Origin: Escherichia coli | GTDB lineage: Bacteria > Pseudomonadota > Gammaproteobacteria > Enterobacterales > Enterobacteriaceae | Reading direction: 5' to 3' (one strand) | DNA: 64,000 nucleotides | Assembly: GCF_050920415.1 (NCBI RefSeq) | Contig: NZ_CP169309.1 | In this document: one piece after another, positions 1-64,000 of the stretch | Layout: every line of letters begins with the position of its first letter | Position numbering within the stretch: the first letter of the stretch is position 1 | Notes under the pieces: model-generated | Databases searched by the model: none | What the model was told of the DNA's origin: nothing | The model's input: the letters and a program-made list of their open reading frames with translations, nothing else | Translations under genes and position numbers: made by a program

Positions 1-1219
1 CAATGAAGCGATAGCCTTCGATGAATTCCCAACCAGCGCTGGTTTGCCAGGTTCCATGACGACCAAACTGTGAGTTATCGTCGCTGCGTGCTGCGCCTTC
101 AAAGGTAAAATCGCCGACTTGTTGCAGCCCGGTCAGATAGATGCCGGTATTACGTTGATCATATCCATCCTCAACATAACCTGTACCCGGCGTCGTAGTC
201 TGTTTCTGCCAGTCGACACCCGCACCAATACTACCGTGACCAACGATGACATTGTTTGCCCACTGGACGGTGTATTGCTTCATCTCATCGAGCGTCGCCG
301 ACGAATCATAACGACCATAATGCGGATCGTAGTTGTAATCTTTGCTATGGCTATAGCTGGTAATGAGTTGTGATTTAATCAGTTCGCCGTTATAGCGCAG
401 CCCGGCGTCCCAACTTTGGCTATAGAGTTTACGGGTATCGAGCAACGGTGAGCCGGGAGAATAATATGCGTCATAATTGGTACGGTTATCATAGCCATAG
501 CCGCGCACAAAACCGCTCCAGACATCAGTAAAGTTATGCTCCAGCGCGCCATAAAGCGTTTTACTTAAAAAACCATCGTTATCTGGCTGAGCTTGCGTTC
601 CGGTATTACCATAGGCGACAACATCATAACCATGAGTATGGGCATAATCGCCCAACAGCGTTACCCGTGTCTTATCTCCCAGTTGTTGCTGTGTAGAAAC
701 ATCATAGTTCTGATAGCTATTGCTTCCCCACCCTGCTGAAATTTCCGTTCCGGGTTGATCGCGCGTCGTGATGATATTCACGACCCCACCTATTGCATCG
801 GAACCATAGACGGCGGAGCGCGGCCCACGGATATATTCAACACGCTGGACAAGCGCAATAGGGAACTGGCTAAGGTCGGCAGAACCACTCACCCCCGCCA
901 GATTCAGGCGGACGCCATCAATTAATACCAGCACATGACTGGCATTTGTACCGCGAATAAAAATAGATGAGAGCTGACCTGAACCGCCGTTTTGGGTGAT
1001 ATCGACACCCGGAAGACGGCGCAGCACATCATTGACCGAGGTCGACTGCCAGCGGTCGATATCCTGACGCGTCACAACGGTGGTTGGTGCAAGCACAGTG
1101 CTGCGCGGCTGTTCAAAACGGTTAGCAGTAACGACGAGAGTATCCGGGCTGGTATCCTGTGCCCAAGCGGAAAAGGCTGTGACAGAACACGCCGTCAGCA
1201 GCGAAGCTTTTTTAATCAT
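1..1219 (-). CDS. btuB: Vitamin B12/cobalamin TonB-dependent outer membrane receptor BtuB, 5' part only (gene continues past the window start)
   Basis: Minus-strand translation from ATG at 1219 gives [37 protein letters not shown] and continues in frame to position 1 (..[33 protein letters not shown]). Absent from the ORF track because there is no stop in the window. Confidence 0.93.
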
Positions 1220-1460
1220 TGTAAAGCATCCACAATAGAAGAAGGATGCCGCAGGCTTCATCAATATTACGCGATGATGAGAACCAGATGCGACGTTAGC
1301 CGGCAGGTCTTCGGGCTTGGAGGGGTATATAAAATACTAAGAGATGATGACTTCCCACCGGATGGCAGTGTCCGCATAACGCAATCATCGCACCTTTCCT
1401 TACCGCTGCGCGTCAGCTCCAGATTTGCACTGGATTCCCTATTAACTCACAGGACCGGCG
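1220..1460 (-). promoter_or_regulatory. btuB 5' leader containing the adenosylcobalamin (B12) riboswitch
   Basis: Roughly 240 nt untranslated leader directly upstream of the btuB ATG on the minus strand; the sequence matches my recollection of the btuB leader (established knowledge: btuB is controlled by a cobalamin riboswitch in its long leader). The 173 aa plus-strand ORF 992..1513 lies over it and is not believed to be coding. The 5' boundary is approximate. Confidence 0.8.
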
Positions 1461-1587
1461 AGTGGATGCTACAGGTTGTAACAAGTTGCTGTCCAGACGT
1501 AGCTCACAAATAGGAATACATCAAGATCTGGACATCTGATGAGCAATCCCTACAATCGCCGCGTACATTTCATTTTCAGGATACATC

Positions 1588-2688
1588 ATGACCCCCGAAC
1601 ACCTTCCAACAGAACAGTATGAAGCGCAGTTAGCCGAAAAAGTGGTACGTTTGCAAAGTATGATGGCGCCGTTTTCTGACCTGGTTCCGGAAGTGTTTCG
1701 CTCGCCGGTCAGTCATTACCGGATGCGTGCGGAGTTCCGCATCTGGCACGATGGCGATGACCTGTACCACATTATTTTTGATCAACAAACCAAAAGCCGC
1801 ATCCGTGTAGATAGCTTCCCCGCCGCCAGTGAACTTATCAACCAGTTGATGACGGCGATGATTACGGGTGTGCGTAATAATCCCGTTCTGCGCCACAAGC
1901 TATTCCAGATTGATTACCTCACCACGCTGAGCAATCAGGCGGTGGTTTCCCTGCTGTACCATAAAAAGCTGGATGACGAATGGCGTCAGCAGGCGGAAGC
2001 TTTGCGCGATGCGTTGCGCGCACAAAATTTAAATGTGCATCTGATTGGTCGGGCAACGAAAACCAAAATCGCGCTGGATCAAGATTACATCGACGAACGT
2101 CTGCCGGTCGCAGGGAAAGAGATGATCTACCGTCAGGTAGAAAACAGCTTTACCCAGCCGAACGCGGCGATGAATATTCAGATGCTGGAATGGGCGCTGG
2201 ACGTCACCAAAGGCTCAAAAGGCGATTTACTGGAGCTGTACTGCGGCAACGGTAACTTCTCATTAGCCCTGGCGCGCAATTTTGATCGGGTATTAGCCAC
2301 CGAAATCGCCAAGCCTTCGGTCGCTGCCGCGCAATACAACATTGCCGCTAACCATATTGATAACGTCCAAATTATTCGTATGGCGGCAGAAGAATTTACT
2401 CAGGCGATGAATGGTGTGCGCGAGTTTAATCGCCTGCAAGGGATCGACTTGAAGAGTTATCAGTGCGAAACCATTTTTGTCGACCCACCGCGCAGCGGTC
2501 TGGACAGTGAAACCGAGAAAATGGTGCAGGCGTATCCACGTATTCTGTATATCTCCTGCAATCCGGAAACGTTATGCAAGAATCTGGAAACATTAAGCCA
2601 GACGCACAAGGTTGAACGTCTGGCTCTGTTTGATCAGTTCCCCTACACGCACCATATGGAGTGCGGCGTATTACTGACCGCGAAGTAA
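1588..2688 (+). CDS. trmA: tRNA (uracil54-C5)-methyltransferase
   Basis: 366 aa [32 protein letters not shown]..., with the SAM-dependent methyltransferase C-terminal region; recognised as TrmA. Confidence 0.95.
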
Positions 2689-2693
2689 AATCT

Positions 2694-2719
2694 ATGCCGG
2701 ATGCGCCAGCATCCGGCAT
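2694..2719. terminator. Hairpin between convergent trmA and yijD, likely a bidirectional terminator / REP-like palindrome
   Basis: Inverted repeat gccggatgc gccagc atccggc immediately after the trmA stop. Confidence 0.5.
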
Positions 2720-2727
2720 GATACCGA

Positions 2728-3087
2728 TTACTCAGCAACTTCCTGCTTACGGTTACGCATCTTCGCGCCAATCCAGAACACCATAATGACGGACAGTACT
2801 GCCGGGAAGAAGTTAGAGCCGATATCCGGATATTCCGCACGAACTACCGTGCTGTACAGCAGTACGCCGAGAATAAAACAAGCAGCAGCCAGACCCGGCA
2901 AGCCTACCGGCATAGTGCGATTAAGATAACGTTGATGCAGGCAGTAAACTGTCAGCACCAGGGAAATAATCGGGAATACAGAAAATGGCACAATGGAGCT
3001 AAACAGCGCTGCGAAAGTACCATTAATCGATAAGCCAGCAACTAACGCCAGCAGCAGCGTACCTCTATCTTGATTTGCTTGTTTCAT
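2728..3087 (-). CDS. yijD: Inner membrane protein YijD (DUF1422)
   Basis: 119 aa hydrophobic [28 protein letters not shown]...; its start overlaps the fabR stop (TAATG), suggesting translational coupling. Confidence 0.88.
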
Positions 3088-3734
3088 TACTCGTCCTTCA
3101 CATTTCCCGGAATAATTGCGGTTTTCTCTTGTTCACGGCGATACCAGTAATAAGCCCCTTTCGAAATCATTCGCAGTTGCAGTACCAGTCGCTCTTCTAA
3201 TTGCCGACGTTGTTCGACGCCGACGTCCAACGCCTCGGCACCCGCACTGAAGACAATCGTCACCATGGCTTCGGCTTGCGCTTCAGTAAACGCACGCGGC
3301 ATATGGTTTTCGAGTTCCAGATAGTCCGCAAGTTCCGCAATGAAGTGCTGAATTTCACGCGCAACGGCGGCACGAAACGCAGCGGAGGTGCCGGAGCGTT
3401 CCCGCAATAATAACCGGAAGGCGTTAGGATTATTACCGATGAACTCCATAAATGTGGAGACCGAGGTGCGGATCACACTCCCACCTTTGGCGATACGCTG
3501 ACGCGCCTGGCGCATGAGTTGGCGCAGCATTAAACCGCTCTCATCAACCATGGTCAGACCGAGTTCGTCTACGTCGCGAAAATGCCGATAAAAAGAGGTG
3601 GGAGCAATGCCCGCTTCACGCGCCACTTCACGCAAACTCAGGCTGGCGAAGCTGCGTTCAGCACTTAATTGGCTAAATGCGGCTTCCACCAACGAACGGC
3701 GGGTTTTTTCTTTTTGTTGCGCTCTTACGCCCAT
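3087..3734 (-). CDS. fabR: TetR-family repressor of unsaturated fatty acid biosynthesis FabR
   Basis: ORF track gives 3087..3830; the conserved N-terminus [19 protein letters not shown] (TetR HTH) begins at 3734. An alternative annotated start, MFILWYSAS, would be at 3791. Confidence 0.9.
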
Positions 3735-4068
3735 CACGATGTCTGAATCCTTGCCAAAAGTACTGCTGGCACTATACCAGAGAATGAACATACTGGATTG
3801 CTCCAGTGTTGTGAATGAACCGTAACGCAATAAAACATATTTACTGCAATTCTTTGGCCGGTTCTTTTACGAACATCGGAAACCTGCCGCTTAAACGGTG
3901 AGTATTGGCGATAAAAATCCAATAAAACGTTCAAGGCAAAAGTAAGAAACAGACAAAGCAAAGGCCGCTCACGATATAGCCAGATAAATGACGGGGATCA
4001 ATTGGCTTACCCGCGATAAAATGTTACCATTCTGTTGCTTTTATGTATAAGAACAGGTAAGCCCTACC

Positions 4069-5469
4069 ATGCCACATTCCTACGATTACGATGCCATAGT
4101 AATAGGTTCCGGCCCCGGCGGCGAAGGCGCTGCAATGGGCCTGGTTAAGCAAGGTGCGCGCGTCGCAGTTATCGAGCGTTATCAAAATGTTGGCGGCGGT
4201 TGCACCCACTGGGGCACCATCCCGTCGAAAGCTCTCCGTCACGCCGTCAGCCGCATTATAGAATTCAATCAAAACCCACTTTACAGCGACCATTCGCGAC
4301 TGCTCCGCTCTTCTTTTGCCGATATCCTTAACCATGCCGATAACGTGATTAATCAACAAACGCGCATGCGTCAGGGATTTTACGAACGTAATCACTGTGA
4401 AATATTGCAGGGGAACGCTCGCTTTGTTGACGAGCATACGTTGGCGCTGGATTGCCCGGACGGCAGCGTCGAAACACTAACCGCTGAAAAATTTGTTATT
4501 GCCTGTGGTTCTCGCCCTTATCATCCAACAGATGTTGATTTCACCCATCCACGCATTTACGACAGCGACTCAATTCTTAGCATGCACCACGAACCGCGCC
4601 ATGTACTTATCTATGGTGCTGGAGTGATCGGCTGTGAATATGCGTCGATCTTCCGCGGTATGGATGTAAAAGTGGATCTGATCAACACCCGCGATCGTCT
4701 GCTGGCGTTTCTCGATCAGGAGATGTCAGACTCTCTCTCCTATCACTTCTGGAACAGTGGCGTAGTGATTCGTCACAACGAAGAGTACGAAAAGATCGAA
4801 GGCTGTGACGACGGTGTGATTATGCATCTGAAGTCGGGCAAAAAGCTGAAAGCCGACTGTCTTCTCTATGCCAACGGTCGTACCGGTAATACCGATTCGC
4901 TGGCGTTACAGAACATTGGGCTGGAAACTGACAGTCGTGGACAGCTGAAGGTCAACAGCATGTATCAGACCGCACAGCCGCACGTTTACGCGGTGGGCGA
5001 CGTGATTGGTTATCCGAGCCTGGCGTCGGCAGCCTATGACCAGGGGCGCATTGCCGCGCAGGCGCTGGTGAAAGGTGAAGCCACCGCACATCTGATTGAA
5101 GATATCCCTACCGGCATTTACACCATTCCGGAAATCAGCTCTGTAGGCAAAACCGAACAGCAGCTGACCGCGATGAAAGTGCCGTATGAAGTGGGCCGCG
5201 CCCAGTTTAAACATCTGGCACGTGCACAAATCGTTGGCATGAACGTGGGTACGCTGAAAATTTTGTTCCATCGGGAAACAAAAGAGATTCTGGGCATTCA
5301 CTGCTTTGGCGAACGCGCTGCCGAGATTATCCATATCGGGCAGGCGATAATGGAACAGAAAGGTGGCGGCAACACTATTGAGTACTTCGTCAACACCACC
5401 TTTAACTACCCGACGATGGCGGAAGCCTATCGGGTAGCCGCGTTAAACGGTTTAAACCGCCTGTTTTAA
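4069..5469 (+). CDS. sthA: Soluble pyridine nucleotide transhydrogenase
   Basis: 466 aa; N-terminal FAD-binding motif [12 protein letters not shown]; recognised as SthA/UdhA. Its 3' end overlaps the convergent oxyR 3' end. Confidence 0.95.
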
Positions 5470-6369
5470 CACTTTATCGAAATGGCCATCCATTCTTGCG
5501 CGGATGGCCTCTGCCAGCTGCTCATAGCGGCTGCGCAGCGGTGAGCCCGGACGATAAACCAGGCCAATAGTGCGGCGTGGTTCCGGCTTAATACACGGCA
5601 AATAAACAACCCCATCGCGTTTGCGCTCCGGCGGCACAGCCAGTGCAGGCAGTAAAGTGATCCCGCTACCTGCCGCCACCATGTTGCGCAGAGTTTCCAG
5701 GCTGGTCGCGCGGAAGTGTGTATCTTCATCCGCCCCGGCTTCAAAGCAGAAACCCATTGCCTGATCGCGCAAACAGTGACCATCTTCCAGCATCAGCAGT
5801 TTTTCCCCTGCCAGATCGGCCATCGGTACGCATTCGCGGTTCGCCCACGGGTGATCTTCATAGATAGCCAGCAACATTGGCTCATCAAACAACGGCACTT
5901 CAATGAATGCTTCGCTCTCTTTCACCAGCGCGAGGATCACGCAATCGAGTTTGCCGCTGTCCAGTTGCGCCAGTAACTGGTGGGTCTGTGCTTCATGCAG
6001 ATACATTTCCAGCTTTGGAAAGGTCTGGTGCAGCATCGGAATAATATGCGGTAACAGGTAAGGCCCAACCGTGGGAATCAAACCAATATGCAGCGGCCCG
6101 GACATTGTCTCGCCCTGCTGGCTTGCCATCTCTTTAAGGACTTTCACCTCACGCAGCACGGTACGCGCCTGATCCACCAGCAGCATTCCCGCCTGGGTGA
6201 ACAACACTTTACGGCTGGTCCGCTCCAGCAACATCACGCCCAGCTCATCTTCCAGCTTACGAATTTGCCCGCTAAGCGTCGGCTGGCTAACGTGGCAGGA
6301 ATCTGCCGCACGCCGAAAATGACGGTGTTCAGCCAATGCCACCAGGTACTCAAGATCACGAATATTCAT
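5452..6369 (-). CDS. oxyR: LysR-family hydrogen peroxide-inducible regulator OxyR
   Basis: Conserved start [45 protein letters not shown] (305 aa); the ORF track's longer ORF starts 10 codons upstream. Confidence 0.95.
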
Positions 6370-6379
6370 TATCCATCCT

Positions 6380-6464
6380 CCATCGCCACGATAGTTCATG
6401 GCGATAGGTAGAATAGCAATGAACGATTATCCCTATCAAGCATTCTGACTGATAATTGCTCACA
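6380..6464. promoter_or_regulatory. Divergent oxyR/oxyS promoter region with the OxyR binding site
   Basis: Intergenic region between the oxyR start (6369) and the oxyS 5' end (about 6465). Established knowledge: OxyR autoregulates and activates oxyS from this region. The site itself was not delimited. Confidence 0.6.
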
Positions 6465-6581
6465 GAAACGGAGCGGCACCTCTTTTAACCCTTGAAGTCA
6501 CTGCCCGTTTCGAGAGTTTCTCAACTCGAATAACTAAAGCCAACGTGAACTTTTGCGGATCTCCAGGATCCGCTTTTTTTT
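6465..6581 (+). ncRNA. oxyS: OxyS small regulatory RNA (oxidative-stress sRNA)
   Basis: Sequence gaaacggagcggcacctcttttaacccttgaagtcactgcccgtttcgagagtttctcaactcgaataactaaagccaacgtgaacttttgcggatctccaggatccgc followed by a T-run matches OxyS as I recall it; divergent from oxyR and ending in an intrinsic terminator. Confidence 0.9.
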
Positions 6582-6620
6582 ATTCTACAGGCCCACAGCA
6601 AGAGAGCCTGATAGTAACAG

Positions 6621-7904
6621 TTACTCAATCCGATCTTTGACAATAAAGAAGTAACACAGCGCCCCGGTGAACGTCACACAGGCCGCGATAACCAGCGCCA
6701 GATTAAACGAGTGCGTGGTATCCACTACCCAACCGGTTACGATCGGAGCAAAGGAAGCAAAAACAAAACTGCCAAAGTTTTGAATCCCGGCGATGGAAGC
6801 CACTTTTGTTTCTGACACCATCACCTGCACCAGTCCCCATGCAGATGTTCCCGCGAAATGCACGCAGAACAGCGCCATTGAGATAAACGCTACAGCCTGG
6901 GCTGGCGAGGAGGATTGCACGACCAGCAACGTGCCTAATGCCGACATCATCAAACCGCAAACAATAGCCGTTTTACGCGTCTTCGCCAGGTCGTAGCCTT
7001 TTTTCGCCAGCCGATCGACAACAATACCGTTAACCCACATCCCGACCGCCGCCGCGAGGAAAGGAATCGCCGCCACCCAACCGGTTTTCGCCAGACTGAA
7101 GCCTTGCTCGGCTTGTAAATAACCGGGTAACCACGCGATGTAGAGCCAACCGGTATAATTGACGCCAGAGAAACCTAAAATCATCCCCCAGGTTGTCCGA
7201 TGCTTAAACAGCGCCAGCCACTCGCTAAATTGTAATTGTGGACGCGGTTTAACCGGCGCGGAGAGATAGGTCCGTTCTTCGTCGGTCAGGACAAACTGCG
7301 CCCGGTTGCGATACCACGCGTACCAACAGATCCCAACCAGAATCCCCGCCACGCCGATGATGACGAACATTGCCCGCCAGCCCCATGCCAGCTGCATCAA
7401 TACAAGAGCAGGAGGCGCAATAGCCTGACCGATAACGGTAGATGAGTTAAAAATCCCCAGCGCCGTGCCGCGTTCTTTTTGCGCATACCAGTCGGTGATC
7501 GACTTTACTCCCGCAGGCATAAATGGCGCTTCGCCAATACCCAGACCGATACGCATTAAAATAAAGTGGCTAAAAGAATTAACCATTCCTGTTAATGCCT
7601 GCATTAATGACCAGAATATTAAGCCTGCGCCTAAAACTATTCGTGGGCCAAAGCGGTCTAGCAAAATACCGGAAGGGAGTTGTGAAAAACCATAAGACAG
7701 AGAAAATGCAGAAAGCAAAACGCCAAATTCTGTCGCCGATAATCCTAACTCGCCACGAATCGCTTCGCCTGCCACGCTCAATGACGAACGGTCGAGGAAA
7801 TTAACGATCCCCGCCATAAATAATAAAACCAGCGTTACTGTCTGAATACGACGAATCCGTTGCGGTTTATTACCCGCAACACTGGTTGACACATCAACGT
7901 CCAT
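6621..7904 (-). CDS. MFS transporter, anion:cation symporter (ACS) type, resembling hexuronate/aldonate/galactonate-family sugar-acid permeases
   Basis: 427 aa with about 12 predicted TM segments and MFS signature regions (GIVNFLDRSSLSVAG, LLDRFGPR). Accessory gene between oxyS and argH. Confidence 0.75.
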   Translation of the reverse strand: MDVDVSTSVAGNKPQRIRRIQTVTLVLLFMAGIVNFLDRSSLSVAGEAIRGELGLSATEFGVLLSAFSLSYGFSQLPSGILLDRFGPRIVLGAGLIFWSLMQALTGMVNSFSHFILMRIGLGIGEAPFMPAGVKSITDWYAQKERGTALGIFNSSTVIGQAIAPPALVLMQLAWGWRAMFVIIGVAGILVGICWYAWYRNRAQFVLTDEERTYLSAPVKPRPQLQFSEWLALFKHRTTWGMILGFSGVNYTGWLYIAWLPGYLQAEQGFSLAKTGWVAAIPFLAAAVGMWVNGIVVDRLAKKGYDLAKTRKTAIVCGLMMSALGTLLVVQSSSPAQAVAFISMALFCVHFAGTSAWGLVQVMVSETKVASIAGIQNFGSFVFASFAPIVTGWVVDTTHSFNLALVIAACVTFTGALCYFFIVKDRIE

Positions 7905-7970
7905 TTTTAGCTCCTTGAGCGGAATTAATCGATTTGCTGACTATTCAGAAAATAATTAAGCGAACCGTTA

Positions 7971-9185
7971 TTACCAGTTCCACAATGTGCCATCTTCCAG
8001 TCGTGCGACGGGGAGATACGCCGGGTCATACGGATATTTCGCCGCCAGTTTCTCATCGAAAGAAATACCCAGCCCCGGTTCATCGCCTGGGTGCATATAA
8101 CCTTCATCGAAGCGCCAGCTGTGCGGGAAGACTTCAAGCATTTGTTCGGAATAGCCCATGTACTCCTGAACGCCAAAGTTTGGCACCCAGAGGTCAAAAT
8201 GCAGCGCCGCCGCATGACAAACAGGCGATAAATCTGAAGGGCCATGCGAACCGGTACGTACCTGATAAAGCGATGCAAAATCGGCAATCCGTCGCATCCC
8301 GGTAATGCCGCCTGCATGGGTAATCGTCGTGCGAATATAGTCAATCAGCTGCTCTTCGATTAACTGCTTGCAGTCCCAGATACTGTTAAACACTTCACCG
8401 ACCGCAATCGGCGTCACAGTATGCTGGCGAATCAGACGAAAACATTCCTGGTTCTCGGCAGGCGTCGGATCTTCCATCCAGAACAGGCGGTAATCCTCAA
8501 TGCTCTTCCCAAAGCGCGCCGCTTCGATAGGAGTCAGGCGATGGTGCATGTCATGCAACAGATGTTCGTTAAAACCGAACTTATTACGCACCGCTTCAAA
8601 TAACTTCGGTGTAAAATCGAGATACTTTTCTGAAGACCACAACTGCTCTTCCGGCCACAGGCCTTTGGTTGCCGGTTCATACGCCAGTCCTTTGCCCTTC
8701 GCCAGGCCATAAGTGGTTTGCATACCCGGTACACCGCACTGCACACGAATCGCCTTAAAGCCCATCAGCTGGTGCTTTGCATAGTCTTCAAGGACTTCAT
8801 CAATCGTGCGCCCGGTGGTGTGGCAATAAACCATCACGCCTTCACGAGAAGCCCCACCAAGCAGTTGATACAATGGCATATTTGCCGCTTTGGCTTTGAT
8901 ATCCCACAACGCCATATCAATGGCAGAAATGGCCGACATCGTGACGGGGCCACGTCGCCAGTAAGCACCTTTATAAAAGAATTGCCAGATATCTTCGATA
9001 CGGCTGGCATCGCGGCCAATTAATTGTGGACAAAGATGATCTTTCAGATAAGAAGCGACCGACAATTCGCGACCATTTAATGTGGCATCTCCCAATCCAC
9101 AAAGTCCGCTTGCAGTGGTTATTTTAAGCGTAACGAAATTACGTCTTGGGCAAGTAACAAAAACATCTGCAGCAATAATTTTCAT
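7971..9185 (-). CDS. Enolase-superfamily dehydratase, D-mannonate dehydratase (ManD) / RspA-like
   Basis: Conserved start [40 protein letters not shown] at 9185 with an AGGAG RBS (the ORF track starts 20 codons upstream at 9245). The sequence is typical of the mandelate racemase/muconate lactonizing enzyme family. Sits 66 bp upstream of the MFS gene on the same strand. Confidence 0.75.
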
Positions 9186-9670
9186 TATTGCAATCTCCTG
9201 TGTTGTAAATAGATGCTTCAAACTTAATTTTACGCCTACTACCATACAAGAGAGAAAGAGCGATTATTCAACCGTGATCACATTAAAAATAAAAATTTCC
9301 GCCGAGGAGAAAAAACACCCTCAAAAACCACCTGAATAATTAACCATTATCGTTAAAACAACACGTTAAATAATCACATAACAAACTCCATTAATCATTA
9401 AATATGAGCGCAGCAATAGAAATGAATTATATTCAATTAATTAAAATATGTATTGATTGATGTATTGAAAATATGATTTTCATGGGGAGAGTGAAGGTAA
9501 AGAAGACGCAAGAATAAAAAGGAATATGACAAATAATAGTTCTGGTTGGGCGTTAAATTTAAGGTCACCAGAATGCTGACAAATTTCTGCCTGAGGCAGT
9601 CCGCCTACGTAGTGTCGCTACTTTATAGGCGTGGTAAGCTCCCCATTTTCAGGGGAGCAATATAAACCAA

Positions 9671-11044
9671 TTACCCCAACCGCGCCTGCGCAAAAGCAAT
9701 CGCCTGCGCCACCTGCTGCGGGGAGACGCCGCCTTTTGCCGCACGCTTGTCGAGGCACGATTGCAGCGACAGAATCGGATAGACATCTTCGCCAATCACC
9801 TCGCTGAATTTCTGCAACTCACTGAGCGGCAGTTCTTCCAGCGGTTTGCCCTGACGAATGGCTTCCACCACCGCTTCACCAACAATATGGTGCGCCTCGC
9901 GGAACGGCACACCTTTCGCCACCAGGTAATCCGCCAGTTCAGTGGCGTTCGCATACCCCTGCTGCGCCGCTTCCTGGCAACGTGGGCGTTTCACCTGAAT
10001 CCCGTCCAGCACCAGCGCCGCCATATGCAGGCAGTCCAGCCAGGTATCGAGCGCATCGAACAGACCTTCTTTGTCTTCCTGCATATCTTTGTTATAGGCC
10101 AACGGCAGACCTTTCAGCGTCATCATCATGCCGGTCAACGCGCCCTGAACACGACCGCATTTACCGCGAATCAACTCCAGCGCATCCGGGTTTTTCTTCT
10201 GCGGCATTAATGATGAACCGGAAGTAACACGATCAGAAAGCTCCACAAAACCCGCTTCGCCGGTGTTAAAGAAAATCAGATCTTCGGCAAAACGCGACAA
10301 ATGCACCATACCGATAGCGGCGGCAGATAGCAGTTCCAGCACGTGGTCGCGGTCAGAAACGCTGTCGAGACTGTTACGGGTCGCCGAGGCAAAGCCCAGC
10401 CAGCCTGCTAACTGTTCACGGTCGATTTCATAGGCCGTTCCCGCCAGGGCGCCACAGCCTAGCGGGCTGACATCCAGACGCTTAAGCGCATCCTGCAAAC
10501 GGCTTTCATCACGCGCCAGCATCTCAACATAGGCCAGGCACCAGTGCGCAAACGTCACCGGCTGGGCGCGTTGCAGGTGAGTGTAACCAGGCATTACCGC
10601 GTCCTGATTATTCTGCGCGGTTTCCACCAGCGCCGATTGTAACTGTCGGTTAGCCGTCAGCAACTCGCTAACGGTATCCTTGCACCACAGTTTCAGGTCA
10701 GTCGCTACCTGATCATTACGGCTACGCCCGGTATGCAGTTTTTTGCCTAACTGGCCCACTTTGTCGATCAGTTTGCCTTCCACCCAGCTATGGATATCTT
10801 CGGCGTCGCTTTCAAGAATTTGTTGTGGCCTGGCGCGAACATCTTCCAGCAGCACATTGAGCGCCTCTTCCAGTTGCACCTGTTCTTCTGCGGTTAACAC
10901 GCCTACCGTTACCAGCGCTTTGGACCAGGCCACAGAGCCAACAATATCCTGCTCCGCCAGACGGTAATCAAAGCGCAGTGAGTCGTTGAATTGTTTAAAC
11001 CGTTGATCTGCTGCCTGGGTAAAACGCCCGCCCCAAAGTGCCAT
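9671..11044 (-). CDS. argH: Argininosuccinate lyase
   Basis: 457 aa, [37 protein letters not shown]...; fumarate lyase family signature [12 protein letters not shown]. Confidence 0.96.
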
Positions 11045-11104
11045 AACTCTGTTTCCTTATTTTGAAATTCAATGCCAGAAAGCTACGTCTCTGGCCAACA
11101 AAAC

Positions 11105-11881
11105 TTAAGCTAAAATCCGCGTACCCATCGGCATACCGTTAAACAGTGCCGGAAGCTGTTCCGCATGACGCCAGGAGGCAATATCTACCGGGCGACCCAG
11201 CGTGCGCGCAGCGTCCAGCGCCGCGTTCACTTTCACTATCATGCCGTCAGTAATAATGCCCTGCTCAATCAGTTGTTCTGCTTTCGCTGCGGTCATTTCG
11301 GCAATACGTTGCCCTTTGCCGTCGAGAATACCGCTGACATCAGAGAGCAAAATCAGATCCGCGCCCAGCGTTGCCGCCAGCGCCGTCGCCGCCTGGTCAG
11401 CATTGACGTTCATCAGTTGCCCTTCGTCCGTTACGCCAATGGAGCTGACCACTGGTAGATAACCGTTTTCCAGCAACGTGTTGATAAGCTTAGGCGAACC
11501 TGGCTGCGCCAGTCCAACATGGCCTAACTCTTCATCGAGCTGGGTCACTTTTACGCTGTCGCCGTCACCGAGAAACAAACCTACGGCTGCAATCTGATGT
11601 TTCTTCGCCCATGCCAGCAGGGTTTTATTTGCCGTTCCCGCCAGCGCTCCGGTGATAATGTCTATCTGATCCGCAGGCGTCACCCGCAGGCCGTTTTTCT
11701 TTTTCACCGGCAGATTCAGTCCTTTCATCAGCTCATCCACCACGCAGCCGCCGCCGTGGACAATCACCAGCGGACGCTGATGTGACTCGCGATAATTCAC
11801 CAGGGCGCTAAACAGACGTTCCAGCGCCTCTTCACTATCCAGCAGTACGCCGCCCAGTTTGATAATTAATGGATTCATCAT
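11105..11881 (-). CDS. argB: Acetylglutamate kinase
   Basis: Conserved start [24 protein letters not shown] (258 aa) at 11881; the ORF track starts 11 codons upstream. Confidence 0.95.
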
Positions 11882-11888
11882 TGCACCC

Positions 11889-12893
11889 CTAAATAAGAGA
11901 CTGCGTTTCCGCATAGCCGAAACGAATATTGGCGCACTGTACCGCTTGTGCTGCCGCGCCTTTCAATAAGTTGTCTTCGGTCGCCACAATAATCAGATGT
12001 TCCCCCTGAACGGCAAAACCGATATCGCAGAACGGCAGCCCGACGACATTTTTCAGCGCCGGAACGCCTTTGTCATACAACCGTACCAGCGGTTTATGGG
12101 CATACGCCTGCTGTAACGCTTGCGCGACTTGCGCCTGGTTCACGCCAGGCTTCAGGCGGCAGGTAATGGTTTCGAGAATGCCGCGCGGGAAATTGCCCAG
12201 ATGCGGGGTAAAAATAACGTCAGCACCGAGATGCGTGGCGATCTCCGGCTGGTGGCGATGGGTAAAGACACCATACGGTTGCAGGCTAACTTCACAAAAA
12301 CTATTTGAAATCGCTGCCTTACGTCCTGCTCCGCTCACACCACTGGTGGCGTTGATAACCGGCCACTGATTGAGGTCAAGAAGATCGGCATCAATCAACG
12401 GTTTCAGCGCCAATTGCGCCGCCGTCGGATAACAGCCAGGCACCGCAATTAAGTTCGCTTCTTTTAATTTATGACCGCACCACTCCGCCAGACCGTAAGC
12501 TGCCTGTTCCAACAGTTCCGGGTATTGATGGCTAAAGCCGTAATATTTTTCATAGAAGGTGGCGTCGTTAACACGAAACGCGCCGGAAAGGTCGAACACC
12601 ACACAGCCCGCTTCAAGAAATTGTGGCGCTAAATCGTGACTAACTTCATGGGCAGTAGCAAGAAACACCACGTCCACCCCTGGGCTAAACTCACTGATAT
12701 CCGACATCGGCTGCAACGGCAGATCAACGATGCCTTTTAGCTGCGGATGCAAATCGGAGATTAACTTTCCCGCATCATTGCTTTGCGCTGAAACAGTCAA
12801 AGCGGTTATGTTCATATGCGGATGGCGATTTACATAGGTCACTAGCTCTGCGCCAGCGTAACCGCTGGCACCCACAATCAGCGTATTCAACAT
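11889..12893 (-). CDS. argC: N-acetyl-gamma-glutamyl-phosphate reductase
   Basis: 334 aa, [35 protein letters not shown]... Confidence 0.95.
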
Positions 12894-12983
12894 CGGGGCT
12901 ATTCACCTTCTTATGTCTGGTTGCCTGGTTAAACGTAAAACATTCACCTTACGGCTGGTGGGTTTTATTACGCTCAACGTTAG

Positions 12984-13020
12984 TGTATTTTTATTCACAA
13001 ATACTGCATGAATATTGATA
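12984..13020. promoter_or_regulatory. ArgR operator (two ARG boxes) in the divergent argE/argCBH control region
   Basis: gtgtatttttattcacaa and actgcatgaatattgata, two adjacent 18 bp palindromic ARG-box-like sequences between the argC and argE starts. Confidence 0.75.
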
Positions 13021-13046
13021 CTATCATGACCAGAGGTGTGTCAACA

Positions 13047-14198
13047 ATGAAAAACAAATTACCGCCATTTATCGAGATTTACCGTGCTCTGATTGCCACA
13101 CCTTCAATAAGCGCCACGGAAGAGGCACTCGATCAAAGCAATGCAGATTTAATCACTCTGCTGGCGGACTGGTTTAAAGATTTGGGCTTCAATGTGGAAG
13201 TGCAGCCCGTGCCGGGAACTCGCAACAAATTTAATATGCTGGCAAGTACCGGACAGGGAGCTGGCGGTTTGCTGCTGGCGGGGCATACCGATACGGTGCC
13301 ATTTGATGACGGCCGCTGGACGCGCGATCCGTTTACGCTGACGGAGCATGACGGCAAGCTTTACGGCTTAGGCACCGCCGACATGAAAGGCTTTTTTGCG
13401 TTTATCCTCGATGCACTACGCGATGTCGACGTCACGAAACTGAAAAAACCGCTCTACATTCTGGCGACTGCCGATGAAGAGACCAGTATGGCAGGAGCGC
13501 GTTATTTTGCCGAAACTACCGCCCTGCGCCCGGATTGCGCCATCATTGGCGAACCGACGTCGCTGCAACCGGTACGCGCGCATAAAGGCCATATCTCGAA
13601 CGCCATCCGTATTCAGGGCCAGTCGGGGCACTCCAGCGATCCAGCACGCGGAGTTAACGCGATCGAATTGATGCACGACGCCATCGGGCATATTTTGCAA
13701 TTGCGCGATAATCTGAAAGAACGTTATCACTACGAAGCATTTACCGTGCCATACCCTACGCTCAACCTCGGGCATATTCACGGTGGCGATGCATCTAACC
13801 GTATTTGCGCTTGCTGTGAGTTGCATATGGATATTCGTCCGCTGCCAGGCATGACACTCAATGAACTTAATGGTTTGCTCAACGATGCATTGTCTCCGGT
13901 GAGCGAGCGCTGGCCGGGTCGTCTGACGGTCGACGAGCTGCATCCACCGATTCCTGGCTATGAATGCCCACCGAATCATCAACTGGTTGAAGTGGTTGAG
14001 AAATTGCTCGGAGCAAAGACCGAAGTAGTGAACTACTGTACCGAAGCGCCGTTTATTCAGACGTTATGCCCGACGCTGGTGCTGGGACCTGGCTCAATTA
14101 ATCAGGCTCATCAGCCTGATGAATACCTGGAGACACGGTTTATCAAGCCCACCCGCGAACTGATCACCCAGGTGATTCACCATTTCTGCTGGCATTAA
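13047..14198 (+). CDS. argE: Acetylornithine deacetylase
   Basis: Conserved start [23 protein letters not shown] (383 aa) at 13047; M20 peptidase family. Confidence 0.95.
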
Positions 14199-14201
14199 AA
14201 C

Positions 14202-14251
14202 GTAGGCCAAACAATGTCGGATGCGATGCTTGCGCATCTTATCCGACCTAC
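14202..14251. repeat. REP (repetitive extragenic palindromic) element
   Basis: gtaggccaaacaatgtcggatgcgatgcttgcgcatcttatccgacctac, a palindromic REP-type unit downstream of argE. Confidence 0.7.
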
Positions 14252-14499
14252 ACCTTTGGTGTTACTCAAGGCGATTTTTTAACATTTCCATAAGTTACGC
14301 TTATTTAAAGCGTCGTGAATTTAATGGCGTAAATTCCTGCTATTTATTCGTTTGCTGAAGCGATTTCGCAGCATTTGACGTCATCGCTTTTACGTGGCTT
14401 TATAAAAGACGACGAAAAGCAAAGCCCGAGCATATTCGCGCCAATGCGACGTGAAGGATACAGGGCTATCAAACGATAAGATGGGGTGTCTGGGGTAAT

Positions 14500-17151
14500 A
14501 TGAACGAACAATATTCCGCATTGCGTAGTAATGTCAGTATGCTCGGCAAAGTGCTGGGGGAAACCATCAAGGATGCGTTGGGAGAACACATTCTTGAACG
14601 CGTTGAAACTATCCGTAAGTTGTCCAAATCTTCACGCGCTGGCAATGATGCTAACCGCCAGGAGTTGCTCACCACTTTACAAAATTTGTCGAACGACGAG
14701 CTGCTGCCCGTTGCGCGTGCGTTTAGTCAGTTCCTGAATCTGGCTAACACCGCCGAGCAATACCACAGCATTTCGCCGAAAGGCGAAGCAGCCAGCAATC
14801 CGGAAGTGATCGCCCGCACCCTGCGTAAACTGAAAAACCAGCCGGAACTGAGCGAAGACACCATAAAAAAAGCAGTGGAATCGCTGTCGCTGGAACTGGT
14901 CCTCACGGCTCACCCAACCGAAATTACCCGTCGTACGCTGATCCACAAAATGGTGGAAGTGAACGCCTGCTTAAAACAGCTCGACAACAAAGATATCGCC
15001 GACTACGAACATAACCAGCTGATGCGCCGCCTGCGCCAGTTGATCGCCCAGTCATGGCATACCGATGAAATCCGTAAGCTGCGCCCAAGCCCGGTAGATG
15101 AGGCCAAATGGGGCTTTGCCGTAGTAGAAAACAGCCTGTGGCAAGGCGTACCGAATTACCTGCGCGAACTGAACGAACAACTGGAAGAGAACCTCGGCTA
15201 CAAACTACCCGTCGAATTTGTTCCGGTGCGTTTTACCTCGTGGATGGGCGGCGACCGCGACGGAAACCCGAACGTCACTGCCGATATCACCCGCCACGTC
15301 CTGCTGCTCAGCCGCTGGAAAGCCACCGATCTGTTCCTGAAAGATATTCAAGTTCTGGTTTCTGAACTGTCGATGGTTGAAGCAACTCCGGAACTGCTGG
15401 CGCTGGTCGGCGAAGAAGGTGCCGCAGAACCGTATCGCTATCTGATGAAAAACCTGCGTTCCCGCCTGATGGCGACACAGGCATGGCTGGAAGCGCGCCT
15501 GAAAGGTGAAGAAGTACCAAAACCAGAGGGTCTGCTGACGCAGAACGAAGAACTGTGGGAGCCGCTCTACGCTTGCTACCAGTCCCTTCAGGCGTGTGGC
15601 ATGGGTATTATTGCCAACGGCGATCTGCTCGACACCCTGCGCCGCGTGAAATGTTTCGGTGTACCGCTGGTCCGTATTGATATCCGTCAGGAGAGCACCC
15701 GTCATACCGAAGCGCTGGGCGAACTGACCCGCTACCTCGGCATCGGCGACTACGAAAGCTGGTCAGAGGCCGACAAACAGGCGTTCCTGATCCGCGAACT
15801 GAACTCCAAACGCCCTCTTATGCCGCGTAACTGGCAACCGAGCGCCGAAACGCGCGAAGTACTTGATACCTGTCAGGTAATTGCTGAAGCACCGCAAGGT
15901 TCCATTGCCGCCTACGTGATCTCGATGGCAAAAACGCCGTCCGACGTACTGGCTGTACACCTGCTGCTGAAAGAAGCGGGTATTGGATTTGCGATGCCGG
16001 TTGCACCGCTGTTTGAAACCCTTGATGACCTGAACAACGCCAACGATGTCATGACCCAGTTGCTCAATATCGACTGGTATCGCGGCCTGATTCAGGGCAA
16101 ACAGATGGTGATGATTGGCTATTCCGACTCAGCAAAAGATGCGGGGGTGATGGCGGCTTCCTGGGCGCAATATCAGGCACAGGATGCATTAATCAAAACC
16201 TGCGAAAAAGCGGGTATTGAACTGACGCTGTTCCACGGCCGCGGCGGTTCCATTGGTCGCGGCGGCGCACCTGCCCATGCGGCGCTGCTGTCACAACCGC
16301 CAGGAAGCCTGAAAGGCGGCCTTCGCGTGACCGAACAGGGCGAGATGATCCGCTTTAAATATGGTCTGCCAGAAATCACCGTTAGCAGCCTGTCGCTGTA
16401 CACCGGGGCGATTCTGGAAGCCAACCTGCTGCCACCGCCGGAGCCGAAAGAGAGCTGGCGTCGCATTATGGATGAACTGTCAGTCATCTCCTGCGATCTC
16501 TACCGTGGCTACGTACGTGAAAACAAAGATTTTGTGCCGTACTTCCGCTCCGCTACGCCGGAACAAGAGCTGGGCAAACTGCCGTTGGGTTCACGTCCGG
16601 CGAAACGTCGCCCGACCGGCGGCGTCGAGTCACTGCGCGCCATTCCGTGGATTTTTGCCTGGACACAAAACCGCCTGATGCTCCCCGCCTGGCTGGGTGC
16701 AGGTACGGCGCTGCAAAAAGTGGTCGAAGATGGCAAGCAGAGCGAACTGGAAGCCATGTGCCGCGACTGGCCATTCTTCTCGACGCGTCTCGGCATGCTG
16801 GAGATGGTCTTCGCCAAAGCAGACCTGTGGCTGGCGGAATACTATGATCAACGTCTGGTAGACAAAGCATTGTGGCCGTTAGGTAAAGAGTTACGTAATC
16901 TGCAAGAAGAAGACATCAAAGTGGTGCTGGCGATTGCCAACGATTCTCACCTGATGGCCGATCTGCCGTGGATTGCGGAGTCTATTCAGCTGCGAAATAT
17001 TTACACCGACCCACTGAACGTATTGCAGGCCGAGTTGCTGCACCGCTCCCGCCAGGCAGAAAAAGAAGGCCAGGAACCGGATCCTCGCGTCGAGCAAGCG
17101 TTAATGGTTACTATTGCCGGGATTGCGGCAGGTATGCGTAATACCGGCTAA
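14500..17151 (+). CDS. ppc: Phosphoenolpyruvate carboxylase
   Basis: 883 aa, [43 protein letters not shown]... ending ..GMRNTG. Confidence 0.97.
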
Positions 17152-17166
17152 TCTTCCCCTCCTGCA

Positions 17167-17195
17167 AACCCTCGTGCTTTTGCGCGAGGGTTTTC
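17167..17195 (+). terminator. ppc intrinsic terminator
   Basis: aaccctcgtgcttttgcgcgagggtttt, a GC-rich hairpin followed by a T-run just after the ppc stop. Confidence 0.7.
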
Positions 17196-17332
17196 TGAAA
17201 TACTTCTGTTCTAACACCCTCGTTTTCAATATATTTCTGTCTGCATTTTATTCAAATTCTGGATATCCCTTCAGATATCCTTAAGGAATTGTCGTTACAT
17301 TCGGCGATATTTTTTCAAGACAGGTTCTTACT

Positions 17333-19066
17333 ATGCATTCCACAGAAGTCCAGGCTAAACCTCTTTTTAGCTGGAAAGCCCTGGGTTGGGCACTGCTCTA
17401 CTTTTGGTTTTTCTCTACTCTGCTACAGGCCATTATTTACATCAGTGGTTATAGTGGCACTAACGGCATTCGCGACTCGCTGTTATTCAGTTCGCTGTGG
17501 ATGATCCCGGTATTCCTCTTTCCGAAGCGGATTAAAATTATTGCCGCAGTAATCGGCGTGGTGCTATGGGCGGCCTCTCTGGCGGCGCTGTGCTACTACG
17601 TCATCTACGGTCAGGAGTTCTCGCAGAGCGTTCTGTTTGTGATGTTCGAAACCAACACCAACGAAGCCAGCGAGTATTTAAGCCAGTATTTCAGCCTGAA
17701 AATTGTGCTTATCGCGCTGGCCTATACGGCGGTGGCAGTTCTGCTGTGGACACGCCTGCGCCCGGTCTATATTCCAAAGCCGTGGCGTTATGTTGTCTCT
17801 TTTGCCCTGCTTTATGGCTTGATTCTGCATCCGATCGCCATGAATACGTTTATCAAAAACAAGCCGTTTGAGAAAACGTTGGATAACCTGGCATCGCGTA
17901 TGGAGCCTGCCGCACCGTGGCAATTCCTGACCGGCTATTATCAGTATCGTCAGCAACTAAACTCGCTAACAAAGCTACTGAATGAAAATAATGCCTTGCC
18001 GCCGCTGGCTAATTTCAAAGATGAATCGGGTAACGAACCGCGCACCTTAGTGCTGGTGATTGGCGAGTCGACCCAGCGTGGACGCATGAGTCTGTACGGT
18101 TATCCGCGTGAAACCACGCCGGAGCTGGATGCGCTGCATAAAACCGATCCGAATCTGACCGTGTTTAATAACGTGGTGACGTCTCGTCCGTACACCATTG
18201 AAATCCTGCAACAGGCGCTGACTTTTGCCAATGAAAAGAACCCGGATCTGTATCTGACGCAGCCGTCGCTGATGAACATGATGAAACAGGCGGGTTATAA
18301 AACCTTCTGGATCACCAACCAGCAAACGATGACCGCCCGCAATACCATGCTGACGGTATTTTCGCGCCAGACCGACAAGCAGTACTACATGAACCAGCAA
18401 CGTACGCAGAGTGCGCGTGAATACGACACCAACGTGCTGAAGCCGTTCCAGGAAGTGCTGAATGACCCTGCGCCGAAGAAACTGATCATCGTTCATCTGC
18501 TGGGTACGCATATCAAATACAAATACCGCTACCCGGAAAATCAGGGCAAGTTTGATGGCAATACCGATCATGTTCCGCCGGGACTAAGCGCAGAAGAGCT
18601 GGAGTCATATAACGATTATGATAACGCTAACCTGTATAACGATCATGTGGTTGCCAGCCTGATTAAAGACTTTAAAGCAGCAGACCCGAACGGTTTCCTG
18701 GTTTACTTCTCTGACCACGGTGAAGAGGTTTACGACACGCCGCCGCACAAAACTCAGGGGCGTAATGAGGACAACCCGACGCGTCATATGTACACCATTC
18801 CGTTCCTGCTGTGGACGTCAGAAAAATGGCAAGCGACTCATCCGCGTGATTTCTCGCAGGATGTTGATCGTAAATACAGCCTGGCGGAACTGATCCACAC
18901 CTGGTCAGATTTGGCGGGCTTATCTTACGACGGTTACGATCCAACCCGTTCAGTGGTGAATCCGCAGTTCAAAGAAACTACCCGCTGGATTGGTAACCCG
19001 TACAAGAAAAACGCGCTGATCGATTACGACACTCTGCCGTATGGCGATCAGGTGGGTAATCAGTAA
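17333..19066 (+). CDS. eptC: Phosphoethanolamine transferase (LPS core modification)
   Basis: 577 aa, MHSTEVQAKPLFSWKALGWALLYFWFF...; N-terminal TM helices plus a sulfatase-like periplasmic domain; recognised as EptC/YijP. Confidence 0.93.
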   Translation: MHSTEVQAKPLFSWKALGWALLYFWFFSTLLQAIIYISGYSGTNGIRDSLLFSSLWMIPVFLFPKRIKIIAAVIGVVLWAASLAALCYYVIYGQEFSQSVLFVMFETNTNEASEYLSQYFSLKIVLIALAYTAVAVLLWTRLRPVYIPKPWRYVVSFALLYGLILHPIAMNTFIKNKPFEKTLDNLASRMEPAAPWQFLTGYYQYRQQLNSLTKLLNENNALPPLANFKDESGNEPRTLVLVIGESTQRGRMSLYGYPRETTPELDALHKTDPNLTVFNNVVTSRPYTIEILQQALTFANEKNPDLYLTQPSLMNMMKQAGYKTFWITNQQTMTARNTMLTVFSRQTDKQYYMNQQRTQSAREYDTNVLKPFQEVLNDPAPKKLIIVHLLGTHIKYKYRYPENQGKFDGNTDHVPPGLSAEELESYNDYDNANLYNDHVVASLIKDFKAADPNGFLVYFSDHGEEVYDTPPHKTQGRNEDNPTRHMYTIPFLLWTSEKWQATHPRDFSQDVDRKYSLAELIHTWSDLAGLSYDGYDPTRSVVNPQFKETTRWIGNPYKKNALIDYDTLPYGDQVGNQ

Positions 19067-19214
19067 ATGACCTTTGTATCGCGTCTGGCACTATTTGCCG
19101 GATGCGATACTGGCACAATGTTTACATCGAACTCCCATCAGGCCACACTTTTCAGGTGGCCTTTTTTCATAATGCCAGTTACTGTTTTCCCGTCTATGTA
19201 CCTAAGGGAATAAC

Positions 19215-20066
19215 ATGTATCACGACGTCAGCTATCTGCTCTCCCGCCTGATCAACGGCCCGCTGTCGCTGCGCCAGATTTACTTTGCCAGCAGCAACGG
19301 TCCGGCGCCCGATCTTGCGTATCAGGTCGATTTTCCACGGCTGGAAATAGTGCTGGAAGGTGAATTTGTTGATACCGGCGCTGGCGCAACGTTAGTTCCC
19401 GGCGATGTGCTGTACGTTCCCGCTGGCGGCTGGAATTTCCCACAATGGCAAGCCCCCGCGACCACCTTTAGCGTGCTGTTTGGCAAACAGCAACTCGGTT
19501 TCAGCGTCGTGCAATGGGATGGCAAACAGTATCAAAATCTGGCGAAGCAACACGTCGCCCGACGCGGCCCGCGCATTGGTTCTTTTCTGCTACAAACGCT
19601 CAATGAAATGCAAATGCAGCCACAGGAGCAGCAAACGGCAAGGCTTATCGTCGCCAGCCTGCTTAGCCACTGCCGCGATTTGCTTGGCAGCCAAATCCAG
19701 ACCGCCTCACGCAGCCAGGCACTATTCGAAGCTATTCGCGATTATATCGACGAACGCTATGCCTCCGCGCTTACCCGCGAATCTGTCGCACAGGCGTTCT
19801 ATATTTCGCCAAATTACCTCTCGCACCTGTTTCAAAAAACGGGGGCCATTGGTTTTAACGAATACCTGAATCACACGCGACTGGAACACGCTAAGACGTT
19901 ATTGAAAGGCTATGACCTGAAGGTAAAAGAAGTGGCGCACGCCTGCGGCTTTGTTGACAGCAACTACTTCTGCCGTCTGTTTCGTAAAAACACCGAACGC
20001 TCGCCGTCGGAATATCGTCGGCAATACCATAGCCAACTGACAGAAAAATCGACTACTCCAGAATAA
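19215..20066 (+). CDS. yijO: AraC-family transcriptional regulator YijO
   Basis: 283 aa; C-terminal AraC-type HTH (..SPNYLSHLFQKTGAIGFNEYLNHTRLEHAKTLL..). Confidence 0.88.
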   Translation: MYHDVSYLLSRLINGPLSLRQIYFASSNGPAPDLAYQVDFPRLEIVLEGEFVDTGAGATLVPGDVLYVPAGGWNFPQWQAPATTFSVLFGKQQLGFSVVQWDGKQYQNLAKQHVARRGPRIGSFLLQTLNEMQMQPQEQQTARLIVASLLSHCRDLLGSQIQTASRSQALFEAIRDYIDERYASALTRESVAQAFYISPNYLSHLFQKTGAIGFNEYLNHTRLEHAKTLLKGYDLKVKEVAHACGFVDSNYFCRLFRKNTERSPSEYRRQYHSQLTEKSTTPE

Positions 20067-20394
20067 GATGGGTTTGCTGCGGCGCAGAAAGCACTTTGCG
20101 CACCGCGCTCATTACCCGCTGCGGCTCACGCAGGAATGCGTAGATGCTGCATTGCACATAGCGGCAATGTTCAAATCGCTCGGCACCGGCAAGCTCGATA
20201 TCCGTAATTAACAGCGCAACATCCGCCCGACGGATATCCTCGTCCGCTAAACGATTCTCCGTCCCCAGCGCGCCCTGAGTTTCAATGCTGACGCCCCACT
20301 TCTCTAACTGGCACAACTTTTCCAGCCGTTCCGCCGCCATATAAGTATGCGCCACGCCACTGACGCAGGCGGTTACTGCCACCAGGTATGCCAT
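20053..20394 (-). CDS. frwD: PTS fructose-like EIIB component FrwD
   Basis: Conserved start MAYLVAVTACVSGVAHTYMAAERLEK (113 aa), a PTS IIB fold with the active-site Cys; the ORF track's longer ORF begins 29 codons upstream. Confidence 0.88.
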   Translation of the reverse strand: MAYLVAVTACVSGVAHTYMAAERLEKLCQLEKWGVSIETQGALGTENRLADEDIRRADVALLITDIELAGAERFEHCRYVQCSIYAFLREPQRVMSAVRKVLSAPQQTHLILE

Positions 20395-20395
20395 T

Positions 20396-21274
20396 TTAAC
20401 CTCCCACGGTAACCTGAAATCCGGCCCGTTCTGCCATGTCACGCATCGTTGCCACATCAGCTGACGACGGCGCAGCAACATCTTTCATCGACCATGTTTT
20501 CCCCAGCAGACGGTATTTCGGTTCGCCGTACTGATGAAACGGCAACAGATGGATCTGCCTGATATTCAGCGGGATCAGCACGTCCAGCGCCTGCTGCATA
20601 TTCTCCCGACTGAGCGTGAAACCTGGGATCAGCGGTAAACGCGGTATCACGTTGACACCCTCACTCACCAGCAAACGCAGGTTCTCCAGCACGCGCGGCA
20701 GGTTCATCTTCACCACATCCCGCGCCTGAGTTGCATCCATTATTTTTAAATCGAACAACACTTCATCGCACAATTTCGCCAGCGGTAACAGCTTGCTGGC
20801 TGGCGCGTCTCCGGCAGTTTCGATGGCGCATGACACGCCCCACAATCGCAGCCGTTGCAAAAAACGGGTAGCAAACTCCGCCTGCATTAGCACTTCACCG
20901 CCAGAAAGCGTGACGCCGCCGCCAGACGTGCGAAAGAAAATGTCATCTTTCATCACTTCCCGTTCCAGCGCGTCGAGGCTGATATCACGACCAATCCGTT
21001 CAAACGCGCCGGAGGGACATTCATCCGCATCGCGCAAACATTTCGCGCAGTGCAGACATTTCGCCTCTCTGCGTACCGTCTGGATTTTGCCGGAGATCGA
21101 CTCCGGATTAGCACACCACGGGCAAAGATGCGGACAGCCTTTAAAAAATACCACCGTACGAATGCCCTCGCCGTCATTCAGTGAATAACGCTGAATGTTG
21201 AAAATGCGCGCCACATCATCGCGGCGCGTTTCCACAACGTTACAGCTGATGCGCTGTCCGGCGGATGATGTCAT
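20396..21274 (-). CDS. pflC: Glycyl-radical enzyme activating protein (pyruvate formate-lyase 2 activase)
   Basis: Conserved start MTSSAGQRI..; radical-SAM CxxxCxxC motif (GCPHLCPWC) and additional ferredoxin-like Cys clusters. Confidence 0.9.
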   Translation of the reverse strand: MTSSAGQRISCNVVETRRDDVARIFNIQRYSLNDGEGIRTVVFFKGCPHLCPWCANPESISGKIQTVRREAKCLHCAKCLRDADECPSGAFERIGRDISLDALEREVMKDDIFFRTSGGGVTLSGGEVLMQAEFATRFLQRLRLWGVSCAIETAGDAPASKLLPLAKLCDEVLFDLKIMDATQARDVVKMNLPRVLENLRLLVSEGVNVIPRLPLIPGFTLSRENMQQALDVLIPLNIRQIHLLPFHQYGEPKYRLLGKTWSMKDVAAPSSADVATMRDMAERAGFQVTVGG

Positions 21275-23537
21275 CCTGGATCTCCTTCGACAATTCGACA
21301 AAGAAGGCGCTGTATCCGGCTACGCGCACCACCAGCCCGGCATAGTCCTGTGGGCGCTGTTGGGCTTCCCGCAACGTGTCAGCGTTCACCACGTTAAACT
21401 GAATATGCTGTAACTTAAGCTGGGTAAATGCCCGTAAGAAGTCGGCTAGTTTGCGTAATCCCGCTTCACCTTCCAGGGTCGCCGGAGTGAATTTCACGTT
21501 CAGCAATGTACCGTTAGAAAGCAGCGTGTTATCGAGCTTGCTGACTGATTTCAGTACCGCCGTTGGTCCTTGTGCGTCCTGGCCCAGCATGGGTGACAAG
21601 CCTCCGTCTGCCAGTTGTTCCCCGGCAAAACGACCGTCTGGCGTCGCACCAACCACCGCTCCCAACGGGACATGAGCAGAAACGGTATACGATCCTGGCG
21701 TGAAGTAGCCACCGCGCGGGTTCTGGTAATTTTCCACTTCTTTGCAGTAATGACGCAGGAGTTCGGCGCTAATGTTATCCACCTCGTCGATATCGTTACC
21801 GTATTTCTCAAAGCGGTTAATTAAGCGAGCGCGGACTTTTTCGCCTTCTGGCGTTGCGAAGTTGGCTTTTAATACCGACAGCAATTCGTCAAAACTTAAA
21901 CGCTGTTGCTCAAAAACCATCCCTTTCAACGCATGGAGAGAATCGCTCAGGTTGGCGATACCGATCCCCTGTACGCCGGAGAAGTTATAACGCGCGCCGC
22001 CATCGGTAATATCGCGGCCATTTTCCAGACAATCGCTGATAAACGACGAGAGCAGCGGTACAGGAGCCCAGTCACGATGGCCGATATCACAAATATTGCT
22101 GCCTTCAACCATCAGGGTGATGTAGTGGCTGATCTTGACGCGGATCTGTTCCAGCAAACCTTCATAACTCAGCGCGGCATTGCCTTCATTTTCATGCAAG
22201 CAGATTTCCATCACTTTCAGCAGGTTAAACATCGCGATGTCATGCAAGCCGTAGGTTCTGCCAGGAATAGATAATTCCACGCAGCCCACTACGGAATAGT
22301 CGCGCGCATCTTCCAGCGAAACGCCACGGTTGAGGAACGCTGGCACCACCACTTCATCGTTAAAGATTTGCGGAATCCCCGTGCCGAGGCGGATGGTTTC
22401 TGCGGTTTTCATCAGGAAAGGCGTGTCGATCAAGGCGTTAGTGCGCACGCCGAGGTTCGGTTGCGGCAATTGCACGCTTTGATAAGCATCGAGACAGAGG
22501 AACGAAAGCACGTTCACTGCGCTACGTCCGTTCTCGGTTAACCCACCGAGCAGGGCGGTATAGCCGGTTGGGAAACCTGCGAAATAACGCGCGCTGCTGG
22601 TGGAGCGCAACAGCACGATGTCATTGCATTTCACCCATAAAGATTCGAGCAGTTCTTTCAGGAACGCCGGATCTTCGCCCTGGGTTAATGATGCCTGATA
22701 GAAAGGCAACATATACTGGTCGAAGCGCCCTAAAGACAGCGAGCTGGCGTTGGATTCGTATTGCAGAATGATGTTCATGTACCAGAACAACTGACACGCC
22801 TGCCAGAATGTCTGCGGCTTATGTTCGGCGTTATGGCGGGAGTTCTCCGCGATAGTCAGCAGTTCTTCGCGACGCTGGGCATCGGTGCAGTTTGCCGCCA
22901 TCGTTTCCGCCAGTTCGGCGTAACGCAAAATGTGTTTCTGCGAGGCTTCGAGCAATAACAGCGCAGCCTGATAAAAGTGATTCTCCGGCTGTTGCTGGCA
23001 ATGTTGCTGCATCTGCGCCACCAGCTCACCCAGCCCGTGATTCAGCAGGCGCGGGTAATCAATAATGATGTGCCCCTGGCCTTTATCTGTCTGGTTGATA
23101 CTGAAAATCTGCGTGCTGGTCGCGGCTTTTACTTCATCCGTCATCTGCCCGTTAATAAAATCTTTCATCGAGCGTTTTTCCCAGTATGGGAACAGCTCTT
23201 CGCGGTAGATACGTTTATCTTCTTCACTAATGGCGAAGCGGTCCTGCGGTCGCGTCGGAAATTGATCCAGCTCTTTCAGCAGCCAGTAAGGGTCCATTTC
23301 CGGCGACATAATCCCGGCGCGCGGTTTTACGGTACGGTTACCAGCAATCAGTTCTTCATCACGAATCGAAATTTCAACATGTTCAAGGATATACGCTGTT
23401 GCTTTCGCCCGGCGCAATATCACTGGATCGCCTTCGGTTTGCCGATGGCTGGCGGTATAAAGCAGCGCCCGCTCCAGCGAGATTTCACGGGTATTAGCAA
23501 ACAGTGCAGTTTTAAGGCGAGAGATACGATTCGTCAT
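21240..23537 (-). CDS. pflD: Formate acetyltransferase 2 / glycyl radical enzyme PflD
   Basis: 765 aa, MTNRISRLKTALFANTREISLERALLYTASHRQTEG..., with the C-terminal glycyl radical motif (RVAGYSAFF). Overlaps the pflC start by about 35 nt. Confidence 0.93.
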   Translation of the reverse strand: MTNRISRLKTALFANTREISLERALLYTASHRQTEGDPVILRRAKATAYILEHVEISIRDEELIAGNRTVKPRAGIMSPEMDPYWLLKELDQFPTRPQDRFAISEEDKRIYREELFPYWEKRSMKDFINGQMTDEVKAATSTQIFSINQTDKGQGHIIIDYPRLLNHGLGELVAQMQQHCQQQPENHFYQAALLLLEASQKHILRYAELAETMAANCTDAQRREELLTIAENSRHNAEHKPQTFWQACQLFWYMNIILQYESNASSLSLGRFDQYMLPFYQASLTQGEDPAFLKELLESLWVKCNDIVLLRSTSSARYFAGFPTGYTALLGGLTENGRSAVNVLSFLCLDAYQSVQLPQPNLGVRTNALIDTPFLMKTAETIRLGTGIPQIFNDEVVVPAFLNRGVSLEDARDYSVVGCVELSIPGRTYGLHDIAMFNLLKVMEICLHENEGNAALSYEGLLEQIRVKISHYITLMVEGSNICDIGHRDWAPVPLLSSFISDCLENGRDITDGGARYNFSGVQGIGIANLSDSLHALKGMVFEQQRLSFDELLSVLKANFATPEGEKVRARLINRFEKYGNDIDEVDNISAELLRHYCKEVENYQNPRGGYFTPGSYTVSAHVPLGAVVGATPDGRFAGEQLADGGLSPMLGQDAQGPTAVLKSVSKLDNTLLSNGTLLNVKFTPATLEGEAGLRKLADFLRAFTQLKLQHIQFNVVNADTLREAQQRPQDYAGLVVRVAGYSAFFVELSKEIQDDIIRRTAHQL

Positions 23538-23587
23538 GAGGAACTCCTGTGGGGAAGCGAACCCGCCCTTGCGAGCGGGATAAGGAC

Positions 23588-23908
23588 TTAAGCGGTTTGT
23601 GCCAGGTGAGCTTCAATTTTGCTCATAATGGCGTCAGCACGTTTTACCGCGTCGCTGATGTTGACGCGCACAATGGTCTTGCCAGCAAAACGCTCTTCAA
23701 ACTTGATGCCGATATCTTTGGTCAGAATCACCATATCGGCGCTCGCCACGTCTTCCGCAGTCAGTTCATTTTCCAGACCAATCGAGCCCTGAGTTTCTAC
23801 TTTCACTTCCCAACCTTTCGCTTTCGCGGCACTTTCCAGCGCCTCTGCCGCCATATAAGTATGGGCAACACCAGATGGACATGCGGTTACTGCAATAATT
23901 TTCGTCAT
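23588..23908 (-). CDS. frwB: PTS fructose-like EIIB component FrwB
   Basis: 106 aa, MTKIIAVTACPSGVAHTYMAAEALE... Confidence 0.9.
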   Translation of the reverse strand: MTKIIAVTACPSGVAHTYMAAEALESAAKAKGWEVKVETQGSIGLENELTAEDVASADMVILTKDIGIKFEERFAGKTIVRVNISDAVKRADAIMSKIEAHLAQTA

Positions 23909-23922
23909 GGCTCGTTCCTCAA

Positions 23923-25002
23923 TTAATTAATTTCAAAATCCAGATCCAGGTCGTCTTCCTTCTCATCAGTCGAAGGCCCATTTTTACGCGCCAGACTTTT
24001 CAGCACGTTCACACAAACTGCTGTCACTACTGCCCCGACAGCCACTGCTGCGATATAACCCAGCTTGCCTTCAACCACAGGCAGCACAATCAGACCACCC
24101 CAGCCTGCATAGCACTGCGCACCGACCAGCGCCGCAGTCACTGCACCACAAACTGAACCGACCATGATGGAAGGAATGACACGCAGCGGATCGGCAGCGG
24201 CGAAAGGAATCGCCCCTTCAGTAACACCAACGCACCCCATCACCAGCGCCGCTTTGCCGGTTTCGCGCTCTTCTGCAGAGAAATTTTTACGACCAATCAG
24301 CGTCGCCAGCCCCATGCCCAACGGTGGAACACAAATCCCAACAGCGGCAATAGCCACCACGGTATAAACACCCTGAGCAACGCAAATCAGCATGAAGGCA
24401 TAGGCCACTTTGTTAACCGGACCGCCCATATCGAACGCCAGCATCAGCCCCATGATCACCGCCAGCATAACAATGCTGCCCTGCTGCATCCCCTGTAGCC
24501 ACTGAGTCAGGCTGTTGGTCAACGCACCCACCGGCTCGCCCAGTCCCCACATCATGACACCAGCGGTAATCAGTGTGCCGACGATCGGAATGATGAAGAT
24601 TGGCATCACCGAGCGCAGAACTTTATGCACCGGAATTTTCTTCAGATAATGCACCACGATGCCGCCGATAATCCCTGCGATCAGCGCACCAAAGAAGCCC
24701 GCGCCAAAGCTGTTACCAACCCAGGCACCGATGGCGCACGGAGCCAGCGCAGAACGTTCTGCAATGGAATAACCGATGTACGCTGCGAGGAAAGGCACCA
24801 TCAGCGTCAACCCCGCAACGCCGATATCAAACAGTTTTTTTAGATTCGGATCGGCTACGGCATCCGGCACTGCGCCTTTGCCATACAACATGACGGAAAC
24901 CGCCAGCAAAATACCGCCCGATACCACGAAGGGAATCATATGTGAAACGCCCGTCATTAAATGCTGACGGGTATTTTTCAGGATCTGCACCAACTCATTC
25001 AT
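23923..25002 (-). CDS. frwC: PTS fructose-like EIIC permease FrwC
   Basis: Conserved start MNELVQILKNTRQHLMTGVSHMIPF (359 aa), polytopic membrane protein; the ORF track starts 7 codons upstream. Confidence 0.9.
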   Translation of the reverse strand: MNELVQILKNTRQHLMTGVSHMIPFVVSGGILLAVSVMLYGKGAVPDAVADPNLKKLFDIGVAGLTLMVPFLAAYIGYSIAERSALAPCAIGAWVGNSFGAGFFGALIAGIIGGIVVHYLKKIPVHKVLRSVMPIFIIPIVGTLITAGVMMWGLGEPVGALTNSLTQWLQGMQQGSIVMLAVIMGLMLAFDMGGPVNKVAYAFMLICVAQGVYTVVAIAAVGICVPPLGMGLATLIGRKNFSAEERETGKAALVMGCVGVTEGAIPFAAADPLRVIPSIMVGSVCGAVTAALVGAQCYAGWGGLIVLPVVEGKLGYIAAVAVGAVVTAVCVNVLKSLARKNGPSTDEKEDDLDLDFEIN

Positions 25003-25310
25003 AAGCTGCTCCCGGGCTTGCAAAAGCCCATGTCCATATTTTTGATGGAGGAAACAATAGGCAATCGCAGGCGGAGCAAACAGTGGATAAAAAGGCCATT
25101 TACTGGACTTTTGTAATATCAGTACAAAAATGCGATCCGCCTCATAACTTGCGATAATCCGGAAGCCTGCCGCAAAACGGCATCTTGTGAGACGCGTCGC
25201 AAATTGACGGTTACATTACATTTGTCCAGCTTTTGGCAGATTTGTCACATGGCAGGCCGTTGCCGTGCGCTCTTATCCTGTAAACAGAGAACCGTACCGG
25301 GAGAAAGGCA

Positions 25311-27812
25311 ATGGCCCTGATTGTGGAATTTATTTGTGAGCTACCTAACGGCGTACATGCCCGTCCGGCAAGCCACGTTGAAACGCTGTGTAATACTTTT
25401 TCATCACAAATTGAGTGGCATAACCTGCGCACTGACCGCAAGGGCAACGCCAAAAGCGCCCTTGCGCTGATTGGCACCGATACGCTGGTGGGCGATAGCT
25501 GCCAGTTACTGATTTCCGGGGCCGATGAACAGGAAGCGCATCAGCGTTTAAGCCAATGGCTGCGCGATGAATTTCCCCACTGCGACGCGCCGCTGGCGGA
25601 AATAAAATCTGACGAACTGGAGCCGCTGCCGGTATCATTAACCAACCTGAATCCGCGTATTATCCGCGCCCGCACCGTATGCAGTGGTAGCGCAGGCGGC
25701 ATTCTGACGCCAATCTCTTCTTTAGATCTCAACGCGCTGGGTAACCTCCCCGCAACCAACGGCGTTGACGCCGAGCAATCCGCGCTGGAAAACGGCCTGA
25801 CACTGGTACTGAAAAATATTGAGTTTCGTCTGCTGGATAGCGACGGTGCTACCAGCGCGATTCTGGAAGCGCACCGCTCCCTGGCTGGCGATACTTCCCT
25901 GCGCGAACATTTACTGGCAGGCGTCAGCGCTGGATTAAGCTGCGCCGAAGCGATTGTCGCCAGTGCGAATCACTTTTGCGAAGAGTTTTCCCGTTCCAGC
26001 AGCAGCTACCAGCAAGAACGCGCGCTGGATGTGCGCGATGTCTGCTTCCAGTTACTCCAGCAAATCTACGGCGAGAAACGCTTTCCGGCACCGGGCAAGC
26101 TAACGCAGCCCGCCATTTGTATGGCGGATGAACTGACCCCTAGCCAGTTCCTCGAACTGGATAAAAATCACCTCAAAGGATTGTTGCTCAAAAGCGGCGG
26201 CACCACCTCACACACGGTGATCCTTGCCCGTTCGTTCAACATTCCGACGCTGGTTGGTGTGGATATTGATGCCCTTACTCCGTGGCAGCATCAAACGATT
26301 TATATCGACGGCAACGCTGGGGCGATTGTGGTTGAGCCTGGAGAAGCCGTAGCCCGTTATTATCAGCAAGAAGCCCGCGTACAGAACGCCCTTCGTGAGC
26401 AACAGCGTGTCTGGCTGACCCAACAAGCCCGTACCGCTGACGGTATCCGCATTGAAATTGCCGCTAACATCGCTCACTCCGTCGAAGCGCAGGCCGCATT
26501 CGGCAATGGTGCGGAAGGCGTTGGTTTGTTCCGCACTGAAATGCTCTATATGGATCGCACCAGTGCACCGGGCGAAAGCGAGCTGTACAACATTTTTTGT
26601 CAGGCGCTGGAGTCCGCCAACGGACGCAGCATTATTGTGCGCACTATGGATATTGGCGGTGACAAACCCGTTGATTATCTGAATATTCCCGCAGAGGCAA
26701 ACCCGTTCCTCGGTTATCGCGCCGTACGTATTTATGAAGAGTACGCCTCGTTGTTTACCACGCAGCTACGATCGATCCTGCGCGCCTCCGCTCATGGCAG
26801 CCTGAAAATCATGATCCCGATGATCTCTTCAATGGAAGAGATCTTATGGGTGAAAGAAAAACTGGCAGAAGCTAAACAGCAGCTGCGTAACGAACACATT
26901 CCGTTTGATGAGAAAATCCAGCTCGGTATCATGCTTGAAGTGCCGTCAGTAATGTTCATCATCGATCAATGCTGTGAAGAGATTGATTTCTTTAGTATTG
27001 GTAGTAATGACCTGACGCAATATCTGCTGGCAGTGGATCGCGATAACGCTAAGGTAACTCGTCACTACAACAGCCTGAATCCGGCATTCTTACGAGCGCT
27101 TGATTACGCCGTGCAGGCAGTGCATCGCCAGGGCAAATGGATTGGTCTGTGCGGTGAACTGGGGGCGAAAGGTTCCGTGCTGCCGTTGCTGGTCGGTTTA
27201 GGGCTGGATGAGTTGAGCATGAGTGCACCGTCAATTCCGGCGGCGAAAGCGCGGATGGCGCAACTTGATAGCCGCGAATGCCGCCAGTTACTCAACCAGG
27301 CAATGGCCTGCCGTACTTCGCTGGAAGTGGAACACCTGCTGGCACAATTCCGCATGACGCAACAGGACGCACCGTTGGTCACCGCCGAGTGCATCACGCT
27401 GGAAAGCGACTGGCGCAGCAAAGAAGAAGTGCTCAAAGGCATGACCGATAACCTGCTGCTGGCGGGCCGCTGCCGCTATCCGCGTAAACTGGAAGCCGAC
27501 TTGTGGGCGCGCGAGGCCGTTTTCTCTACCGGTCTGGGCTTTAGTTTTGCCATTCCACACAGCAAATCAGAACACATTGAGCAGTCCACCATCAGCGTGG
27601 CGCGTCTGCAAGCGCCAGTGCGCTGGGGCGATGATGAAGCACAATTCATCATTATGTTAACCCTTAACAAACACGCTGCCGGCGATCAGCATATGCGCAT
27701 TTTCTCGCGCCTCGCTCGCCGCATCATGCACGAAGAATTCCGTAACGCGCTGGTTAACGCCGCCTCTGCCGACGCTATCGCCAGCCTGCTGCAACATGAA
27801 CTGGAACTGTAA
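25311..27812 (+). CDS. ptsA: Multiphosphoryl transfer protein (HPr-like / Enzyme I-like / EIIA fusion)
   Basis: 833 aa; N-terminal HPr-like domain (..[11 protein letters not shown]..), central PEP-utilising enzyme domain, C-terminal EIIA (fructose type) domain. Confidence 0.9.
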
Positions 27813-27823
27813 AAGGAAACATC

Positions 27824-28486
27824 ATGGAACTGTATCTGGACACCGCTAACGTCGCAGAAGTCGAACGTCTGGCACGCATATTCCCGATTGCCGGGGTAAC
27901 AACTAACCCGAGCATTATCGCGGCCAGCAAGGAGTCCATCTGGGAAGTGCTGCCGCGTTTGCAAAAAGCGATTGGTGATGAGGGTATTTTGTTTGCTCAG
28001 ACCATGAGTCGTGACGCGCAGGGTATGGTGGAAGAAGCGAAGCGCCTGCGCGACGCCATTCCGGGCATTGTGGTGAAAATCCCGGTAACTTCCGAAGGTC
28101 TTGCCGCCATTAAAATGCTGAAAAAAGAGGGTATTACTACACTTGGCACCGCTGTATATAGCGCCGCACAAGGGTTATTAGCCGCGCTGGCAGGGGCAAA
28201 ATATGTTGCTCCGTATGTTAACCGCGTCGACGCCCAGGGCGGTGACGGCATTCGTACGGTTCAGGAGCTGCAAGCGCTGTTGGAAATGCACGCGCCAGAA
28301 AGCATGGTGCTGGCTGCCAGCTTTAAAACACCGCGTCAGGCGCTGGAATGTTTGCTGGCAGGATGTGAGTCCATCACCCTACCCTTAGATGTAGCGCAAC
28401 AAATGCTCAACACTCCTGCGGTAGAGTCGGCTATAGAGAAGTTTGAGCACGACTGGAATGCCGCATTTGGCACTACTCATCTCTAA
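27824..28486 (+). CDS. fsaB: Fructose-6-phosphate aldolase 2
   Basis: 220 aa, [37 protein letters not shown]... (transaldolase-like). Confidence 0.93.
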
Positions 28487-28496
28487 AGGAGCAATT

Positions 28497-29600
28497 ATGG
28501 ACCGCATTATTCAATCACCGGGTAAATACATCCAGGGCGCAGATGTCATTAATCGTCTGGGCGAGTACCTGAAGCCGCTGGCAGAACGCTGGTTAGTGGT
28601 GGGTGACAAATTTGTTTTAGGTTTTGCTCAATCCACTGTCGAGAAAAGCTTTAAAGATGCTGGACTGGTAGTAGAAATTGCGCCGTTTGGCGGTGAATGT
28701 TCGCAAAATGAGATCGACCGTCTGCGTGGCATCGCGGAGACTGCGCAGTGTGGCGCAATTCTCGGTATCGGTGGCGGAAAAACCCTCGATACTGCCAAAG
28801 CGCTGGCACATTTCATGGATGTTCCGGTAGCGATCGCACCGACTATTGCCTCTACCGACGCACCGTGCAGCGCGCTGTCTGTTATCTACACCGATGATGG
28901 TGAGTTTGACCGCTATTTGCTGTTGCCAAATAACCCGAATATGGTCATTGTCGACACCAAAATCGTCGCGGGCGCACCTGCACGTCTGTTAGCGGCGGGT
29001 ATCGGCGATGCGCTGGCGACCTGGTTTGAAGCGCGTGCTTGCTCTCGTAGCGGTGCGACCACAATGGCGGGCGGTAAGTGTACTCAGGCAGCGCTGGCGC
29101 TGGCTGAACTGTGCTACAACACGCTGCTGGAAGAAGGCGAAAAAGCGATGCTTGCCGCCGAACAGCATGTAGTAACTCCAGCACTGGAACGCGTGATTGA
29201 AGCGAACACCTATTTGAGCGGCGTTGGCTTTGAAAGCGGTGGGCTGGCTGCGGCGCACGCGGTGCATAACGGCCTGACTGCAATCCCTGATGCCCATCAC
29301 TATTATCATGGTGAAAAAGTGGCATTCGGTACGCTGACGCAGCTGGTTCTGGAAAATGCGCCGGTGGAAGAAATCGAAACCGTAGCTGCACTTAGCCATG
29401 CGGTAGGTTTGCCAATAACCCTCGCTCAACTGGATATTAAAGAAGATGTCCCGGCGAAAATGCGGATTGTGGCAGAAGCGGCATGTGCAGAAGGTGAAAC
29501 CATCCACAACATGCCTGGCGGCGCGACGCCAGATCAGGTTTACGCCGCACTGCTGGTAGCCGACCAGTACGGTCAGCGTTTCCTGCAAGAGTGGGAATAA
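28497..29600 (+). CDS. gldA: Glycerol dehydrogenase
   Basis: Conserved start [39 protein letters not shown] (367 aa); iron-containing alcohol dehydrogenase family. Confidence 0.95.
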
Positions 29601-29645
29601 TCTATGCCAAACTCCCGGCTTGTCCGGGAGTTTGAACGCAAAATT

Positions 29646-29744
29646 GCCTGATGCGCTACGCTTATCAGGCCTACGAAATATCTGCAATGCATTGAATTTA
29701 CGTGTTTTTTATGTCTGACAAGGCGTTCACGCCGCATCCGGCAC
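29646..29744. repeat. BIME/REP cluster downstream of gldA
   Basis: REP-type palindromes gcctgatgcgctacgcttatcaggcctac and gacaaggcgttcacgccgcatccggcac; a gldA terminator-like hairpin (aaactcccggcttgtccgggagttt) lies just upstream at about 29610-29633. Confidence 0.7.
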
Positions 29745-29871
29745 TCTGTGCCATTAATCTGATACTCCCACGTTGTTCGGGAGTTTTTATCCGCTTCTGG
29801 ACATTTTCTCCACAGAACAATCGTTAGCCCGGAAGGTCGAATCTGTGAATATTTTTTCACGGACGAAACAG

Positions 29872-30489
29872 ATGAAAGCTTCACTGGCGTTGTTCAGTCT
29901 TCTGACGGTATTTACCAGTTACTCCTTAAAATCTCCCGCTGTTCCACCAACCGTGGTACAAATCCAGGCCAACACCAATCTTGCCATCGCAGACGGTGCC
30001 AGACAGCAAATTGGCAGCACGCTATTTTACGATCCGGCGTATGTGCAGCTTACTTATCCTGGCGGTGATGTCCCACAAGAACGCGGTGTATGTTCCGATG
30101 TGGTGATCCGCGCCCTGCGCAGCCAGAAGGTCGATTTGCAAAAACTGGTTCACGAAGATATGGCGAAGAATTTTGCCGATTATCCGCAAAAGTGGAAGTT
30201 AAAGCGCCCGGACAGCAACATCGATCACCGTCGGGTGCCTAATCTGGAAACCTGGTTTACCCGCCACGATAAAACGCGCCCCACCAGCAAAAACGCCAGT
30301 GACTACCAAGCGGGCGATATTGTCTCCTGGCGATTAGATAATGGGCTGGCGCATATCGGAGTAGTGTCAGATGGCTTAGCCCGCGACGGTACGCCGCTGG
30401 TGATACATAACATTGGCGCAGGCGCGCAGGAAGAAGACGTGCTGTTTAGCTGGCGGATGGTGGGGCATTATCGGTATTTTGCTAAATAA
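29872..30489 (+). CDS. yijF: DUF1287-family periplasmic protein YijF
   Basis: Conserved start MKASLALFSLLTVFTSYSLKSPA (signal peptide); the ORF track starts 33 codons upstream. Confidence 0.85.
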   Translation: MKASLALFSLLTVFTSYSLKSPAVPPTVVQIQANTNLAIADGARQQIGSTLFYDPAYVQLTYPGGDVPQERGVCSDVVIRALRSQKVDLQKLVHEDMAKNFADYPQKWKLKRPDSNIDHRRVPNLETWFTRHDKTRPTSKNASDYQAGDIVSWRLDNGLAHIGVVSDGLARDGTPLVIHNIGAGAQEEDVLFSWRMVGHYRYFAK

Positions 30490-30513
30490 GCGCTCGCCCC
30501 ACCTGTAAAAAAT

Positions 30514-31419
30514 TCAGATCCTTTTTACGCTGACGGCTTCTTTTTTCTTACGGCTCACCAGCGCCAGTGCCAGCACAATCAGCACAATACCGCTGCCTTC
30601 AACCGCGCCGGGATTCTCACCGAGCAACCACCAGGAAAAGAGTACGCCGCAAACGGGAACCGCCAGTGTACTTAAGCTGGCAATACTGGCGGGCAAGTTT
30701 TTCAGCACAAACAGCCATAAGCTCCAGGCCAGCGCCGTCGCCAGAATCGCACTGTAGGCCAGCGCCCAGAATACGGTGGGCTGCCAGTCAATTTCACGTT
30801 GCGGCACCAGTAAAGCGACCGCACTCATCACCAGCGCCGCATACAACATCTGCCAGGATGTTAACGACAATAAATCTACGCGCGGATGACGGGCGTAAAG
30901 GCGTTTAGCGACAATGGCACTCGCCCCCCAACTGACACCAGAGAGGATCGCCAGCATGGCGCTTTTCATCGAAGAGAAATCGAGTTGCCACGGCTGCAAC
31001 ACCAAAAATAAGCCGAAAGCGGCAATCAGAATCGCCAAATATTGCCCGCGTCGCAGGCGTTCACCGAGAAACAACGCGGCGAAAATCACCACCCAGAATG
31101 GCATGGTATAGCTCAGGATCGCCACCTTCCCCGCTCCGCCGCTCACCAGCGCCCACTGCGCCAGGCCAACCATCCCGCAGGTTTGTAACAGGGCAATGGC
31201 TAAGGTGTATTTAAAGGGCGTCGGGCGCATGCCGCGACCGCGTAATAAAAGGACGATGAATAAAACGAGAGCGCCGAAAATGCAGCGTAAAGCGGTAAAG
31301 TCGAAGGCACCGATGTAGCTGGTGACTTGCTTCATGAAAATCCAGCTATAACTCCAGATAAGTGTGAGCACAACCAGGCCACTGATTGCCAGTGGGTTGC
31401 TCTTTCCTGCGGCAGACAT
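30514..31419 (-). CDS. yijE: EamA/DMT-family inner membrane transporter YijE (cystine/cysteine exporter family)
   Basis: Conserved start [31 protein letters not shown]; 10-TM DMT architecture. Confidence 0.88.
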
Positions 31420-31512
31420 GAGAGATCCAGTGTGTAGTTTTCCTGTGGACACTATACGCCGGTAAAGAAACTTCAGCGACTGCCTGAAAGACAGTCGCTG
31501 AAGAAGGTCAGA

Positions 31513-33747
<2,235 letters not shown>

Positions 33748-34020
33748 TTATAATTGAATTAATCCACGGATGCGATAGTTGAGATCTTACATATTGTTGG
33801 TTAAAGAGATGTAGATCAAATTGATCGTAATTAAGACTTTTTGATTATGTCCGATTTCGGACAAATGCTTTATAAAAAAGGTTTTAGCTTCGTATTCTTC
33901 AAGAAATGAGGGAGAAAACAAGGCTGACTACCTTATTTTCTCACTCGCATTTCGAGGCAGCATTTTGTGCTCTGTTTAAAATTTGTGATCACAGTGTGAT
34001 TTTCACAAAAGGCACACTAT

Positions 34021-34914
<894 letters not shown>

Positions 34915-34956
34915 TTACCTCATCAATCGCTTGTAGTTATATGTTGTGTTGTGCAC

Positions 34957-34988
34957 ATCTATCCGTTTAGACGTCCAGATGTAAAGAT
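34957..34988 (-). promoter_or_regulatory. MetJ operator (tandem met boxes) upstream of metF
   Basis: Minus-strand sequence ctttacatctggacgtctaaacggatagat contains tandem 8 bp repeats resembling the met-box consensus AGACGTCT. Confidence 0.75.
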
Positions 34989-35204
34989 GAAGGAAAAGCT
35001 GAAGGGCGTCAACCGAAAAATGACCAATGATGGTGAGGAAAAATCAGGGAAGATGAAAAAAATTCATCTTAATTAGAGGTAATAAATAGATTTCTTTATA
35101 GCGCAATCAACCTCACTCGTTTTGACTGATATACAGGCAACACAACGGCACCTGTTTCTCATTCGAAAAACAACGCCCTGCCACCAGATGGTGATGCTAA
35201 AGCA

Positions 35205-35245
35205 TCTGATTCGGCCTGCGCTCTCGTGTAGGCCGAATACAGAAT
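35205..35245. repeat. REP-like palindrome near the left edge of the metF-metL accessory segment
   Basis: Inverted repeat attcggcctgcgctctcgtgtaggccgaat. Confidence 0.4.
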
Positions 35246-35294
35246 CTGCGAAATCAACGGGTAACAAACAGCAGAGTCAACTCAGTGCGTACTT

Positions 35295-36850
35295 TTATTT
35301 AATATCTTTCACGCGCATACCGTTGATCTGTTCATCCGTGATGGTATTACCCGCTTTAAAGTAATCAACCACCGCGTGATAAACGTAATAACCGCCCGTC
35401 GTATTGCGCGCTTTACCCTCGGTAAACGCGGTAAAACCATCTCCACCATCAGCAAGGAAACTCTGAGTGGCAATGTGGTAAACCGTCGCATCTTCAATCG
35501 GTTTGCCATTCAAAGTCAGTGAGATAACCCGCTGACCAACCGGCTTGCTGCTGTCGTACTTCATTTCCAGGCCTTTCGATACCTGTAAAACGCCATTACT
35601 TAAACTTGCGCCGTGTTCCATCAAACTGCGTAATTGTTTACCCGTGAGATCCATCGTCACCAGTTCGTTGGGGAACGGGAAGGTACTGATGACGCCACCC
35701 ATCGTAATTGCACCCGCCGGGATCTCATTGCGAATCCCGCCAGAGTTGGTTAACGCCAACTGGGTATTTTTACCCGCCGCTGCCAGCAAAGCGTCCGCCG
35801 CCAGGTTCCCGAGGGAAGCCGATTCACCATAGGCACGTTTTAATTCAACCGGCGATTGCGCCACCGTTTGCTGACTTCATCCAGCTTTTTGTTCCAACTA
35901 TCAATCACCTGTTTCGTTTGCGGATCGGGCTTCCACTCATCGGCGTAAAGGGTTTTAAGCTCGAAGTTTTTCACCGTAAAAGTGTGCGGCTTCTCTTTGT
36001 AGTCGAGAACCAGTTTACCCACATCAATCCCGCCGCTGTCAGTGGAGAGGATTAACGTATTGCCGACTTTAATCGGTTCCGGCGTACCCACATGTGCATG
36101 CCCGGTGATCAAAATATCCAGCCCTTTCACCTGACTTGCCGTCTGAATATCTTTATCCAGCGCGCGACGCACATCTGTGCCTCCCATACTGGACTGGCGG
36201 GCCGGAACACCTTCGTGGATCAGGGCAACGGTCAAATCAACCTTGCCTTTGAGTTCATCGATATAACGTTGTAGCCATTTAATTTCATCACGCGCCTCAA
36301 TACCCACTCGCGTTGCCGCAGATACCGTATCATTAAAGGCAAATACACCGTGCAAACCAATCACGCCAATTTTCACGCCGTCTTTTTCAATGATGGTATA
36401 GGGCTTATCCCAGAATGATTTACTGCTGTTCTGATAAAAAACATTACCCTGCACAATCGGGAATTTTGCCTGACTCAGCTGTAATAACGTATTGTCCCAG
36501 CCGTGATCAAATTCATGATTACCTATAGTGACCGCATCGAACGGCATGGTATTCATAATATCGATAATCGCCTTGCCTTTAGTCAGGCTGCTGATATACG
36601 GCCCGGTAAAATAGTCACCCGCATCAAAAAACCAGGTCGCTTTGTTTTTAGCTTTTTCTTGTTTAACAAGCGTAGTGATATTTGCCCAGCCGCCAATATC
36701 TCGTTTACCGTCAGCAATCCACGGCACTTTATAAGGCTCTACATGTGCATGGAGGTCGTTGGTATAAATGATGGTGACATCTTTGGCGCAAGCCCAAAAC
36801 GGCAGTGTTAATGCGATACCCGCAGCAAGCATTTTAATTTTCATAAACAA
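35295..36850 (-). pseudogene. Frameshifted periplasmic 5'-nucleotidase/metallophosphatase paralog (UshA/CpdB-type two-domain enzyme)
   Basis: ORF 35840..36850 (336 aa, signal peptide MFMKIKMLAAGIALTLPFWA; metallophosphatase motifs NDLHAH, DAGDYF, GNHEFD, GHAH) is followed in another frame by ORF 35295..35864 (189 aa, nucleotidase C-terminal domain). The two parts align end-to-end with the intact downstream paralog, so a single frameshift near 35860-35875 splits one gene. Confidence 0.75.
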
Positions 36851-36903
36851 TCCCTTCCAGTGAGATAAAGGATTGCTACATTACGTTCTGAAAGGCTTTT
36901 TTA

Positions 36904-36919
36904 TGTGAGAATACTCACA
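36904..36919. promoter_or_regulatory. CRP-type palindrome (TGTGA-N6-TCACA) in the divergent promoter region
   Basis: tgtgagaatactcaca is a perfect match to both CRP half-sites with a 6 bp spacer, lying between the nucleotidase pseudogene start (36850) and the Cys-rich ORF start (36977). Confidence 0.55.
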
Positions 36920-36976
36920 TCCAGAGGCGATAACTGTAGGACAAAATCAACGACCTTATGAAATCGTTGGTGATAT

Positions 36977-38104
36977 ATGTCAAATCTGTTTGCGATTAAT
37001 GTCTGTAAAACGTTCGGTTGTCGAAATTTGGGATTGGCCTCATCGGAAGATTACAGTTGGCCAGACTATAAACTGGGTTTTCCGGCACTACACTGCCAGG
37101 CATGCGGAAGTTACCCCCCTTTGTTTGATGAACAACAATTTCGTGACTGGTTGTCAGTTCACATGACTACGTGTGCCATAGAAACAGGGCATTTTTGTCC
37201 ATCATGCTATTGTAAAGAAAAGATTTTTTATGGCCACAACCCGCAGGGAACACAACGCGTTCAATGCCGTTCATGCAAAAAAGTCTGGACTCCGAAACAG
37301 CAGCCAGCAAGAGAAATTACGTATCCCCAGTCCATTGAAACCGTTCAACTGTTCATGCCCTTTCAAGGAGCCAGCGCACTACAAAAGCTCTATGTTTTAG
37401 TCAGTCTTGACGCCACTCGTGGCAACATCCTTCATCTCTCCACGAATTATACGCAACATCAGACAGGAGACAGTCTGCGGTACAGTTACAGAGGCAATAC
37501 AGAACCAACTGAGCACCATAGCGATATTGTGCAGAGGGTAGATATGCGTGAAGCGCAATTCTTGCGCCGGAGCCAGTTCGATGAAATTCAGTATGGCAGT
37601 GCTGTGCTCAAGCGCAATGGCAAGGGAGCCATACTACGCCCGGTTATCACGGCACACGGGCATTTCAGAATACTGAAAATCCGCTTTCCACATGTCAAAA
37701 CGCATATCATTTCACACGAATGTTTTCTGAGAGGCGCAATTATTACAGCCTGGGCAGATCAGTTCCGCCAACAACAAGGCGAACTTTGGTTCGTAGAAGA
37801 AGAAATCAGCGACCGTAACGCTGATATTCCCTGGCATTTTCAGGGAACGACATACCATGGTTGGTGGCAAAATCAGTGGCAACGCTGGGGGCAGGGGAAT
37901 AACAGCAAGATGGTCTGCCTGCTCACAGGAGTCTCCTTAGAAAGGGGCGCAAATGTTTCTCTGGCAACCAGTCGTTGCTTTATCACATGGCTGACAGACC
38001 AACACGACTTTACCCAAAGCGCGTTATTATCCGCAGGTCGCGTAACGAAAATGCTGACCTCACTGGCGTTAAAATACAATGAATCGCTCAATCCATCTTG
38101 TTAG
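36977..38104 (+). CDS. Hypothetical cysteine-rich protein with an IS1 InsA-like N-terminal zinc ribbon
   Basis: 375 aa. N-terminal 100 aa carry CxxxxC, CxxC, CxxC and CxxC motifs (CKTFGC, CQAC, CPSC, CRSC); the stretch CPSC..RVQCRSCKKVW resembles the IS1 InsA zinc finger CPSC..RYLCSHCRKTW as I recall it. No recognisable DDE or HTH motif seen by eye in the remaining 270 aa. Flanked by AT-rich DNA. Confidence 0.6.
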   Translation: MSNLFAINVCKTFGCRNLGLASSEDYSWPDYKLGFPALHCQACGSYPPLFDEQQFRDWLSVHMTTCAIETGHFCPSCYCKEKIFYGHNPQGTQRVQCRSCKKVWTPKQQPAREITYPQSIETVQLFMPFQGASALQKLYVLVSLDATRGNILHLSTNYTQHQTGDSLRYSYRGNTEPTEHHSDIVQRVDMREAQFLRRSQFDEIQYGSAVLKRNGKGAILRPVITAHGHFRILKIRFPHVKTHIISHECFLRGAIITAWADQFRQQQGELWFVEEEISDRNADIPWHFQGTTYHGWWQNQWQRWGQGNNSKMVCLLTGVSLERGANVSLATSRCFITWLTDQHDFTQSALLSAGRVTKMLTSLALKYNESLNPSC

Positions 38105-38333
38105 TCAATACACTCGACAAACGACCATAAATTAATGGGATCACTATTTCTCATTTAATTAAATATATGAATGTATGACTGAAAAATATAATCACAGTCA
38201 ATGTTTAATTAATAACATTATTTGTTACTAAGATCACATAATACTTTCCTGACCTATGCTTACATAAAAATAAGACACGGAGTTCCTTTTATTTAAATAA
38301 TTCAACCAATGTAACAACCCCTATCAAGGAGGG

Positions 38334-39887
38334 ATGATGAGAACTGTATTTACGACTTTATCAGTCATATTCAGCGTGATGTTTTCTCACAGTATACTAG
38401 CTCAGGACGTTACTATTTATTATACGAATGATATTCACGCACATGTCAATCCGGCAAAAATTCCCGCTGTTGATAAGAACAGACTTGTAGGTGGTATGGC
38501 TAATATCGCAGGCATCGTTAATGAAGCGAAGAAAAAAAACAAAGATGTCTTTTTCTTTGATGCAGGCGACTATTTTACCGGTCCGTATATCAGTACCCTG
38601 ACCAAAGGTGAAGCTATTATTGATATCATGAACACCATGCCCTTTGATGCGGTGTCCGTTGGTAATCACGAGTTCGATCACGGCGTGCCCAATATGGTAT
38701 CTCAGTTATCAAAAGCAAAATTCCCCATTCTGCTGGGAAATATTTACTACACCGATACAAATAAACCAGTTTGGGATCATCCGTGGACCATTATCGAAAA
38801 AGATGGTTTAAAGATTGGTGTGATTGGATTGCATGGTGCATTCGCTTTCTATGATACAGTCGCGGCAAAAGCACGTGAAGGCGTAGAAGCCAGAGACGAA
38901 ATTAAATATTTAAATAAAGCACTTGCAGAATTAAAAGGTAAAGTCGACATTACCGTTTTGCTAATTCACGAAGGTGTTCCGGCGCGTCAATCAAGCTTTG
39001 GTAGTAAAGATGTGGAGCGGCTACTACAGGCAGATATTGAGACAGCTAAAAAAGTGAATGGTGTTGATGTCTTAATTACCGGTCACGCACATGTCGGAAC
39101 ACCGCAACCAATAAAAGTTAATAACACATTAATTGTATCTACCGATGCATACGGCACCGACATCGGAAAACTTGTGCTTGATTACAATCCGAAAACAAAG
39201 AAAATTGATAGTTATAATGGTGAGTTAATCACCATCTTTGCAGATCAATTTAAACCTGACACCATCGTTCAAAATACTATCGATAAATGGAGCGTAAAAC
39301 TTAACAAAATAACACAGGAAGTTGTCGGCCATTCTCCCGTAGTTTTAACACGTGAGTATGGCAGTTCTTCTTCTACCGGTAACCTTATTCTGGATGCAAT
39401 GATGGAAAAAACACCTGATGCCATTGCCGGATTTCAAAATAGCGGTGGGATGCGAGCTGATTTTCCTAAAGGTGATATCACACTGGGAGATGTTATTAGC
39501 ACATTCCCCTTTAATAATGACCTCATCGAGATGGATTTGACGGGCCGCGATCTCAAATCGTTGATGACGCATGCAACCAATCTAACTAACGGTGTGTTAC
39601 AGGTTTCAAAAAGCGTTGCGGTTGTCTATGACAGCAAAAAACCACTCAACCAACGGTTAATCTCTTTCACCATTAACGGCAAACCCGTGGAAGATAATCA
39701 AACATATCGTATTGCCACGCACTCCTTTTGTGCCAGTGGTGGTGACGGTTTTGAAGCATTTTTGAATGGAAAAAATGTGAAGACGATACCGGGAACAACC
39801 TCGGCGGAATCAATCATCGATTATTTCAAAAATCATAAACCTGTCACCCCAGACTTAACTAAACGAGTCATGGACGTCGCCAAATAA
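38334..39887 (+). CDS. Periplasmic 5'-nucleotidase/metallophosphatase (UshA/CpdB family), paralog B
   Basis: 517 aa; signal peptide MMRTVFTTLSVIFSVMFSHSILA; all metallophosphatase motifs present (NDIHAH, DAGDYF, GNHEFD, GHAH) plus a C-terminal nucleotidase domain. Strong RBS aggaggg; the start may be the second ATG at 38337. Confidence 0.8.
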   Translation: MMRTVFTTLSVIFSVMFSHSILAQDVTIYYTNDIHAHVNPAKIPAVDKNRLVGGMANIAGIVNEAKKKNKDVFFFDAGDYFTGPYISTLTKGEAIIDIMNTMPFDAVSVGNHEFDHGVPNMVSQLSKAKFPILLGNIYYTDTNKPVWDHPWTIIEKDGLKIGVIGLHGAFAFYDTVAAKAREGVEARDEIKYLNKALAELKGKVDITVLLIHEGVPARQSSFGSKDVERLLQADIETAKKVNGVDVLITGHAHVGTPQPIKVNNTLIVSTDAYGTDIGKLVLDYNPKTKKIDSYNGELITIFADQFKPDTIVQNTIDKWSVKLNKITQEVVGHSPVVLTREYGSSSSTGNLILDAMMEKTPDAIAGFQNSGGMRADFPKGDITLGDVISTFPFNNDLIEMDLTGRDLKSLMTHATNLTNGVLQVSKSVAVVYDSKKPLNQRLISFTINGKPVEDNQTYRIATHSFCASGGDGFEAFLNGKNVKTIPGTTSAESIIDYFKNHKPVTPDLTKRVMDVAK

Positions 39888-39921
39888 AATATCATTTATC
39901 AGTCTATATATTTAACAAGGA

Positions 39922-41547
39922 ATGCGAATGAAAACAGTGCAGCGTACTTTACTTGCCGCAACATTGCTGACTATTTTTTCGGTCTCAGTCATGGCGCAGG
40001 ATGGCACGATTATTTATACAAATGATCTTCACACTCATGTGGATTCTTATAAAGTGCCGTATATCGCAGACGGAAAACGCGACATTGGCGGCTTTGCCAA
40101 TATATCTACTTTAGTAAAACAAGAGAAAGCGAAAAATAAAGCCACCTTTTATTTTGATGCTGGAGACTATTTCACCGGCCCTTATATCAGCAGTCTGACA
40201 AAGGGCGAAGCAATAATTGACATTATGAATACCATGCCTTTTGACGCAGTATCAATCGGCAATCATGAGTTTGACCATGGCTGGGATAATGCCCTGCGAC
40301 AATTAAGCAAAGCGAATTTTCCTGTTTTATTGGGCAATGTTTATCATAAAGAGAGTGAGAAACCCTTCTGGAACAAGCCCTACACCATCCTGGAAAAAGA
40401 TGGCATCAAGATTGGTATTATTGGGCTACACGGCGTATTTGCATTTAATGATACGGTCTCGGAGCTCTCTCTCCAGGGACTCGATAATGACAATAATAAC
40501 CGCTTTGATAAATCTTCCGAGACCCTTAAGAATCAGGGGATTGAAGCACGTGATGAAGTGAAGTATTTGCAGCATTATATCGACGAGTTACGTGATAAGG
40601 TTGACCTCACTGTGGCGCTGGTTCATGAAGGCGTTCCGGCGCGTCAGTCCAGCATTGGCAATACAGATGTTAGACGCGCTCTTGATAAAGATATTCAAAC
40701 CGCTAGCAAGGTGAAAGGATTGGATATTCTGATTACCGGGCATGCCCACGTCGGAACGCCAGAACCAATCAAAGTCGGCAACACCTTAATCCTTTCGACT
40801 GATAGTGGCGGTATCGATATTGGTAAATTAGTCCTTGATGTCAACCCTACAGCTCGTACCCATAAAATGAAGAGCTTTGAGCTGAAAACAGTTTATGCCG
40901 ATGAATGGATACCCGATCCAACGACACAAAAAGTTATCAATGGCTGGAATAAAAAACTGGCGGATATTGTACGCCAACCAGTGGGTGAATCATCGATTGT
41001 ATTAACTCGCGCCTATGGTGAGTCATCGCAACTAGGCAACCTGTTTACCGATGCAATGCTTGTCGCTGCTCCGACTGCACAGATTGCATTGATAAACTCC
41101 GGCAGCTTACGTGCGGATATAAATGCAGGCACGATTACCTTTGGCGACATTACCAGTACATTCCCCTTCAAGAATGAACTTACTGAAATGGATCTCAGCG
41201 GTAAGGATCTGCGTAACCTACTGGAACACGGGGCATCGCTTACCAATGGCATCCTGCAAATGTCAAAAGGCGCAGAAATGCGCTATACCCCGCAGAAACC
41301 AGTAGGTCAGCGCATAGTATCTTTTAAAATTAATGGTGAAGAGATCGTTGATACGAATATTTACCATGTTGCAACAACGACTTTCCTTGCACTGGGGGGC
41401 GATGGTTTTCTGGCATTCAAAGAAGGGAAAAATGTTCAGGTCCGCGCCAGAAATAACATGTCCGATGTCGTGATCGATTATTTGAAGAAAGGCCACAAGA
41501 TTACGCCTGCACAGGTAAATGAAATGCGGGTGGACGTTAGCAAATAA
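39922..41547 (+). CDS. Periplasmic 5'-nucleotidase/metallophosphatase (UshA/CpdB family), paralog C
   Basis: 541 aa; signal peptide MRMKTVQRTLLAATLLTIFSVSVMA; metallophosphatase motifs intact. The N-terminal domain is about 80-85% identical to the frameshifted paralog and carries an extra N/D-rich segment of about 25 aa. Confidence 0.8.
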   Translation: MRMKTVQRTLLAATLLTIFSVSVMAQDGTIIYTNDLHTHVDSYKVPYIADGKRDIGGFANISTLVKQEKAKNKATFYFDAGDYFTGPYISSLTKGEAIIDIMNTMPFDAVSIGNHEFDHGWDNALRQLSKANFPVLLGNVYHKESEKPFWNKPYTILEKDGIKIGIIGLHGVFAFNDTVSELSLQGLDNDNNNRFDKSSETLKNQGIEARDEVKYLQHYIDELRDKVDLTVALVHEGVPARQSSIGNTDVRRALDKDIQTASKVKGLDILITGHAHVGTPEPIKVGNTLILSTDSGGIDIGKLVLDVNPTARTHKMKSFELKTVYADEWIPDPTTQKVINGWNKKLADIVRQPVGESSIVLTRAYGESSQLGNLFTDAMLVAAPTAQIALINSGSLRADINAGTITFGDITSTFPFKNELTEMDLSGKDLRNLLEHGASLTNGILQMSKGAEMRYTPQKPVGQRIVSFKINGEEIVDTNIYHVATTTFLALGGDGFLAFKEGKNVQVRARNNMSDVVIDYLKKGHKITPAQVNEMRVDVSK

Positions 41548-41558
41548 TAAAAAATTAT

Positions 41559-41594
41559 AATGCCATTCATTCACTGAATGGCATTATTTTTCTC
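41559..41594 (+). terminator. Intrinsic terminator after nucleotidase paralog C
   Basis: aatgccattca ttcac tgaatggcatt followed by a T-rich run. Confidence 0.6.
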
Positions 41595-41624
41595 TAAATC
41601 AACAATAAATAATGAGATATATTT

Positions 41625-42485
41625 ATGTGTATAAAAAAGCACGGGATAGCTTTATCGATTCTATTAATACCTTGCATTGGAAACGCTCAGGAAATTAAAA
41701 GTGAGGAAGGCTGGTTACATCAAAGCTTGAATGTCATTGGTCGCACAGACTCTCGCTTTGGCCCAAGGCTGACTAACGACCTCTACCCTGAATATACTGT
41801 AGCAGGAAGAAAAGACTGGTTTGATTTTTATGGTTATGTTGATCTACCAAAATTCTTTGGCGTCGGCAGTCACTATGATGTTGGGATCTGGGATGAGGGC
41901 TCACCACTATTTACGGAAATAGAACCTCGGTTTTCCATTGACAAATTGACCGGATTAAATCTTGCGTTCGGCCCTTTTAAAGAATGGTTCATTGCAAACA
42001 ACTATGTCTATGATATGGGTGACAACCAGTCATCCCGGCAAAGTACATGGTATATGGGGCTTGGTACAGATATCGACACGGGTCTACCAATTAAGCTTTC
42101 TGCCAATATATACACCAAGTATCAGTGGCAAAACTATGGTGCCGCTAATGAAAATGAATGGGACGGATATCGATTCAAAATAAAATATAGCATTCCTCTT
42201 ACCCATTTATTCGGAGGGCGATTGGTATACAATAGTTTTACTAACTTTGATTTTGGCTCCGATCTTGCGGACAAATCACACAATAATAAACGAACCAGTA
42301 ATGCTATTGCTTCAAGCCATATCCTTTCCCTGCTATATGAACACTGGAAATTTGCATTTACACTACGTTATTTTCACAACGGTGGACAATGGAATGCTGG
42401 GGAGAAAGTTAACTTCGGAGATGGTCCATTTGAATTAAAAAACACAGGATGGGGAACCTATACTACTATTGGTTATCAATTTTAA
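41625..42485 (+). CDS. Tsx-family nucleoside-specific outer membrane channel paralog
   Basis: 286 aa; aligns along its whole length with E. coli Tsx as I recall it (e.g. [63 protein letters not shown]). Signal peptide present. Confidence 0.8.
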
Positions 42486-42664
42486 ATCAGGTGATGTTTT
42501 AGATATTTTTACTTAATGCCATTTTGTAATTGTCATAAATAACTTCACCATTCACACTGTGAATTCATCGCTCAACACAAAAGCCCCTTATTACCGGGGC
42601 ACTGACCAAAGGCAAAATGACAATCAATCACCACCTCCGCAGGAGGTGGTTTAGAGGTGACAAC

Positions 42665-42690
42665 AAAAGCTGGCAACTGCCAGCTTTTGT
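42665..42690. terminator. Bidirectional intrinsic terminator downstream of metL
   Basis: aaaagctggcaactgccagctttt, a perfect hairpin flanked by an A-run and a T-run. Confidence 0.7.
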
Positions 42691-42700
42691 TCAATAATCA

Positions 42701-45133
42701 CTACAACAACTGCGCCAGACGGTTAATATCCGACTGAATCGCCCCGGCGGTGACGTCGCGCCCTGCACCTGGCCCGCGGATCACCAGCGGGTTGTCGCGA
42801 TACCAGCGGCTTTCGATGGCAAAGACGTTATCGCACGGTAGTAGTGATGCCAGCGGATGGTCTTCTCGCACCGCTTCCACGCCTACTCGCGCTTTGCCGT
42901 TGGCATCGAAACGCGCCACGTAGCGCAACACCAGCCCCATTTCACGGGCCGCTTCCAACCGTTGTACCATCTGCTCATTAAGTTCATCGCCATTTTCAAA
43001 GAAATGGTCGATGCTTCCACCTTCGCAATGGGTTGGCACCAGTGATTCAACACGCACCTGGTCCGGTTCAATGTTGTAACCCGCTTCACGCGCCAGAATC
43101 ACCAGCTTGCGCATCACGTCTTTGCCGGAGAGGTCATCACGCGGGTCAGGTTCAGTTAAGCCCTGCTGCCACGCCTGATCCACCAGCTCGGTAAACGGCA
43201 CGCTACCGTCGAATTGCAGGAACAGCCAGGAGAGTGTGCCGGAGAAGATCCCGCTGATCGACAAAATAGTGTCGCCGCTGTCGATCAGATCGCGCACGGT
43301 ATGGTTGATCGGCAAACCTGCGCCGACGGTGGCGTTGTATAGCCAGTGACGCCCGGTTTTTTCGAACGCGTCGTGGATCTGGCGATATTTATTGCTGTCG
43401 CTCGCTCCCGCCAGTTTGTTGGCACTGATGACGTGGAAACCGTGGCTGGCGAAATCGAGGTATTGATCGGCCAGTTGCTGACTGGCGGTAACGTCCAGCA
43501 CCACTAAATCATCATACGGATGGGCACGCATCCACAGGAACAGCGACTCTTCATCCTGTTCGACGGCTTCATCATTAAAGAAGGCTAGCGCACGGCTGGC
43601 GTCCAGCCCGTCATAGCTCAACAGGCTGCGACGGCTGTCCACCACGCCTGCCAGCACAAATTCAAAGCCGGTGCGCGCCGAGAGCGTGCTCTGCTCACGG
43701 GCGAACAGTTCCAGCCAGCGGGAACCGATATTGCCCTTACCGAACAATACCAGGCCGATGCGTTTTTCTGCGCGGAAGACGGACTGATGCAGCCCCTGAA
43801 TCAGGCTTTCGGTCGGCCCGGTGCGCAGTACTGCCACCAGGCTGATGCCGTCATCGGACTGCCAGGTAAACTCGACCGGCTGGCCTTTCAGTTGCTGCCA
43901 GAAGCGGTGGCAATGCAGCGGGTTACGGGTGACGCCCGCCCCAACCATCGCCACCAGCGCCAGCCCCTGACGCAGGCGCAGTTCGCCAGGTAATCCTGCT
44001 TCGTCGAGGATTTTCAGCGCACTGTCGGCCACTTCCGAGGTGTAGCAAAATTGCAGCAACTGGCGATCGTTATGCACGCCAACCGCCAGTGGGCGCACCT
44101 GAGCACGTTTCAGGATTTGGTCGATCTCTTTATGCGCCAGTTTGAAATCCTGACTGGCGGGCACCTGAAACTCAATCAAACAGACATCATCGTGGCTGGT
44201 GACAATACGCGCGCCCGTACCGGAAGCCAGCACGCGTTCAATGCGCGTGGAACCTTGATCCGGTGTATAGCTACAGCGCAGCTGCAGGTCGATTTCACTG
44301 CCAGAAACTGGCTGTAAAGTACGCGCGTGCAACACTGGCGCGGCAAGACGCGCCAGTTCGCTGGCTTCATCAAGACGCAGCAATGGCAGCAGACAGGCAT
44401 CTTTCACTTTACGCGGGTCGGCGCTATATACCCCGGCGACGTCACTCCAGATGGTTACGCGGGAAACTCCCGCCAGCGCACCGATTTGTGTCGCGGAATA
44501 GTCGGAACCGTTACGCCCCAGCAGCACCGTTTCACCGGCGTTGTTACGGCTGATAAACCCGGTCACCACCAGACGTTTGCCCGGATGTTGTACCAGTAGC
44601 TGTTGCAGCAACGGGTAAGAAAGCCCTTCATCAACCTGCGGCTGCGCGGCGCGTTCAGCGCGTAAAAACTCGCGGGCATCAAGCCAGGCCGCTGGCAATC
44701 CTTGTTGATTAAGTACCGCAGACATCAGGCGCGCCGACCACACTTCACCGTGGCCCACCACTTCCGCATACACCGCATCGTTAATACCGCTGTCGAGCAG
44801 CGCCGCCAGGCGTTCCAGATCGCTGACAAAAGCGCTAATGAGGCTATCGGCTTCTTCAGCGGGTAGCAGGCCGCTAATCAGATCGCACTGATAACGACGT
44901 AGCGTTTGTTGAACCTGATGCGCAGAGAGACGATCGGTCTGGCTTAGTTTCAACCAGTTAATCAACTGGTTAGTGGTGCTACCGGCGGCGGAAACCACCA
45001 TCATATCGTCAGGCTGAGAGTACTCCGCCATAATGCCCGCGACACGCAAATAACACTTCACATCAGCCAGACTACTGCCACCAAATTTATGCAGTTGACG
45101 ACCTTTCGCCCCTGCCTGCGCAATCACACTCAT
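42701..45133 (-). CDS. metL: Bifunctional aspartokinase II / homoserine dehydrogenase II
   Basis: 810 aa, MSVIAQAGAKGRQLHKFGGSSLADVKCYLRVAGIMAEY... Confidence 0.96.
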   Translation of the reverse strand: MSVIAQAGAKGRQLHKFGGSSLADVKCYLRVAGIMAEYSQPDDMMVVSAAGSTTNQLINWLKLSQTDRLSAHQVQQTLRRYQCDLISGLLPAEEADSLISAFVSDLERLAALLDSGINDAVYAEVVGHGEVWSARLMSAVLNQQGLPAAWLDAREFLRAERAAQPQVDEGLSYPLLQQLLVQHPGKRLVVTGFISRNNAGETVLLGRNGSDYSATQIGALAGVSRVTIWSDVAGVYSADPRKVKDACLLPLLRLDEASELARLAAPVLHARTLQPVSGSEIDLQLRCSYTPDQGSTRIERVLASGTGARIVTSHDDVCLIEFQVPASQDFKLAHKEIDQILKRAQVRPLAVGVHNDRQLLQFCYTSEVADSALKILDEAGLPGELRLRQGLALVAMVGAGVTRNPLHCHRFWQQLKGQPVEFTWQSDDGISLVAVLRTGPTESLIQGLHQSVFRAEKRIGLVLFGKGNIGSRWLELFAREQSTLSARTGFEFVLAGVVDSRRSLLSYDGLDASRALAFFNDEAVEQDEESLFLWMRAHPYDDLVVLDVTASQQLADQYLDFASHGFHVISANKLAGASDSNKYRQIHDAFEKTGRHWLYNATVGAGLPINHTVRDLIDSGDTILSISGIFSGTLSWLFLQFDGSVPFTELVDQAWQQGLTEPDPRDDLSGKDVMRKLVILAREAGYNIEPDQVRVESLVPTHCEGGSIDHFFENGDELNEQMVQRLEAAREMGLVLRYVARFDANGKARVGVEAVREDHPLASLLPCDNVFAIESRWYRDNPLVIRGPGAGRDVTAGAIQSDINRLAQLL

Positions 45134-45135
45134 TT

Positions 45136-46296
45136 TTACCCCTTGTTTGCAGCCCGGAAGCCATTTTCCAGGTCGGCAATTAAATCTTCGCCATCTTCAA
45201 TACCGGTGGAGATACGCAGCAGCGTCTCGGAGATCCCGGCGGCAGCACGCGCTTCTGGTGCCATGCCTGCATGTGTCATGGTTGCGGCGTGAGAGATTAA
45301 ACTTTCCACTCCCCCTAATGATTCCGCCAGCGTAAACAACGACAGCCCACCCAGGAAACGACGCAGCGTCTGCTCATCGCCATCCAGTTCAAAACTCAAC
45401 ATTGCGCCAAAGCCTTTTTGCTGGCGCGCAGCAATTTCATGCCCTTGATTTTCCGGCAGCGACGGGTGATACAGTTTTTTCACCAACGGCTGGGTTTGCA
45501 GATATTTCACAATCGCCTGCGCGTTGCGCTGCGCCAGCTCCATACGCGGCACCAGCGTTCGCAAACCGCGCAGCAACAAATAACTGTCAAACGCGCCGCC
45601 CGTCACGCCAATATTGTTTGCCCACCAGGCCAGTTCGGTGACAACGTCCGGGTCTTTAGCAATCACCACGCCAGCCACTACATCTGAGTGACCGTTCAGA
45701 TATTTCGTGCATGAATGCAACACCAGATCGGCACCTAATGCCAGTGGATTTTGTAATGCCGGGCTTAAGAAGGTGTTATCCACCACGCTCACCGCCCCGA
45801 CTTCCCTTGCCAGATGGCAGATTTTCGCAATATCCACGACGCGTAACAATGGATTACTTGGGCTTTCTACCAGTACTAGTTTGGGTTTTTCTGCCAGTGC
45901 AGCCTGCAATGCCTGCTCATCTCCTTGATCAACAAACAGCACGCGATAACAGCCGCGTTTCGCCAGGCTGTCGAACAGGCGATAGCTGCCGCCGTAGCAG
46001 TCGTGCGGTGCAACCAGCAAATCGCCAGGTTTCAAAAAGACGGTCGTTACCAGGTGGATGGCAGACATGCCGGTATTAGTCAGCACTGCACCAGCACCGC
46101 CTTCCAGTTCAGCCAGCGCACGCTGAACCACATCGCGCGTTGGGTTGCCGCGACGCGAGTAATCATGCGCGCGCGGTTCATTAAATCCGGTAAAGTTATA
46201 GGTGCTGGAAAGATGGATTGGAGGGACAACGCAACCATACTGTTCGTCGTCATTTAACCCGCTACGCACTGCGATGGTGGCCTGTTTACGCGTCAT
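45136..46296 (-). CDS. metB: Cystathionine gamma-synthase
   Basis: Conserved start MTRKQATIAVRSGLNDDEQYGCVVPPIHLSSTYNF (386 aa) at 46296; the ORF track extends 59 codons upstream across the promoter. Confidence 0.95.
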   Translation of the reverse strand: MTRKQATIAVRSGLNDDEQYGCVVPPIHLSSTYNFTGFNEPRAHDYSRRGNPTRDVVQRALAELEGGAGAVLTNTGMSAIHLVTTVFLKPGDLLVAPHDCYGGSYRLFDSLAKRGCYRVLFVDQGDEQALQAALAEKPKLVLVESPSNPLLRVVDIAKICHLAREVGAVSVVDNTFLSPALQNPLALGADLVLHSCTKYLNGHSDVVAGVVIAKDPDVVTELAWWANNIGVTGGAFDSYLLLRGLRTLVPRMELAQRNAQAIVKYLQTQPLVKKLYHPSLPENQGHEIAARQQKGFGAMLSFELDGDEQTLRRFLGGLSLFTLAESLGGVESLISHAATMTHAGMAPEARAAAGISETLLRISTGIEDGEDLIADLENGFRAANKG

Positions 46297-46354
46297 GTGA
46301 TGAAGTTCCCTGGGCTTTGTCGGTGAAATCTCAGGCACCAGAGTAAACATTGTG

Positions 46355-46387
46355 TTAATGGACGTCAATACATCTGGACATCTAAAC
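46355..46387. promoter_or_regulatory. MetJ operator (met boxes) in the divergent metB/metJ control region
   Basis: ttaatggacgtcaatacatctggacatctaaac contains tandem met-box-like 8-mers (AGATGTCC, AGATGTAT, TGACGTCC on the metB strand). Confidence 0.75.
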
Positions 46388-46572
46388 TTCTTTGCGTATA
46401 GATTGAGCAAATCCCCAATAACCGTTAAAATTACATGCATTATCACGCCGACAGGTGCATTACACGATGTCACGGTAACGCCTGTACGGTAAACTATGCG
46501 GGTTTACGGTCAGTACCCACATAAATTGTGTGGTCTGGTCTCAATTTATTGACGAAGAGGATTAAGTATCTC

Positions 46573-46890
46573 ATGGCTGAATGGAGCGGCGAATATATCA
46601 GCCCATACGCTGAGCACGGCAAGAAGAGTGAACAAGTCAAAAAGATTACGGTTTCCATTCCTCTTAAGGTGTTAAAAATCCTCACCGATGAACGCACGCG
46701 TCGTCAGGTGAACAACCTGCGTCACGCTACCAACAGCGAGCTGCTGTGCGAAGCGTTTCTGCATGCCTTTACCGGGCAACCTCTGCCGGATGATGCCGAT
46801 CTGCGTAAAGAGCGCAGCGACGAAATCCCGGAAGCGGCAAAAGAGATCATGCGTGAGATGGGGATTAACCCGGAAACGTGGGAATACTAA
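46573..46890 (+). CDS. metJ: Methionine repressor MetJ
   Basis: Conserved start [45 protein letters not shown] (105 aa). Confidence 0.96.
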
Positions 46891-46897
46891 AGCGGAA

Positions 46898-46930
46898 AAG
46901 AGCGGCGCGGAGTTAACCAGCCGCTTTTTT
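46898..46930 (+). terminator. metJ intrinsic terminator
   Basis: gagcggcgcggagttaaccagccgctttttt. Confidence 0.6.
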
Positions 46931-46949
46931 CATACATGGACGTTTAACT

Positions 46950-47558
46950 ATGAAATACAGGCTACTGATCCTCAGCCTGCTGGTTTCTGTGCCTGCCTTT
47001 GCCTGGCAGCCGCAAACTGGCGACATCATCTTTCAAATCTCTCGCTCATCGCAAAGTAAAGCGATCCAACTGGCGACCCATTCCGATTACAGCCACACCG
47101 GTATGCTGGTGATGCGTAACAAAAAGCCCTACGTTTTTGAAGCGGTCGGCCCGGTGAAATACACCCCGCTCAAGCAGTGGATCGCCCATGGTGAAAAGGG
47201 CAAATACGTTGTTCGCCGCGTTGAAGGCGGACTGAGTGTTGAACAACAGCAAAAACTGGCGCAAACGGCAAAACGTTATCTCGGAAAACCGTATGACTTC
47301 AGCTTCTCGTGGAGCGACGATCGCCAGTACTGTTCGGAAGTGGTGTGGAAGGTTTATCAGAACGCGCTGGGGATGCGCGTAGGTGAACAGCAGAAGTTGA
47401 AAGAGTTCGATCTTAGTAACCCGCTGGTTCAGGCGAAACTCAAAGAACGTTATGGGAAAAATATTCCGCTTGAGGAAACAGTAGTTTCACCCCAGGCCGT
47501 TTTCGATGCGCCACAACTCACCACAGTCGCCAAAGAATGGCCGCTGTTTTCGTGGTAA
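46950..47558 (+). CDS. yiiX: YiiX-family periplasmic protein (permuted papain-like / DUF830)
   Basis: 202 aa with signal peptide MKYRLLILSLLVSVPAFAWQ. Confidence 0.85.
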   Translation: MKYRLLILSLLVSVPAFAWQPQTGDIIFQISRSSQSKAIQLATHSDYSHTGMLVMRNKKPYVFEAVGPVKYTPLKQWIAHGEKGKYVVRRVEGGLSVEQQQKLAQTAKRYLGKPYDFSFSWSDDRQYCSEVVWKVYQNALGMRVGEQQKLKEFDLSNPLVQAKLKERYGKNIPLEETVVSPQAVFDAPQLTTVAKEWPLFSW

Positions 47559-47580
47559 TACGACCAAAATTCAGACACAA

Positions 47581-47606
47581 AAAAAGCGCCGTGCGGCGCT
47601 TTTTTC
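47581..47606. terminator. Bidirectional terminator between convergent yiiX and rpmE
   Basis: aaaaagcgccgtgcggcgcttttttc. Confidence 0.75.
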
Positions 47607-47618
47607 GGAAATCCGGTC

Positions 47619-47870
<252 letters not shown>

Positions 47871-47910
47871 CTAACGCCAGACACCACGCGATGTTTAAAG
47901 TATAGTTTGA

Positions 47911-50232
<2,322 letters not shown>

Positions 50233-50387
50233 TGCGCAAACGATGCGAGGCGGATCGAAAAATTCAATATTCATCACACTTTTCATGAAAATTCTGTAAC
50301 CGTTTTCACGCGCTATCTGCTAAAAATGTTGCCGATGTGAAGTAAACATGGAAGTAGTACGCCTGCCGTGCCGGGCGAGGAGTGAGT

Positions 50388-51413
50388 GTGAAAGCGAAGA
50401 AGCAGGAAACTGCCGCGACCATGAAAGACGTTGCCCTGAAGGCAAAAGTCTCTACAGCGACCGTCTCCCGAGCATTAATGAATCCCGATAAAGTCTCCCA
50501 GGCCACCCGTAATCGGGTTGAAAAAGCGGCCCGGGAAGTAGGTTATTTGCCGCAGCCTATGGGGCGCAACGTCAAACGTAATGAATCCCGCACCATTCTG
50601 GTGATTGTCCCGGATATCTGCGATCCCTTCTTTAGCGAAATTATTCGCGGTATCGAAGTTACGGCGGCAAATCACGGATATCTGGTGCTGATTGGCGACT
50701 GTGCGCATCAAAATCAGCAGGAAAAAACCTTTATCGATTTGATTATCACCAAGCAAATTGATGGCATGTTGCTGCTGGGTTCAAGGCTGCCGTTTGATGC
50801 CAGCATTGAGGAACAGCGTAATCTGCCGCCGATGGTGATGGCGAACGAATTTGCGCCGGAACTGGAGCTGCCTACAGTTCATATCGACAATCTGACCGCG
50901 GCATTTGATGCAGTAAATTATTTATATGAGCAAGGTCATAAACGGATTGGCTGTATAGCCGGTCCCGAAGAGATGCCGCTGTGTCACTACCGCCTGCAAG
51001 GCTACGTTCAGGCGCTGCGTCGCTGCGGCATTATGGTTGATCCGCAATACATCGCCCGGGGCGACTTCTCCTTTGAAGCCGGAAGCAACGCGATGCAACA
51101 GCTGCTTGCTCTTCCGCAACCGCCTACTGCTGTCTTCTGCCATAGCGATGTAATGGCGCTCGGCGCACTTTCTCAGGCAAAACGCCAGGGGCTGAAAGTC
51201 CCGGATGATCTATCCATAATCGGTTTTGATAACATCGACCTGACGCAATTTTGTGATCCGCCGCTGACAACCATCGCGCAGCCGCGTTACGAAATCGGTC
51301 GGGAAGCTATGCTGTTATTGCTTGATCAAATGCAGGGGCAACACGTTGGCAGTGGCTCTCGTTTAATGGACTGCGAACTTATCATCCGGGGATCAACACG
51401 CGCGTTACCTTAA
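50388..51413 (+). CDS. cytR: LacI-family repressor CytR (nucleoside catabolism/transport regulon)
   Basis: MKAKKQETAATMKDVALKAKVSTATVSRALMNPDKVS...; GTG start inferred from the conserved N-terminus. Confidence 0.93.
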   Translation: MKAKKQETAATMKDVALKAKVSTATVSRALMNPDKVSQATRNRVEKAAREVGYLPQPMGRNVKRNESRTILVIVPDICDPFFSEIIRGIEVTAANHGYLVLIGDCAHQNQQEKTFIDLIITKQIDGMLLLGSRLPFDASIEEQRNLPPMVMANEFAPELELPTVHIDNLTAAFDAVNYLYEQGHKRIGCIAGPEEMPLCHYRLQGYVQALRRCGIMVDPQYIARGDFSFEAGSNAMQQLLALPQPPTAVFCHSDVMALGALSQAKRQGLKVPDDLSIIGFDNIDLTQFCDPPLTTIAQPRYEIGREAMLLLLDQMQGQHVGSGSRLMDCELIIRGSTRALP

Positions 51414-51504
51414 AGTAAACCTTTAAGACTGCCGTGACTGGTCAAAGGCCCGCCGCTTAAGTAACATGGCGGGCTGACGAACGAATAAATACAGCGAAAC
51501 GATA

Positions 51505-52452
51505 GTGGCACAACGAGATTATGTACGCCGCAGCCAACCGGCACCTTCGCGGCGAAAAAAAAGCACCTCACGGAAAAAGCAACGAAATCTGCCTGCGGTT
51601 TCTCCCGCAATGGTCGCTATTGCTGCCGCCGTTCTTGTGACCTTTATCGGTGGTCTGTACTTCATTACGCATCACAAGAAAGAAGAGTCCGAGACGCTGC
51701 AAAGCCAGAAAGTGACCGGAAACGGATTACCACCGAAACCAGAAGAACGCTGGCGCTACATTAAAGAGCTGGAAAGTCGCCAGCCGGGTGTGCGTGCACC
51801 AACAGAACCTTCTGCCGGTGGTGAAGTGAAAACGCCGGAACAACTGACACCAGAACAACGTCAGCTTCTTGAACAAATGCAGGCTGATATGCGCCAGCAA
51901 CCAACGCAACTGGTTGAAGTCCCATGGAATGAACAGACGCCGGAACAGCGTCAGCAAACGCTTCAACGTCAGGCACAACAGCGTCAGATTCAGGCGGCTC
52001 AACAGCAGCAGCGTCAGGCTGAGCAGGCATATCAACAACCGCGTACCGCGCAAGCGCAGCAACCACCGCGCCAGACGCAGCAGACTCGCCAGGCGGCTCA
52101 GCAGCCGTACCAGGATCTCCTGCAAACGCCAGCACACACTGCCGCGGCGCAGCCGAAGTCACAGCAAGTCGCGCCTGTTAGCCGGGCCGCTGACGCGCCA
52201 AAACCGACGGCGGAGAAAAAAGACGAACGCCGCTGGATGGTGCAGTGCGGTTCGTTCAGAGGCGCGGAACAGGCAGAGACGGTACGTGCTCAGCTGGCGT
52301 TTGAAGGCTTTGACTCGAAGATCACCACCAACAATGGCTGGAATCGTGTGGTCATTGGCCCGGTGAAAGGCAAAGAGAACGCAGACAGCACCCTCAATCG
52401 CTTGAAGATGGCGGGTCATACAAACTGTATTCGACTCGCTACCGGGGGTTGA
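51505..52452 (+). CDS. ftsN: Cell division protein FtsN
   Basis: GTG start; MAQRDYVRRSQPAPSRRKK, one TM segment, Q-rich linker, C-terminal SPOR domain (..RWMVQCGSFRGAEQAETVRAQLAFEGF..). Confidence 0.93.
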   Translation: MAQRDYVRRSQPAPSRRKKSTSRKKQRNLPAVSPAMVAIAAAVLVTFIGGLYFITHHKKEESETLQSQKVTGNGLPPKPEERWRYIKELESRQPGVRAPTEPSAGGEVKTPEQLTPEQRQLLEQMQADMRQQPTQLVEVPWNEQTPEQRQQTLQRQAQQRQIQAAQQQQRQAEQAYQQPRTAQAQQPPRQTQQTRQAAQQPYQDLLQTPAHTAAAQPKSQQVAPVSRAADAPKPTAEKKDERRWMVQCGSFRGAEQAETVRAQLAFEGFDSKITTNNGWNRVVIGPVKGKENADSTLNRLKMAGHTNCIRLATGG

Positions 52453-52476
52453 AACCCTCAAAATCCCCCCCATCTA
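52448..52476 (+). promoter_or_regulatory. sigma-32 (heat shock) promoter of hslVU
   Basis: -35-like gttgaaa and -10-like ccccatcta with about 13 nt spacing, matching the sigma-32 consensus CTTGAAA / CCCCATNTA. Confidence 0.7.
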
Positions 52477-52489
52477 TAATTGCATTATG

Positions 52490-52513
52490 CCCCGTACTTT
52501 TGTACGGGGTTTG
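52490..52513 (+). terminator. Stem-loop with T-run in the ftsN-hslV intergenic region / hslV leader
   Basis: ccccgtac tttt gtacgggg ttt. Confidence 0.55.
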
Positions 52514-52544
52514 TACTCTGTATTCGTAACCAAGGGGTCAGCTC

Positions 52545-53075
52545 GTGACAACTATAGTAAGCGTACGCCGTAACGGCCATGTGGTCATCGCTGGTGATGG
52601 TCAGGCCACGTTGGGCAATACCGTAATGAAAGGTAACGTGAAAAAGGTCCGCCGTCTGTACAACGACAAAGTCATCGCGGGCTTTGCGGGCGGTACTGCG
52701 GATGCTTTTACGCTGTTCGAACTGTTTGAACGTAAACTGGAAATGCATCAGGGCCATCTGGTCAAAGCCGCCGTTGAGCTGGCAAAAGACTGGCGTACCG
52801 ATCGCATGTTACGCAAACTTGAAGCACTGCTGGCAGTCGCGGATGAAACTGCATCGCTTATCATCACCGGTAACGGTGACGTGGTGCAGCCAGAAAACGA
52901 TCTTATTGCTATCGGCTCCGGCGGCCCTTACGCCCAGGCTGCGGCGCGCGCGCTGTTAGAAAACACTGAATTGAGTGCTCGTGAAATTGCTGAAAAGGCG
53001 TTGGATATTGCAGGCGACATTTGCATCTATACCAACCATTTCCACACCATCGAAGAATTAAGCTACAAAGCGTAA
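52545..53075 (+). CDS. hslV: ATP-dependent protease subunit HslV
   Basis: 176 aa, [39 protein letters not shown]... Confidence 0.97.
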
Positions 53076-53084
53076 GGATCTCCC

Positions 53085-54416
53085 ATGTCTGAAATGACCC
53101 CACGCGAAATCGTCAGCGAACTGGATAAACACATCATCGGCCAGGATAACGCCAAGCGTTCCGTGGCGATTGCACTGCGTAACCGCTGGCGTCGCATGCA
53201 GCTTAACGAAGAGCTGCGCCATGAAGTGACCCCGAAAAATATCCTGATGATCGGCCCGACCGGTGTCGGTAAAACTGAAATCGCTCGTCGTCTGGCTAAG
53301 CTGGCGAATGCGCCGTTCATCAAAGTTGAAGCGACCAAATTCACCGAAGTGGGCTATGTAGGTAAGGAAGTGGATTCTATTATCCGCGATCTGACCGATG
53401 CCGCCGTGAAAATGGTACGCGTCCAGGCTATTGAGAAAAACCGGTATCGCGCTGAAGAACTGGCAGAAGAACGTATTCTCGACGTGCTGATCCCACCGGC
53501 TAAAAACAACTGGGGACAGACCGAACAACAGCAGGAACCGTCCGCTGCTCGTCAGGCATTCCGCAAAAAACTGCGTGAAGGCCAGCTCGATGACAAAGAA
53601 ATCGAGATCGATCTTGCCGCAGCACCGATGGGCGTTGAAATTATGGCGCCTCCGGGAATGGAAGAGATGACCAGCCAGCTGCAGTCCATGTTCCAGAACC
53701 TGGGTGGTCAGAAACAAAAAGCGCGTAAGCTGAAAATCAAAGACGCCATGAAGCTGCTGATTGAAGAAGAAGCGGCGAAACTGGTGAATCCGGAAGAGCT
53801 GAAGCAAGACGCTATCGACGCCGTTGAACAGCACGGGATCGTATTTATCGACGAAATCGACAAAATCTGTAAGCGCGGCGAGTCTTCCGGTCCGGATGTT
53901 TCTCGTGAAGGCGTTCAGCGTGACCTGCTGCCGCTGGTAGAAGGTTGCACCGTTTCCACCAAACACGGGATGGTCAAAACTGACCACATTCTGTTTATCG
54001 CTTCTGGCGCGTTCCAGATTGCGAAACCGTCTGACCTGATCCCGGAACTGCAAGGTCGTCTGCCAATCCGCGTTGAACTGCAGGCACTGACCACCAGCGA
54101 CTTCGAGCGTATTCTGACCGAACCGAATGCCTCTATCACCGTGCAGTACAAAGCATTGATGGCGACTGAAGGCGTAAATATCGAGTTCACCGACTCCGGT
54201 ATTAAGCGGATCGCGGAAGCAGCATGGCAGGTGAACGAATCTACCGAAAACATCGGTGCTCGTCGTTTACATACTGTTCTGGAGCGTTTAATGGAAGAGA
54301 TTTCCTACGACGCCAGCGATTTAAGCGGTCAAACCATCACTATTGACGCAGATTATGTGAGCAAACATCTGGATGCGTTGGTGGCAGATGAAGATCTGAG
54401 CCGTTTTATCCTATAA
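53085..54416 (+). CDS. hslU: ATP-dependent protease ATPase subunit HslU
   Basis: 443 aa, [37 protein letters not shown]..; Walker A GPTGVGKT. Confidence 0.97.
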
Positions 54417-54445
54417 TCGCGTTCAATCATTTTCATCATTGTTTG

Positions 54446-54470
54446 ATGGGGCTGAAAGGCCCCATTTTTA
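54446..54470 (+). terminator. hslU intrinsic terminator
   Basis: atggggc tgaaag gccccat tttt. Confidence 0.6.
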
Positions 54471-54482
54471 TTGGCGCGTATT

Positions 54483-55409
54483 ATGACTGAACAACAAATT
54501 AGCCGAACTCAGGCGTGGCTGGAAAGTTTACGACCTAAAACCCTCCCCCTCGCCTTTGCTGCAATTATCGTCGGGACGGCGCTGGCATGGTGGCAAGGTC
54601 ACTTCGATCCGCTGGTCGCCCTGCTGGCACTGATTACCGCCGGACTGCTTCAAATTCTCTCTAACCTCGCTAATGATTACGGCGATGCAGTAAAAGGCAG
54701 CGATAAACCTGACCGCATTGGCCCGCTACGTGGCATGCAAAAAGGGGTCATTACCCAGCAAGAGATGAAACGGGCGCTCATTATTACCGTCGTGCTCATC
54801 TGTCTCTCCGGGCTGGCACTGGTTGCAGTGGCGTGCCATACGCTGGCCGATTTTGTCGGTTTCCTGATTCTTGGCGGGTTGTCGATCATTGCCGCTATCA
54901 CCTACACCGTGGGCAATCGTCCTTATGGTTATATCGGTTTGGGTGATATTTCCGTACTGGTTTTCTTTGGCTGGTTAAGCGTCATGGGCAGCTGGTATTT
55001 ACAGGCTCATACGTTGATTCCGGCGTTGATCCTTCCGGCGACCGCATGCGGCCTGCTGGCAACGGCAGTACTGAACATTAATAACCTGCGTGATATCAAT
55101 AGCGACCGCGAAAATGGCAAAAACACGCTGGTAGTGCGCTTAGGTGAAGTGAACGCGCGTCGTTATCATGCCTGCCTGCTGATGGGCTCTCTGGTGTGTC
55201 TGGCGCTGTTTAATCTCTTTTCACTGCATAGCCTGTGGGGCTGGCTGTTCCTGCTGGCGGCACCATTACTGGTGAAGCAAGCCCGTTATGTGATGCGGGA
55301 AATGGACCCGGTGGCGATGCGACCGATGCTGGAACGCACTGTCAAGGGAGCGTTACTGACTAACGTGCTGTTTGTTTTAGGGATATTCCTAAGCCAGTGG
55401 GCAGCATAA
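54483..55409 (+). CDS. menA: 1,4-dihydroxy-2-naphthoate octaprenyltransferase
   Basis: Conserved start MTEQQISRTQAWLESLRPKTLPLAF (308 aa); UbiA prenyltransferase family membrane protein. Confidence 0.94.
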   Translation: MTEQQISRTQAWLESLRPKTLPLAFAAIIVGTALAWWQGHFDPLVALLALITAGLLQILSNLANDYGDAVKGSDKPDRIGPLRGMQKGVITQQEMKRALIITVVLICLSGLALVAVACHTLADFVGFLILGGLSIIAAITYTVGNRPYGYIGLGDISVLVFFGWLSVMGSWYLQAHTLIPALILPATACGLLATAVLNINNLRDINSDRENGKNTLVVRLGEVNARRYHACLLMGSLVCLALFNLFSLHSLWGWLFLLAAPLLVKQARYVMREMDPVAMRPMLERTVKGALLTNVLFVLGIFLSQWAA

Positions 55410-55501
55410 CTGACAAATATCAATTAACAATTGATGATTTTGCCAACAGCCCACATAGCGCGATATACTGAAAATTCTCGCAGCAACTGAATGTTAAGCC
55501 T

Positions 55502-55987
55502 ATGAAATACGATACTTCCGAGCTTTGTGACATCTATCAAGAAGATGTTAACGTCGTGGAACCGCTGTTCTCCAACTTTGGCGGACGGGCGTCGTTTGGC
55601 GGACAAATAATCACGGTAAAATGTTTCGAGGACAACGGGTTGCTGTACGATCTGCTCGAACAGAATGGCCGTGGTCGTGTTCTCGTCGTTGACGGCGGTG
55701 GTTCTGTTCGTCGCGCACTGGTCGATGCTGAGCTGGCGCGTCTGGCAGTACAAAATGAATGGGAAGGCCTGGTCATTTACGGCGCGGTGCGTCAGGTAGA
55801 TGACCTGGAAGAGCTGGATATCGGCATCCAGGCGATGGCAGCAATTCCAGTCGGTGCCGCTGGCGAAGGCATTGGCGAAAGCGATGTCCGCGTTAATTTT
55901 GGCGGCGTCACCTTCTTCTCCGGTGACCATCTTTATGCCGACAATACCGGAATTATTCTTTCAGAAGATCCGCTGGATATTGAATAA
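55502..55987 (+). CDS. rraA: RNase E inhibitor RraA
   Basis: 161 aa, [56 protein letters not shown]... Confidence 0.95.
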
Positions 55988-56003
55988 GTACCTGCCATGC
56001 GTT

Positions 56004-56030
56004 AAAAGGGGAATTAAATTCCCCTTTTTT
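56004..56030. terminator. Intrinsic terminator after rraA
   Basis: aaaagggg aattaaatt cccctttttt. Confidence 0.7.
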
Positions 56031-56245
56031 ATATGCAAAATATTCATAAAGACTATCGTTTGTTTTTATTTAATTCATTTTAAATATCAATAGTTCACAT
56101 CTGACAATATAAATTAATTATCGATAAATCATTTCATAAAAATATGCAGCATTAAAAATTAATGCTATATGGTAAATTAACTATTCTGGGAATAGGGATA
56201 TGAATCATCGTTAGTAGCGAACGTATTAAATAATAATGGATTGAT

Positions 56246-56524
56246 ATGAAATACGTTATCTTATTAATACTATGGATAATAACTACTTTTCTTAGTCATC
56301 TTCAGCACAGCAACCTACTGTCTGGAGATCCTGGCATGGTTGGCGAGTATATCGGTTCAGTATTTCTGGGGCCGTTGTTACTTCCCGTGCTTGTGTCAGG
56401 TATTCTGTGCGTATTTATTAAAAAAAAACGTAACTTCGCCAGTTTTACTCGCGGGTGCTGTTGGGTATTGGGAATCCTGCTTTTATCCAAAGTCGGCAAT
56501 ACGTTTCGTATGTTTACCCCGTGA
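56246..56524 (+). CDS. Hypothetical small membrane protein (92 aa, 2-3 predicted TM helices)
   Basis: ORF MKYVILLILWIITTFLSHL.. in a very AT-rich insertion between rraA and zapB. No homolog recognised, so the coding status is unverified. Confidence 0.45.
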   Translation: MKYVILLILWIITTFLSHLQHSNLLSGDPGMVGEYIGSVFLGPLLLPVLVSGILCVFIKKKRNFASFTRGCCWVLGILLLSKVGNTFRMFTP

Positions 56525-56554
56525 CAATATACCTTTGAGAATGCTGCGATAACC

Positions 56555-56962
56555 GTGACTATCCCGAACCGACACTGGAATACGGTTTCCATTAGTACTA
56601 ATAAAACCATTGATATAAGAAGTGAGGATAATAGCGTCTTCATTTCTGCTTTCCGCCTGCCCGCAGGACGTAGCGCCGATGACCCGCTGGAAGCGTTAAA
56701 GAAGAAGCAGCGAGACAATCTCAAGGATCAATACAATGAGGAAGCCTTCCAGTTTCATGATTGTAATGCCAAACATTTCACCTGTAAGTATCAGGATGTG
56801 TTGATAAATTTTGATGGTCAGCAGAAAAGAACCATCAGTGTTTATCTTGAAGACACCCCTAGGGCTGTGGGGATCATTGCATTAATGGCGCCAGATACGG
56901 CAGATAAATATCGCCAACAGGCGATGGAGATTATGCTTTCCGCTAAAAATGCAGTGAAGTAA
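56555..56962 (+). CDS. Hypothetical soluble protein (135 aa)
   Basis: ORF directly downstream of the 92 aa ORF with a probable GTG start. No family recognised by eye. Confidence 0.45.
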   Translation: MTIPNRHWNTVSISTNKTIDIRSEDNSVFISAFRLPAGRSADDPLEALKKKQRDNLKDQYNEEAFQFHDCNAKHFTCKYQDVLINFDGQQKRTISVYLEDTPRAVGIIALMAPDTADKYRQQAMEIMLSAKNAVK

Positions 56963-57000
56963 AAAATAAGGCGCCTTGCGGCGCCTCTGCGTGGAAGAGA

Positions 57001-57294
<294 letters not shown>

Positions 57295-57379
57295 TTACCG
57301 GTGACGCCTTAATAAATACGAGCGCACTTTAGTTAGCTCCGATTGTATGAAGCCGCGCCATCGCTGTCCAGCGGCACGC

Positions 57380-57670
57380 CTTGCAGATTACGGTTTGCCA
57401 CACTTTTCATCCTTCTCCTGGAGACATAATCCACGCAAATCGAAAATGTTAATAAATTTGTTGCACGAATGATCTAACAAACATGCATCATGTACAATCA
57501 GATGGAATAAATGGCGCGATAACGCTCATTTTATGACGAAGCACACACATTTTAAGTTCGATATTTCTCGTTTTTGCTCGTTAACGATAAGTTTACAGCA
57601 TGCCTACAAGCATCGTGGAGGTCCGTGACTTTCACGCATACAACAAACATTAACTCTTCAGGATCCGATT
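57380..57670 (+). promoter_or_regulatory. glpFK promoter/operator region (CRP and GlpR sites expected)
   Basis: Intergenic region upstream of glpF with GlpR-operator-like repeats (ttcgatatttctcg, ctcgttaacgataag) and a CRP-like region. Established knowledge: glpFKX is controlled by GlpR and CRP. Individual sites were not delimited. Confidence 0.5.
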
Positions 57671-60047
<2,377 letters not shown>

Positions 60048-60083
60048 TATCAGGCATCTGAACCAATTGCCTGATACTGATCG

Positions 60084-60170
60084 CCTGATGCGACGCTTAC
60101 GCGTCTTATCAGGCCTACGAGCCGATGCCATTTTGTGTAGGCCGGATAAGGCGTTCACGCCGCATCCGGC
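60084..60170. repeat. BIME/REP cluster between glpK and glpX
   Basis: gcctgatgcgacgcttacgcgtcttatcaggcctac and gtaggccggataaggcgttcacgccgcatccggc, classic REP palindromes. Confidence 0.75.
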
Positions 60171-60277
60171 ATGTCGTAGACTCTGAAATCGTGCGGGGGC
60201 AACCCCCGCACACATCAATAATCCCGCCCTTCCCCTGTGCTACACTTCGCGCCATTCCTTACTGCTTAGAGTTTGCT

Positions 60278-61288
60278 ATGAGACGAGAACTTGCCATCGA
60301 ATTTTCCCGCGTCACCGAATCTGCGGCGCTGGCTGGCTACAAATGGTTAGGACGCGGCGATAAAAACACCGCGGACGGCGCGGCGGTTAACGCCATGCGT
60401 ATTATGCTCAACCAGGTCAACATTGACGGCACCATCGTCATTGGTGAAGGTGAAATCGACGAAGCACCGATGCTCTACATTGGTGAAAAAGTCGGTACCG
60501 GTCGCGGTGATGCGGTAGATATTGCTGTTGATCCGATTGAAGGCACGCGCATGACGGCGATGGGCCAGGCTAACGCGCTGGCGGTGCTGGCAGTAGGCGA
60601 TAAAGGCTGCTTCCTCAACGCGCCAGATATGTATATGGAGAAGCTGATCGTCGGACCGGGAGCCAAAGGCACCATTGATCTGAACCTGCCGCTGGCGGAT
60701 AACCTGCGCAATGTTGCGGCGGCGCTCGGCAAACCGTTGAGCGAACTGACGGTAACGATTCTGGCAAAACCGCGCCACGATGCCGTTATCGCAGAAATGC
60801 AGCAACTCGGCGTGCGCGTATTTGCTATTCCGGATGGCGATGTGGCAGCCTCAATTCTCACCTGTATGCCAGACAGCGAAGTTGACGTGCTGTACGGTAT
60901 TGGTGGCGCGCCGGAAGGCGTGGTTTCTGCGGCGGTGATCCGCGCATTAGATGGCGACATGAATGGTCGTCTGCTGGCACGTCATGACGTCAAAGGCGAC
61001 AACGAAGAAAATCGCCGCATTGGCGAGCAGGAGCTGGCGCGCTGCAAAGCGATGGGCATCGAAGCGGGTAAAGTGTTGCGTCTGGGCGATATGGCGCGCA
61101 GCGACAACGTCATCTTTTCTGCCACTGGCATCACCAAAGGTGATCTGCTGGAAGGTATTAGCCGCAAAGGCAATATCGCCACCACCGAAACACTGCTGAT
61201 CCGCGGTAAATCACGCACCATTCGTCGCATTCAATCCATCCACTATCTGGATCGTAAAGACCCGGAAATGCAGGTGCACATTCTCTGA
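60278..61288 (+). CDS. glpX: Fructose-1,6-bisphosphatase class II
   Basis: Conserved start MRRELAIEFSRVTESAALAGYKWLGRGDKNTADGAAV (336 aa). Confidence 0.96.
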   Translation: MRRELAIEFSRVTESAALAGYKWLGRGDKNTADGAAVNAMRIMLNQVNIDGTIVIGEGEIDEAPMLYIGEKVGTGRGDAVDIAVDPIEGTRMTAMGQANALAVLAVGDKGCFLNAPDMYMEKLIVGPGAKGTIDLNLPLADNLRNVAAALGKPLSELTVTILAKPRHDAVIAEMQQLGVRVFAIPDGDVAASILTCMPDSEVDVLYGIGGAPEGVVSAAVIRALDGDMNGRLLARHDVKGDNEENRRIGEQELARCKAMGIEAGKVLRLGDMARSDNVIFSATGITKGDLLEGISRKGNIATTETLLIRGKSRTIRRIQSIHYLDRKDPEMQVHIL

Positions 61289-61308
61289 GTGATTTGATCG
61301 ATTGAGCC

Positions 61309-61338
61309 TTCCAGTCCTTCGGGACTGGAATTTTTTTG
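61309..61338 (+). terminator. glpX intrinsic terminator
   Basis: ccagtcc ttcg ggactgg aattttttt. Confidence 0.7.
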
Positions 61339-61384
61339 TTCGGAGAACGAAGATAAGGCAAGTCAATCAAAACAGGAGAAAAAC

Positions 61385-62131
61385 ATGGCTGATTGGGTAA
61401 CAGGCAAAGTCACTAAAGTGCAGAACTGGACCGACGCCCTGTTTAGTCTCACCGTTCACGCTCCCGTGCTTCCATTTACTGCCGGGCAATTCACCAAACT
61501 AGGCCTTGAAATTGACGGCGAACGCGTCCAGCGTGCCTATTCCTACGTTAACTCTCCTGATAATCCCGATCTGGAGTTTTACCTGGTGACCGTGCCCGAT
61601 GGAAAATTAAGCCCACGATTAGCGGCACTGAAACCGGGCGATGAAGTACAGGTGGTTAGCGAAGCAGCTGGCTTCTTTGTGCTGGATGAGGTCCCTGACT
61701 GCGAAACACTGTGGATGCTGGCAACCGGTACAGCGATTGGCCCTTATTTATCAATTCTGCAACTGGGCAAAGATTTAGATCGCTTCAAAAATCTGGTTCT
61801 GGTTCACGCCGCACGTTATGCCGCCGACTTAAGTTATCTGCCACTGATGCAAGAACTGGAAAAACGCTACGAAGGGAAACTGCGCATTCAGACGGTGGTC
61901 AGTCGGGAAACGGCGGCGGGTTCGCTCACCGGGCGAATACCGGCGTTAATTGAAAGTGGTGAACTGGAAAGTGCGGTGGGCTTGCCGATGGATAAAGAAA
62001 CCAGCCATGTGATGCTGTGCGGCAATCCACAGATGGTTCGCGATACGCAACAGTTGCTAAAAGAAACCCGGCAGATGACGAAACATTTACGTCGTCGACC
62101 GGGCCATATGACAGCGGAGCATTACTGGTAA
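61385..62131 (+). CDS. fpr: Ferredoxin/flavodoxin-NADP+ reductase
   Basis: 248 aa, MADWVTGKVTKVQNWTDALFSLTVHAPVLPFTAGQFTKLGLEIDGERVQRAYSYVNSP... Confidence 0.95.
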   Translation: MADWVTGKVTKVQNWTDALFSLTVHAPVLPFTAGQFTKLGLEIDGERVQRAYSYVNSPDNPDLEFYLVTVPDGKLSPRLAALKPGDEVQVVSEAAGFFVLDEVPDCETLWMLATGTAIGPYLSILQLGKDLDRFKNLVLVHAARYAADLSYLPLMQELEKRYEGKLRIQTVVSRETAAGSLTGRIPALIESGELESAVGLPMDKETSHVMLCGNPQMVRDTQQLLKETRQMTKHLRRRPGHMTAEHYW

Positions 62132-62135
62132 GCGG

Positions 62136-62564
62136 TTACTTATCGATAAACGGCACGATGAGCAGATCCGCTTTCAACTTATTGATCATCCCGCGGTATG
62201 CCGGCATCAAACGGTTGATAAATGAGTGGTGATGACCACAGACAAGGAGGTCGCACTGCTCTTGTTGCATAATATCCAGCAGTGTTTCCGGCATTTCCCC
62301 ACGTTCAATACGCAGTTTTGTCTTCGGCCATTGAATATTTTTCGTCAGTTTATACAGCTTGTTATCCGACTTATTCTTCAACAATTGAAGAATATCCTCT
62401 GTTGCAGGGAAGTAGATACCCGGATACAACTCGCTTAAGCCATCATCAATATGAATTAACGTCAGGTGAGCGTCATTATGTCTGGCGAGCTCCAGGGCTT
62501 TATTCACCAGTAAGGCATCTTCTTCATTCCCGGAAATTGCCACGCCAATGTGTTTATAAGCCAT
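62136..62564 (-). CDS. uspD: Universal stress protein D
   Basis: 142 aa, [40 protein letters not shown].. Confidence 0.92.
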
Positions 62565-62590
62565 GTTTAACTCCTTCTAAAGCAACTCCA

Positions 62591-62890
62591 TCAAGCTAAC
62601 GAACGCAGTGATAACTCAAAAATAATCATCTCGGCCTGGCATGAGAAGGTGAAGGCCGCATCAAGTTCAACTTGCCCCTCCAGATCCTTAATCTTATAGG
62701 CCACGCTGGCCCCTTCATCCGCAGAGGATGCAGCGGTGGCAAGCTCTTTCAGTTTAGTCATAAAGGACTCTGCTTCTTCGCGGGTGGCAAAAAAGCGCGA
62801 AAACTTACTGGTACAGTTGTCGTTATCAATCACCGTACCGATATCAATCGCACATCCTTTAGTACTGCATTTATCTACGACATCTTTCAT
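62591..62890 (-). CDS. yiiS: UPF0381 family protein YiiS
   Basis: 99 aa, [47 protein letters not shown].. Confidence 0.88.
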
Positions 62891-63101
62891 AGGGCACCTC
62901 TGTATATTCGCCTCTCTGTCGATTACGACTTAAGAATAATGCGCCGTTAAGGGAAGAACAAACAAGTAATGATCTTATGGATTACCATTTTTTTTGATAT
63001 TGCTTAAGGTGAAGAGCTCAGAAGGATTTTCCGGGCATTGTCATTTGCATGGTGGAAATAACAATCCCGGAAAAAAATAGCAGTAAGAGATATATTAAAG
63101 G

Positions 63102-63542
63102 TTAATTACTTGATTTATTGTCGGCTTTATACTTCACATCCTGAGTGTCTTTACCATATTTATTTTCGCCTTGTGTGCCAACAAACGCACCAAGATCGAT
63201 AAGCATCATCACCAGAATCAACGTCGGGACAAAACGCCCCACCGCCCATTGCCAGACACCAGGTAAAATCGCCCAGTTACCCGCCAGCAGCATCCACGCC
63301 ACAATCATCAGAAATGACCAGGCGCCGGAACGCCCGCGATCATGCAAGCGCTTAACGGTTACTGCCGCTGTTGGCCAAAGCAAGCACACAAGGCAAAACG
63401 CCGCGGTCTGAATATCGAGTAAATTTTTACCCGCCAGTGAGAAAAGCACCAGCATGCCTGCGAACCACAGGCCTATCCAAATCCAGAAATCACGGCGTCC
63501 AATACGCCCTTTAAATGAAAATAACCATTGCTGTATGGTCAT
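63102..63542 (-). CDS. yiiR: DUF805-family inner membrane protein YiiR
   Basis: 146 aa, MTIQQWLFSFKGRIGRRDFWIWIGLWFAGMLVLFSL.. Confidence 0.88.
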   Translation of the reverse strand: MTIQQWLFSFKGRIGRRDFWIWIGLWFAGMLVLFSLAGKNLLDIQTAAFCLVCLLWPTAAVTVKRLHDRGRSGAWSFLMIVAWMLLAGNWAILPGVWQWAVGRFVPTLILVMMLIDLGAFVGTQGENKYGKDTQDVKYKADNKSSN

Positions 63543-63641
63543 GTAAGTTCCTTGATGGTTGTCTTTTCCAGGATTCTACCCTTTTGACAAGGGCGACAGA
63601 TATCGTTTTAATCGGAGCCAGTCATAACAAAAGGTACTGTC

Positions 63642-64000
63642 AATGAAGCCAGGGTGTACGCTGTTTTTTCTCTTATGTTCTGCATTAACCGTTACAACAG
63701 CGGCGCATGCACAAACACCAGATACGGCAACGACCGCGCCTTATCTGCTGGCTGGAGCCCCTACTTTCGATCTCTCCATCAGCCAGTTTCGAGAAGACTT
63801 TAACAGCCAGAACCCCAGCCTGCCACTGAACGAATTTCGTGCCATCGACAGCAGTCCCGACAAAGCCAATCTCACTCGTGCTGCAAGTAAAATTAATGAG
63901 AACTTGTATGCTTCTACAGCGCTGGAGCGCGGTACCTTAAAAATCAAAAGCATTCAAATGACCTGGCTACCCATCCAGGGGCCAGAGCAAAAAGCCGCGA
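63642..64000 (+). CDS. yiiQ: Periplasmic protein YiiQ, N-terminal part only (gene continues past the window end)
   Basis: ATG at 63642 followed by MKPGCTLFFLLCSALTVTTAAHAQTPDTATT.. (signal peptide), open to the window end; absent from the ORF track because there is no stop. Confidence 0.8.

Follow-up and report, generated by a model that had tools for sequence, protein, structure and literature searches.

What do the two genes between oxyS and argH serve, and how did they come to stand there? This question is raised by an E. coli locus in a 64,000-nucleotide stretch of contig NZ_CP169309.1 (the window), which encodes an MFS transporter and a ManD-type dehydratase at this site. We favour, with a probability of roughly 60%, the reading that promoter, manD and MFS gene form a small catabolic unit of old inheritance, which would import and dehydrate D-mannonate, and that the pair is no orphan but a part of the Enterobacteriaceae rsp (rspA/RspR) regulon that stands, in the Escherichia lineage, at a distance from the rsp locus.

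A preliminary description of this DNA had placed 3.1 kb with two genes at a junction that is closed in K-12, and the alignment agrees with it to the base. In a K-12-like genome, oxyS and argH lie only 54 nt apart; the window departs from that sequence exactly at position 6582, past the T-run of oxyS, and rejoins it at 9671, at the argH stop codon, so that the coordinates 6582-9670 proposed for the segment are exact (Table 1). The two genes run in one direction and have separate ribosome-binding sites; the 66-nt spacer between them holds no rsp-type promoter box, and the terminator scan reports nothing there but a weak hairpin spanning the manD stop codon. These features of the sequence are consistent with co-transcription, and the operon-like layout that had been described is borne out, as is the lack of a kinase, aldolase or regulator gene adjoining the module. 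No homology of this spacer between genera was found. The manD reading frame spans 7971-9245 on the minus strand, with the real start at the ATG at 9185, 9 nt past an AGGAG ribosome-binding site. From manD to argH extends a 485-bp AT-rich spacer (32-37% GC), of which the region upstream of the promoter holds the element AACGTGTTGTTTTAACGAT, recognisable also in Citrobacter sp. R56. The hairpin on its argH side differs in sequence from the argH terminator of K-12 and is probably the end of the argCBH transcript; it does not appear in the terminator scan because it has no T-run. OxyS and the btuB cobalamin riboswitch were the only RNA elements that Rfam models detected in positions 1-20000 of the window.

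Table 1. Positions of the features at the oxyS-argH junction of the window; promoter elements are predictions
Feature	Position	Strand	Basis or remark
oxyS small RNA	6465..6574	+	Left flank, outside the module; Rfam RF00035 OxyS, 139.5 bits
oxyS terminator hairpin	6555-6573		T-run reaching 6581; terminator scan
Segment replacing the unrelated 54-nt K-12-type oxyS-argH spacer	6582..9670		Alignment with K-12-like genome (locus L002)
MFS permease gene, 427 aa, probable ACS (anion:cation symporter) type	6621..7904	-	Intact ORF
manD-MFS spacer, 66 nt	7905..7970	-	AAGGAG ribosome-binding site; without rsp box
manD, 404 aa, ManD-subgroup enolase-superfamily dehydratase, RspA paralog	7971..9185	-	
rspA-type promoter of manD	9215..9282	-	13-sequence promoter alignment
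Predicted transcription start (C)	9215	-	By alignment; 30 nt before ATG
Predicted -10, TAAGTT	9226-9221	-	By alignment
Predicted -35, TTGTAT	9249-9244	-	By alignment
Invariant box CTTGTATGGTAGTAG	9250-9236	-	Holds -35 and right half of RspR box
TGTGA, predicted CRP half-site	9282-9278	-	
AT-rich region upstream of manD, 32-37% GC	9283..9637	-	Conserved among Escherichia species
Hairpin GCTCCCC-N7-GGGGAGC directly past argH stop codon	9638..9658	-	Read from sequence
argH	9671..11044	-	Right flank, outside the module

The dehydratase had been assigned from the outset to the ManD/RspA-like enolase superfamily, and this identity stands. The protein passes the ManD equivalog model NF043051 (726 bits, cut-off 550) and the subfamily model NF011654 (800.6 bits, cut-off 430), and the NCBI PGAP annotation already calls the gene ManD. 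Its top structure matches are 4IL2 (892.9 bits), the crystallised RspA of E. coli CFT073, to which it is about 91% identical, and 4E4F from Pectobacterium (888.1 bits). Inspection of the active site found R147, Y159, D212, H214, E238, E264 and H314 all present: the Mg2+ ligands D212, E238 and E264, which align to 4IL2 and 4E4F with no gap, fall within LLHDMHH, WMEDP and VGEVF, and R147, Y159 and H214 within AIRVQ, TTYG and DMH. In N. aromaticivorans ManD numbering the Mg2+ ligands are D210, E236 and E262, where strands 3, 4 and 5 of the barrel end. The residues by which the ManD subgroup is recognised, a Tyr159-Arg147 dyad as general base and His212 as general acid, have their counterparts in the window protein. 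The subgroup also takes in gluconate dehydratases and members without known activity. RspA-class ManDs reportedly dehydrate D-mannonate only inefficiently in vitro, and no physiological role is said to have been found for RspA in CFT073; the preliminary description was right that the role of this class is not settled by experiment.

The enzyme is an old relative of RspA rather than a recent copy. Amino-acid identity is 91.4% to the rspA-locus copy of another E. coli genome (L008) and 91-94% to every rsp-locus RspA, with third codon positions saturated; manD and rspA share only 80% of their nucleotides at a dS of about 1.8, and this saturation of synonymous sites marks manD as an old paralog and not a recent duplicate. 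A midpoint-rooted tree places the argH-oxyS ManD outside all rsp-locus RspA, and nine clade-specific substitutions set it apart, including K156Q and M161L beside the catalytic Tyr159. The window allele in addition carries two rare changes, G14R and Q140L, the first of which hits an otherwise invariant glycine.

The permease, too, had probably been classified correctly, as an MFS protein of the ACS type (TC 2.A.1.14). DgoT is its best solved structure (6E9N, E=4e-57 across residues 13-424, 197 bits); the precomputed Pfam match is MFS_1 (PF07690), and the best model match, TIGR00893, scores 275 bits, below the 395-bit cut-off. Residues D38, R39 and E125 are conserved and align to D46, R47 and E133 of DgoT, which reportedly serve proton coupling and carboxylate binding. 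We propose that the protein may be a D-mannonate:H+ symporter.

The gene neighbourhoods of relatives in other genera bear directly on the substrate. An ortholog of the MFS gene, with 82-89% amino-acid identity to the window protein, adjoins rspA in the locus ynfA-rspA-rspB-ydfJ-ydfI-rspR of no fewer than nine further genera of Enterobacteriaceae (Raoultella, Klebsiella, Enterobacter, Pluralibacter, Lelliottia, Atlantibacter, Siccibacter, Cedecea and Kluyvera), and Kluyvera retains rspA-MFS-ydfI without rspB. A sister clade of the transporter (~70% identity) occurs in cassettes of a GntR regulator, the MFS gene and uxuA in four other Enterobacterales families, seen in Rouxiella, Pectobacterium zantedeschiae, Leminorella and Providencia. 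UxuA is the canonical D-mannonate dehydratase and is unrelated in fold to ManD. One transporter lineage is thus paired with two non-homologous D-mannonate dehydratases, which points to uptake and dehydration of D-mannonate, and since the uxuA cassettes include no dehydrogenase, the substrate imported there must already be D-mannonate. The substrate had been called an open question; given this consistent pairing of the MFS clade with mannonate dehydratases of two unrelated folds, it is less open than it seemed.

In the pathway that we propose, the MFS protein would act as a proton-coupled organic-anion symporter and import a hexonic acid, most likely D-mannonate; we infer both this substrate and the direction of transport. 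In the Mg2+-dependent ManD, Tyr159/Arg147 would abstract the C2 proton and His214 would eliminate the C3 hydroxyl, yielding 2-keto-3-deoxy-D-gluconate (KDG), which KdgK and Eda, core enzymes with genes elsewhere, would turn into pyruvate and glyceraldehyde-3-phosphate. The product of mannonate dehydratases is the substrate of core KdgK and Eda, and since these two would finish the pathway, the lack of linked kinase and aldolase genes is no puzzle. Two objections remain attached to the enzyme itself: E. coli already possesses UxuA, so that a further mannonate dehydratase seems redundant, and the reported performance of RspA-class enzymes, with no RspA role in CFT073, counts against the D-mannonate reading.

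A third objection leads to a different substrate. The MFS protein may import L-gulonate or D-fructuronate, which RspB and YdfI would convert to D-mannonate, or ManD may act on D-gluconate or another acid sugar. The gluconate dehydratases and functionally unassigned members of the ManD subgroup would allow for this, as would the nine clade-specific changes with K156Q and M161L flanking Tyr159. The MFS gene, moreover, stands in most genera in the rsp locus, together with the Zn-dehydrogenase gene rspB and the mannitol-dehydrogenase-family gene ydfI, and a route from L-gulonate via D-fructuronate and D-mannonate to KDG has been validated in H. influenzae (PMC5788505); for C. salexigens the same route is cited in PMC5507952. 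However, neither the uxuA cassettes nor the E. coli module itself contain a dehydrogenase, Kluyvera keeps the transporter without rspB, and the ManD equivalog model is passed by a wide margin. We regard import or dehydration of another acid sugar as unlikely.

The D-mannonate unit is connected with the rsp regulon through its promoter. An alignment of 13 sequences sets the manD promoter beside those of rspA and MFS genes from 9 genera. In it, the pattern TGTGA-N27-CTTGTATGGTAGTAG, found at 9282-9236 with the same spacing as in E. coli rspAp, is invariant in all 13 promoters, and TGTGA-N27-CTTGTATGGTAGT is invariant before the rspA, MFS and ydfI genes of other genera and before the window manD. 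The box occurs only once in the 64-kb window, where 0.03 matches are expected by chance. The rspAp region that matches it comprises the footprinted RspR operator and the -35 element; the RspR box reads ATACnnGTAT, and rspA transcription starts 30 bp upstream of the ATG (PMC8249747). CRP and RspR sites are both present at rspAp (bioRxiv 10.1101/2025.05.13.653802). The complete palindrome ATACnnGTAT is absent from the manD promoter, in which only the right half-site is intact (TCTCTTGTAT vs ATACTTGTAT), and right-half-only sites likewise occur in the MFS promoters of Raoultella and Enterobacter. The degenerate left half makes RspR control of manD uncertain and counts against our reading. It was correctly noted at first that no regulator is linked to the module, RspR being encoded elsewhere in the genome; in terms of function this probably does not hold, since the promoter is of the rspA type, with a CRP half-site and an RspR-operator box. 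For the argH-oxyS copy of manD we infer CRP and RspR control: transcription of manD and the MFS gene would start at this rspA-type promoter in dependence on cAMP-CRP, and would probably be repressed in trans by RspR (YdfH) from the rsp locus.

In a survey of 5,426 complete genomes of E. coli, the whole module is present in 1,860 (34%) and the MFS gene in 1,869, while 3,553 (65%) have a contiguous empty oxyS-argH junction; rspAB, in contrast to this accessory module, is near-core in the species (at least 90% of genomes). The site is occupied in CFT073, strain ST648 and O104:H21, which presumably belong to phylogroups B2, F and B1, and empty in K-12 and O157:H7, presumably of phylogroups A and E. 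Beyond E. coli, three species of the genus also have it filled: E. whittamii and Escherichia sp. E1V33 have the order argB-argH-manD-MFS-oxyR-sthA, and MFS-oxyR-sthA is visible on the shorter contig of MOD1-EC7003. Citrobacter sp. R56 shows, at the same site, the promoter box, a manD cut to a 63-codon relic and an intact MFS gene. Across the Escherichia species, the dS of the module (0.15-0.37) resembles that of oxyR and argB (0.17-0.32), and its dN/dS of 0.01-0.04 (MFS 0.01-0.03) is as low as for these two genes.

The patchy occurrence could also describe a unit without present function in E. coli, which is tolerated and slowly decays, as the 'cryptic pathway' view of the rsp genes would suggest. 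Its loss from 65% of genomes and the sporadic damage to it, including G14R in the window, indeed weigh against the D-mannonate reading as well: the MFS gene of the nearest complete genome (NZ_CP169399) has a nonsense codon, and the module of strain ST648 a 92-aa in-frame deletion. An upstream IS1 insertion in HCM-28C-2, the manD remnant in Citrobacter sp. R56 and the low in-vitro efficiency and lack of a knockout phenotype reported for RspA would suit such decay, too. Against it stand the dN/dS of both genes, which is low over species-level divergence, the two main ManD alleles, each unchanged on at least 1,000 contigs, and the perfectly conserved promoter box, and we consider a functionless remnant rather improbable.

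The preliminary description had spoken of an inserted module. A genomic islet recently acquired by horizontal transfer would agree with its absence from K-12 and most E. coli genomes, with the AT-rich upstream DNA typical of foreign DNA and with the position of ManD outside all rsp-locus RspA, but the idea is largely refuted and very improbable, since the module is accompanied by neither an integrase nor an IS element, tRNA or border repeats, its coding GC (47-56%) is like that of the flanks, the site is equally filled in a Citrobacter and three further Escherichia species at a dS like that of the neighbouring genes, no donor nearer than 87-93% amino-acid identity was found among 5.8 billion proteins, and the empty allele has its own unrelated 54-nt spacer without a clean excision or insertion joint.

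The history of the D-mannonate unit is better described as an old presence/absence polymorphism in E. coli, and the K-12 state looks like a derived or alternative allele of it. The word "inserted" probably gave the wrong direction, given the occupied sites in other Escherichia and Citrobacter, the flank-like dS and the missing signatures of mobility. An origin from a mobile element was rejected, as neither direct nor inverted repeats at the module borders nor mobility genes were found, and the search for a close donor identified none: the best MFS relatives outside Escherichia are 84-93% identical, and ManD shares 91-94% of its residues with every rsp-locus RspA, with saturated third codon positions. 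We also tried the 54-nt K-12 spacer as a deletion scar; against the 3.1-kb segment and other Escherichia intergenic regions it scores like shuffled controls, and without above-chance homology the direction of the event is not readable from the joints. The unit would predate E. coli, and purifying selection would act on it in the genomes that have it; some two thirds of E. coli, K-12 and O157:H7 among them, would have lost it or carry a replacement.

It is possible, and we suggest this tentatively, that manD-MFS supplies the entry point that the 'cryptic' rsp pathway has been lacking, through which carriers would import and grow on D-mannonate. About one third of E. coli, including CFT073, would then grow on D-mannonate or feed mannonate derived from L-gulonate, which K-12 could not do because the unit is absent and the Qin prophage interrupts ydfJ. 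RspR, which counts in K-12 as a single-target regulator, would gain a second target in carrier strains, and the two 91%-identical ManD paralogs of CFT073 could account for the reported lack of an RspA phenotype. The scope is modest: accessory carbon-source metabolism of this kind is well understood by now. A gene pair in a third of E. coli receives a concrete, testable candidate function, D-mannonate:H+ symport and dehydration to KDG, and is tied to the 'starvation-sensing' regulon of rspA, a puzzle of long standing. The K-12 layout is probably not an ancestral reference for the oxyS-argH site, and a second RspA-like enzyme is flagged in CFT073, the source strain of 4IL2.

Set beside known systems, the window ManD shares with RspA of the rspAB operon the fold, the 404-aa length, the catalytic residues and a promoter with TGTGA, the conserved box and a start, predicted for manD, 30 nt before the ATG. 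It differs in its place, between argH and oxyS and followed by the MFS gene instead of in ynfA-rspA-rspB and followed by rspB, as well as in the nine residues, two of them adjoining Tyr159, and in the left RspR half-site, which is not conserved. Two high-efficiency members of the ManD subgroup, its founder from N. aromaticivorans (2QJJ, 605 bits) and 3VCN (609 bits), are strong matches and have the D/E/E metal ligands, Tyr-Arg dyad and His acid catalyst in common with the window enzyme, which by sequence groups with enterobacterial RspA (4IL2, 4E4F), a group said to be of low efficiency. DgoT and DgoD are a distant parallel, an ACS H+ symporter and an enolase-superfamily acid-sugar dehydratase that feed a 2-keto-3-deoxy acid to kinase and aldolase. 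The window permease reaches only 197 bits with DgoT, and ManD scores 249 bits with the galactonate dehydratase model, below its 311-bit cut-off; the dgo operon moreover has its own kinase, aldolase and regulator, which the window unit lacks. The GntR/MFS/UxuA cassettes of Yersiniaceae, Pectobacteriaceae, Budviciaceae and Morganellaceae differ in their dehydratase (UxuA; PF03786, TIGR00695), in placing the transporter first and in an adjacent, divergent, dedicated GntR regulator, but they resemble the window unit in combining a sister MFS protein and a D-mannonate dehydratase with no linked dehydrogenase, kinase or aldolase. Finally, the L-gulonate pathways of C. salexigens and H. influenzae employ TRAP transporters and dehydrogenases, neither of which belongs to the window unit, yet they converge on the same step from D-mannonate to KDG, and the rsp locus encodes the matching enzyme types.

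The manD-MFS pair between oxyS and argH is a real accessory unit of E. coli, uncharacterised and already annotated by RefSeq PGAP ('manD: D-mannonate dehydratase ManD' and 'MFS transporter'). As the preliminary description had it, the window and K-12-type layouts part exactly at 6582 and 9670. A K-12-type genome keeps only 54 nt between the argH stop and the oxyS T-run. In the window, oxyR and sthA are located beyond oxyS, whose terminator lies on the opposite strand, 46 nt past the end of the MFS ORF. A canonical intrinsic terminator was not found after the MFS stop (window 6535-6630, minus strand), where hairpins lack a U-run; MFS read-through transcripts would run antisense to oxyS and then sense into oxyR. 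Other Escherichia species have REP-like palindromes separating argH from the AT-rich stretch (compared loci L010, 5158-5330, and L011, 5184-5330), which in the window are shorter or missing.

Features of the oxyS-argH site in the window
Feature	Position	Strand	Remarks
argC-argB-argH	argH 9671-11044	-	right flank, minus-strand order as read right to left
Hairpin	9638-9658	-	directly past argH stop
AT-rich DNA, ~350 bp	between argH hairpin and promoter-like region		32-37% GC
Promoter-like region	9215-9282	-	upstream of manD
manD ORF, 404 aa	7971-9185	-	ATG at 9185; AGGAG ribosome-binding site 9 nt before ATG
Spacer manD/MFS, 66 nt	between 404-aa and 427-aa ORFs
MFS ORF, 427 aa	6621-7904	-
oxyS	6465-6574	opposite strand to unit	Rfam 139.5 bits

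A scan with one genome per species recovered this MFS from E. whittamii, Escherichia sp. E1V33 and Escherichia sp. MOD1-EC7003, each time at 99% amino-acid identity. The gene order is argB-argH-manD-MFS-oxyR-sthA in the first two, and MFS-oxyR-sthA is visible on the shorter contig of the third. Relative to the window, dS is 0.15-0.37 for the module (manD, MFS; dN/dS 0.01-0.04) and 0.17-0.32 for the flanking core genes oxyR and argB (dN/dS 0.015-0.030). Citrobacter sp. R56, a genus-level outgroup with a flank dS of 0.8-1.2, carries at the same site the promoter box, an intact MFS (92% identical) and a manD relic of 63 in-frame codons, in which residues 1-32 are fused to 371-403. Repeats, integrases and IS elements were not found at the unit borders, and the coding GC content of the unit is unremarkable. 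Homology between the 54-nt K-12 spacer and the unit is not detectable, and the joints are therefore silent on the direction of the event. The module is indeed absent from K-12, but its occurrence at the same site in other Escherichia and its flank-like dS speak against the recent insertion proposed earlier; these comparisons make it likelier that the unit was ancestrally present and later lost or replaced, and at the least they indicate a long-standing presence/absence polymorphism. The unit, missing from K-12, is an ancient component of the Escherichia genome.

Among 5,426 complete E. coli genomes, 1,860 (34%) contain the whole unit and 1,869 the MFS gene, and 3,553 (65%), K-12 and O157:H7 among them, have the contiguous K-12-type empty junction. 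Occupied genomes include CFT073, an O104:H21 strain and strain ST648. Two MFS allele groups exist, one at least 99% identical to the window allele (~160 genomes) and one ~97% identical (~1,700 genomes). In CFT073 (NC_004431.1), another two genes, absent from the window, are inserted between sthA and fabR (8897-11422 of its locus, L034); their products are an M20 aminoacylase and a citrate-proton symporter.

Despite strong purifying selection on the unit overall, the window's lineage may be losing its function, as indicated by three kinds of change. First, the window ManD carries G14R (codon 14, 9146-9144, in the otherwise invariant CPGRNF motif) and Q140L, which could impair the enzyme; G14 is invariant in 16 of 16 other sequences compared, and the exact window protein is a minor variant found on 89 contigs, whereas the two common alleles reach at least 1,000 each. 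Second, over the 15.4 kb compared, only 2 nt separate the window from its nearest complete genome, NZ_CP169399.1. One of the two is a nonsense mutation in the MFS of that genome (A instead of G at window 7643), which leads PGAP to call the gene a pseudogene with an internal stop codon; the window MFS is intact. Third, ST648 (NZ_CP008697.1, locus L031, 2522-3529), which belongs to the window's allele group, has a 92-codon in-frame deletion in MFS (335 aa versus 427), although the annotation still gives the shortened gene as an ordinary MFS transporter. In strain HCM-28C-2, an IS1A has inserted into the argH-manD interval, on the upstream side of the rsp-type promoter box (3443-4140 of its locus, L032).

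The dehydratase scores 726 bits against a 550-bit cut-off in the NCBIfam ManD equivalog model and aligns end-to-end, without gaps, with its top solved relatives, RspA of E. coli CFT073 (4IL2) and a Pectobacterium enzyme (4E4F). The check for catalytic residues suggested in the preliminary description found the ManD-subgroup set complete (R147, Y159, D212, H214, E238, E264, H314). For the permease, the best family match is the D-galactonate-transporter subfamily, with a score under the cut-off, and the closest solved structure is DgoT, whose D46, R47 and E133, the proton-coupling and carboxylate-binding positions, align with conserved residues.

The MFS clade has its closest outgroup (~70% identity) in Rouxiella, Pectobacterium zantedeschiae, Leminorella grimontii and Providencia stuartii. 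All four place the gene in the same three-gene cassette with a divergent GntR/FCD regulator and uxuA (TIGR00695, 644 bits, in Rouxiella; PF03786 in the other three), and no dehydrogenase was found in these cassettes. UxuA is the canonical D-mannonate dehydratase, with a fold unrelated to that of ManD; a single lineage of transporters thus goes with one or the other of two analogous enzymes for mannonate dehydration. This pairing, the strongest evidence available here, suggests that the imported compound is D-mannonate and that the ManD partner acts as a mannonate dehydratase in vivo. The MFS would take up D-mannonate, ManD would dehydrate it to 2-keto-3-deoxygluconate, and KdgK and Eda would process this product. 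Both act on 2-keto-3-deoxygluconate and belong to the core enzyme set of E. coli, which accounts for the lack of a kinase or aldolase beside the unit. L-gulonate or D-fructuronate is a possible imported substrate instead, for which the dehydrogenases of the rsp locus leave room; the L-gulonate route itself passes through D-mannonate (PMC5788505). D-mannonate uptake and dehydration under rsp-type control is the best explanation of the unit, whose sugar-acid character is upheld and whose substrate had earlier been left open.

Such control is suggested by the promoter. Upstream of manD, TGTGA (9282-9278) is followed 27 nt on by CTTGTATGGTAGTAG (9250-9236), a 15-mer present once in the 64-kb window versus 0.03 chance matches expected. 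Both elements, equally spaced, precede E. coli rspA, and likewise rspA, MFS and ydfI in all genera examined; in a 13-promoter alignment, TGTGA and CTTGTATGGTAGT are the sole long invariant blocks. The rsp box CTTGTATGGTAGT also stands ahead of ydfI-like genes, of the mannitol-dehydrogenase family, in Raoultella and Lelliottia and ahead of MFS in Shimwellia (compared loci L004, 13192-13204; L020, 12192-12204; L019, 10819-10831; L021, 6900-6912). RspR represses the E. coli rspA promoter, rspAp, where it leaves a 31-bp footprint centred on ATACnnGTAT, and transcription starts 30 bp upstream of the ATG (Shimada et al., PMC8249747); CRP and RspR sites at rspAp were also seen in a massively parallel reporter study (bioRxiv 10.1101/2025.05.13.653802). 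The window promoter predicted by alignment combines -35 TTGTAT, a 17-nt spacer and -10 TAAGTT, and would start at C 9215, 30 nt before the ATG. Because the RspR palindrome retains its right half alone (TCTCTTGTAT), RspR control of the window copy is plausible but unproven. No regulator is adjacent to the unit, as initially noted, and the 'missing' one can be accounted for by rspR at the rsp locus. A further element, AACGTGTTGTTTTAACGAT (window ~9300-9345, minus strand), sits ~100 nt ahead of the predicted transcription start. It is conserved across Escherichia species, can be made out in Citrobacter sp. R56 (locus L025, ~6500-6540) and is lacking upstream of E. coli rspA.

The canonical rsp locus (ynfA / rspA-rspB-ydfJ-ydfI / usp / rspR(ydfH) / ydfG) contains an MFS ortholog, adjoining rspA on one side or the other, in Raoultella, Klebsiella, Enterobacter, Pluralibacter, Lelliottia, Atlantibacter, Siccibacter, Cedecea and Kluyvera; no such MFS was found in E. 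coli's own rsp locus or in the Pectobacterium rsp cluster. The Shimwellia MFS lies outside any rsp locus, beside a mechanosensitive-channel homolog and a taurine-type ABC transporter. Near-alike, typical Enterobacteriaceae rsp loci occur in the records 'Chryseobacterium sp. 18061' and 'Citrobacter sp. 18056' (L015, L027), the former label probably reflecting misassignment or contamination. The window's order, dehydratase then MFS, is the rspA-then-MFS order of Kluyvera, Lelliottia and Siccibacter. ManD is 91.4% identical to E. coli RspA and about equidistant from all rsp-locus RspAs (91-94% amino-acid and ~80% nucleotide identity, dS ~1.8), branches outside them in a midpoint-rooted NJ tree and has nine clade-specific residues, including K156Q and M161L beside Tyr159. 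Judged by these features, the Escherichia unit is an old paralog of the rspA-MFS pair that now lies elsewhere than the rsp locus. Since rspAB occurs in at least 4,909 E. coli genomes, most unit carriers have two RspA-type enzymes, as does CFT073, source strain of the crystallised RspA. The interest of the unit is modest, and its chief value is that it makes the rspA question testable.

Follow-up and report, generated by a model that had tools for sequence, protein, structure and literature searches.

The non-coding DNA that separates argH from manD in the Escherichia coli chromosome analysed here is probably a composite region, bordering an old accessory islet on its upstream side and operating under the following proposed control scheme. 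Judged from sequence comparison, manD and the adjoining MFS transporter gene would be transcribed from a weak, CRP-dependent sigma-70 promoter, and this dependence would make the pair subject to catabolite control. The repressor RspR would find only the right half-site of its operator (TCTCTTGTAT), so that repression is probably weakened or lost. Further upstream, a 34-nt box at −137 to −170 appears to be under purifying selection and would most likely bind a second CRP dimer or another regulator, while the 28%-GC DNA around it would be poorly constrained spacer that could also host nucleoid proteins of the H-NS type. The argH-proximal 130 nt would lie outside the manD control region; there, a stem-loop and a decayed REP/BIME element would end or stabilise the argCBH transcript, insulating the two units from each other.

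The window, by which we mean the whole stretch of 64,000 nucleotides that was analysed, is E. coli chromosome. When 701 bases spanning the gap were used as a query, a match was obtained in 5425 of the 5426 complete E. coli genomes; one strain, NZ_CP169399.1, departs from the window at only two positions within the first 19.8 kb. RefSeq annotation and Rfam together give the minus-strand order argC-argB-argH, gap, manD, MFS transporter gene. By RefSeq annotation argH occupies 9671-11044; manD, encoding 404 aa, lies at 7971-9185 (RefSeq, NCBIfam and the alignment with RspA); and the transporter gene, second in the module and encoding 427 aa, lies at 6621-7904. All three genes are on one strand, and they are followed by oxyS at 6465-6574 on the plus strand, with oxyR beyond it. 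A reading of this DNA made from the letters alone, hereafter the sequence-only reading, had described an argH stop followed by a dehydratase-MFS operon, which RefSeq annotation and Rfam show to be right in kind. Its dehydratase start at 9245 was wrong. RefSeq annotation places the manD ATG at 9185; counted from this ATG, the NCBIfam models span residues 1-404 end to end and K-12 RspA aligns with ManD over 1-404, and an AGGAG sequence stands 9 nt upstream of it. The ATG at 9245, which had been the choice of the program that listed open reading frames, falls within the promoter −35 element. The true argH-manD intergenic region is 9186-9670, 485 bp at 34% GC, and the description of most of it as a 425-bp leader does not hold, the transcribed leader being by homology only about 30 nt long and the rest mostly upstream DNA.

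The interval between argH and oxyS exists as three alleles. The K-12 allele is a 54-bp spacer that holds the argH terminator. In the module-only allele, carried by approximately 1714 of 5426 complete E. coli genomes (~32%), this spacer is replaced by about 3.1 kb comprising manD and the MFS gene. The third allele, found in about 150 genomes (~3% of complete E. coli genomes), is a larger island of 12.6 kb in which araD, a DeoR regulator, an ABC transporter, an epimerase, an FGGY kinase and a 488-bp gap precede the same manD-MFS pair. In the window the islet with manD and the transporter gene extends from about 6575 to 9655, and homology to K-12 extends only as far as the argH stop codon at one end and the U-run of the oxyS terminator at the other. 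The K-12 54-bp spacer shows no homology to the islet, which means that neither of these two alleles arose from the other by simple deletion. In one strain an IS1 element stands in the place of manD.

The manD-MFS arrangement is also present in E. whittamii and in Escherichia sp. E1V33. Compared with E. whittamii, the window has a nucleotide identity of 92.9% in manD and 93.8% in the MFS gene, against 93.9% in argH and 93.7% in oxyR. Since the module has diverged from E. whittamii to the same extent as argH and oxyR, it is old rather than a recent import, and we infer that it has occupied the argH-oxyS site since before the lineages of the window and E. whittamii split. Its cargo has a GC content of 50.1% (manD) and 51.2% (MFS gene), with a GC3 of 0.51. 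The suggestion that this DNA was horizontally acquired therefore survives only in part: the module is accessory, occurring alone in ~32% of genomes and within the island in ~3%, but its GC content is native and its divergence from E. whittamii is that of the core genes. Plasmid and phage collections gave no true match to the AT-rich DNA or to the module, two apparent plasmid matches being E. coli replicons of 1 Mb and 4.8 Mb rather than true plasmid relatives. The literature search returned nothing specific on the islet, on manD beside argH/oxyR, or on the ManD of CFT073.

The relatives of the module genes lie at rspA loci. ManD is a D-mannonate dehydratase of the enolase superfamily (NCBIfam) and a paralogue of K-12 RspA, with 91% protein and 80% DNA identity; its protein identity to the Kluyvera enzyme is 93.6%. 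The nearest ManD proteins of other genera are all rspA orthologues, encoded at a locus of the order ynfA-rspA-rspB-MFS-ydfI...rspR. The transporter belongs to the D-galactonate-transporter subfamily, and its identification as YdfJ was ruled out by an identity of 21%. Orthologues of the transporter were found at 85-89% identity, and those examined (87-89%) sit within the rspA loci of Kluyvera, Raoultella and Cedecea. In Kluyvera cryocrescens, as also in Raoultella and Cedecea, the MFS orthologue (87% aa identity) directly follows manD; the Kluyvera order ynfA-manD-MFS thus resembles the manD-MFS order of the window, and the promoter motif described below is common to both. Unlike the window, the loci of these three genera keep an intact ATACTTGTAT box and adjoin the rspR gene, and their leaders are 111-180 bp long with 39-46% GC. 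The gap is not recognisable as a decayed copy of ynfA, the upstream neighbour in the ancestral locus: a tblastn search gave nothing better than E = 0.08.

By alignment, the manD-proximal ~100 nt of the gap is a diverged copy of the rspA promoter. The DNA upstream of manD or rspA, and in Raoultella of the MFS gene as well, was aligned for K-12, Kluyvera, Enterobacter, Yokenella, Salmonella, Cedecea and Raoultella together with two Escherichia manD alleles, and the manD-proximal ~100 nt align with the rspA promoter of K-12 and of the six other genera. A 13-mer, CTTGTATGGTAGT (9250-9238, minus strand), is identical in 10 of 10 aligned promoters; in eight of nine its distance from the ATG is 64-67 nt, and in the window it is 65 nt. 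It occurs once in the 64-kb window, the chance expectation being about 1e-5 per 485-nt region. The homology is drawn from this multi-genus motif and its register rather than from pairwise BLAST, in which the manD promoter compared with rspA promoters is not significant alone (E = 0.26-0.69).

The start of K-12 rspA has been mapped by primer extension to a C located 30 nt upstream of the ATG (Shimada et al. 2021, PMC8249747). Transferred by positional homology, this predicts that manD transcription starts at about 9215, at a C 30 nt before its ATG. The predicted −35 element, TTGTAT at 9249-9244, is assigned by homology to rspAp, and 17 nt after it the predicted −10 element, TAAGTT at 9226-9221, aligns with TAGATT of K-12 and lies in an invariant run. 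The resulting 5' UTR, 9186-9214, is nearly invariant, has a fold energy of 0 kcal/mol and contains a strong Shine-Dalgarno sequence, AGGAG, at 9199-9195 ahead of the ATG, all of these elements being on the minus strand. The core promoter is weak, with 7 of 12 matches to consensus, which is why a scan of the gap reports no sigma-70 site at or above 9/12; such a core would fit an activator-dependent promoter. An alternative assignment, with TATGGT as the −10 element and a class II CRP site, was dropped in favour of the register of the mapped K-12 start.

The manD promoter and rspAp of K-12 thus share the gene family that lies downstream (91% aa identity between ManD and RspA), an identical CTTGTATGGTAGT at an equal distance from the ATG, the sequence TGTGATCAC 32 nt upstream of the 13-mer, and a single register that holds the −35 TTGTAT and a C 30 nt before the ATG. 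They differ in the −10 element, which is TAGATT at rspA and TAAGTT at manD, and in their upstream DNA, which is unrelated: that of rspA is 205 bp long and that of manD 485 bp, more AT-rich and equipped with an extra invariant box. The downstream partner of rspA is rspB and that of manD the MFS transporter gene, and rspA is located at ynfA-rspA whereas manD is located at argH-oxyS. On these comparisons, we regard the manD promoter as belonging to a known promoter type, of which it is a newly described copy; its repressor box is broken, and it has an additional conserved box upstream. The proposal that the gap might contain a cis-regulatory element was well founded, its last ~100 nt being homologous to the mapped rspA promoter and a second invariant box standing further upstream.

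The broken repressor box concerns RspR (YdfH), a regulator of the GntR family that protects 31 bp at K-12 rspAp, centred on the palindrome ATACnnGTAT. RspR represses rspA from a box that overlies the −35 element, and it is classed as a single-target regulator in K-12 (PMC8249747); a reporter study treats both the RspR and the CRP sites at rspAp as known (bioRxiv 10.1101/2025.05.13.653802). In the window, the stretch posed as a candidate RspR target and counterpart of the rspA site is TCTCTTGTATGGTAGTAG, and the putative operator remnant around the −35 element (9253-9244, minus strand) has the right half only. Unlike rspAp of K-12, the manD copy is without the left half of the palindrome: ATAC is replaced by TCTC in every Escherichia manD leader (11/11). 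All eleven leaders have the same remnant except that of O104:H4, which has TCTATTGTAT, and all rspA-type promoters examined have the intact form except one Raoultella copy with ATTCTTGTAT. The palindrome ATACnnGTAT does not occur anywhere in the 64-kb window. Since the palindrome defined by footprinting has lost its left half here, the hold of RspR on manD is probably weakened or lost. The core gene rspR is found in 5417 of 5426 E. coli genomes, so the repressor itself is available to manD-carrying strains. The invariant 13-mer reaches beyond the published RspR box, so that RspR may contact the DNA otherwise than in the palindrome model and may still bind.

To define the conserved elements upstream of the core promoter, we use an alignment of 11 leaders (seven E. 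coli module-only alleles, E. whittamii, Escherichia sp. E1V33 and two larger-island alleles), in which the invariant runs coincide with the promoter elements and with a distal box. The CRP-type site is a 28-nt invariant run at 9262-9289 (minus strand). Its half-site TGTGATCAC (9282-9274) carries TGTGA at 9282-9278, and its core TGTGATCACGGTTGAA (9282-9267) is centred at about −60 from the predicted start, the geometry of a class I site. TGTGA lies 32-33 nt upstream of the 13-mer in eight of nine rspA-type promoters, K-12 included, and 32 nt upstream in the window. The assignment is to be read with the facts that only one half is good, that the right half matches at 2/5 and that TGTGA is expected by chance about once per 485 bp.

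The distal invariant box, TTTGTTATGTGATTATTTAACGTGTTGTTTTAAC (9352-9385, minus strand), is 34 nt long and occupies about −137 to −170 relative to the predicted start, in the form TTTGTTATGTGATTATTTAAC..GTTGTTTTAAC (9385-9352), with runs of 21 and 11 nt that are invariant in the 11 leaders. It holds a second TGTGA (9378-9374), 96 bp from the first, as well as a TTTAACG direct repeat, and its arm GATTATTTAAC recurs in inverted orientation, as GTTGAATAATC, next to the proximal CRP-type site. Within a collection of species-representative genomes, the exact pattern of the box was found in Escherichia only. The box stands out from its surroundings in comparisons with both the larger-island allele and E. 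whittamii, the latter showing a third-codon identity of 0.81-0.84. Across the promoter (9186-9289) identity is 98-99% to the larger-island allele and 98% to E. whittamii; in the AT-rich, moderately conserved spacer between box and promoter (9290-9351) it is 71-76% and 84%; in the box (9352-9385) it rises to 94-100% and 100%; from 9386 to 9540 it is 58-60% and 79%; and from 9541 to 9670 the larger-island allele is unalignable and E. whittamii has 65%. This pattern suggests that the box is constrained amid DNA that evolves neutrally or faster, and that it probably binds something, either a further factor for which it would be a candidate operator or CRP, for which it would be a candidate second half-site. 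Recent recombination that included manD, rather than constraint, could account in part for the near-identity of the alleles over 9186-9289, an objection that applies less to the distal box, flanked as it is by diverged DNA at both ends.

Upstream of the box, the AT-rich spacer at 9386-9540 is weakly conserved and ORF-free, has more C than G on the transcribed strand (minus) and is unstructured (fold z = +0.51); it could bind nucleoid proteins. When the AT-rich part of the gap was compared with the rspA loci of seven genera, with the larger island and with the rest of the window, the leader of the larger island was the sole match.

The argH end of the gap differs in composition and structure. 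Located 13 nt past the argH stop codon, a hairpin with a 7-bp GC stem (GCTCCCC-TGAAAAT-GGGGAGC, 9638-9658, minus strand), found in both the MFE and the centroid fold, is kept in all module-only leaders and is likely the 3' end or a stabilising stem of the argCBH transcript. As it is not followed by a U-run, it is not a canonical intrinsic terminator. The argH-proximal stretch as a whole (130-146 nt) folds far better than its shuffles (z = −3.68) and forms four consecutive stable hairpins, none with a U-run following. A segment derived from REP/BIME DNA lies at 9587-9637 (minus strand), where the tail of a second unit precedes the REP unit. By the criterion used, an imperfect palindrome of ~35 bp matching GTAGGCCGGATAAGGCG...GCATCCGGCA and located extragenically after an operon, a REP unit is present in the 497-bp allele and in E. 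whittamii, and the window copy (GTAGGCGGA/CTGCCTCAGGCAG) is a remnant with a 12-bp internal deletion. Most module-only leaders are 497 bp long and have a near-canonical unit, GTAGGCGGATAAGGCGTTTACGCCGCATCAGGCAG, at the position of 9587-9637; E. whittamii and Escherichia sp. E1V33 have an inverted REP pair at the argH end; and the segment of the window aligns with a canonical REP at window positions 60138-60172. The argH-proximal DNA of most strains thus resembles the REP/BIME elements at operon 3' ends in having a near-canonical extragenic unit, from which the window departs in that its unit is a remnant. The last part exclusive to the module-only allele is 9541-9586 (minus strand), an A/T-rich palindromic stretch (AAATTTGTCA...TGACCTTAAATTT; TTCTGGT-N20-ACCAGAA) that forms a hairpin in the MFE fold; homology to the larger island starts at about 9540. 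Two kinds of operator were considered and rejected. A UxuR/ExuR-type site AATTGGTTTATATTGC beside the argH stop is a half-site only, and its G is T in most strains; the ARG boxes TGAATAAT and AATTATTCA have at least three mismatches and lack a partner at the proper spacing, nor is copy b conserved.

With an argH hairpin that lacks a U-tract, and with the K-12 argH terminator lying in the very 54 bp that the module allele replaces, the gap might instead be mainly argH 3' UTR, through which argCBH transcription would read across the hairpins and the REP remnant into manD-MFS, coupling the pair to arginine control. All the genes are on the same strand, and a terminator scan of the gap found no intrinsic terminator and no promoter-plus-terminator pair on either strand. 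Such read-through would have to pass four consecutive stable hairpins and then an unstructured tract in which C exceeds G (skew +0.41 on the plus strand, 9400-9599), a Rho-type sequence by inference, and manD keeps a conserved promoter of its own. argCBH transcripts may end either at the hairpin stems or, to judge from the GC skew, by Rho in the C-rich unstructured tract, and we think it improbable that the gap serves mainly as a read-through region. A better case, if still an unlikely one, can be made for the view that only the ~100-nt promoter matters and that the upstream 250-350 bp are functionless filler left by the rearrangements that made the alleles, with the distal box conserved by chance or hitch-hiking. 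The stretch 9386-9540, at 58-60% identity between alleles and 79% to E. whittamii, is near or below the neutral third-codon level, and it has no homology elsewhere, no structure and no ORF. What this view accommodates poorly is the 34-nt box, conserved at 94-100% in all 11 leaders between flanks at 58-84%, a contrast that is hard to obtain by chance or from a single recombination tract.

The base composition of the gap invites two further explanations. Between 9246 and 9670 the GC content is 34.6%, whereas the window has 51.1%, manD 50.1% and argH 56.2%; an equally low value is reached in only 1.06% of all 425-bp windows. The sequence-only reading was therefore correct in calling this DNA AT-rich in contrast to its flanking genes; the composition is not uniform, the AT-rich part being 9186-9540, with 28.3% GC at 9290-9540, 46.9% at 9541-9670 and 56.9% in the hairpin/REP part at 9587-9658. 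The gap is the longest of the 38 annotated intergenic regions of the window (485 bp; median 154) and has the fifth lowest GC content among them (0.344; median 0.426), so that its GC is low beside genes and ordinary to low for intergenic DNA. One explanation takes the AT-rich tract as primarily an H-NS nucleation site and manD-MFS as a xenogeneic unit silenced until an anti-silencer displaces H-NS. With ~350 bp at 28-34% GC in a 51% GC genome, a module whose presence varies among strains and a weak core promoter unaccompanied by any strong consensus promoter, the locus does resemble the H-NS-bound promoters of horizontally acquired genes. It departs from them in its cargo, which is not AT-rich and has normal E. 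coli composition (50-51% GC, GC3 0.51), and in its age, the module being as diverged from E. whittamii as the core flanks and so not recently acquired. In addition, four other intergenic regions of the window are more AT-rich, and the high-affinity H-NS motif (TCGATAAATT-type) is not enriched in the gap, where an uninformative scan gave two matches with two mismatches each. Silencing as the primary role of the tract seems to us rather unlikely, though of the alternatives to the composite region it is the one we would least readily set aside; binding of H-NS in the AT-rich tract is plausible, and silencing would be compatible with the composite region as an added layer.

The length of the gap, and the presence in it of mechanical ORFs of 15-43 aa, could also point to a concealed small RNA, a riboswitch-like structured leader, or a small protein or leader peptide, and the sequence-only reading had raised the first of these. 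Rfam was searched with 8000-11000 at E ≤ 1 and, at gathering thresholds, with the whole window; neither search gave a match in the gap, which is also devoid of a consensus-strength promoter and, as noted, of a promoter-plus-terminator pair on either strand. The fold of the AT-rich parts is not significant (z = −0.97 and +0.51), and the homologous 30-nt 5' UTR has zero folding energy. The remark that the gap has no convincing ORF was borne out: every frame contains 6-15 stop codons, and of the nine mechanical ORFs of at least 15 aa none is preserved in start, frame and stop throughout the 11 related leaders. We accordingly give a hidden RNA or peptide hardly any credence.

The composite region remains our preferred reading, and a more speculative history can be attached to it. 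After an rspA-type pair was copied to the argH-oxyS site, its control might have been rewired through the half-loss of the RspR operator and the recruitment of the Escherichia-specific box; we consider this conceivable but unlikely. Under such rewiring the box would bind a further regulator, or a distal CRP dimer working against H-NS.

The importance of these findings is modest. For annotation, they correct the start of manD and identify a conspicuous AT-rich gap as an ordinary promoter region. For the chromosome, they make the argH-oxyS junction a three-allele hotspot and the manD module an old polymorphism rather than a recent island. About one third of E. coli genomes carry a second rspA-like promoter, at which the action of RspR is directly testable; if RspR still binds there, the "single-target" regulator of K-12 would have a second target in the module-carrying strains, again about one third. 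If control has indeed been rewired, a third of E. coli strains would possess a second, differently controlled ManD pathway. The locus is also a clean natural example of how regulation diverges once a catabolic pair has moved: the core promoter is kept, the repressor operator is broken, and a conserved box has been gained upstream.

Mechanical ORF calling extends manD upstream to an in-frame ATG at window 9245-9243, yielding an ORF of 424 aa (7971-9245). This ATG falls within the −35/RspR-box motif TTGTATGG; it is an artefact that traps ORF callers and does not serve as the manD start codon.

Further upstream, the CRP-type site and the distal invariant box are joined by an 11-nt inverted repeat, GTTGAATAATC / GATTATTTAAC (minus strand), whose arms at window 9262-9272 and 9365-9375 are complementary at 10 of 11 positions, are separated by 92 nt and are both contained within invariant runs. 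The repeat could represent the paired arms of a looping operator, or it could have arisen by chance in AT-rich DNA.

Two copies of the rspA-type promoter motif were detected in the Raoultella ornithinolytica locus L011 (6890-7000 and 8285-8426), one upstream of the MFS gene and the other upstream of manD, in the layout TGTGA, 32 nt, CTTGTATGGTAGT. Since the motif is present twice, the promoter was duplicated in the Raoultella locus too.

A canonical REP unit, GTAGGCCGGATAAGGCGTTCACGCCGCATCCGGCA, located at window 60138-60172 inside the intergenic region 60047-60276, was the standard against which the REP remnant of the argH-manD gap was compared. Three other intergenic regions of the window (38104-38335, 41547-41623 and 55987-56334) are, at 21-28% GC, more AT-rich than the argH-manD gap. 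Two of them belong to an accessory cluster between metF and metL, which contains three genes of the 5'-nucleotidase family, one of these frameshifted, together with a hypothetical gene and a tsx-like gene that is truncated. The third separates rraA from a pseudogene that lies upstream of zapB. Rfam elements were present as expected at 1285-1474, 47838-47890 and 52490-52547, comprising the cobalamin riboswitch upstream of btuB, the L31 ribosomal-protein leader upstream of rpmE and the ClpQY (hslVU) promoter element.

The closest genome, NZ_CP169399.1, shows 2 differences from the window over the first 19.8 kb. One of these, at window 7643, falls within the MFS gene, where the window carries G and NZ_CP169399.1 carries A. 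The annotation of NZ_CP169399.1 treats its MFS gene as a pseudogene that contains an internal stop; in the window, the transporter is intact (427 aa).

The argH-oxyS junction (window 6575-9655) is a hotspot in E. coli, where three alleles were observed: a 54-bp spacer, as in K-12; the 3.1-kb manD-MFS islet; and a 12.6-kb island with extra genes encoding AraD, a DeoR regulator, an ABC sugar transporter, an L-ribulose-5-P 3-epimerase and an FGGY kinase. In one strain, manD is replaced by IS1, along with the 5' end of the MFS gene.

Follow-up and report, generated by a model that had tools for sequence, protein, structure and literature searches.

Does the close packing of the frw/pfl genes of Escherichia coli couple the translation of neighbouring genes, and what does the cluster do? 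Both questions were addressed for a stretch of 64,000 nt (referred to as the window). Its frwC-frwB-pflD-pflC-frwD locus matches the E. coli chromosome record NZ_CP169399.1 at 100%, and the RefSeq annotation of this identical sequence supplies all gene boundaries in window coordinates. The minus strand carries frwC (23923-25002), the first gene of the operon, which encodes a PTS EIIC (fructose-family permease), frwB (23588-23908) for a PTS EIIB, pflD (21240-23537) for a dehydratase-class glycyl radical enzyme, pflC (20396-21274) for its radical-SAM activase and frwD (20053-20394) for a second PTS EIIB-type protein. The gene yijO (19215-20066, plus strand) encodes an AraC-family regulator. The cluster was found in 5425 of 5426 complete E. 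coli genomes. Plasmid copies were rejected: 539 plasmid matches of a 9-kb query vanish if only the cluster is used as query. The best explanation of the whole, which we consider probable, is a core-genome operon that together with ptsA-fsaB-gldA forms an anaerobic pathway for the anhydro-sugar 1,5-anhydromannitol.

Three tight boundaries had been named in the original prediction, and the annotation bears them out. The overlap of pflD and pflC is 35 nt long (21240-21274), as is also evident from the raw sequence; a single base (20395) separates pflC from frwD; and the convergent 3' ends of yijO and frwD share 14 nt (20053-20066). All three distances (35 nt, 1 nt and 14 nt) are identical in strain K-12 MG1655. 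The operon's two remaining junctions are looser, with 14 nt between frwC and frwB and 50 nt between frwB and pflD. Gene overlaps are ordinary per se. Among the co-directional gene pairs of E. coli, 707 of 2,987 are spaced by -8 to +6 nt (PMC10666635), and the 64-kb window contains further overlaps at yijD/fabR (1 nt) and at the convergent sthA/oxyR pair (18 nt). A co-directional overlap of 35 nt is uncommon.

The 50-nt frwB-pflD spacer contains a 7-bp GC-rich hairpin (CCCGCUC-GCAA-GGGCGGG, 23562-23579, minus strand), which was recognized in sequence and folds of the window and of related loci. It has no U-tract, and the terminator search made no call there. Convincing intrinsic terminators were found neither at the junctions nor at the convergent 3' ends, the counts being those expected from shuffled sequences, and no Rfam family was detected within 19000-26000 at E ≤ 1.

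The function of the cluster hinges on PflD, which RefSeq (PGAP) names 'formate C-acetyltransferase', with PflC as its activating enzyme. Taken literally, the product name would make PflD a second pyruvate (or 2-ketobutyrate) formate-lyase. The name derives from NCBIfam NF007437, where PflD scores 1717 bits, and PflD does share the glycyl radical fold with PflB, including the glycine radical motif RVxG[FWY] in the C-terminus. The radical site is Gly741 in RVAGYS, which aligns with Gly763 of glycerol dehydratase and Gly735 of PflB (initial Met counted). However, PflD lacks the Cys-Cys pair of PflB: Gly418-Cys419 is located at its position, and Glu421 at that of a PflB serine. In the comparison of active-site residues that the original prediction had proposed, PflD thus turns out to be of the dehydratase type (Gly-Cys-Val-Glu, His156, Asp433). 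It has the G-C-x-E pattern, the His and the Asp of the glycyl radical 1,2-eliminases, and the catalytic set G418-C419-V420-E421, H156 and D433 (plus G741) corresponds to C433/E435/H164/D447/G763 of glycerol dehydratase. The profile scores agree, with 1340.8 bits for TIGR01774 (PFL2/glycerol-dehydratase subfamily; cutoff 678.2) and only 117.7 bits for TIGR01255 (pyruvate formate-lyase equivalog), far below the cutoff of 994.2. As the closest solved relatives are also dehydratases, and the literature gives a dehydratase activity for PflD (PMC12441222), we regard a formate-lyase as highly improbable.

The substrate had been described as still poorly defined, a statement that is out of date. According to the summary in PMC12441222, Ma et al. 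(JACS 2024) assigned PflD as a 1,5-anhydromannitol-6-phosphate dehydratase, which converts 1,5-anhydromannitol-6-phosphate to 1-deoxyfructose-6-phosphate, and a structure is available as PDB 8YJO. The PflD of the window matches this entry ('Probable dehydratase PflD') with 1716 bits over residues 1-765 and differs from the crystallised K-12 protein in about 13 of 765 residues (ca. 98% identity). It occupies the same genomic position as K-12 b3951 and is the orthologue of the characterised, crystallised enzyme. Judged by sequence, the window PflD is this 1,5-anhydromannitol-6-phosphate dehydratase, the activity itself being taken from the literature (PMC12441222).

The neighbouring genes fit such a function. 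FrwC, FrwB and FrwD exceed the cutoffs of their NCBIfam profiles (719 bits versus 426 for NF007787, 210 versus 135 for NF007783 and 225 versus 153 for NF007747, respectively). Both FrwB and FrwD retain the VTAC active-site cysteine motif, and frwB has its own ribosome-binding site, GAGGA, by sequence. PflC scores 261.1 bits against TIGR02494 (activating radical-SAM enzymes of glycyl radical enzymes; cutoff 174.35), and its CX3CX2C motif, Cys47/51/54, is invariant in 32 sequences. On the plus strand, the divergent companion operon (25311-29600) contains ptsA (HPr-EI-EIIA fusion; named 'ptsP' in RefSeq), fsaB (aldolase) and gldA (dehydrogenase), as assigned from annotation, profile scores and K-12. 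PtsA, FrwB and FrwC are reported to import and phosphorylate 1,5-anhydromannitol, and PflD, activated by PflC, is reported to convert the resulting 1,5-anhydromannitol-6-phosphate to 1-deoxyfructose-6-phosphate. Gene context suggests that an Fsa-type aldolase and GldA may process this product; in the 2024 work of Ma and colleagues, these two enzymes reportedly act on the 1-deoxyfructose-6-phosphate step. Genes for PTS IIB/IIC, glycyl radical enzyme, activase and Fsa aldolase are linked from Enterobacterales to Firmicutes, and an fsaB-type gene directly adjoins pflDC in Vibrio, Gilliamella and Firmicutes. The pathway would degrade 1,5-anhydro-sugars in the gut, and the outdated PGAP names spread a superseded function to thousands of genomes.

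Between the two operons lies a divergent control region (25003-25310) with CRP-like palindromes at 25131-25146, 25186-25201 and 25234-25249. At up to two mismatches, three such sites were observed in these 308 nt while 0.13 are expected, and their positions are conserved across genera. An FNR-type site, as expected for an anaerobic enzyme, was not found in the frwC-ptsA control region within two mismatches.

We then turn to the 35-nt overlap. The ATG of pflC (21274-21272, minus strand) is located inside the pflD codons Asp755-Asp756, and its ribosome-binding site AAGGAG (21282-21287, minus strand), 7 nt ahead of it, is formed by the pflD codons Lys751-Glu752. In about 50 proteobacterial species, the ATG is embedded in the Gln-Asp-Asp codons of pflD and shares the frame of the conserved PflC core. 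This -35 arrangement is kept in Enterobacterales, Vibrionaceae, Pasteurellaceae, Orbaceae and one alphaproteobacterium. The synonymous pflD sites which form AAGGAG and ATG are almost invariant. Lys751 is encoded by AAG in 42 of 46 species (background 0.34) and Glu752 by GAG in 43 of 50 (background 0.41); the codon for Asp755 is GAT in 49 of 50 species, that for the adjacent Asp756 in only four of 50. As a synonymous-site control, the top-codon fraction is 0.74 over the last 23 pflD codons versus 0.56 over the preceding 100, with peaks at K751, E752, Q754, D755 and D756.

An annotation artefact would remove the overlap: PflC might truly start past the pflD stop at an in-frame GTG (21235 or 21211), in the manner of PflA and the activases with short N-terminus from Firmicutes, which begin 4–7 residues ahead of the conserved core. 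E. coli pflC does have in-frame GTGs as codons 14 and 21, and residues 1-13, predicted to be disordered, fit a downstream start. These GTGs are not preceded by a ribosome-binding site in the sequence, however, and the pre-core position is GTG or ATG in some species only, being ACC, GTA, ACG, AAG, GTT or others elsewhere. Many species offer no start codon anywhere in the stretch from the pflD stop to the PflC core. Moreover, the frame from the upstream ATG to the IFNIQRYS core is always open in the proteobacterial loci, indels notwithstanding, in addition to the near-invariance of the AAGGAG and ATG sites. A downstream start is therefore very unlikely, and reassignment to GTG 21235 or 21211, which the original prediction had considered as a way to lose the overlap, is rejected by the 50-species comparison. 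Comparison between species settles where PflC starts, and the pattern of conservation indicates that the overlap is real and under selection.

The peptide added by this start looks different. The linker between the ATG and the conserved core varies from 15 to 40 codons across the proteobacterial loci, and in the alignment the first 20 or so residues of PflC form an extension that varies. The AF2 model has a mean pLDDT of 88, with values below 50 for residues 1-13. Since the extension varies between species and is predicted to lack order, it is the initiation site, not the added peptide, that seems to be under selection. The roughly 20 extra residues would then be a variable, disordered by-product of the start position; they look dispensable, which may be of use in expression of the activase or in pathway engineering.

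Translational coupling, which the original prediction derived from the tight packing, is a reasonable proposal for pflD/pflC (-35 nt with conserved ribosome-binding site and ATG) and for pflC/frwD (+1 nt, in range). It does not extend to the convergent yijO/frwD overlap, which is a matter of transcription and unrelated to coupled translation. For each of the two co-directional junctions we consider coupling about evenly balanced between true and false.

At the second junction, the frwD ribosome-binding site GGAGG (20400-20404, minus strand) is made up of the two Gly codons that end pflC and stands 5 nt ahead of the frwD ATG (20394-20392). It is kept in the group of Escherichia, Citrobacter, Enterobacter, Leclercia, Pluralibacter and Edwardsiella, and the tight pflC/frwD junction is confined to one enterobacterial subclade. 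Given that frwD starts 1 nt past the pflC stop and that the final pflC codons supply its ribosome-binding site, it would probably be made by termination-reinitiation. The stop–start distance of +1 nt lies within the range of -8 to +10 nt that defines this class, while the -35 nt of pflD/pflC lie outside, and it is in the working range of termination-reinitiation in E. coli (PMC10666635). For native E. coli pairs, the same study found reinitiation efficiency to drop steeply with distance, so that ribosomes scanning back over 35 nt may reinitiate poorly.

At pflD/pflC, ribosomes ending pflD might reinitiate backwards or else melt a weak hairpin that covers the pflC ribosome-binding site; pflD-dependent initiation of pflC would tie synthesis of the activase to that of the enzyme. 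In the MFE fold, a candidate hairpin (21282-21306, minus strand) pairs the pflD Ala-Phe-Phe-Val codons CUUCUUUG (21306-21299) with CGAAGGAG (21289-21282), thereby masking the ribosome-binding site. The bases of this hairpin also encode the conserved peptide Ala-Phe-Phe-Val-Glu-Leu-Ser-Lys-Glu, a further constraint on them. Eight pairs are possible in most species and 93.6% of cells are paired; the local fold has a z-score of only -1.7. As covariation did not exceed that of shuffled alignments (33/500 for percent paired), the hairpin is retained as a weak hypothesis only. Long overlaps of this kind have precedents in the RNA phages fr (coat-lysis, -38 nt) and MS2 (coat-lysis, -50 nt), where the downstream gene also starts tens of nucleotides inside the upstream one and for which unfolding and back-scanning have been put forward as mechanisms. 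In the phages coupling was tested experimentally, whereas for pflD/pflC we infer it.

Alternatively, the overlaps may be real but neutral, arising from start-codon drift in a compact operon, with pflC and frwD initiating independently of upstream translation. Each of the two genes has a good ribosome-binding site, the hairpin lacks support from covariation, and independent initiation predicts the synonymous conservation of ribosome-binding site and ATG equally well. Relatives with 15–77 nt before frwD and 10–20 nt before the activase gene exist and are presumably functional. The -35 position is nevertheless fixed over very divergent Proteobacteria while the linker changes freely, which suggests that the location inside pflD itself matters, and neutrality would have to accommodate a pflC/frwD spacing that lies within the efficient reinitiation range. 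We regard neutral overlaps as a serious possibility, though one with the balance somewhat against it.

Because 14 nt of coding sequence are shared, expression of both frwD and yijO would necessarily yield overlapping transcripts. The transcripts would run into each other in an excludon-type arrangement, and PMC12288877 lists frwD-yijO, on the basis of RNA-seq, among convergent excludons. The overlap is missing in several genera. YijO contains the Pfam domain HTH_18 at residues 192-270; its N-terminal half has no named Pfam domain, with only a faint JmjC/cupin hint (E = 0.024). YijO is probably the local regulator. A more elaborate proposal combines two elements: the conserved pflC start inside pflD and the hairpin from the Ala-Phe-Phe codons would be a dedicated coupling device, and the persistently linked tail-to-tail frwD-yijO pair a regulatory module, acting by antisense interference or by an extra EIIB that informs the AraC-type regulator of the phosphorylation state of the PTS. 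If true, the device would set a low activase-to-enzyme ratio. We consider this combination unlikely.

The closest known system is the cluster of E. coli K-12, frwCB-pflDC-frwD / ptsA-fsaB-gldA (b3947-b3954), with the same genes, order and three boundary distances. The window strain carries a diverged allele (ca. 95.5% DNA identity across the cluster) which, as far as can be seen, has no functional difference. Cluster, boundaries, PflD substrate and structure are public and already known; since the substrate was identified in 2024, there is little new in the cluster.

Among glycyl radical enzymes, the B12-independent glycerol dehydratase of Clostridium butyricum (PDB 1R8W; 640 bits) has the same catalytic set as PflD. 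Its His281 is replaced by Ser265 in PflD, the substrate of which is a phosphorylated anhydro-hexitol. The Gly radical, Cys-x-Glu, His and Asp also recur in the other 1,2-eliminases propanediol dehydratase, CutC and HypD. PflB/PflA resemble PflD/PflC in pairing an enzyme of glycyl radical fold with an activase of the radical-SAM type, but PflB carries the Cys-Cys pair, pflA follows pflB after 191 nt, and PflA has neither the N-terminal extension nor the Cys-rich insert of PflC. Paralogous to PflD/PflC is the E. coli pair YbiW/YbiY, which with fsaA forms the 1,5-anhydroglucitol-6-phosphate dehydratase system (PDB 8YJN, 8ID7). PflD and YbiW match with 485 bits, and PMC12441222 gives the same reaction product for both. 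The motifs differ, being ESNGHS and WGYRCTG in the YbiW type and ESNASS and TYGLHD in the PflD type. The YbiW-type enzyme gene also adjoins fsa, but the gene order is reversed compared with pflDC: ybiY, encoding the activase, precedes ybiW with a 5-nt gap instead of a long overlap, in an operon without PTS genes.

The genes frwC (23923–25002), frwB (23588–23908), pflD (21240–23537), pflC (20396–21274) and frwD (20053–20394) form a single co-directional block on the minus strand. On the plus strand lie yijO (19215–20066) and the series ptsA (25311–27812; labelled ptsP in RefSeq), fsaB (27824–28486) and gldA (28497–29600); all coordinates are RefSeq annotation transferred into window positions. 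The boundary distances of the original prediction were confirmed exactly: pflD and pflC share 35 nt, a single nucleotide lies between pflC and frwD, and the convergent yijO and frwD 3' ends overlap by 14 nt. All three are identical in K-12 MG1655. The junctions frwC–frwB (14 nt) and frwB–pflD (50 nt) are looser. Of 5426 complete E. coli genomes, 5425 carry the cluster; both it and its overlaps were already known. This analysis adds only a comparative proof of where PflC starts, the constraint on synonymous sites within pflD and the finding that product names in public annotation are outdated.

The region 18000–27000 is 100% identical to E. coli MFDS1022581 (NZ_CP169399.1) and shares 95–99% identity with some 5,400 further complete genomes. 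The cluster itself (20053–25002), with all genes intact, is only ~95.4–95.7% identical to K-12 and most E. coli and reaches at least 99% identity with one genome only, the source strain; this allele may stem from recombination or from a deep lineage. The 9-kb query (18000–27000) gave 539 matches of 80–90% identity on E. coli plasmids, the cluster alone two. The plasmid homology thus comes from a flank, 18000–20052 or 25003–27000 (the 3' part of eptC, yijO or the 5' part of ptsA). Elsewhere in the window, manD and an MFS-transporter pseudogene lie between oxyR and argH (6621–9185), and three 5'-nucleotidase paralogues (one frameshifted), a hypothetical gene and a truncated tsx lie between metF and metL (35294–42469). 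Both blocks probably interrupt the K-12 gene order.

The pflC ATG (21274–21272) is embedded in the pflD codons Asp755-Asp756, and AAGGAG, 7 nt upstream of it, corresponds to the pflD codon pair Lys751-Glu752. As in-frame GTG codons 3' of the pflD stop (21235 and 21211) could in principle abolish the overlap, the start was examined comparatively in 80 loci with PflC relatives, obtained from a scan at one genome per species. In all proteobacterial loci but one (Enterobacterales, Vibrio, Pasteurellaceae, Gilliamella, Zophobihabitans and the alphaproteobacterium Pseudovibrio), the enzyme stop lies exactly 35 nt past the ATG in a Gln-Asp-Asp context. This ATG always leads in frame into the conserved activase core IFNIQRYSLN, over a linker of 15 to 40 codons. 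In many species no other start codon follows the pflD stop; the core is immediately preceded by GTG or ATG in some species and by ACC, GTA, ACG, AAG or GTT in others. A start at either GTG is therefore rejected. Firmicute activases start 10–20 nt past the enzyme stop or overlap it by 1–4 nt and, like PflA, begin 4–7 residues ahead of the core. The 35-nt overlap is thus a derived trait that Proteobacteria have conserved. The paralogous ybiY–ybiW pair (L085, K-12 MG1655 860174–864304) differs, with the activase first, a 5-nt gap and a divergent fsaA, so the overlap is specific to the pflDC lineage. In the Kluyvera genomosp. 3 locus (L055, CP022114.1, ~5950–6000), a frameshift right at the glycine radical motif (RVAATAPS...) joins the pflD and pflC frames with loss of the radical glycine, which indicates a pseudogene or a sequencing error.

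Codon choice within pflD is constrained at the same place. Asp755 is encoded by GAT in 49 of 50 species (background 0.61), the neighbouring Asp756 in just 4 of 50; AAG is used for Lys751 in 42 of 46 (background 0.34) and GAG for Glu752 in 43 of 50 (background 0.41). The mean fraction of the most common codon is 0.74 at codons 743–765 versus 0.56 at control codons 638–737, with peaks at K751, E752, Q754, D755 and D756. pflC initiates within pflD, and the ribosome-binding site and ATG that it uses are under selection. Ribosomes finishing pflD would promote this step, either because they unfold local structure or because they reinitiate 35 nt further upstream, and such coupling would tie an activase needed in catalytic amounts to its enzyme. 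A conserved ribosome-binding site and ATG are expected just as much if the downstream genes are initiated independently, with no dependence on upstream translation, which is the main alternative and one we regard as possible, if somewhat doubtful.

The extra N-terminus of PflC varies in length and sequence in the alignment. The structural model (mean pLDDT 88) has pLDDT below 50 at residues 1–13 and no secondary structure before residue 21, and the extension is predicted to lack structure. Conservation falls on the initiation site and not on the peptide. The cysteines of the CX3CX2C motif (Cys47/51/54) are invariant. Streptococcus and Enterococcus orthologues (L054, L058 and L067; columns ~80–105 of activase alignment A2) resemble PflA in lacking the Cys-rich ferredoxin-like insert carried by the remaining PflC-type activases.

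In the minimum free energy fold, CUUCUUUG (pflD codons Ala-Phe-Phe-Val, 21306–21299) pairs with CGAAGGAG (21289–21282). All eight pairs are possible in most species, but covariation in the stem did not rise above shuffles (percent paired 33/500, double changes 19/500), the local fold z-score is only −1.7, and the paired bases are also fixed by a conserved peptide. An occluding hairpin near the pflC start is thus a weak hypothesis. The frwB–pflD spacer contains a 7-bp GC hairpin with a GCAA loop and no U-tract (23562–23579, minus strand), which may be an mRNA-stability or processing element that sets the PTS genes apart from those for the enzymes. Pluralibacter, Enterobacter and others carry comparable hairpins, unlike in sequence, at this position; long REP/BIME-like repeats replace them in some Citrobacter and Edwardsiella, and some species have nothing there.

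frwD initiates 1 nt past the pflC stop from a ribosome-binding site within pflC, GGAGG, which is formed by the final two pflC codons. This arrangement is common to the Escherichia, Citrobacter, Enterobacter, Leclercia, Pluralibacter and Edwardsiella group; in Klebsiella, Yersinia, Serratia, Buttiauxella and Rahnella the gap is 15–77 nt long and frwD has a separate ribosome-binding site. The gap is polymorphic (window position 20395): 1 nt in the window, K-12 and locus L003, and 2 nt in some E. coli and E. albertii (6880–6881 in loci L002 and L004). The FrwD N-terminus of E. coli is five residues shorter than that of the Citrobacter and Enterobacter orthologues. The 14-nt convergent overlap of frwD and yijO is retained in about 22 of 40 enterobacterial species, the remainder having overlaps of 17, 8, 4 or 0 nt or a gap of up to 136 nt. 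frwD–yijO is listed as a convergent excludon on the strength of RNA-seq coverage (PMC12288877), and no terminator-like site was found at the two 3' ends. Even in Vibrio and Pseudovibrio, despite genes inserted between pflC and frwD, yijO stays tail-to-tail with frwD. One such gene, of 291 aa, lies between pflC and an fsaB-type aldolase gene in Vibrio harveyi (L044, 6866–7741) and similarly in L041 and L045–L047, with frwD–yijO after the aldolase. Judged by eye, its product resembles an RmlD-type NAD-dependent short-chain dehydrogenase and may provide an extra step feeding the pathway.

YijO, an AraC-type protein whose N-terminal half has no family assignment, is the obvious candidate for a specific regulator of the cluster. 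The frwC–ptsA control region contains three CRP-like palindromes (25131–25146, 25186–25201 and 25234–25249; 0.13 expected), the central one being TGTGAGACGCGTCGCA with one mismatch. Enterobacterial genera share the half-sites and their spacing (48 and 55 nt) but differ in the spacers. A search of this region for an FNR-like site gave none, although the enzyme is strictly anaerobic.

The view that the substrate of the cluster is poorly defined is outdated. According to the summary of Ma et al. (J Am Chem Soc 146:26187, 2024) in a 2025 review (PMC12441222), the polyols are phosphorylated by a PTS, PflD converts 1,5-anhydromannitol-6-phosphate and YbiW 1,5-anhydroglucitol-6-phosphate to 1-deoxyfructose-6-phosphate, and E. 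coli and many gut bacteria thus grow anaerobically on these polyols. The PDB entry 8YJO, ‘Probable dehydratase PflD’, matches the window protein over its full length (1716 bits, ~13 differences); 8YJN and 8ID7 are structures of the paralogue YbiW. The proposed active-site comparison aligned PflD Gly418-Cys419-Val-Glu421, His156 and Asp433 with Cys433/Glu435/His164/Asp447 of glycerol dehydratase, and the glycine radical motif is at Gly741. PflB, in contrast, has Cys-Cys-Val-Ser and Arg at the matching positions, the PflD loop being of the dehydratase type. PflD scores 118 bits against the true pyruvate formate-lyase model (cutoff 994) and 1341 bits against the PFL2/dehydratase model (cutoff 678). 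PtsA is an HPr-EI-EIIA fusion, FrwC an EIIC, and FrwB and FrwD are EIIB proteins with the active-site Cys kept. Ma and colleagues reportedly found that an Fsa aldolase cleaves 1-deoxyfructose-6-phosphate and that GldA reduces hydroxyacetone. Across phyla, the enzyme–activase pair adjoins an Fsa-type aldolase gene, usually with EIIB/EIIC genes too, and YbiW-type relatives likewise adjoin fsa. The sequence evidence agrees with the published dehydratase function. The RefSeq/PGAP names ‘formate C-acetyltransferase’ for PflD, ‘[formate-C-acetyltransferase]-activating enzyme’ for PflC and the symbol ptsP for ptsA are outdated or misleading.

As a class, the overlaps of the cluster are not unusual. 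Within the same window yijD and fabR overlap by 1 nt, and sthA and oxyR, which appear in the same excludon list as frwD–yijO (PMC12288877), overlap convergently by 18 nt (5452–5469), so convergent overlaps are not special to this cluster. The original prediction took the tight packing as a sign of translational coupling; this is plausible for two junctions and irrelevant to the convergent yijO/frwD one. For pflD/pflC and for pflC/frwD, we consider the chances of coupling evenly balanced in each case. In E. coli, 707 of 2,987 co-directional pairs lie in the range from −8 to +6 nt, −4 being the commonest distance by a wide margin, and reinitiation drops by 80–100% at +38 nt (PMC10666635). Such pairs being common, the +1 pflC/frwD junction is ordinary and inside the range of termination–reinitiation, by which frwD would be made. 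The −35 pflD/pflC junction lies outside the −8 to +6 class and resembles the coat–lysis pairs of the phages fr (−38 nt) and MS2 (−50 nt), where back-scanning and unfolding of the RNA have been put forward as mechanisms (PMC12548453).

Follow-up and report, generated by a model that had tools for sequence, protein, structure and literature searches.

The window analysed here is a stretch of 64,000 nucleotides of Escherichia coli DNA in which about 7.6 kb of extra DNA separate metF (34021-34911, minus strand) from metL (42701-45133, minus strand). Both the insertion and its elements lie at or near the positions given in the original prediction. In K-12-type genomes the metF-metL spacer has 348 bp, of which 155 bp align to the window up to position 35066 in BLAST. 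Since the match ends there, the insert relative to K-12 extends from 35067 to 42700 (7634 bp), that is from the metF upstream region to the metL stop codon. Its GC content is 43% compared to 52-58% in the flanks. It encodes three 5'-nucleotidase paralogs (nt1, nt2 and nt3) with predicted Sec signals, a Tsx-family channel and a protein with 14 cysteines. Signal peptides were called by eye only, with candidate cleavage sites ACA↓KD, ILA↓QD, VMA↓QD and GNA↓QE.

Nucleotidases and the Tsx-type channel

The predicted family assignment of the three nucleotidases holds, including the frameshift in one of them. nt1 (35295-36844, minus strand) belongs to a periplasmic 5'-nucleotidase subfamily that matches a solved structure, the structural-genomics entry PDB 3IVD/3IVE ('Nucleotidase'); 3IVD and the nt1 protein encoded by the B2 allele share 99% identity. 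We take these structures to contain uridine and cytidine. No enzymology of the nt1/3IVD subfamily was found in the published literature. In the window, a 4-bp deletion (GGTG) near 35874 makes nt1 a pseudogene, and PGAP calls it a frameshifted pseudogene in the 100%-identical genome NZ_CP169399. After repair, the protein is 98-99% identical to intact alleles. The frameshift is private to a single genome (1/1842 carriers). The other two genes are intact on the plus strand: nt2 (38334-39887, PGAP start 38337) and nt3 (39922-41547, PGAP start 39928). Both match Pfam Metallophos and 5_nucleotid_C (3e-12 and 3.5e-36 for nt2), and in the alignment nt2 retains the complete set of metal ligands as well as the His-Asp dyad and Phe clamp. 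In nt3, about 24 N-rich residues are inserted.

The paralogs are 54-66% identical to each other and represent three clades of the subfamily. With UshA they share the two-domain architecture, the dimetal site, the His-Asp dyad, the Phe-Phe base clamp and a predicted Sec signal. The UshA metal ligands D41, H43, D84, N116, H217 and H252 are kept in the 35 subfamily members examined, as are the H117-D120 dyad, R410 and the F429/F498 base clamp; one divergent Vibrio sequence, the sole exception (n=35), departs at some of the UshA-type positions. In contrast to these common features, the nucleotidases of the locus are only 23-25% identical to UshA, R375 and R379 of UshA are not kept in the subfamily (gap and Tyr), and the subfamily with its three clades travels with a zinc-ribbon partner. 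All nucleotidase scores against the NCBIfam equivalog models were far under the cut-offs.

The channel gene (41625-42485, plus strand) encodes 286 aa ending in GYQF and is clearly of the Tsx family, as predicted (Pfam Channel_Tsx 1.3e-69; NCBIfam PRK15106 490 bits, subfamily cut-off 311). Like Tsx (PDB 1TLW/1TLY/1TLZ), the product has a C-terminal Phe, and it aligns to E. coli Tsx (1TLW) across the whole 12-strand barrel with an E-value of 5e-114. It comes in addition to the chromosomal tsx, as a second copy with about two-thirds identity, and differs by a 5-residue loop deletion and many substitutions in a loop region. Whereas chromosomal tsx stands alone, the paralog is encoded alongside periplasmic phosphoesterases. 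Between nt3 and the tsx-like gene, an AT-rich hairpin (41557-41587), its 13-bp stem flanked on either side by T-runs, may act as an attenuator or terminator.

Distribution and layering of the locus

The extra DNA is a real cluster of periplasmic nucleotidases and a Tsx-type pore, and it is already catalogued, whereas the original prediction did not recognise it as a described operon. The tsx-like gene is CFT073 c4894, nt1 has its entry as PDB 3IVD/3IVE, and the B2 version of the locus is GR31 of strain BEN2908, for which the same scavenging idea was proposed from bioinformatics (PMC12928451). c4894 is also listed in a TosR transcriptome (PMC5956150). The new result of the present analysis concerns the zinc-ribbon protein, which had been treated as a side item and yet tells more about the locus than any other element.

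Comparison of the metF-metL junction across 5426 complete E. coli genomes, a check proposed with the original prediction, revealed that the presence/absence polymorphism is real. The five-gene form is complete in 658 of these genomes and a two-gene form, nt1 with the zinc-ribbon gene, occurs in about 1180-1270, while the remainder is empty. The pair occupies the metF-metL site in at least nine genera. It was found there in Escherichia, Citrobacter, Klebsiella, Kosakonia, Phytobacter, Pseudocitrobacter, Superficieibacter and Kluyvera and, truncated, in S. arizonae. Wherever the flanking sequence sufficed (35 genome loci), the zinc-ribbon gene is paired with a divergent nucleotidase gene. Since the pair is syntenic between metF and metL across genera, K-12 represents the loss state. 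Among the three E. coli forms nt1 is 98-99% identical and the zinc-ribbon protein 73-89%; the zinc-ribbon allele of the five-gene form is foreign, as indicated by a dS of 1.2-1.9 relative to the two-gene allele.

By these comparisons the locus is a composite. The first layer is an old enterobacterial unit, ancestral at this site, of the periplasmic nt1 and the divergent cytoplasmic zinc-ribbon gene, which share a compact control region of 132 bp with a CRP palindrome conserved across genera. The accessory part comprises only nt2, nt3 and the Tsx paralog, an add-on that came in along with the foreign zinc-ribbon allele. At the metF-metL site this second layer was seen here only in E. coli. The nt3 protein is 85-87% identical to the products of nt3 genes that Enterobacter and Citrobacter carry in a second type of locus. 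All five genes are under purifying selection according to dN/dS (0.03-0.05 for nt1).

The locus had been predicted to be a horizontally acquired, self-contained island whose enzymes dephosphorylate nucleotides and whose nucleosides then pass through a dedicated Tsx-like pore. The polymorphism, the low GC content of nt2, nt3 and the tsx-like gene (40-44%) and the foreign zinc-ribbon allele agree with this, and the accessory nature of nt2-nt3-tsx stands. However, the syntenic pair in nine genera and the near-identity of nt1 across the E. coli forms point to vertical descent, and it has been partly shown that nt1 tracks the species tree. The proposed flow is also at odds with topology: the pore lies in the outer membrane and the products of the periplasmic enzymes arise inside it, so the pore cannot act downstream of them. 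Moreover, no inner-membrane transporter gene is present in the locus according to the gene list of the window, and thus the locus is not self-contained. Taken as a whole, we consider the island explanation quite unlikely; a role in nucleotide scavenging is plausible.

The zinc-ribbon protein

The predicted cysteine-rich protein with an InsA-like zinc ribbon is present (36977-38104, plus strand; 375 aa, 14 Cys) and matches the InsA zinc ribbon weakly; within the family, 8 of 51 members reach E<=1e-3 in this match. It contains two Cys4 ribbons (C10/15/40/43 and C74/77/97/100), the second with a net charge of +6, and a predicted transposase-type RNase H-like domain that lacks the DDE triad. AF2 models for the family have pLDDT values of 94 and 93. 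The protein in the window is a short form; long relatives keep an InsA-type helix-turn-helix (HTH) after the ribbon, and their matches to the IS1 transposase model of NCBIfam extend into the catalytic region (spanning model positions 1-81 to 1-130, E 1e-9 to 1e-5). A comparison with real IS1 InsAB' by hhalign gave a probability of 96% (E 5.5e-9), and a greedy hhalign over the catalytic part is of low confidence. Alignment columns and predicted secondary structure were the basis for calling the triad absent: no Asp column is conserved in the family alignment, and only the E248 column is acidic throughout. Instead, the RNase H-like domain could have an enzymatic site built from its conserved His, Glu, Arg and Trp residues.

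The gene both resembles IS1 InsA/InsAB', in the ribbon, the HTH of long relatives and the modelled DDE-transposase fold, and differs from it. The family has an extra N-terminal Cys4 ribbon, and an added beta-sheet and helical C-terminal extension. No terminal repeats flank the gene, which is a single ORF without the programmed IS1 frameshift and occurs as one copy per locus at a syntenic position that is fixed across genera. Relatives are listed as 'IS1 family transposase' in some databases, and homology to IS1 in the zinc-ribbon and HTH regions might suggest a decaying or still-mobile element that neighbours nucleotidase genes by chance. Given the fixed single copy, a dN/dS of 0.10-0.26, the missing inverted repeats, DDE triad and frameshift and the recurring gene neighbourhood described below, this is hardly credible. 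The gene rather looks like an immobilised, inactive IS1-type transposase. Nuclease-dead TnpB-derived TldR repressors are transposon-derived transcription regulators of bacteria and offer a parallel: a protein of mobile-element origin, no longer catalytic, has become fixed beside host genes possibly under its control. Fold and mechanism differ, as the protein described here is of the DDE/RNase H-like transposase type with zinc ribbons, and an Rfam search gave no guide RNA.

Relatives of the protein with 20-42% identity adjoin nucleotide or nucleoside genes in 11 of 12 independent contexts in enteric bacteria and vibrios, the neighbours being 5'-nucleotidase, Tsx or porin, nupC/nupG and deo genes. 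The arrangements include a 5'-nucleotidase; a porin with class B acid phosphatase and PDEase_II; deoB-like, PNP and nupG-like genes; tsx with a nucleotidase; nupC; and nupC-deoC-deoB-PNP-tsx. Most of these contexts are divergent, an arrangement typical of dedicated regulators. Gene neighbourhood and ancestry thus make a regulatory role most likely. Alternatively, the protein could be a cytoplasmic enzyme or nucleic-acid-processing factor of nucleoside/nucleotide turnover, e.g. a remodelled RNase H-like nuclease. R198, H229, H247, E248, W297 and W301 are invariant or near-invariant and D202 is acidic in 86% of sequences, all within a modelled fold common to nucleases, and the loss of the HTH in the short form would fit. 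Still, we regard this as rather unlikely: in most contexts a single divergent gene is found upstream of operons for catabolism or transport, the zinc-ribbon protein has no signal peptide while its partner enzymes are periplasmic, and its ancestral InsA-type N-terminus is the DNA-binding repressor module of IS1.

Control region and role of the locus

In the middle of the divergent 132-bp control region lies the predicted perfect CRP-type palindrome, TGTGAGAATACTCACA (36904-36919), whose centre is separated from the ATG codons of nt1 and of the zinc-ribbon gene by about 67 and about 65 nt, respectively. No other sequence in the 64 kb matches TGTGA-N6-TCACA exactly; the expected number of such matches is 0.05. 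Of 30 homologous intergenic regions, 19 carry an exact site at the same position, 9 have one mismatch and 2 have two; the half-sites are conserved and the 6-bp spacer varies. Between this site and the likely nt1 -10 region, the block TTACGTTCTGAAAG (36881-36894, core TTC-T-GAA) is a candidate operator. It is near-invariant in 19 aligned loci of Escherichia, Citrobacter, Klebsiella, Kosakonia, Enterobacter and others and unique in the window at 0 mismatches. On the other side, a conserved bipartite element, CAAAATCAACGACC-N6-AAATCGTTGGT (36942-36972, plus strand), forms a partial inverted repeat (CAACGA/TCGTTG) and ends 5 nt before the zinc-ribbon ATG. Its right box is invariant across enterobacterial loci, except that a divergent subgroup (L042/L045/L004) has TCAGTTGG/TCTGTTGG instead, and its left box varies at one position, which does not support a strict RNA stem. 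The element could serve as an operator in autoregulation or be part of the 5'-UTR. A CRP-like site with one mismatch, TGTTACTAAGATCACA (38223-38238), lies before nt2 in a spacer of 28% GC. It is kept in the B2 allele, which is weak evidence since this allele is 95% identical overall.

With the CRP/CytR regulon (deo, udp, cdd, tsx, nupC, nupG) the locus shares a consensus CRP site at the promoter of nucleoside/nucleotide-use genes and a Tsx-family member, but it encodes another, family-specific partner protein. cytR itself is located at a distance of 7.7 kb. No convincing CytR operator architecture was detected at the locus, where only two octamers with one mismatch each occur near the nt2 start.

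With moderate confidence, we favour a two-layer locus for extracytoplasmic nucleotide scavenging in which the zinc-ribbon protein is a domesticated IS1-like regulator acting with CRP. At high cAMP-CRP, the nucleotidases would be exported by Sec and convert periplasmic nucleotides to nucleosides and phosphate. The Tsx paralog would serve as outer-membrane entry for the substrates of the module or act in parallel for external nucleosides, and inner-membrane uptake would proceed via NupC/NupG encoded elsewhere. Derived from an IS1-type transposase with two ribbons and an RNase H-like domain, the zinc-ribbon protein would have become immobilised and lost its catalytic acidic residues and, in the short form, the HTH. 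It would most likely regulate transcription of the locus via the conserved boxes beside the CRP site and is possibly a nucleoside sensor. Several observations count against this proposal: nt1 is inactive in the window's strain, the conserved promoter boxes did not recur upstream of nt2 in a scan of the window, and CRP-like sites were not found in most vibrio contexts. Tsx is known to pass nucleosides rather than nucleotides, which makes the place given to the channel less certain. DNA binding by the short form would rest on the zinc ribbons, as the InsA-type HTH is missing.

Instead of feeding the cell, the module could mainly serve ExPEC as a fitness factor that destroys extracellular nucleotides with signalling or immunomodulatory roles (ATP, NAD, cyclic di-nucleotides). 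Gram-positive ecto-nucleotidases of the same superfamily do so, and the divergence of the three paralogs suggests different substrates. The five-gene form is, in addition, the one present in B2 ExPEC/APEC/AIEC strains (PMC12928451). On the other hand, the conserved CRP site speaks for nutrition, as does the linkage, seen throughout the family, to the catabolic genes deo, nupC, nupG and PNP, and the core pair is widespread among environmental Enterobacteriaceae that are not pathogenic, so that we give signal destruction as the main function only a small share of our confidence. Roles in nutrition and in signal destruction can coexist.

A catalogued and polymorphic locus between metF and metL

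The DNA between metF (34021-34911, minus strand, with katG on its far side) and metL (42701-45133, minus strand, with metB next) carries a 5'-nucleotidase gene, nt1, on the minus strand in a split frame (35295-35864 and 35840-36850) and, on the plus strand, the zinc-ribbon (Cys-rich) gene encoding 375 aa (36977-38104), the nucleotidase genes nt2 (38334-39887) and nt3 (39922-41547) and a tsx-like gene (41625-42485). The elements originally predicted for this insert, namely the nucleotidase paralogs, a Tsx-like channel, the Cys-rich gene and a CRP palindrome, were all recovered by the ORF listing, by Pfam and NCBIfam searches and by a motif scan. The five insert genes have a GC content of 40-48% compared to 52-58% in the flanks, and the intergenic spacers rightward of the zinc-ribbon gene fall to 21-28%. 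All five window genes are under purifying selection (dN/dS 0.03-0.26). A structured RNA or riboswitch was rejected on the basis of an Rfam search of 34000-43500 that gave no match at E<=0.1. Likewise, a role in anti-phage defence was discarded, the four intact proteins having matched none of the PADLOC models.

As expected for the 5'-nucleotidase family, nt2 and nt3 contain the Pfam domains Metallophos and 5_nucleotid_C, the latter at 3.5e-36 and 1.7e-36. Alignment with UshA shows that the dimetal ligands and the His-Asp dyad are complete in the intact nt1 alleles, nt2 and nt3 (equivalents of D41, H43, D84, N116, H117, D120, H217 and H252), and in the C-terminal domain the equivalents of F429 and F498, which form the base-stacking clamp, and of R410 and N431 are kept. 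Relatives of the three paralogs likewise retain the metal ligands, the dyad, R410 and both Phe residues. However, identity with UshA of K-12 is just 23-25%, UshA residues R375 and R379 are conserved neither in nt1-nt3 nor in their relatives, and none of the three proteins reaches the NCBIfam equivalog cut-offs for UshA, CpdB, NadN, SoxB and others. The paralogs share 54-66% identity with each other. In a neighbour-joining tree the nucleotidases that are partnered with a zinc-ribbon gene form the nt1 clade, nt3 is its sister clade, nt2 stands separately and UshA is a distant outgroup. Judged by eye, nt1-nt3 appear to carry signal peptides. An Asn-rich insert of ~24 residues (SELSLQGLDNDNNNRFDKSSETLKNQG; window 40430-40510, residues about 170-195) occurs in nt3 and is absent in nt1 and nt2. 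The nt3 orthologues are near-identical in length (539 aa in the B2 allele; copies of Enterobacter and Citrobacter align over residues 5-541), which suggests that they contain this insert too.

The channel gene encodes a full-length Channel_Tsx barrel, in agreement with its predicted family: it scores 489.9 bits against the curated NCBIfam model PRK15106 (cut-off 311; profile positions 6-289 of 289) and matches Pfam Channel_Tsx at 1.3e-69. It aligns to residues 11-272 of the Tsx structure 1TLW, from which it differs in loops. In NZ_CP169399, PGAP labels this gene 'partial, missing C-terminus' (locus tag ACE00D_RS24180). The ORF matches the whole Tsx profile and its C-terminus, ...TIGYQF, is the same as in the intact B2 allele, so the label is probably an annotation artefact. 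Positions 41557-41587, between the nt3 and tsx-like genes, contain a perfect AT-rich hairpin that has a stem of 13 bp and T-runs on either strand, and the tsx-like gene may therefore be controlled separately.

One nucleotidase copy had been predicted to be frameshifted. The reading frames of nt2 and nt3 are intact, and that of nt1 is indeed broken: relative to the intact B2 allele (locus L051), four bases (GGTG) are missing within GAAGTGGTGCA near 35874, leading to a premature stop. A 191-bp probe across this deletion matched 1842 of 5426 complete E. coli genomes, and only one of these, NZ_CP169399, which is 100% identical to the window, has the lesion. Hence, the nt1 pseudogene is a private, recent event or an assembly error and no feature of the locus.

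The presence/absence polymorphism anticipated at the metF-metL junction exists. In the same 5426 genomes the five-gene insert is complete in 658, a two-gene form consisting of nt1 and the zinc-ribbon gene (for example L002) occurs in about 1270, as counted by its own Cys-rich allele at >=90% identity, and the remainder are K-12-like with a spacer of 348 bp. The first 155 bp of the K-12 spacer (L003:4013-4360) match window 34912-35066 and include a Met-box-like sequence, AGACGTCCAGATGT, near 34958. The empty K-12 site is no clean deletion scar, its remaining 194 bp being unrelated REP-like filler. A scan across species, with one genome per species, recovered 36 loci and reached only Enterobacteriaceae, one Rahnella contig apart. 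Of these loci, 35 have enough flanking sequence, and in every one of them the Cys-rich gene and a nucleotidase gene are divergently oriented. The pair is flanked by metF and metL in Escherichia, Citrobacter, Klebsiella, Kosakonia, Phytobacter, Pseudocitrobacter, Superficieibacter and Kluyvera and also, in truncated form, in Salmonella arizonae. Since it occupies the same site in these nine genera, the nt1/Cys-rich pair is ancestral there and the K-12 state is a loss.

The view of the region as an accessory island thus holds for its polymorphism in E. coli and for an added foreign block but not for this ancestral pair. Among the three E. coli forms, nt1 proteins are 98-99% identical with a dS of 0.16-0.29, similar to metF and metL, whereas the Cys-rich proteins of the five-gene and two-gene forms share 73-77% identity at a dS of 1.2-1.9. 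Hence, the five-gene form is made up of a native nt1 and a foreign block that comprises nt2, nt3, the tsx-like gene and its allele of the Cys-rich gene. In Enterobacter and Citrobacter there is a second type of locus, in which one strand carries the Cys-rich gene and the other carries nt1, one or two copies of nt2, tsx and nt3. One contig assigned to E. coli (L020; NZ_JAATUR010000031.1, 'E. coli SCPM-O-B-8794') carries this Enterobacter-type locus. It has no counterpart in the 5426 complete E. coli genomes, so the contig is probably a contaminant and was set aside.

The insert had been regarded as undescribed, which does not hold, as it is already catalogued as PDB 3IVD/3IVE (nt1), GR 31 of BEN2908 and c4894 of CFT073 (the tsx-like gene). 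The B2 nt1 allele is 99% identical to PDB 3IVD/3IVE, titled 'Nucleotidase'. The B2 insert corresponds to 'GR 31, metL..metF' of the APEC strain BEN2908, which is reported as present in all ExPEC and AIEC strains compared in that study and is listed with four ORFs, the Cys-rich gene not being mentioned; the study had already put forward a scavenging role on bioinformatic grounds (PMC12928451). In CFT073 the tsx-like gene is c4894; over-expression of TosR induces it, and no other gene of the cluster is in the list of induced genes (PMC5956150). The literature searched contained no enzymology, genetics or regulation study of the locus genes and nothing on their function. Taken alone, the nucleotidase/Tsx cluster is a real, polymorphic and already catalogued metabolic locus with predicted roles, ordinary and of modest interest. 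It is the overlooked zinc-ribbon gene that raises the interest of the locus.

Probable descent of the zinc-ribbon protein from an IS1-like transposase

In the window protein, the InsA ribbon is matched weakly (E 0.009 with Pfam PF03811, E 7e-4 with the NCBIfam IS1 model). Family members match it at E values down to 1.4e-7, and 8 of 51 do so at <=1e-3. A search of 1.84 billion representative proteins yielded 122 family representatives; full-length members have 370-530 aa and identities down to about 20%. Members that have a name are from Enterobacterales or Vibrionaceae; most are annotated as 'cytoplasmic protein' and some as 'IS1 family transposase'. Pfam has no model for this family beyond the ribbon, and a profile of the family alignment gave only compositional C2H2 zinc-finger matches among PDB sequences.

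The family alignment contains two Cys4 ribbons (C10/15/40/43 and C74/77/97/100). Over residues 71-115, ribbon 2 bears a net charge of +6, which makes it strongly basic. In long members this ribbon is followed by an additional stretch of about 55 residues. Ribbon 2 and the extra stretch align with the ribbon and helix-turn-helix of InsA from real IS1 (hhalign probability 96%, E 5.5e-9), and the helix-turn-helix present in the long relatives is a gap in the window protein and other enterobacterial short forms. The hhalign comparison with IS1 is reliable over ribbon and helix-turn-helix only and of low confidence across the catalytic part. Long members also match the NCBIfam IS1-transposase model from position 1 to between 81 and 130 of 199 at E 1e-9 to 1e-5. 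R198, Y206, P222, H229, H247, E248, W297, W301 and N368 are invariant or near-invariant in the RNase H-like domain. However, as judged from the alignment together with secondary-structure prediction, the family lacks a conserved D-D-E triad, and no Asp is invariant. Acidic columns occur only at 145 (75%), 202 (86%) and 248 (100%), and the positions predicted for beta1 and after beta4 are not acidic.

An active insertion sequence was considered and rejected: no terminal inverted repeats were found flanking the zinc-ribbon gene, and the long 'inverted repeats' seen in the scan reflect paralog similarity. In contrast to IS1 with its programmed -1 frameshift, the gene is a single uninterrupted ORF and, instead of being mobile, it resides at one syntenic site in nine genera. 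We read the protein as an immobilised derivative of an IS1-like transposase that is, as far as conserved residues can tell, catalytically inactive. Domestication of DDE transposases into host genes is well established in eukaryotes but, to our knowledge, has rarely been documented in bacteria.

Gene neighbourhoods and control regions

Contexts beyond the Enterobacteriaceae-restricted scan were obtained by 12 single look-ups. The family gene is directly downstream of a Metallophos/5_nucleotid_C gene in Vibrio mimicus and divergent from such a gene in Vibrio taketomensis, in Photobacterium, in a 42%-identical metagenomic member and in a Citrobacter subgroup. In Salmonella serovar Give it is divergent from genes for a porin, a class B acid phosphatase and a class II cyclic-nucleotide phosphodiesterase. 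Among the distant members, P0145 is divergent from genes for a phosphopentomutase-like protein, a nucleoside phosphorylase and a NupG-type symporter, P0190 from a NupC-type transporter gene and P0202 from nupC-deoC-deoB-PNP-tsx, while P0160 adjoins a tsx and 5'-nucleotidase operon and a gene of the sulfatase/phosphodiesterase family. For P0185 the contig ends on the upstream side and a sulfatase and a radical-SAM maturase are visible. Most of these arrangements are divergent and involve a single family gene. With the two locus types of enterobacteria included, 12 contexts are independent, and 11 of them contain genes for nucleotide or nucleoside scavenging. By our own estimate, well under 1% of a genome consists of such genes, and chance is therefore not credible as a cause. 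In four independent contexts an outer-membrane channel and a periplasmic phosphoesterase are encoded together. Overall, these proteins appear to form a family of domesticated IS1-like transposases that has not been described before and is linked to the scavenging of nucleosides and nucleotides.

Further genes of the alkaline phosphatase superfamily occur near family members. The nt1-nt2-tsx-nt3 operon of Enterobacter asburiae ends with a radical-SAM gene resembling an anaerobic sulfatase maturase (L017:1955-3043, minus strand), and sulfatase/phosphodiesterase-family genes flank two other family members (L049:4299-5792; L052:1632-4397), one together with an rSAM/SPASM maturase. This recurrent alkaline-phosphatase-superfamily/formylglycine theme suggests further periplasmic phosphodiesterases in such modules.

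Across genera, the 132 bp that separate nt1 from the Cys-rich gene are conserved far more strongly than expected under neutrality. This spacer contains the predicted perfect CRP-type palindrome, TGTGAGAATACTCACA (36904-36919), which is the sole exact match to the consensus TGTGA-N6-TCACA in the window with 0.05 expected. Across 30 loci the half-sites are exact in 19, have one mismatch in nine and two in the other two, and the central six bases vary; conserved half-sites around a free centre are the pattern that selection on a CRP site would predict. Between this site and the probable -10 element of nt1 lies a near-invariant 14-bp block, TTACGTTCTGAAAG (36881-36894). If TAATGT for nt1 and CAAAAT for the zinc-ribbon gene, both predicted by eye, are the -10 elements, the CRP spacing fits class II on both sides. 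A generic promoter scan of this spacer gave no match. The spacer also holds a two-part element, CAAAATCAACGACC-N6-AAATCGTTGGT, whose end is 5 nt from the start codon of the Cys-rich gene; of its two boxes, the right one is invariant and the left one varies at one position. An RNA hairpin upstream of the zinc-ribbon gene was considered here and rejected: RNAalifold on a rough alignment returned no structure, and in the individual loci the left arm varies freely at its one position against an invariant right arm, so that a strict stem is unsupported.

Upstream of nt2 neither of the two conserved boxes recurs. This spacer (28% GC) has a CRP-like site with one mismatch (38223-38238) and, just before the nt2 start, the CytR-like octamers AATTCAAC-C-AATGTAAC with one mismatch each (38299-38315), the single CRP-like site being about 75 bp upstream; in such AT-rich DNA (28% GC) the octamers could be chance matches. 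Pho regulation was dismissed, as no spacer contains a Pho box with <=4 mismatches. A distant deoB-PNP-nupG locus has an exact CRP site in its divergent spacer too, and in most of the vibrio contexts no CRP site was found.

Possible roles of the locus and of the zinc-ribbon protein

Nucleotide scavenging, as originally proposed for the locus, is a reasonable interpretation of these sequences and not a new one. The exported nucleotidases would dephosphorylate nucleotides in the periplasm under cAMP-CRP control, and three paralogs diverged to 54-66% identity would cover different substrates. The Tsx paralog would act as outer-membrane entry, upstream of or parallel to the enzymes and not after them. 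Nucleosides would then enter the cell via NupC or NupG encoded elsewhere, which we invoke because the ORF listing of the insert contains no inner-membrane transporter; for the same reason the module is not 'self-contained' as had been supposed. Alternatively, the module could degrade signalling nucleotides, a function that could coexist with nutrition.

Within this scavenging scheme, the Cys-rich protein would regulate the unit. It has many zinc-binding cysteines and no signal peptide, and a direct enzymatic partnership with the nucleotidases is unlikely because its usual partners are periplasmic. InsA is itself a repressor in IS1. The simplest reading, and one that we infer, is a dedicated transcription regulator with a DNA-binding N-terminus inherited from InsA; the main objection is that the helix-turn-helix is missing in the enterobacterial short form. 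More generally, we tentatively propose, as a plausible but by no means secure idea, that this domesticated IS1-like family, with its two zinc ribbons, a helix-turn-helix in some members and a dead RNase H-like domain, provides a dedicated and possibly nucleoside-sensing regulator of extracytoplasmic scavenging modules in Enterobacterales and Vibrionales, the former active-site region serving as a ligand-binding domain. The modules in question comprise 5'-nucleotidases, acid phosphatase/phosphodiesterase, Tsx or porin channels, nupC/nupG and deo genes.

This regulatory hypothesis is directly testable. If true, it would constitute a clear, testable case of bacterial domestication tied to one physiological theme and would supply a missing regulator for the scavenging of nucleosides and nucleotides by enteric bacteria and vibrios, a process that bears on the use of extracellular DNA and RNA, on gut and urinary-tract nutrition and perhaps on purinergic signalling. 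Moreover, a protein that thousands of genomes list as 'cytoplasmic protein' would gain a function, and both the orphan structural-genomics entry 3IVD/3IVE and a region by which B2 ExPEC differ from K-12 would gain a context.

The gene order to the right of the insert is metL-metB-metJ-yiiX-priA-cytR-ftsN. The cytR gene (50382-51413; NCBIfam CytR, 710 bits), whose product represses the nucleoside-catabolism regulon, is thus located ~7.7 kb away from it. In addition, rpmE directly follows a distant family member at locus L053 and lies between metJ and priA in Pseudocitrobacter (L055). The proximity of cytR and the recurrence of rpmE may reflect old synteny or coincidence.

Follow-up and report, generated by a model that had tools for sequence, protein, structure and literature searches.

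When the two domains of a single enzyme are found on neighbouring open reading frames (ORFs), the question is whether the gene has decayed, whether the break is an error of the assembly, or whether the divided arrangement is itself of use to the cell. This question is raised by a gene of the UshA/5'-nucleotidase superfamily, here called paralog A, in the window analysed in this study, a 64,000-nt stretch of an Escherichia coli chromosome. The original prediction, made from the nucleotide sequence of the window, left room for recent pseudogenisation, for a sequencing or assembly indel, and for an indel-prone on/off switch. The evidence assembled below points to the first of these, and we consider it very probable that paralog A has undergone a recent, lineage-specific loss of function through a 4-nt deletion, where the loss of activity and the redundancy with related genes are both inferred.

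The metF-metL island and its nucleotidase paralogs

Paralog A lies in an accessory island of five genes that separates metF from metL (Table 1), gene names being those of the PGAP annotation of the matching region in a near-identical genome. Three of the five genes are UshA-family paralogs (A, B and C) that share 54-66% amino acid identity with one another. Like UshA and CpdB of E. coli, paralog A combines a Metallophos with a 5_nucleotid_C domain, bears a signal peptide and keeps the conserved metal-binding motifs. Its relation to UshA is that of a distant paralog, with an intact ortholog scoring 151 bits against the NF007109 equivalog cut-off of 600.

Table 1. Positions of the genes and fragment ORFs discussed in the text, numbered from the first nucleotide of the window.
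Feature	Position	Strand	Remarks
katG	31513..33732	-	
metF	34021..34911	-	
Accessory island	34912-42700		~7.8 kb, five genes
Paralog A, UshA-family bifunctional metallophosphatase/5'-nucleotidase, pseudogene	35295..36844	-	PGAP 'frameshifted'; intact orthologs in the same place
C-terminal fragment ORF of paralog A, 189 aa from GTG	35295..35864	-	Pfam PF02872 5_nucleotid_C
N-terminal fragment ORF of paralog A, 334 aa from ATG	35840..36844	-	Pfam PF00149 Metallophos
Hypothetical 375-aa gene, divergent from paralog A	36977..38104	+	island member
Paralog B, intact, 517 aa	38334..39887	+	58% aa identity to intact A
Paralog C, intact, 541 aa	39922..41547	+	64-66% aa identity to intact A
Tsx-family nucleoside channel paralog	41625..42485	+	490 bits with NCBIfam NF011686 (cut-off 311)
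metL	42701..45133	-	

Of 5426 complete E. coli genomes searched, 1843 have gene A, which adjoins metF in the genomes examined; about one third of complete E. coli genomes have the island of nucleotidase and Tsx genes between metL and metF. Matches to gene A are chromosomal in this search, with the exception of 2 of the 2404 matching places, which are on plasmids. With three UshA-family paralogs, a Tsx channel and a hypothetical gene, the island resembles a module for nucleotide scavenging. Nothing was found on a nucleotidase/Tsx island between metL and metF in the paper library searched.

Several observations concern the other members of the island. Paralog C carries an insert of ~24 aa, ELSLQGLDNDNNNRFDKSSETLKNQ, inside its metallophosphatase domain, which is missing from paralogs A and B. 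In two genomes, the Tsx paralog carries a PGAP flag of partial pseudogene ('missing C-terminus'). The 286-aa ORF, however, matches the 289-position NCBIfam Tsx profile from position 6 to position 289 and has the usual GYxF at its C-terminal end, and the flag is probably an annotation quirk. The 375-aa neighbour yields matches to an InsA/IS1-type zinc ribbon at aa 74-105, all of them sub-threshold (E-values of 0.009 with Pfam, 7e-4 with NCBIfam and 0.004 with PHROGs profiles), and outside this segment there is no match in any of the three collections. The protein may be a regulator, or else a fragment of a transposase that has been domesticated.

The deletion between the two halves of paralog A

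The upstream ORF of paralog A had been listed at 35840..36850 on the minus strand, as 336 aa from a TTG. Its true start is likely the ATG at 36844, where PGAP also starts intact orthologs. Read from there, the N-terminal fragment consists of a Sec-type signal peptide, a complete metallophosphatase domain in which the motifs DLH, GDYF, GNHEF, IHEG and GHAH are all kept, and an out-of-frame 10-aa tail, KRWRNRRLN and a stop. The C-terminal fragment amounts to the 5_nucleotid_C substrate-binding domain without a signal peptide, and no Shine-Dalgarno sequence stands before its GTG, where the upstream sequence reads AAGTCAGCAAACG-GTG. The two ORFs are read in different frames and share 25 nt, in agreement with the original estimate of about that length, and the assignment of a metallophosphatase domain to one half and a nucleotidase domain to the other is borne out by the Pfam matches PF00149 and PF02872, respectively. 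The claim that the halves are contiguous when set against paralog C also agrees with our alignment, in which both halves run on without interruption against paralog C and against intact orthologs. The presence of both domains on one polypeptide, a feature of the UshA/5'-nucleotidase superfamily, is thus seen in the orthologs and not in the window copy.

A 4-nt gap is the sole length difference between the window copy and the 3-4 intact orthologs aligned, which include those of P19_598, SMS-3-5 and 2017-02-2CC. The gap falls between window positions 35874 and 35873 on the minus strand, with a placement that is ambiguous by 1 nt, and inside codons 324-325 of the 517-aa protein. At the junction, the closest intact allele (that of 2017-02-2CC) reads GAAGTCGTGCAGCAA and the window reads GAAGTCAGCAA, or, in a wider view, GATGAAGTCGTGCAGCAAACG and GATGAAGTCAGCAAACG; the lost bases are CGTG or GTGC, with 1 nt of microhomology. 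The original prediction of a single frameshift at the domain junction therefore stands in that there is one lesion and that it is at the junction, and is refined in that the lesion is a 4-nt deletion and not a 1-nt indel. A 1-nt slip in an AAA run was considered as well, and is ruled out by the 4-nt gap against intact alleles. Neither half contains any further stop or indel, and the earlier impression that both are otherwise intact holds. The break follows WNKKLDEV, in a segment that is continuous in a crystallised ortholog and that corresponds to the inter-domain linker of the UshA family (PMC8071527). A script search found neither a homopolymer of 4 or more bases nor a tandem repeat matching the deleted unit at this site of the intact allele, and no X XXY YYZ heptamer in the 37-nt zone within which a -1 shift would bring the frame back, so that the homopolymer or slippery site originally suggested as something to look for at the junction did not come to light.

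The arrangement in other strains shows which state came before the break. A search with the 101 nt that span the junction gave matches in 1826 complete E. coli genomes, only 1 of which was at least 99% identical, the other 1825 not being identical; all 29 others among the junction matches listed span 105 nt, that is, they have 4 extra bases. When the whole gene was compared across a spread sample of 39 further genomes, it was exactly 4 nt longer than the window copy in 37 of them, and the remaining two were 21F61, with a different lesion, and 2018-05-2CC, with a remnant. Intact orthologs of 517 aa occupy the same genomic position in P19_598, SMS-3-5 and 2017-02-2CC, and are the uninterrupted ORF, expected at roughly 525 aa, that was to be sought in other strains. 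Furthermore, an intact ortholog has been crystallised as a single chain in which the junction region is continuous (PDB entries 3IVD and 3IVE). The P19_598 allele is near-identical to this chain, which it matches over residues 19-517 with 1114 bits, whereas the window copy, with 4 nt gone from its linker, is unable to make a single 517-aa chain. On these comparisons the single-ORF state is ancestral. Two separate genes as the ancestral state, the finding that would have overturned the original prediction, are ruled out by orthologs that are single 517-aa ORFs and by a protein crystallised as one chain. The source of the crystallised protein, a putative 5'-nucleotidase and structural-genomics target, is presumably locus c4898 of strain CFT073.

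Independent inactivation of gene A has also taken place in other lineages, which is what one would expect of an accessory paralog that can be dispensed with. For instance, 21F61 (L007, 355-1907) has its own 1-nt deletion in a TTT run at a different site, ~470 nt upstream, and is flagged as frameshifted, and 2018-05-2CC (L008, 5997-6491) has a C-domain remnant only. In 2018-05-2CC, malI-like and PTS EIIC genes replace the rest of the island.

As with any single frameshift in an assembly, the deletion might be thought an error of sequencing or assembly in a gene that is really one continuous ORF, and at ~35155 a 1-nt homopolymer indel does set the window apart from related assemblies. However, the same deletion is found well beyond the window. 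Gene A of NZ_CP169399.1 (strain MFDS1022581) is a 100% match to the window, deletion included, and this is a separate assembly, because it differs from the window by 1 SNP and 1 homopolymer indel over 19.6 kb. In all, four assemblies other than that of the window, and not identical to it, were read, and the same 4-nt deletion was present in 4 of 4. An exact-sequence look-up returned the identical truncated 334-aa product from 76 blocks of a public assembly collection, which include Logan assemblies built straight from SRA runs, GCA_000194175.2 and GCA_036681285.1, and three loci returned by this look-up are identical or nearly so to the window over 7 kb. Moreover, CGTG/GTGC lies outside any homopolymer and is therefore not the usual type of sequencing error. 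Because other assemblies and the 76 blocks carry it, the 4-nt deletion is genuine and inherited within one clonal lineage; the sequencing or assembly indel entertained in the original prediction is refuted by this record, and the chance that the gene is in reality continuous is negligible. The difference at ~35155 consists of one extra A in the window (GAGAAACAGG against GAGAACAGG in four other assemblies of the same lineage), in the intergenic region between gene A and metF, and may be a homopolymer sequencing difference.

Age of the break and its consequence for the enzyme

Compared with the closest intact allele, that of 2017-02-2CC, the window copy has 23 nt differences, which amount to 22 synonymous codons and 1 non-synonymous codon. 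The more distant allele of P19_598 differs at 49 synonymous and 7 non-synonymous codons. These codon ratios, together with the retention of the metallophosphatase motifs and the lack of any further stop or indel, indicate that gene A was under selection until shortly before the deletion. Judged in this way, the break in gene A is recent, and the recent pseudogenisation named in the original prediction is supported by a single 4-nt deletion, by codon differences of 22 against 1, and by the PGAP flag.

Divergence along gene A is mosaic, with 2-4 differences in the 5' 600 nt and 32-59 in the 3' 950 nt (against P19_598 and SMS-3-5), which suggests intragenic recombination. The recombination breakpoint does not coincide with the deletion site.

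The effect of the deletion on the enzyme can be anticipated from work on other members of the family, in which the catalytic site is in the N domain, the specificity site in the C domain, and the two domains are joined by a linker of ~20 aa and move by hinge rotation (PMC8071527). In chimeras whose C domain is non-cognate, neither 5'- nor 3'-nucleotidase activity is left (PMC8071527). The isolated N domain of CpdB keeps only those activities that are independent of the C domain, on some phosphodiesters, and the isolated C domain is inactive (PMC7922932). In UshA and CpdB the nucleotide is taken up by the C domain, whose rotation brings it to the dimetal site of the covalently attached N domain, and because nucleotidase activity in the family needs an attached C domain, the split gene would no longer make a working nucleotidase. 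In the proposed course of events, the 4-nt deletion in the domain-linking helix shifts the reading frame of a periplasmic UshA-family nucleotidase, translation stops 10 codons on, past the metallophosphatase domain, and the C domain is left stranded in another frame with neither an export signal nor a ribosome-binding site. At most, the cell would be left with an exported N domain that would still act to some degree on small phosphodiesters. Paralog A has most likely lost its nucleotidase function, and carriers would have no full-length functional product, as judged from the absence of a recoding signal. Paralogs B and C, which are intact in the same island, probably cover the function and make the loss of A tolerable, if their 54-66% identity can be taken as a sign of redundancy.

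Other readings of the split gene and its place among relatives

A frameshifted gene of this kind could in principle still be of use. Under one such reading, gene A would be a phase-variable contingency locus with an indel-prone site that toggles the nucleotidase on and off, and for such a switch one can cite the frameshift itself and the second, independent frameshift in 21F61. However, the lesion in 21F61 sits elsewhere in the gene, the intact allele has at the deletion site none of the repeats or homopolymers on which a switch might act, the junction with the deletion occurs in just 1 of the 1826 complete genomes that match there, and every carrier read is in the same state. Among complete genomes at least 99% identical to the window allele the intact state was not seen, and close relatives show no on/off alternation. 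The indel-prone switch of the original prediction is therefore unsupported and extremely unlikely. A full-length enzyme could also be recovered by programmed -1 ribosomal frameshifting or by transcriptional slippage, since a -1 shift anywhere in the 37-nt zone, which runs from the upstream stop of the C frame to the TAA of the N frame, would restore the frame. This zone, however, has no slippery heptamer and no long run of A or T, and the two-frame arrangement is not conserved, the orthologs being in a single frame; the probability of recoding is close to nil.

A different possibility is that the split is functional, and that the exported N domain has been kept as a stand-alone periplasmic phosphodiesterase with an altered or new substrate range. 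The N-terminal fragment retains its signal peptide and every metallophosphatase motif, isolated CpdB N domains still act on some phosphodiesters (PMC7922932), and the allele is present in many samples, as the 76 blocks attest. Persistence of an intact ORF, however, is expected in any case in a young pseudogene, the allele belongs to one clonal lineage only, with no sign of selection specific to the split form, and the C-terminal fragment is equally intact even though it would be useless, which argues for recency rather than selection. A functional split is very unlikely; if true, it would be the natural counterpart of the isolated CpdB N domains that have been studied as constructs in vitro.

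Paralog A is best described as an ordinary lineage-specific pseudogene, and it is already flagged as such by NCBI PGAP, which annotates the identical sequence in NZ_CP169399.1 as 'frameshifted'. In common with other frameshift pseudogenes flagged by PGAP, it has a single disabling indel, intact orthologs at the same position, and a distribution restricted to one lineage. Nothing notable sets it apart from them; the lesion merely happens to fall exactly in the linker, and its halves therefore have the appearance of two neat genes, each the size of a domain. In annotation, both ORFs belong merged as one pseudogene and not as two genes, and the deletion can be used as a clonal marker of the lineage that carries it. 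For the biology of E. coli, paralog A is one more accessory gene decaying in one lineage, and its importance is small; the metL-metF island in which it lies may be worthier of study than the frameshift itself.

Follow-up and report, generated by a model that had tools for sequence, protein, structure and literature searches.

A perfect CRP-type palindrome between a divergent 5'-nucleotidase gene and a Cys-rich ORF in the metF-metL interval of Escherichia coli

Does a perfect CRP-type palindrome in the short gap between two divergent genes of a patchily distributed E. coli locus act as a CRP operator, and does it place these genes under the same control as the nucleoside genes, as had been proposed from the sequence alone? 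The palindrome, TGTGAGAATACTCACA, lies at 36904-36919 of the window (the whole stretch of 64,000 nucleotides analysed) and consists of TGTGA and TCACA around the 6-bp spacer GAATAC, matching 10 of 10 CRP core positions; both its place and its match were exactly as originally described. The 22-bp site extends over 36901-36922 (ttaTGTGAgaatacTCACAtcc) and is centred at 36911.5, at most 1 bp off the midpoint of the divergent intergenic region of 132 bp (36845-36976) that separates a nucleotidase pseudogene from a Cys-rich ORF. On the minus-strand side, 59 bp separate the palindrome from the nucleotidase start codon (ATG at 36844); on the plus-strand side, 57 bp separate it from that of the Cys-rich ORF (ATG at 36977). 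These values are approximately the 55 and 60 bp given earlier, and the corresponding distances from the centre are 67.5 and 65.5 bp. This is the only zero-mismatch occurrence of TGTGA-N6-TCACA in the window; dinucleotide shuffles gave a mean of 0.05 perfect sites per window, with at least one such site in 5 of 100 shuffles. Matches with up to two mismatches occur at chance level (27 observed, 26 expected), so that only the perfect site stands out.

The minus-strand gene (Nuc1, 35295-36844) encodes a periplasmic 5'-nucleotidase/metallophosphatase with a signal peptide, MKIKMLAAGIALTLPFWACA, recognized by eye. It was correctly read from the sequence as frameshifted in this strain: it is broken into two overlapping ORFs (35295-35864 and 35840-36850), it is annotated as 'frameshifted' in a near-identical genome, and it is intact (517 aa) in E. 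coli 536. On the plus strand, the Cys-rich ORF (36977-38104) encodes a cytoplasmic protein of 375 aa with N-terminal zinc ribbons and an RNase H-like transposase/integrase fold. Behind it on the same strand lie two periplasmic 5'-nucleotidase paralogues, Nuc2 (38334-39887) and Nuc3 (39922-41547), then a terminator-like hairpin 3' of Nuc3 (41548-41596; AATGCCATTCA...TGAATGGCATT, followed by a T-run), and finally a paralogue of the nucleoside channel Tsx (41625-42485; NF011686, 490 bits). With so strong a hairpin in front of it, the tsx paralogue probably needs either its own promoter or read-through. The locus is situated between metF and metL and occupies one place per E. coli genome; among 5426 complete E. 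coli genomes, 1841 contain its promoter region, with identities of 87-100%. Two forms are distinguished: a long form (658 genomes, including that of the window and E. coli 536), in which the Cys-rich ORF is followed by the two nucleotidase genes, the hairpin and the tsx paralogue, and a short form, found in ST131 and EAEC 042, that consists of the divergent pair alone. Nuc2 and Nuc3 are thus confined to the long form, in its low-GC extension. A comparative paper from 2026 lists the interval in ExPEC as 'GR 31 metL..metF' and proposes a role in nucleoside processing; regulation is unmentioned there (PMC12928451). In ST131 (L003 8292-8328) and in a further short-form locus (L004), the Cys-rich ORF and the convergent metL gene overlap at their 3' ends by 37 bp.

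Two further gaps of the long form had been named as places for CRP sites, and only one of them holds a candidate. The scan of the AT-rich gap upstream of Nuc2 (38105-38333) returned a single box with one mismatch, TGTTACTAAGATCACA (38223-38238), situated 103.5 bp upstream of the Nuc2 ATG and identical in E. coli 536; this identity is uninformative, since the box sits in a long invariant block and the comparison is among close E. coli relatives. The gap upstream of the tsx paralogue (41548-41624), which holds the terminator hairpin, contains no CRP-like site.

To follow the palindrome through evolution we scanned one genome per species, which gave 37 loci with the divergent pair, and compared, in one alignment, 35 orthologous intergenic regions representing about 15 genera. 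Of these 35 regions, 26 have the perfect core, among which the spacer takes 13 forms, and 34 have an unaltered TCACA. The mean information content amounts to 1.83 bits in the half-site columns, 0.77 bits in the spacer and 1.30 bits in the remainder of the intergenic region, and when a 5-6-5 mask was slid over 117 registers the contrast between half-sites and spacer was maximal exactly at 36904. The half-sites are therefore constrained and the spacer is free, as in a CRP site, except that the first spacer base, G, is conserved as well; a group made up of Enterobacter, Silvania and Pluralibacter has a degenerate left half-site (TGCGA or TGTGC). Over its length of about 13 kb, each locus has essentially no perfect box besides this one. 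Such a pattern of conservation is the signature expected when a dimeric factor recognizes two pentamers spaced by one helical turn, and the palindrome is very probably functional as a regulatory site, if an ordinary one, kept across many enterobacterial genera. Motif and phylogenetic footprint together uphold the original description of a CRP motif in the divergent regulatory region of nucleotide-scavenging genes. Across the same genera the protein identity of the nucleotidase is about 90% and that of the Cys-rich protein 57-74%. None of the nucleotidase orthologues examined lacks a Cys-rich neighbour; the nearest to an exception is Salmonella enterica subsp. arizonae (L038 5980-6738), where 126 codons are missing from the start of the Cys-rich ORF, the nucleotidase gene is intact, and the perfect palindrome persists, directly adjoining the deletion junction.

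Beyond these orthologues, homologues of the Cys-rich protein at 20-40% identity are nearly always found beside genes for nucleoside or nucleotide scavenging (L041, L044, L047, L050-L052, L057-L059). The partners vary: deoD-tal-deoB and adenosine deaminase in Motilimonas (L041); a porin, an AphA-type acid phosphatase and a class II cyclic-nucleotide phosphodiesterase (L044); nupC with a nucleoside phosphorylase (L047); deoB, a phosphorylase and a NupG-type symporter (L050); a 5'-nucleotidase immediately upstream on the same strand (L051 and L052); and a divergent 5'-nucleotidase in Cronobacter, Atlantibacter and Vibrio. Of seven distant regulatory regions, five had a CRP-like box with no more than one mismatch, whereas shuffled sequences (n=5000) did not exceed two of seven. 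Cronobacter, Atlantibacter and Vibrio have boxes of this kind as well, whose centres lie 67.5-82.5 bp away from the ATG of the nucleotidase gene, and several of the distant boxes have CRP-typical A/T flanks, e.g., AAATGTGACATACATCGCATT and AATGTGATCGCAATCACGAT. In L044, where the intergenic region is long, each of the divergent genes has a CRP-like box of its own. The distant boxes, one per divergent gene in L044, support CRP control of both partners, and the separate boxes there explain why a single central box is found in the compact region of 132 bp. Near-perfect PurR-like boxes, CGTAAACGTTTGCGT (L051, ca. 3310-3330) and GCGCAAACGTTCA (L059, ca. 3900-3920), adjoin CRP-like boxes upstream of nucleotidase genes.

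The spacing of -10-like hexamers is fixed on both sides of the palindrome. For the Cys-rich ORF the alignment indicates a candidate -10 element CAAAAT (36942-36947, plus strand), starting 30.5 bp from the CRP centre; the hexamer reads CAAAAT, CAGAAT or CAATAT in 34 of the 35 regions, with only Silvania departing, and A at its position 2 and T at its position 6 are near-invariant. For the nucleotidase the candidate is TAATGT (36878-36883, minus strand), with the pattern TAAnnT across genera and starting 28.5 bp from the centre, an assignment that is ambiguous because the same bases on the plus strand (TACATT) also resemble a -10 element. Not one insertion or deletion separates the box from the hexamers CAnAAT (plus) and TAAnnT (minus) in the 35 regions, and on the plus side the sequence between box and hexamer is poorly conserved. 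With the usual distance from -10 element to start, CRP would be centred at about -42.5 on the plus strand and about -40.5 on the minus strand, with leaders of some 23-27 nt; class I positions are excluded since both ATGs are too near to the box. It counts against these promoters that the candidates match only 3 to 4 of the 6 consensus positions, that the minus-strand one is ambiguous and that the spacings of 28.5 and 30.5 bp depart from the canonical 29.5 bp. A simple sigma-70 consensus scan of 36700-37100 returned no promoter either, a result that is also expected of an activator-dependent promoter and is therefore uninformative.

With moderate confidence, we favour the reading that the palindrome is a genuine and evolutionarily old cAMP-CRP operator common to two back-to-back class II promoters. 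A single CRP dimer at 36911.5 would lie about 41 bp upstream of each transcription start, in class II geometry; at high cAMP it would activate the Cys-rich ORF together with the nucleotidase gene, here a pseudogene, and the nucleotidase and tsx paralogues further downstream might come under its influence too, by read-through or from the weaker box at 38223. CytR would play no part, and a second, locus-specific regulator, possibly the Cys-rich protein itself, would gate the effect of CRP. The sequences show the motif, its place, its pattern of conservation, the constant distance to -10-like hexamers and the return of CRP boxes at distant homologous loci; that CRP binds, where transcription starts, that the effect is activation and not repression, and that a second regulator takes part are deduced from them.

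The proposed arrangement has relatives among well-known promoters. The deoP2, cdd, udp, tsx-p2 and nupG promoters are CRP-dependent, with a proximal site near -40.5/-41.5. With these proximal sites, and with the class II promoters galP1, melR and synthetic CC(-41.5), the locus shares a box about 29 bp from a -10-like hexamer, the lack of a recognisable -35 element, and targets in carbon or nucleoside scavenging; it differs from them in having one box equidistant between divergent genes, in spacings of 28.5 and 30.5 rather than 29.5 bp, and in a geometry deduced from sequence. One CRP dimer between back-to-back promoters is also found at araC-araBAD and reportedly in the synthetic constructs of El-Robh and Busby (2002), the title of which is said to state that a single CRP target can activate divergent promoters. 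The ara site, however, is distal and acts with AraC, whereas here we have a putative class II arrangement on both sides within 132 bp.

It is rather unlikely, though worth weighing, that CRP binds the box and serves one promoter only, or represses. For instance, the nucleotidase might use a different -10 element (ATAAAW, ca. 36901-36906, minus strand) that overlaps the A-run and a half-site, or a plus-strand promoter might use TACATT at 36877-36882, which would put the box into the leader. In keeping with such variants, the stretch 36877-36883 reads as a -10 element on either strand, an A/T-rich, -10-like hexamer does overlap the left half-site, and CRP is a repressor at some of its EAEC targets. 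The -35 and -10 elements of these alternative promoters are poor, however, and nothing replaces them; moreover, a distance of 65-72 bp from box to ATG recurs at the distant loci, as it should if CRP activates from about -41.5 and the leader is short. An argument in favour of the variants is the inverted repeat CTTTCAG/CTGAAAG, by which the Shine-Dalgarno sequence of the nucleotidase would be sequestered on condition that transcription begins upstream of 36894; the leader hairpin it would form (CUUUCAG/CUGAAAG) was rejected, as it lacks compensatory pairs and reaches only -4.3 kcal/mol. An RNA structure formed by the dyad CAACGA/TCGTTG was likewise discarded, its 3' arm being invariant and covariation absent, and an Rfam search of 36700-37100 gave no match.

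The most direct data on CRP binding come from EAEC 042, a short-form strain with a perfect box, TGTGATTACTCTCACA, at 4605555-4605570 (L055 5555-5570). ChIP-seq of CRP in this strain, grown to mid-log phase in LB, yielded 322 chromosomal peaks with scores down to 13 (PMC12360894). After verifying the coordinate system against the mchA site, we found no peak in the published table within 4,604,000-4,606,999 for this one strain and one condition, so that CRP occupancy was undetectable in EAEC 042 under mid-log LB growth, and the existing ChIP data, which had been named as a check on the site, speak against it there. The same table lists udp (score 19348), deoC (4089), cdd (3901) and tsx (1853) as strong targets, and also cytR (13) (PMC12360894). 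The weight of the negative result is limited because scores correlate poorly with the match to the core: the top-scoring udp site has two mismatches, and target 0225, with the perfect core TGTGAGCCGCATCACA, scores only 111 and gave an EMSA shift and no promoter activity (PMC12360894). Like our site, target 0225 combines a perfect CRP core with a location in accessory DNA between divergent genes (PMC12360894); it differs in that it has a ChIP peak and an EMSA shift, whereas the present site has no ChIP peak and is deeply conserved. Occlusion by another protein, or a different binder, are possible causes of the negative result. The supplements of the CRP ChIP paper on ETEC H10407, a strain that may lack the locus, held no matching site, and we found no expression data for the locus in the literature searched. 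Comparative sequence evidence speaks well for the CRP interpretation, which is contradicted by one ChIP data set.

Should another protein bind the palindrome, which we regard as improbable, the most obvious candidate would be the Cys-rich protein, acting as autoregulator and as regulator of the nucleotidase gene; the resemblance to a CRP site would then be incidental, or CRP would be excluded in vivo. Such a binder would agree with the missing peak at a perfect site in EAEC 042 and with the conserved G at the first spacer position; the Cys-rich family always accompanies the boxes, and its zinc ribbons are of a DNA-binding type on a nucleic-acid-enzyme fold. It has to contend with the precise 5-6-5 dyad of CRP and the CRP-typical A/T flanks at distant loci (AAATGTGACATACATCGCATT and AATGTGATCGCAATCACGAT), with nucleoside scavenging genes being classic CRP targets, and with S. 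arizonae, which keeps the perfect box and the nucleotidase gene despite the loss of 126 codons from its Cys-rich ORF. The poor agreement of ChIP score and core match (111 for a perfect core, 19348 at udp) weighs against it as well.

The intergenic region has conserved blocks other than the CRP half-sites, and they are as conserved as these. One is the near-invariant TTACGTTCTGAAAG (36881-36894), which is neither CRP-like nor CytR-like; the other, AAATCGTTGGT (36961-36971, plus strand), is invariant, lies just upstream of the Cys-rich ORF start and together with 36950-36954 makes up a dyad AACGA-N10-TCGTT that gave the second-highest 5-6-5 conservation contrast. Conserved blocks inside the supposed promoter spacer hint at another factor or at other transcription starts, and the two elements may be operators of a second, locus-specific regulator. 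A sequence similar to the first block, ACGTTCT, is found about 40 bp upstream of deoD in Motilimonas (L041).

The Cys-rich protein itself belongs to a small family (138 clusters at 50% identity). Against Pfam it showed a weak match to the zinc ribbon of IS1 InsA and otherwise no domain, and against PHROGs a weak match to a transposase zinc ribbon only; a PADLOC search for defence systems returned nothing. Its fold is, with high confidence, of the RNase H-like (transposase/integrase) type, and its zinc ribbons resemble those of IS1 InsA; Foldseek matches to Argonaute and SPARDA proteins were set aside as general RNase H/PIWI fold similarity (TM ca. 0.2). The protein thus shares the RNase H-like catalytic fold of the DDE transposases, yet its gene does not behave as an insertion sequence: terminal inverted repeats are absent, there is a single place per E. 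coli genome, and the position is syntenic across genera. It differs from IS1/IS1595-type and other DDE transposases and from retroviral integrases in the same respects, having no terminal inverted repeats and a fixed chromosomal position; compared with DDE transposases, the second residue of the acidic triad is apparently replaced (conserved RPVxxAHxHF, by eye), and nucleoside or nucleotide genes are always found in linkage with it. We tentatively suggest, as a possibility, that the family comprises domesticated transposase-fold zinc-ribbon regulators dedicated to operons for periplasmic nucleotide and nucleoside scavenging in the Gammaproteobacteria, working with CRP at the common promoter as a functional analogue of CytR. 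As such a regulator, the protein would bind the non-CRP blocks, TTACGTTCTGAAAG and AACGA-N10-TCGTT, and its presence would account for the undetected CRP at the perfect box of EAEC 042 in LB. This uncharacterised transposase-fold family tied to nucleoside scavenging is a more novel lead than the CRP site.

As to CytR, the proposal of a CRP/CytR logic like that of the nucleoside genes survives in its CRP half, supported by sequence, and fails in its CytR half for want of operators or a second box. We regard a CRP/CytR nucleoprotein promoter of the deoP2, cdd, udp or tsx-p2 type as very improbable, even though the function is related (nucleotide and nucleoside scavenging), a tsx paralogue lies downstream, and cytR is within the same window. 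The cytR gene (50388-51413, plus strand) is about 13.5 kb away and not 8 kb as had been noted; it lies outside the locus as a core-genome neighbour, next to priA and ftsN as normally in K-12. CytR half-sites are TGCAA/TTGCA repeats, and none were present in 36845-36976, 38105-38333 or 41548-41624, the window mean being 2.3 per kb. Instead of two or more CRP sites flanking a CytR operator, the 132 bp hold one conserved box; the second-best CRP match (36969-36984, two mismatches) spans the start codon of the Cys-rich ORF and is not conserved, and the conserved non-CRP blocks are unlike CytR operators. The locus therefore resembles the E. coli CRP/CytR nucleoside promoters in physiology, in its Tsx-type channel and in a probable logic of CRP plus a specific regulator, and differs from them in the lack of tandem CRP sites and CytR half-sites and in its candidate regulator, an unrelated transposase-fold protein. 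A CRP-like box with two mismatches, TGTAACCGTTTTCACG (50295-50310), is centred 85 bp upstream of the cytR start and is plausibly the known CRP site of the cytR promoter.

That the palindrome arose by chance and has no function is barely credible: the 5% of shuffled windows that hold one perfect site and the missing ChIP peak in EAEC 042 agree with it, and it is effectively refuted by the comparative data, i.e., half-sites kept and spacers free at a fixed position in about 15 genera, with the top contrast of 117 registers, and a box that recurs at distant homologous loci more often than shuffles produce.

The age of the module bears on the further claim that an acquired island had been newly wired into catabolite control, which does not hold. 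The pair of nucleotidase and Cys-rich genes occupies the metF-metL slot also in Citrobacter, Klebsiella, Kosakonia, Phytobacter, Kluyvera, Superficieibacter, Pseudocitrobacter and Salmonella arizonae; the box accompanies the pair in the first seven of these, and the pair has this slot in at least 8 genera other than Escherichia, from which it follows that the box came in as part of an old module instead of being a post-acquisition addition. The locus is patchy in E. coli (1841 of 5426 genomes, 658 with the long form), yet it sits at the same site elsewhere, unlike a recently acquired island. Only the Nuc2-Nuc3-tsx extension looks like a later addition, judging by its composition: its GC content is 38-43%, that of the divergent pair 45-48% and that of the flanks 50-59%, so that the term 'acquired island' fits the extension at best. 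In a search for mobile-element ends around the island, the only inverted repeats were the paralogous nucleotidase genes themselves. Pair and promoter are an old family-level module that is absent from many E. coli, including K-12.

If the favoured reading of a shared CRP operator is confirmed, a conserved accessory operon of periplasmic 5'-nucleotidases and a Tsx-type channel joins the CRP regulon of many Enterobacteriaceae; it is carried by about one third of complete E. coli genomes, including the ExPEC lineages 536 and ST131, and occurs also in Klebsiella and Citrobacter. The site would in addition show, in a natural setting, how two divergent class II promoters can share one CRP dimer. The site itself, as a new CRP operator, is an ordinary regulatory annotation. 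Of more interest are a perfect and deeply conserved CRP core that gives no ChIP signal in the sole strain tested, and a transposase-fold family that is consistently linked to scavenging genes carrying CRP boxes.

A second, paralogous type of locus (L013, L015, L016, L032, L034, L039) was encountered in Enterobacter, some Escherichia and Citrobacter sp. wls619, in which Nuc1 is followed, on its own strand, by additional nucleotidase and/or tsx genes. Copies from Enterobacter and wls619 have a degenerate left half-site (TGCGA or TGTGC), and the perfect box is retained in two copies, both from Escherichia (L016 and L034); no CRP-like sites were found in the internal intergenic regions of the Enterobacter-type loci. 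One of the paralogous loci (L013) lies a few kb from an ICE-type ParB gene, and in three genomes both locus types occur together. The genome closest to that of the window, NZ_CP169399.1, is 100.0% identical over 7.6 kb apart from a single base at position 35157, in a T-run of the gap between metF and the nucleotidase gene, which is the first difference found. In the record of E. coli strain IH5 (NZ_CP168949.1; L005) the match is surrounded by a patchwork of partial tuf, casA, capsid and bla fragments, and this record looks chimeric or misassembled.
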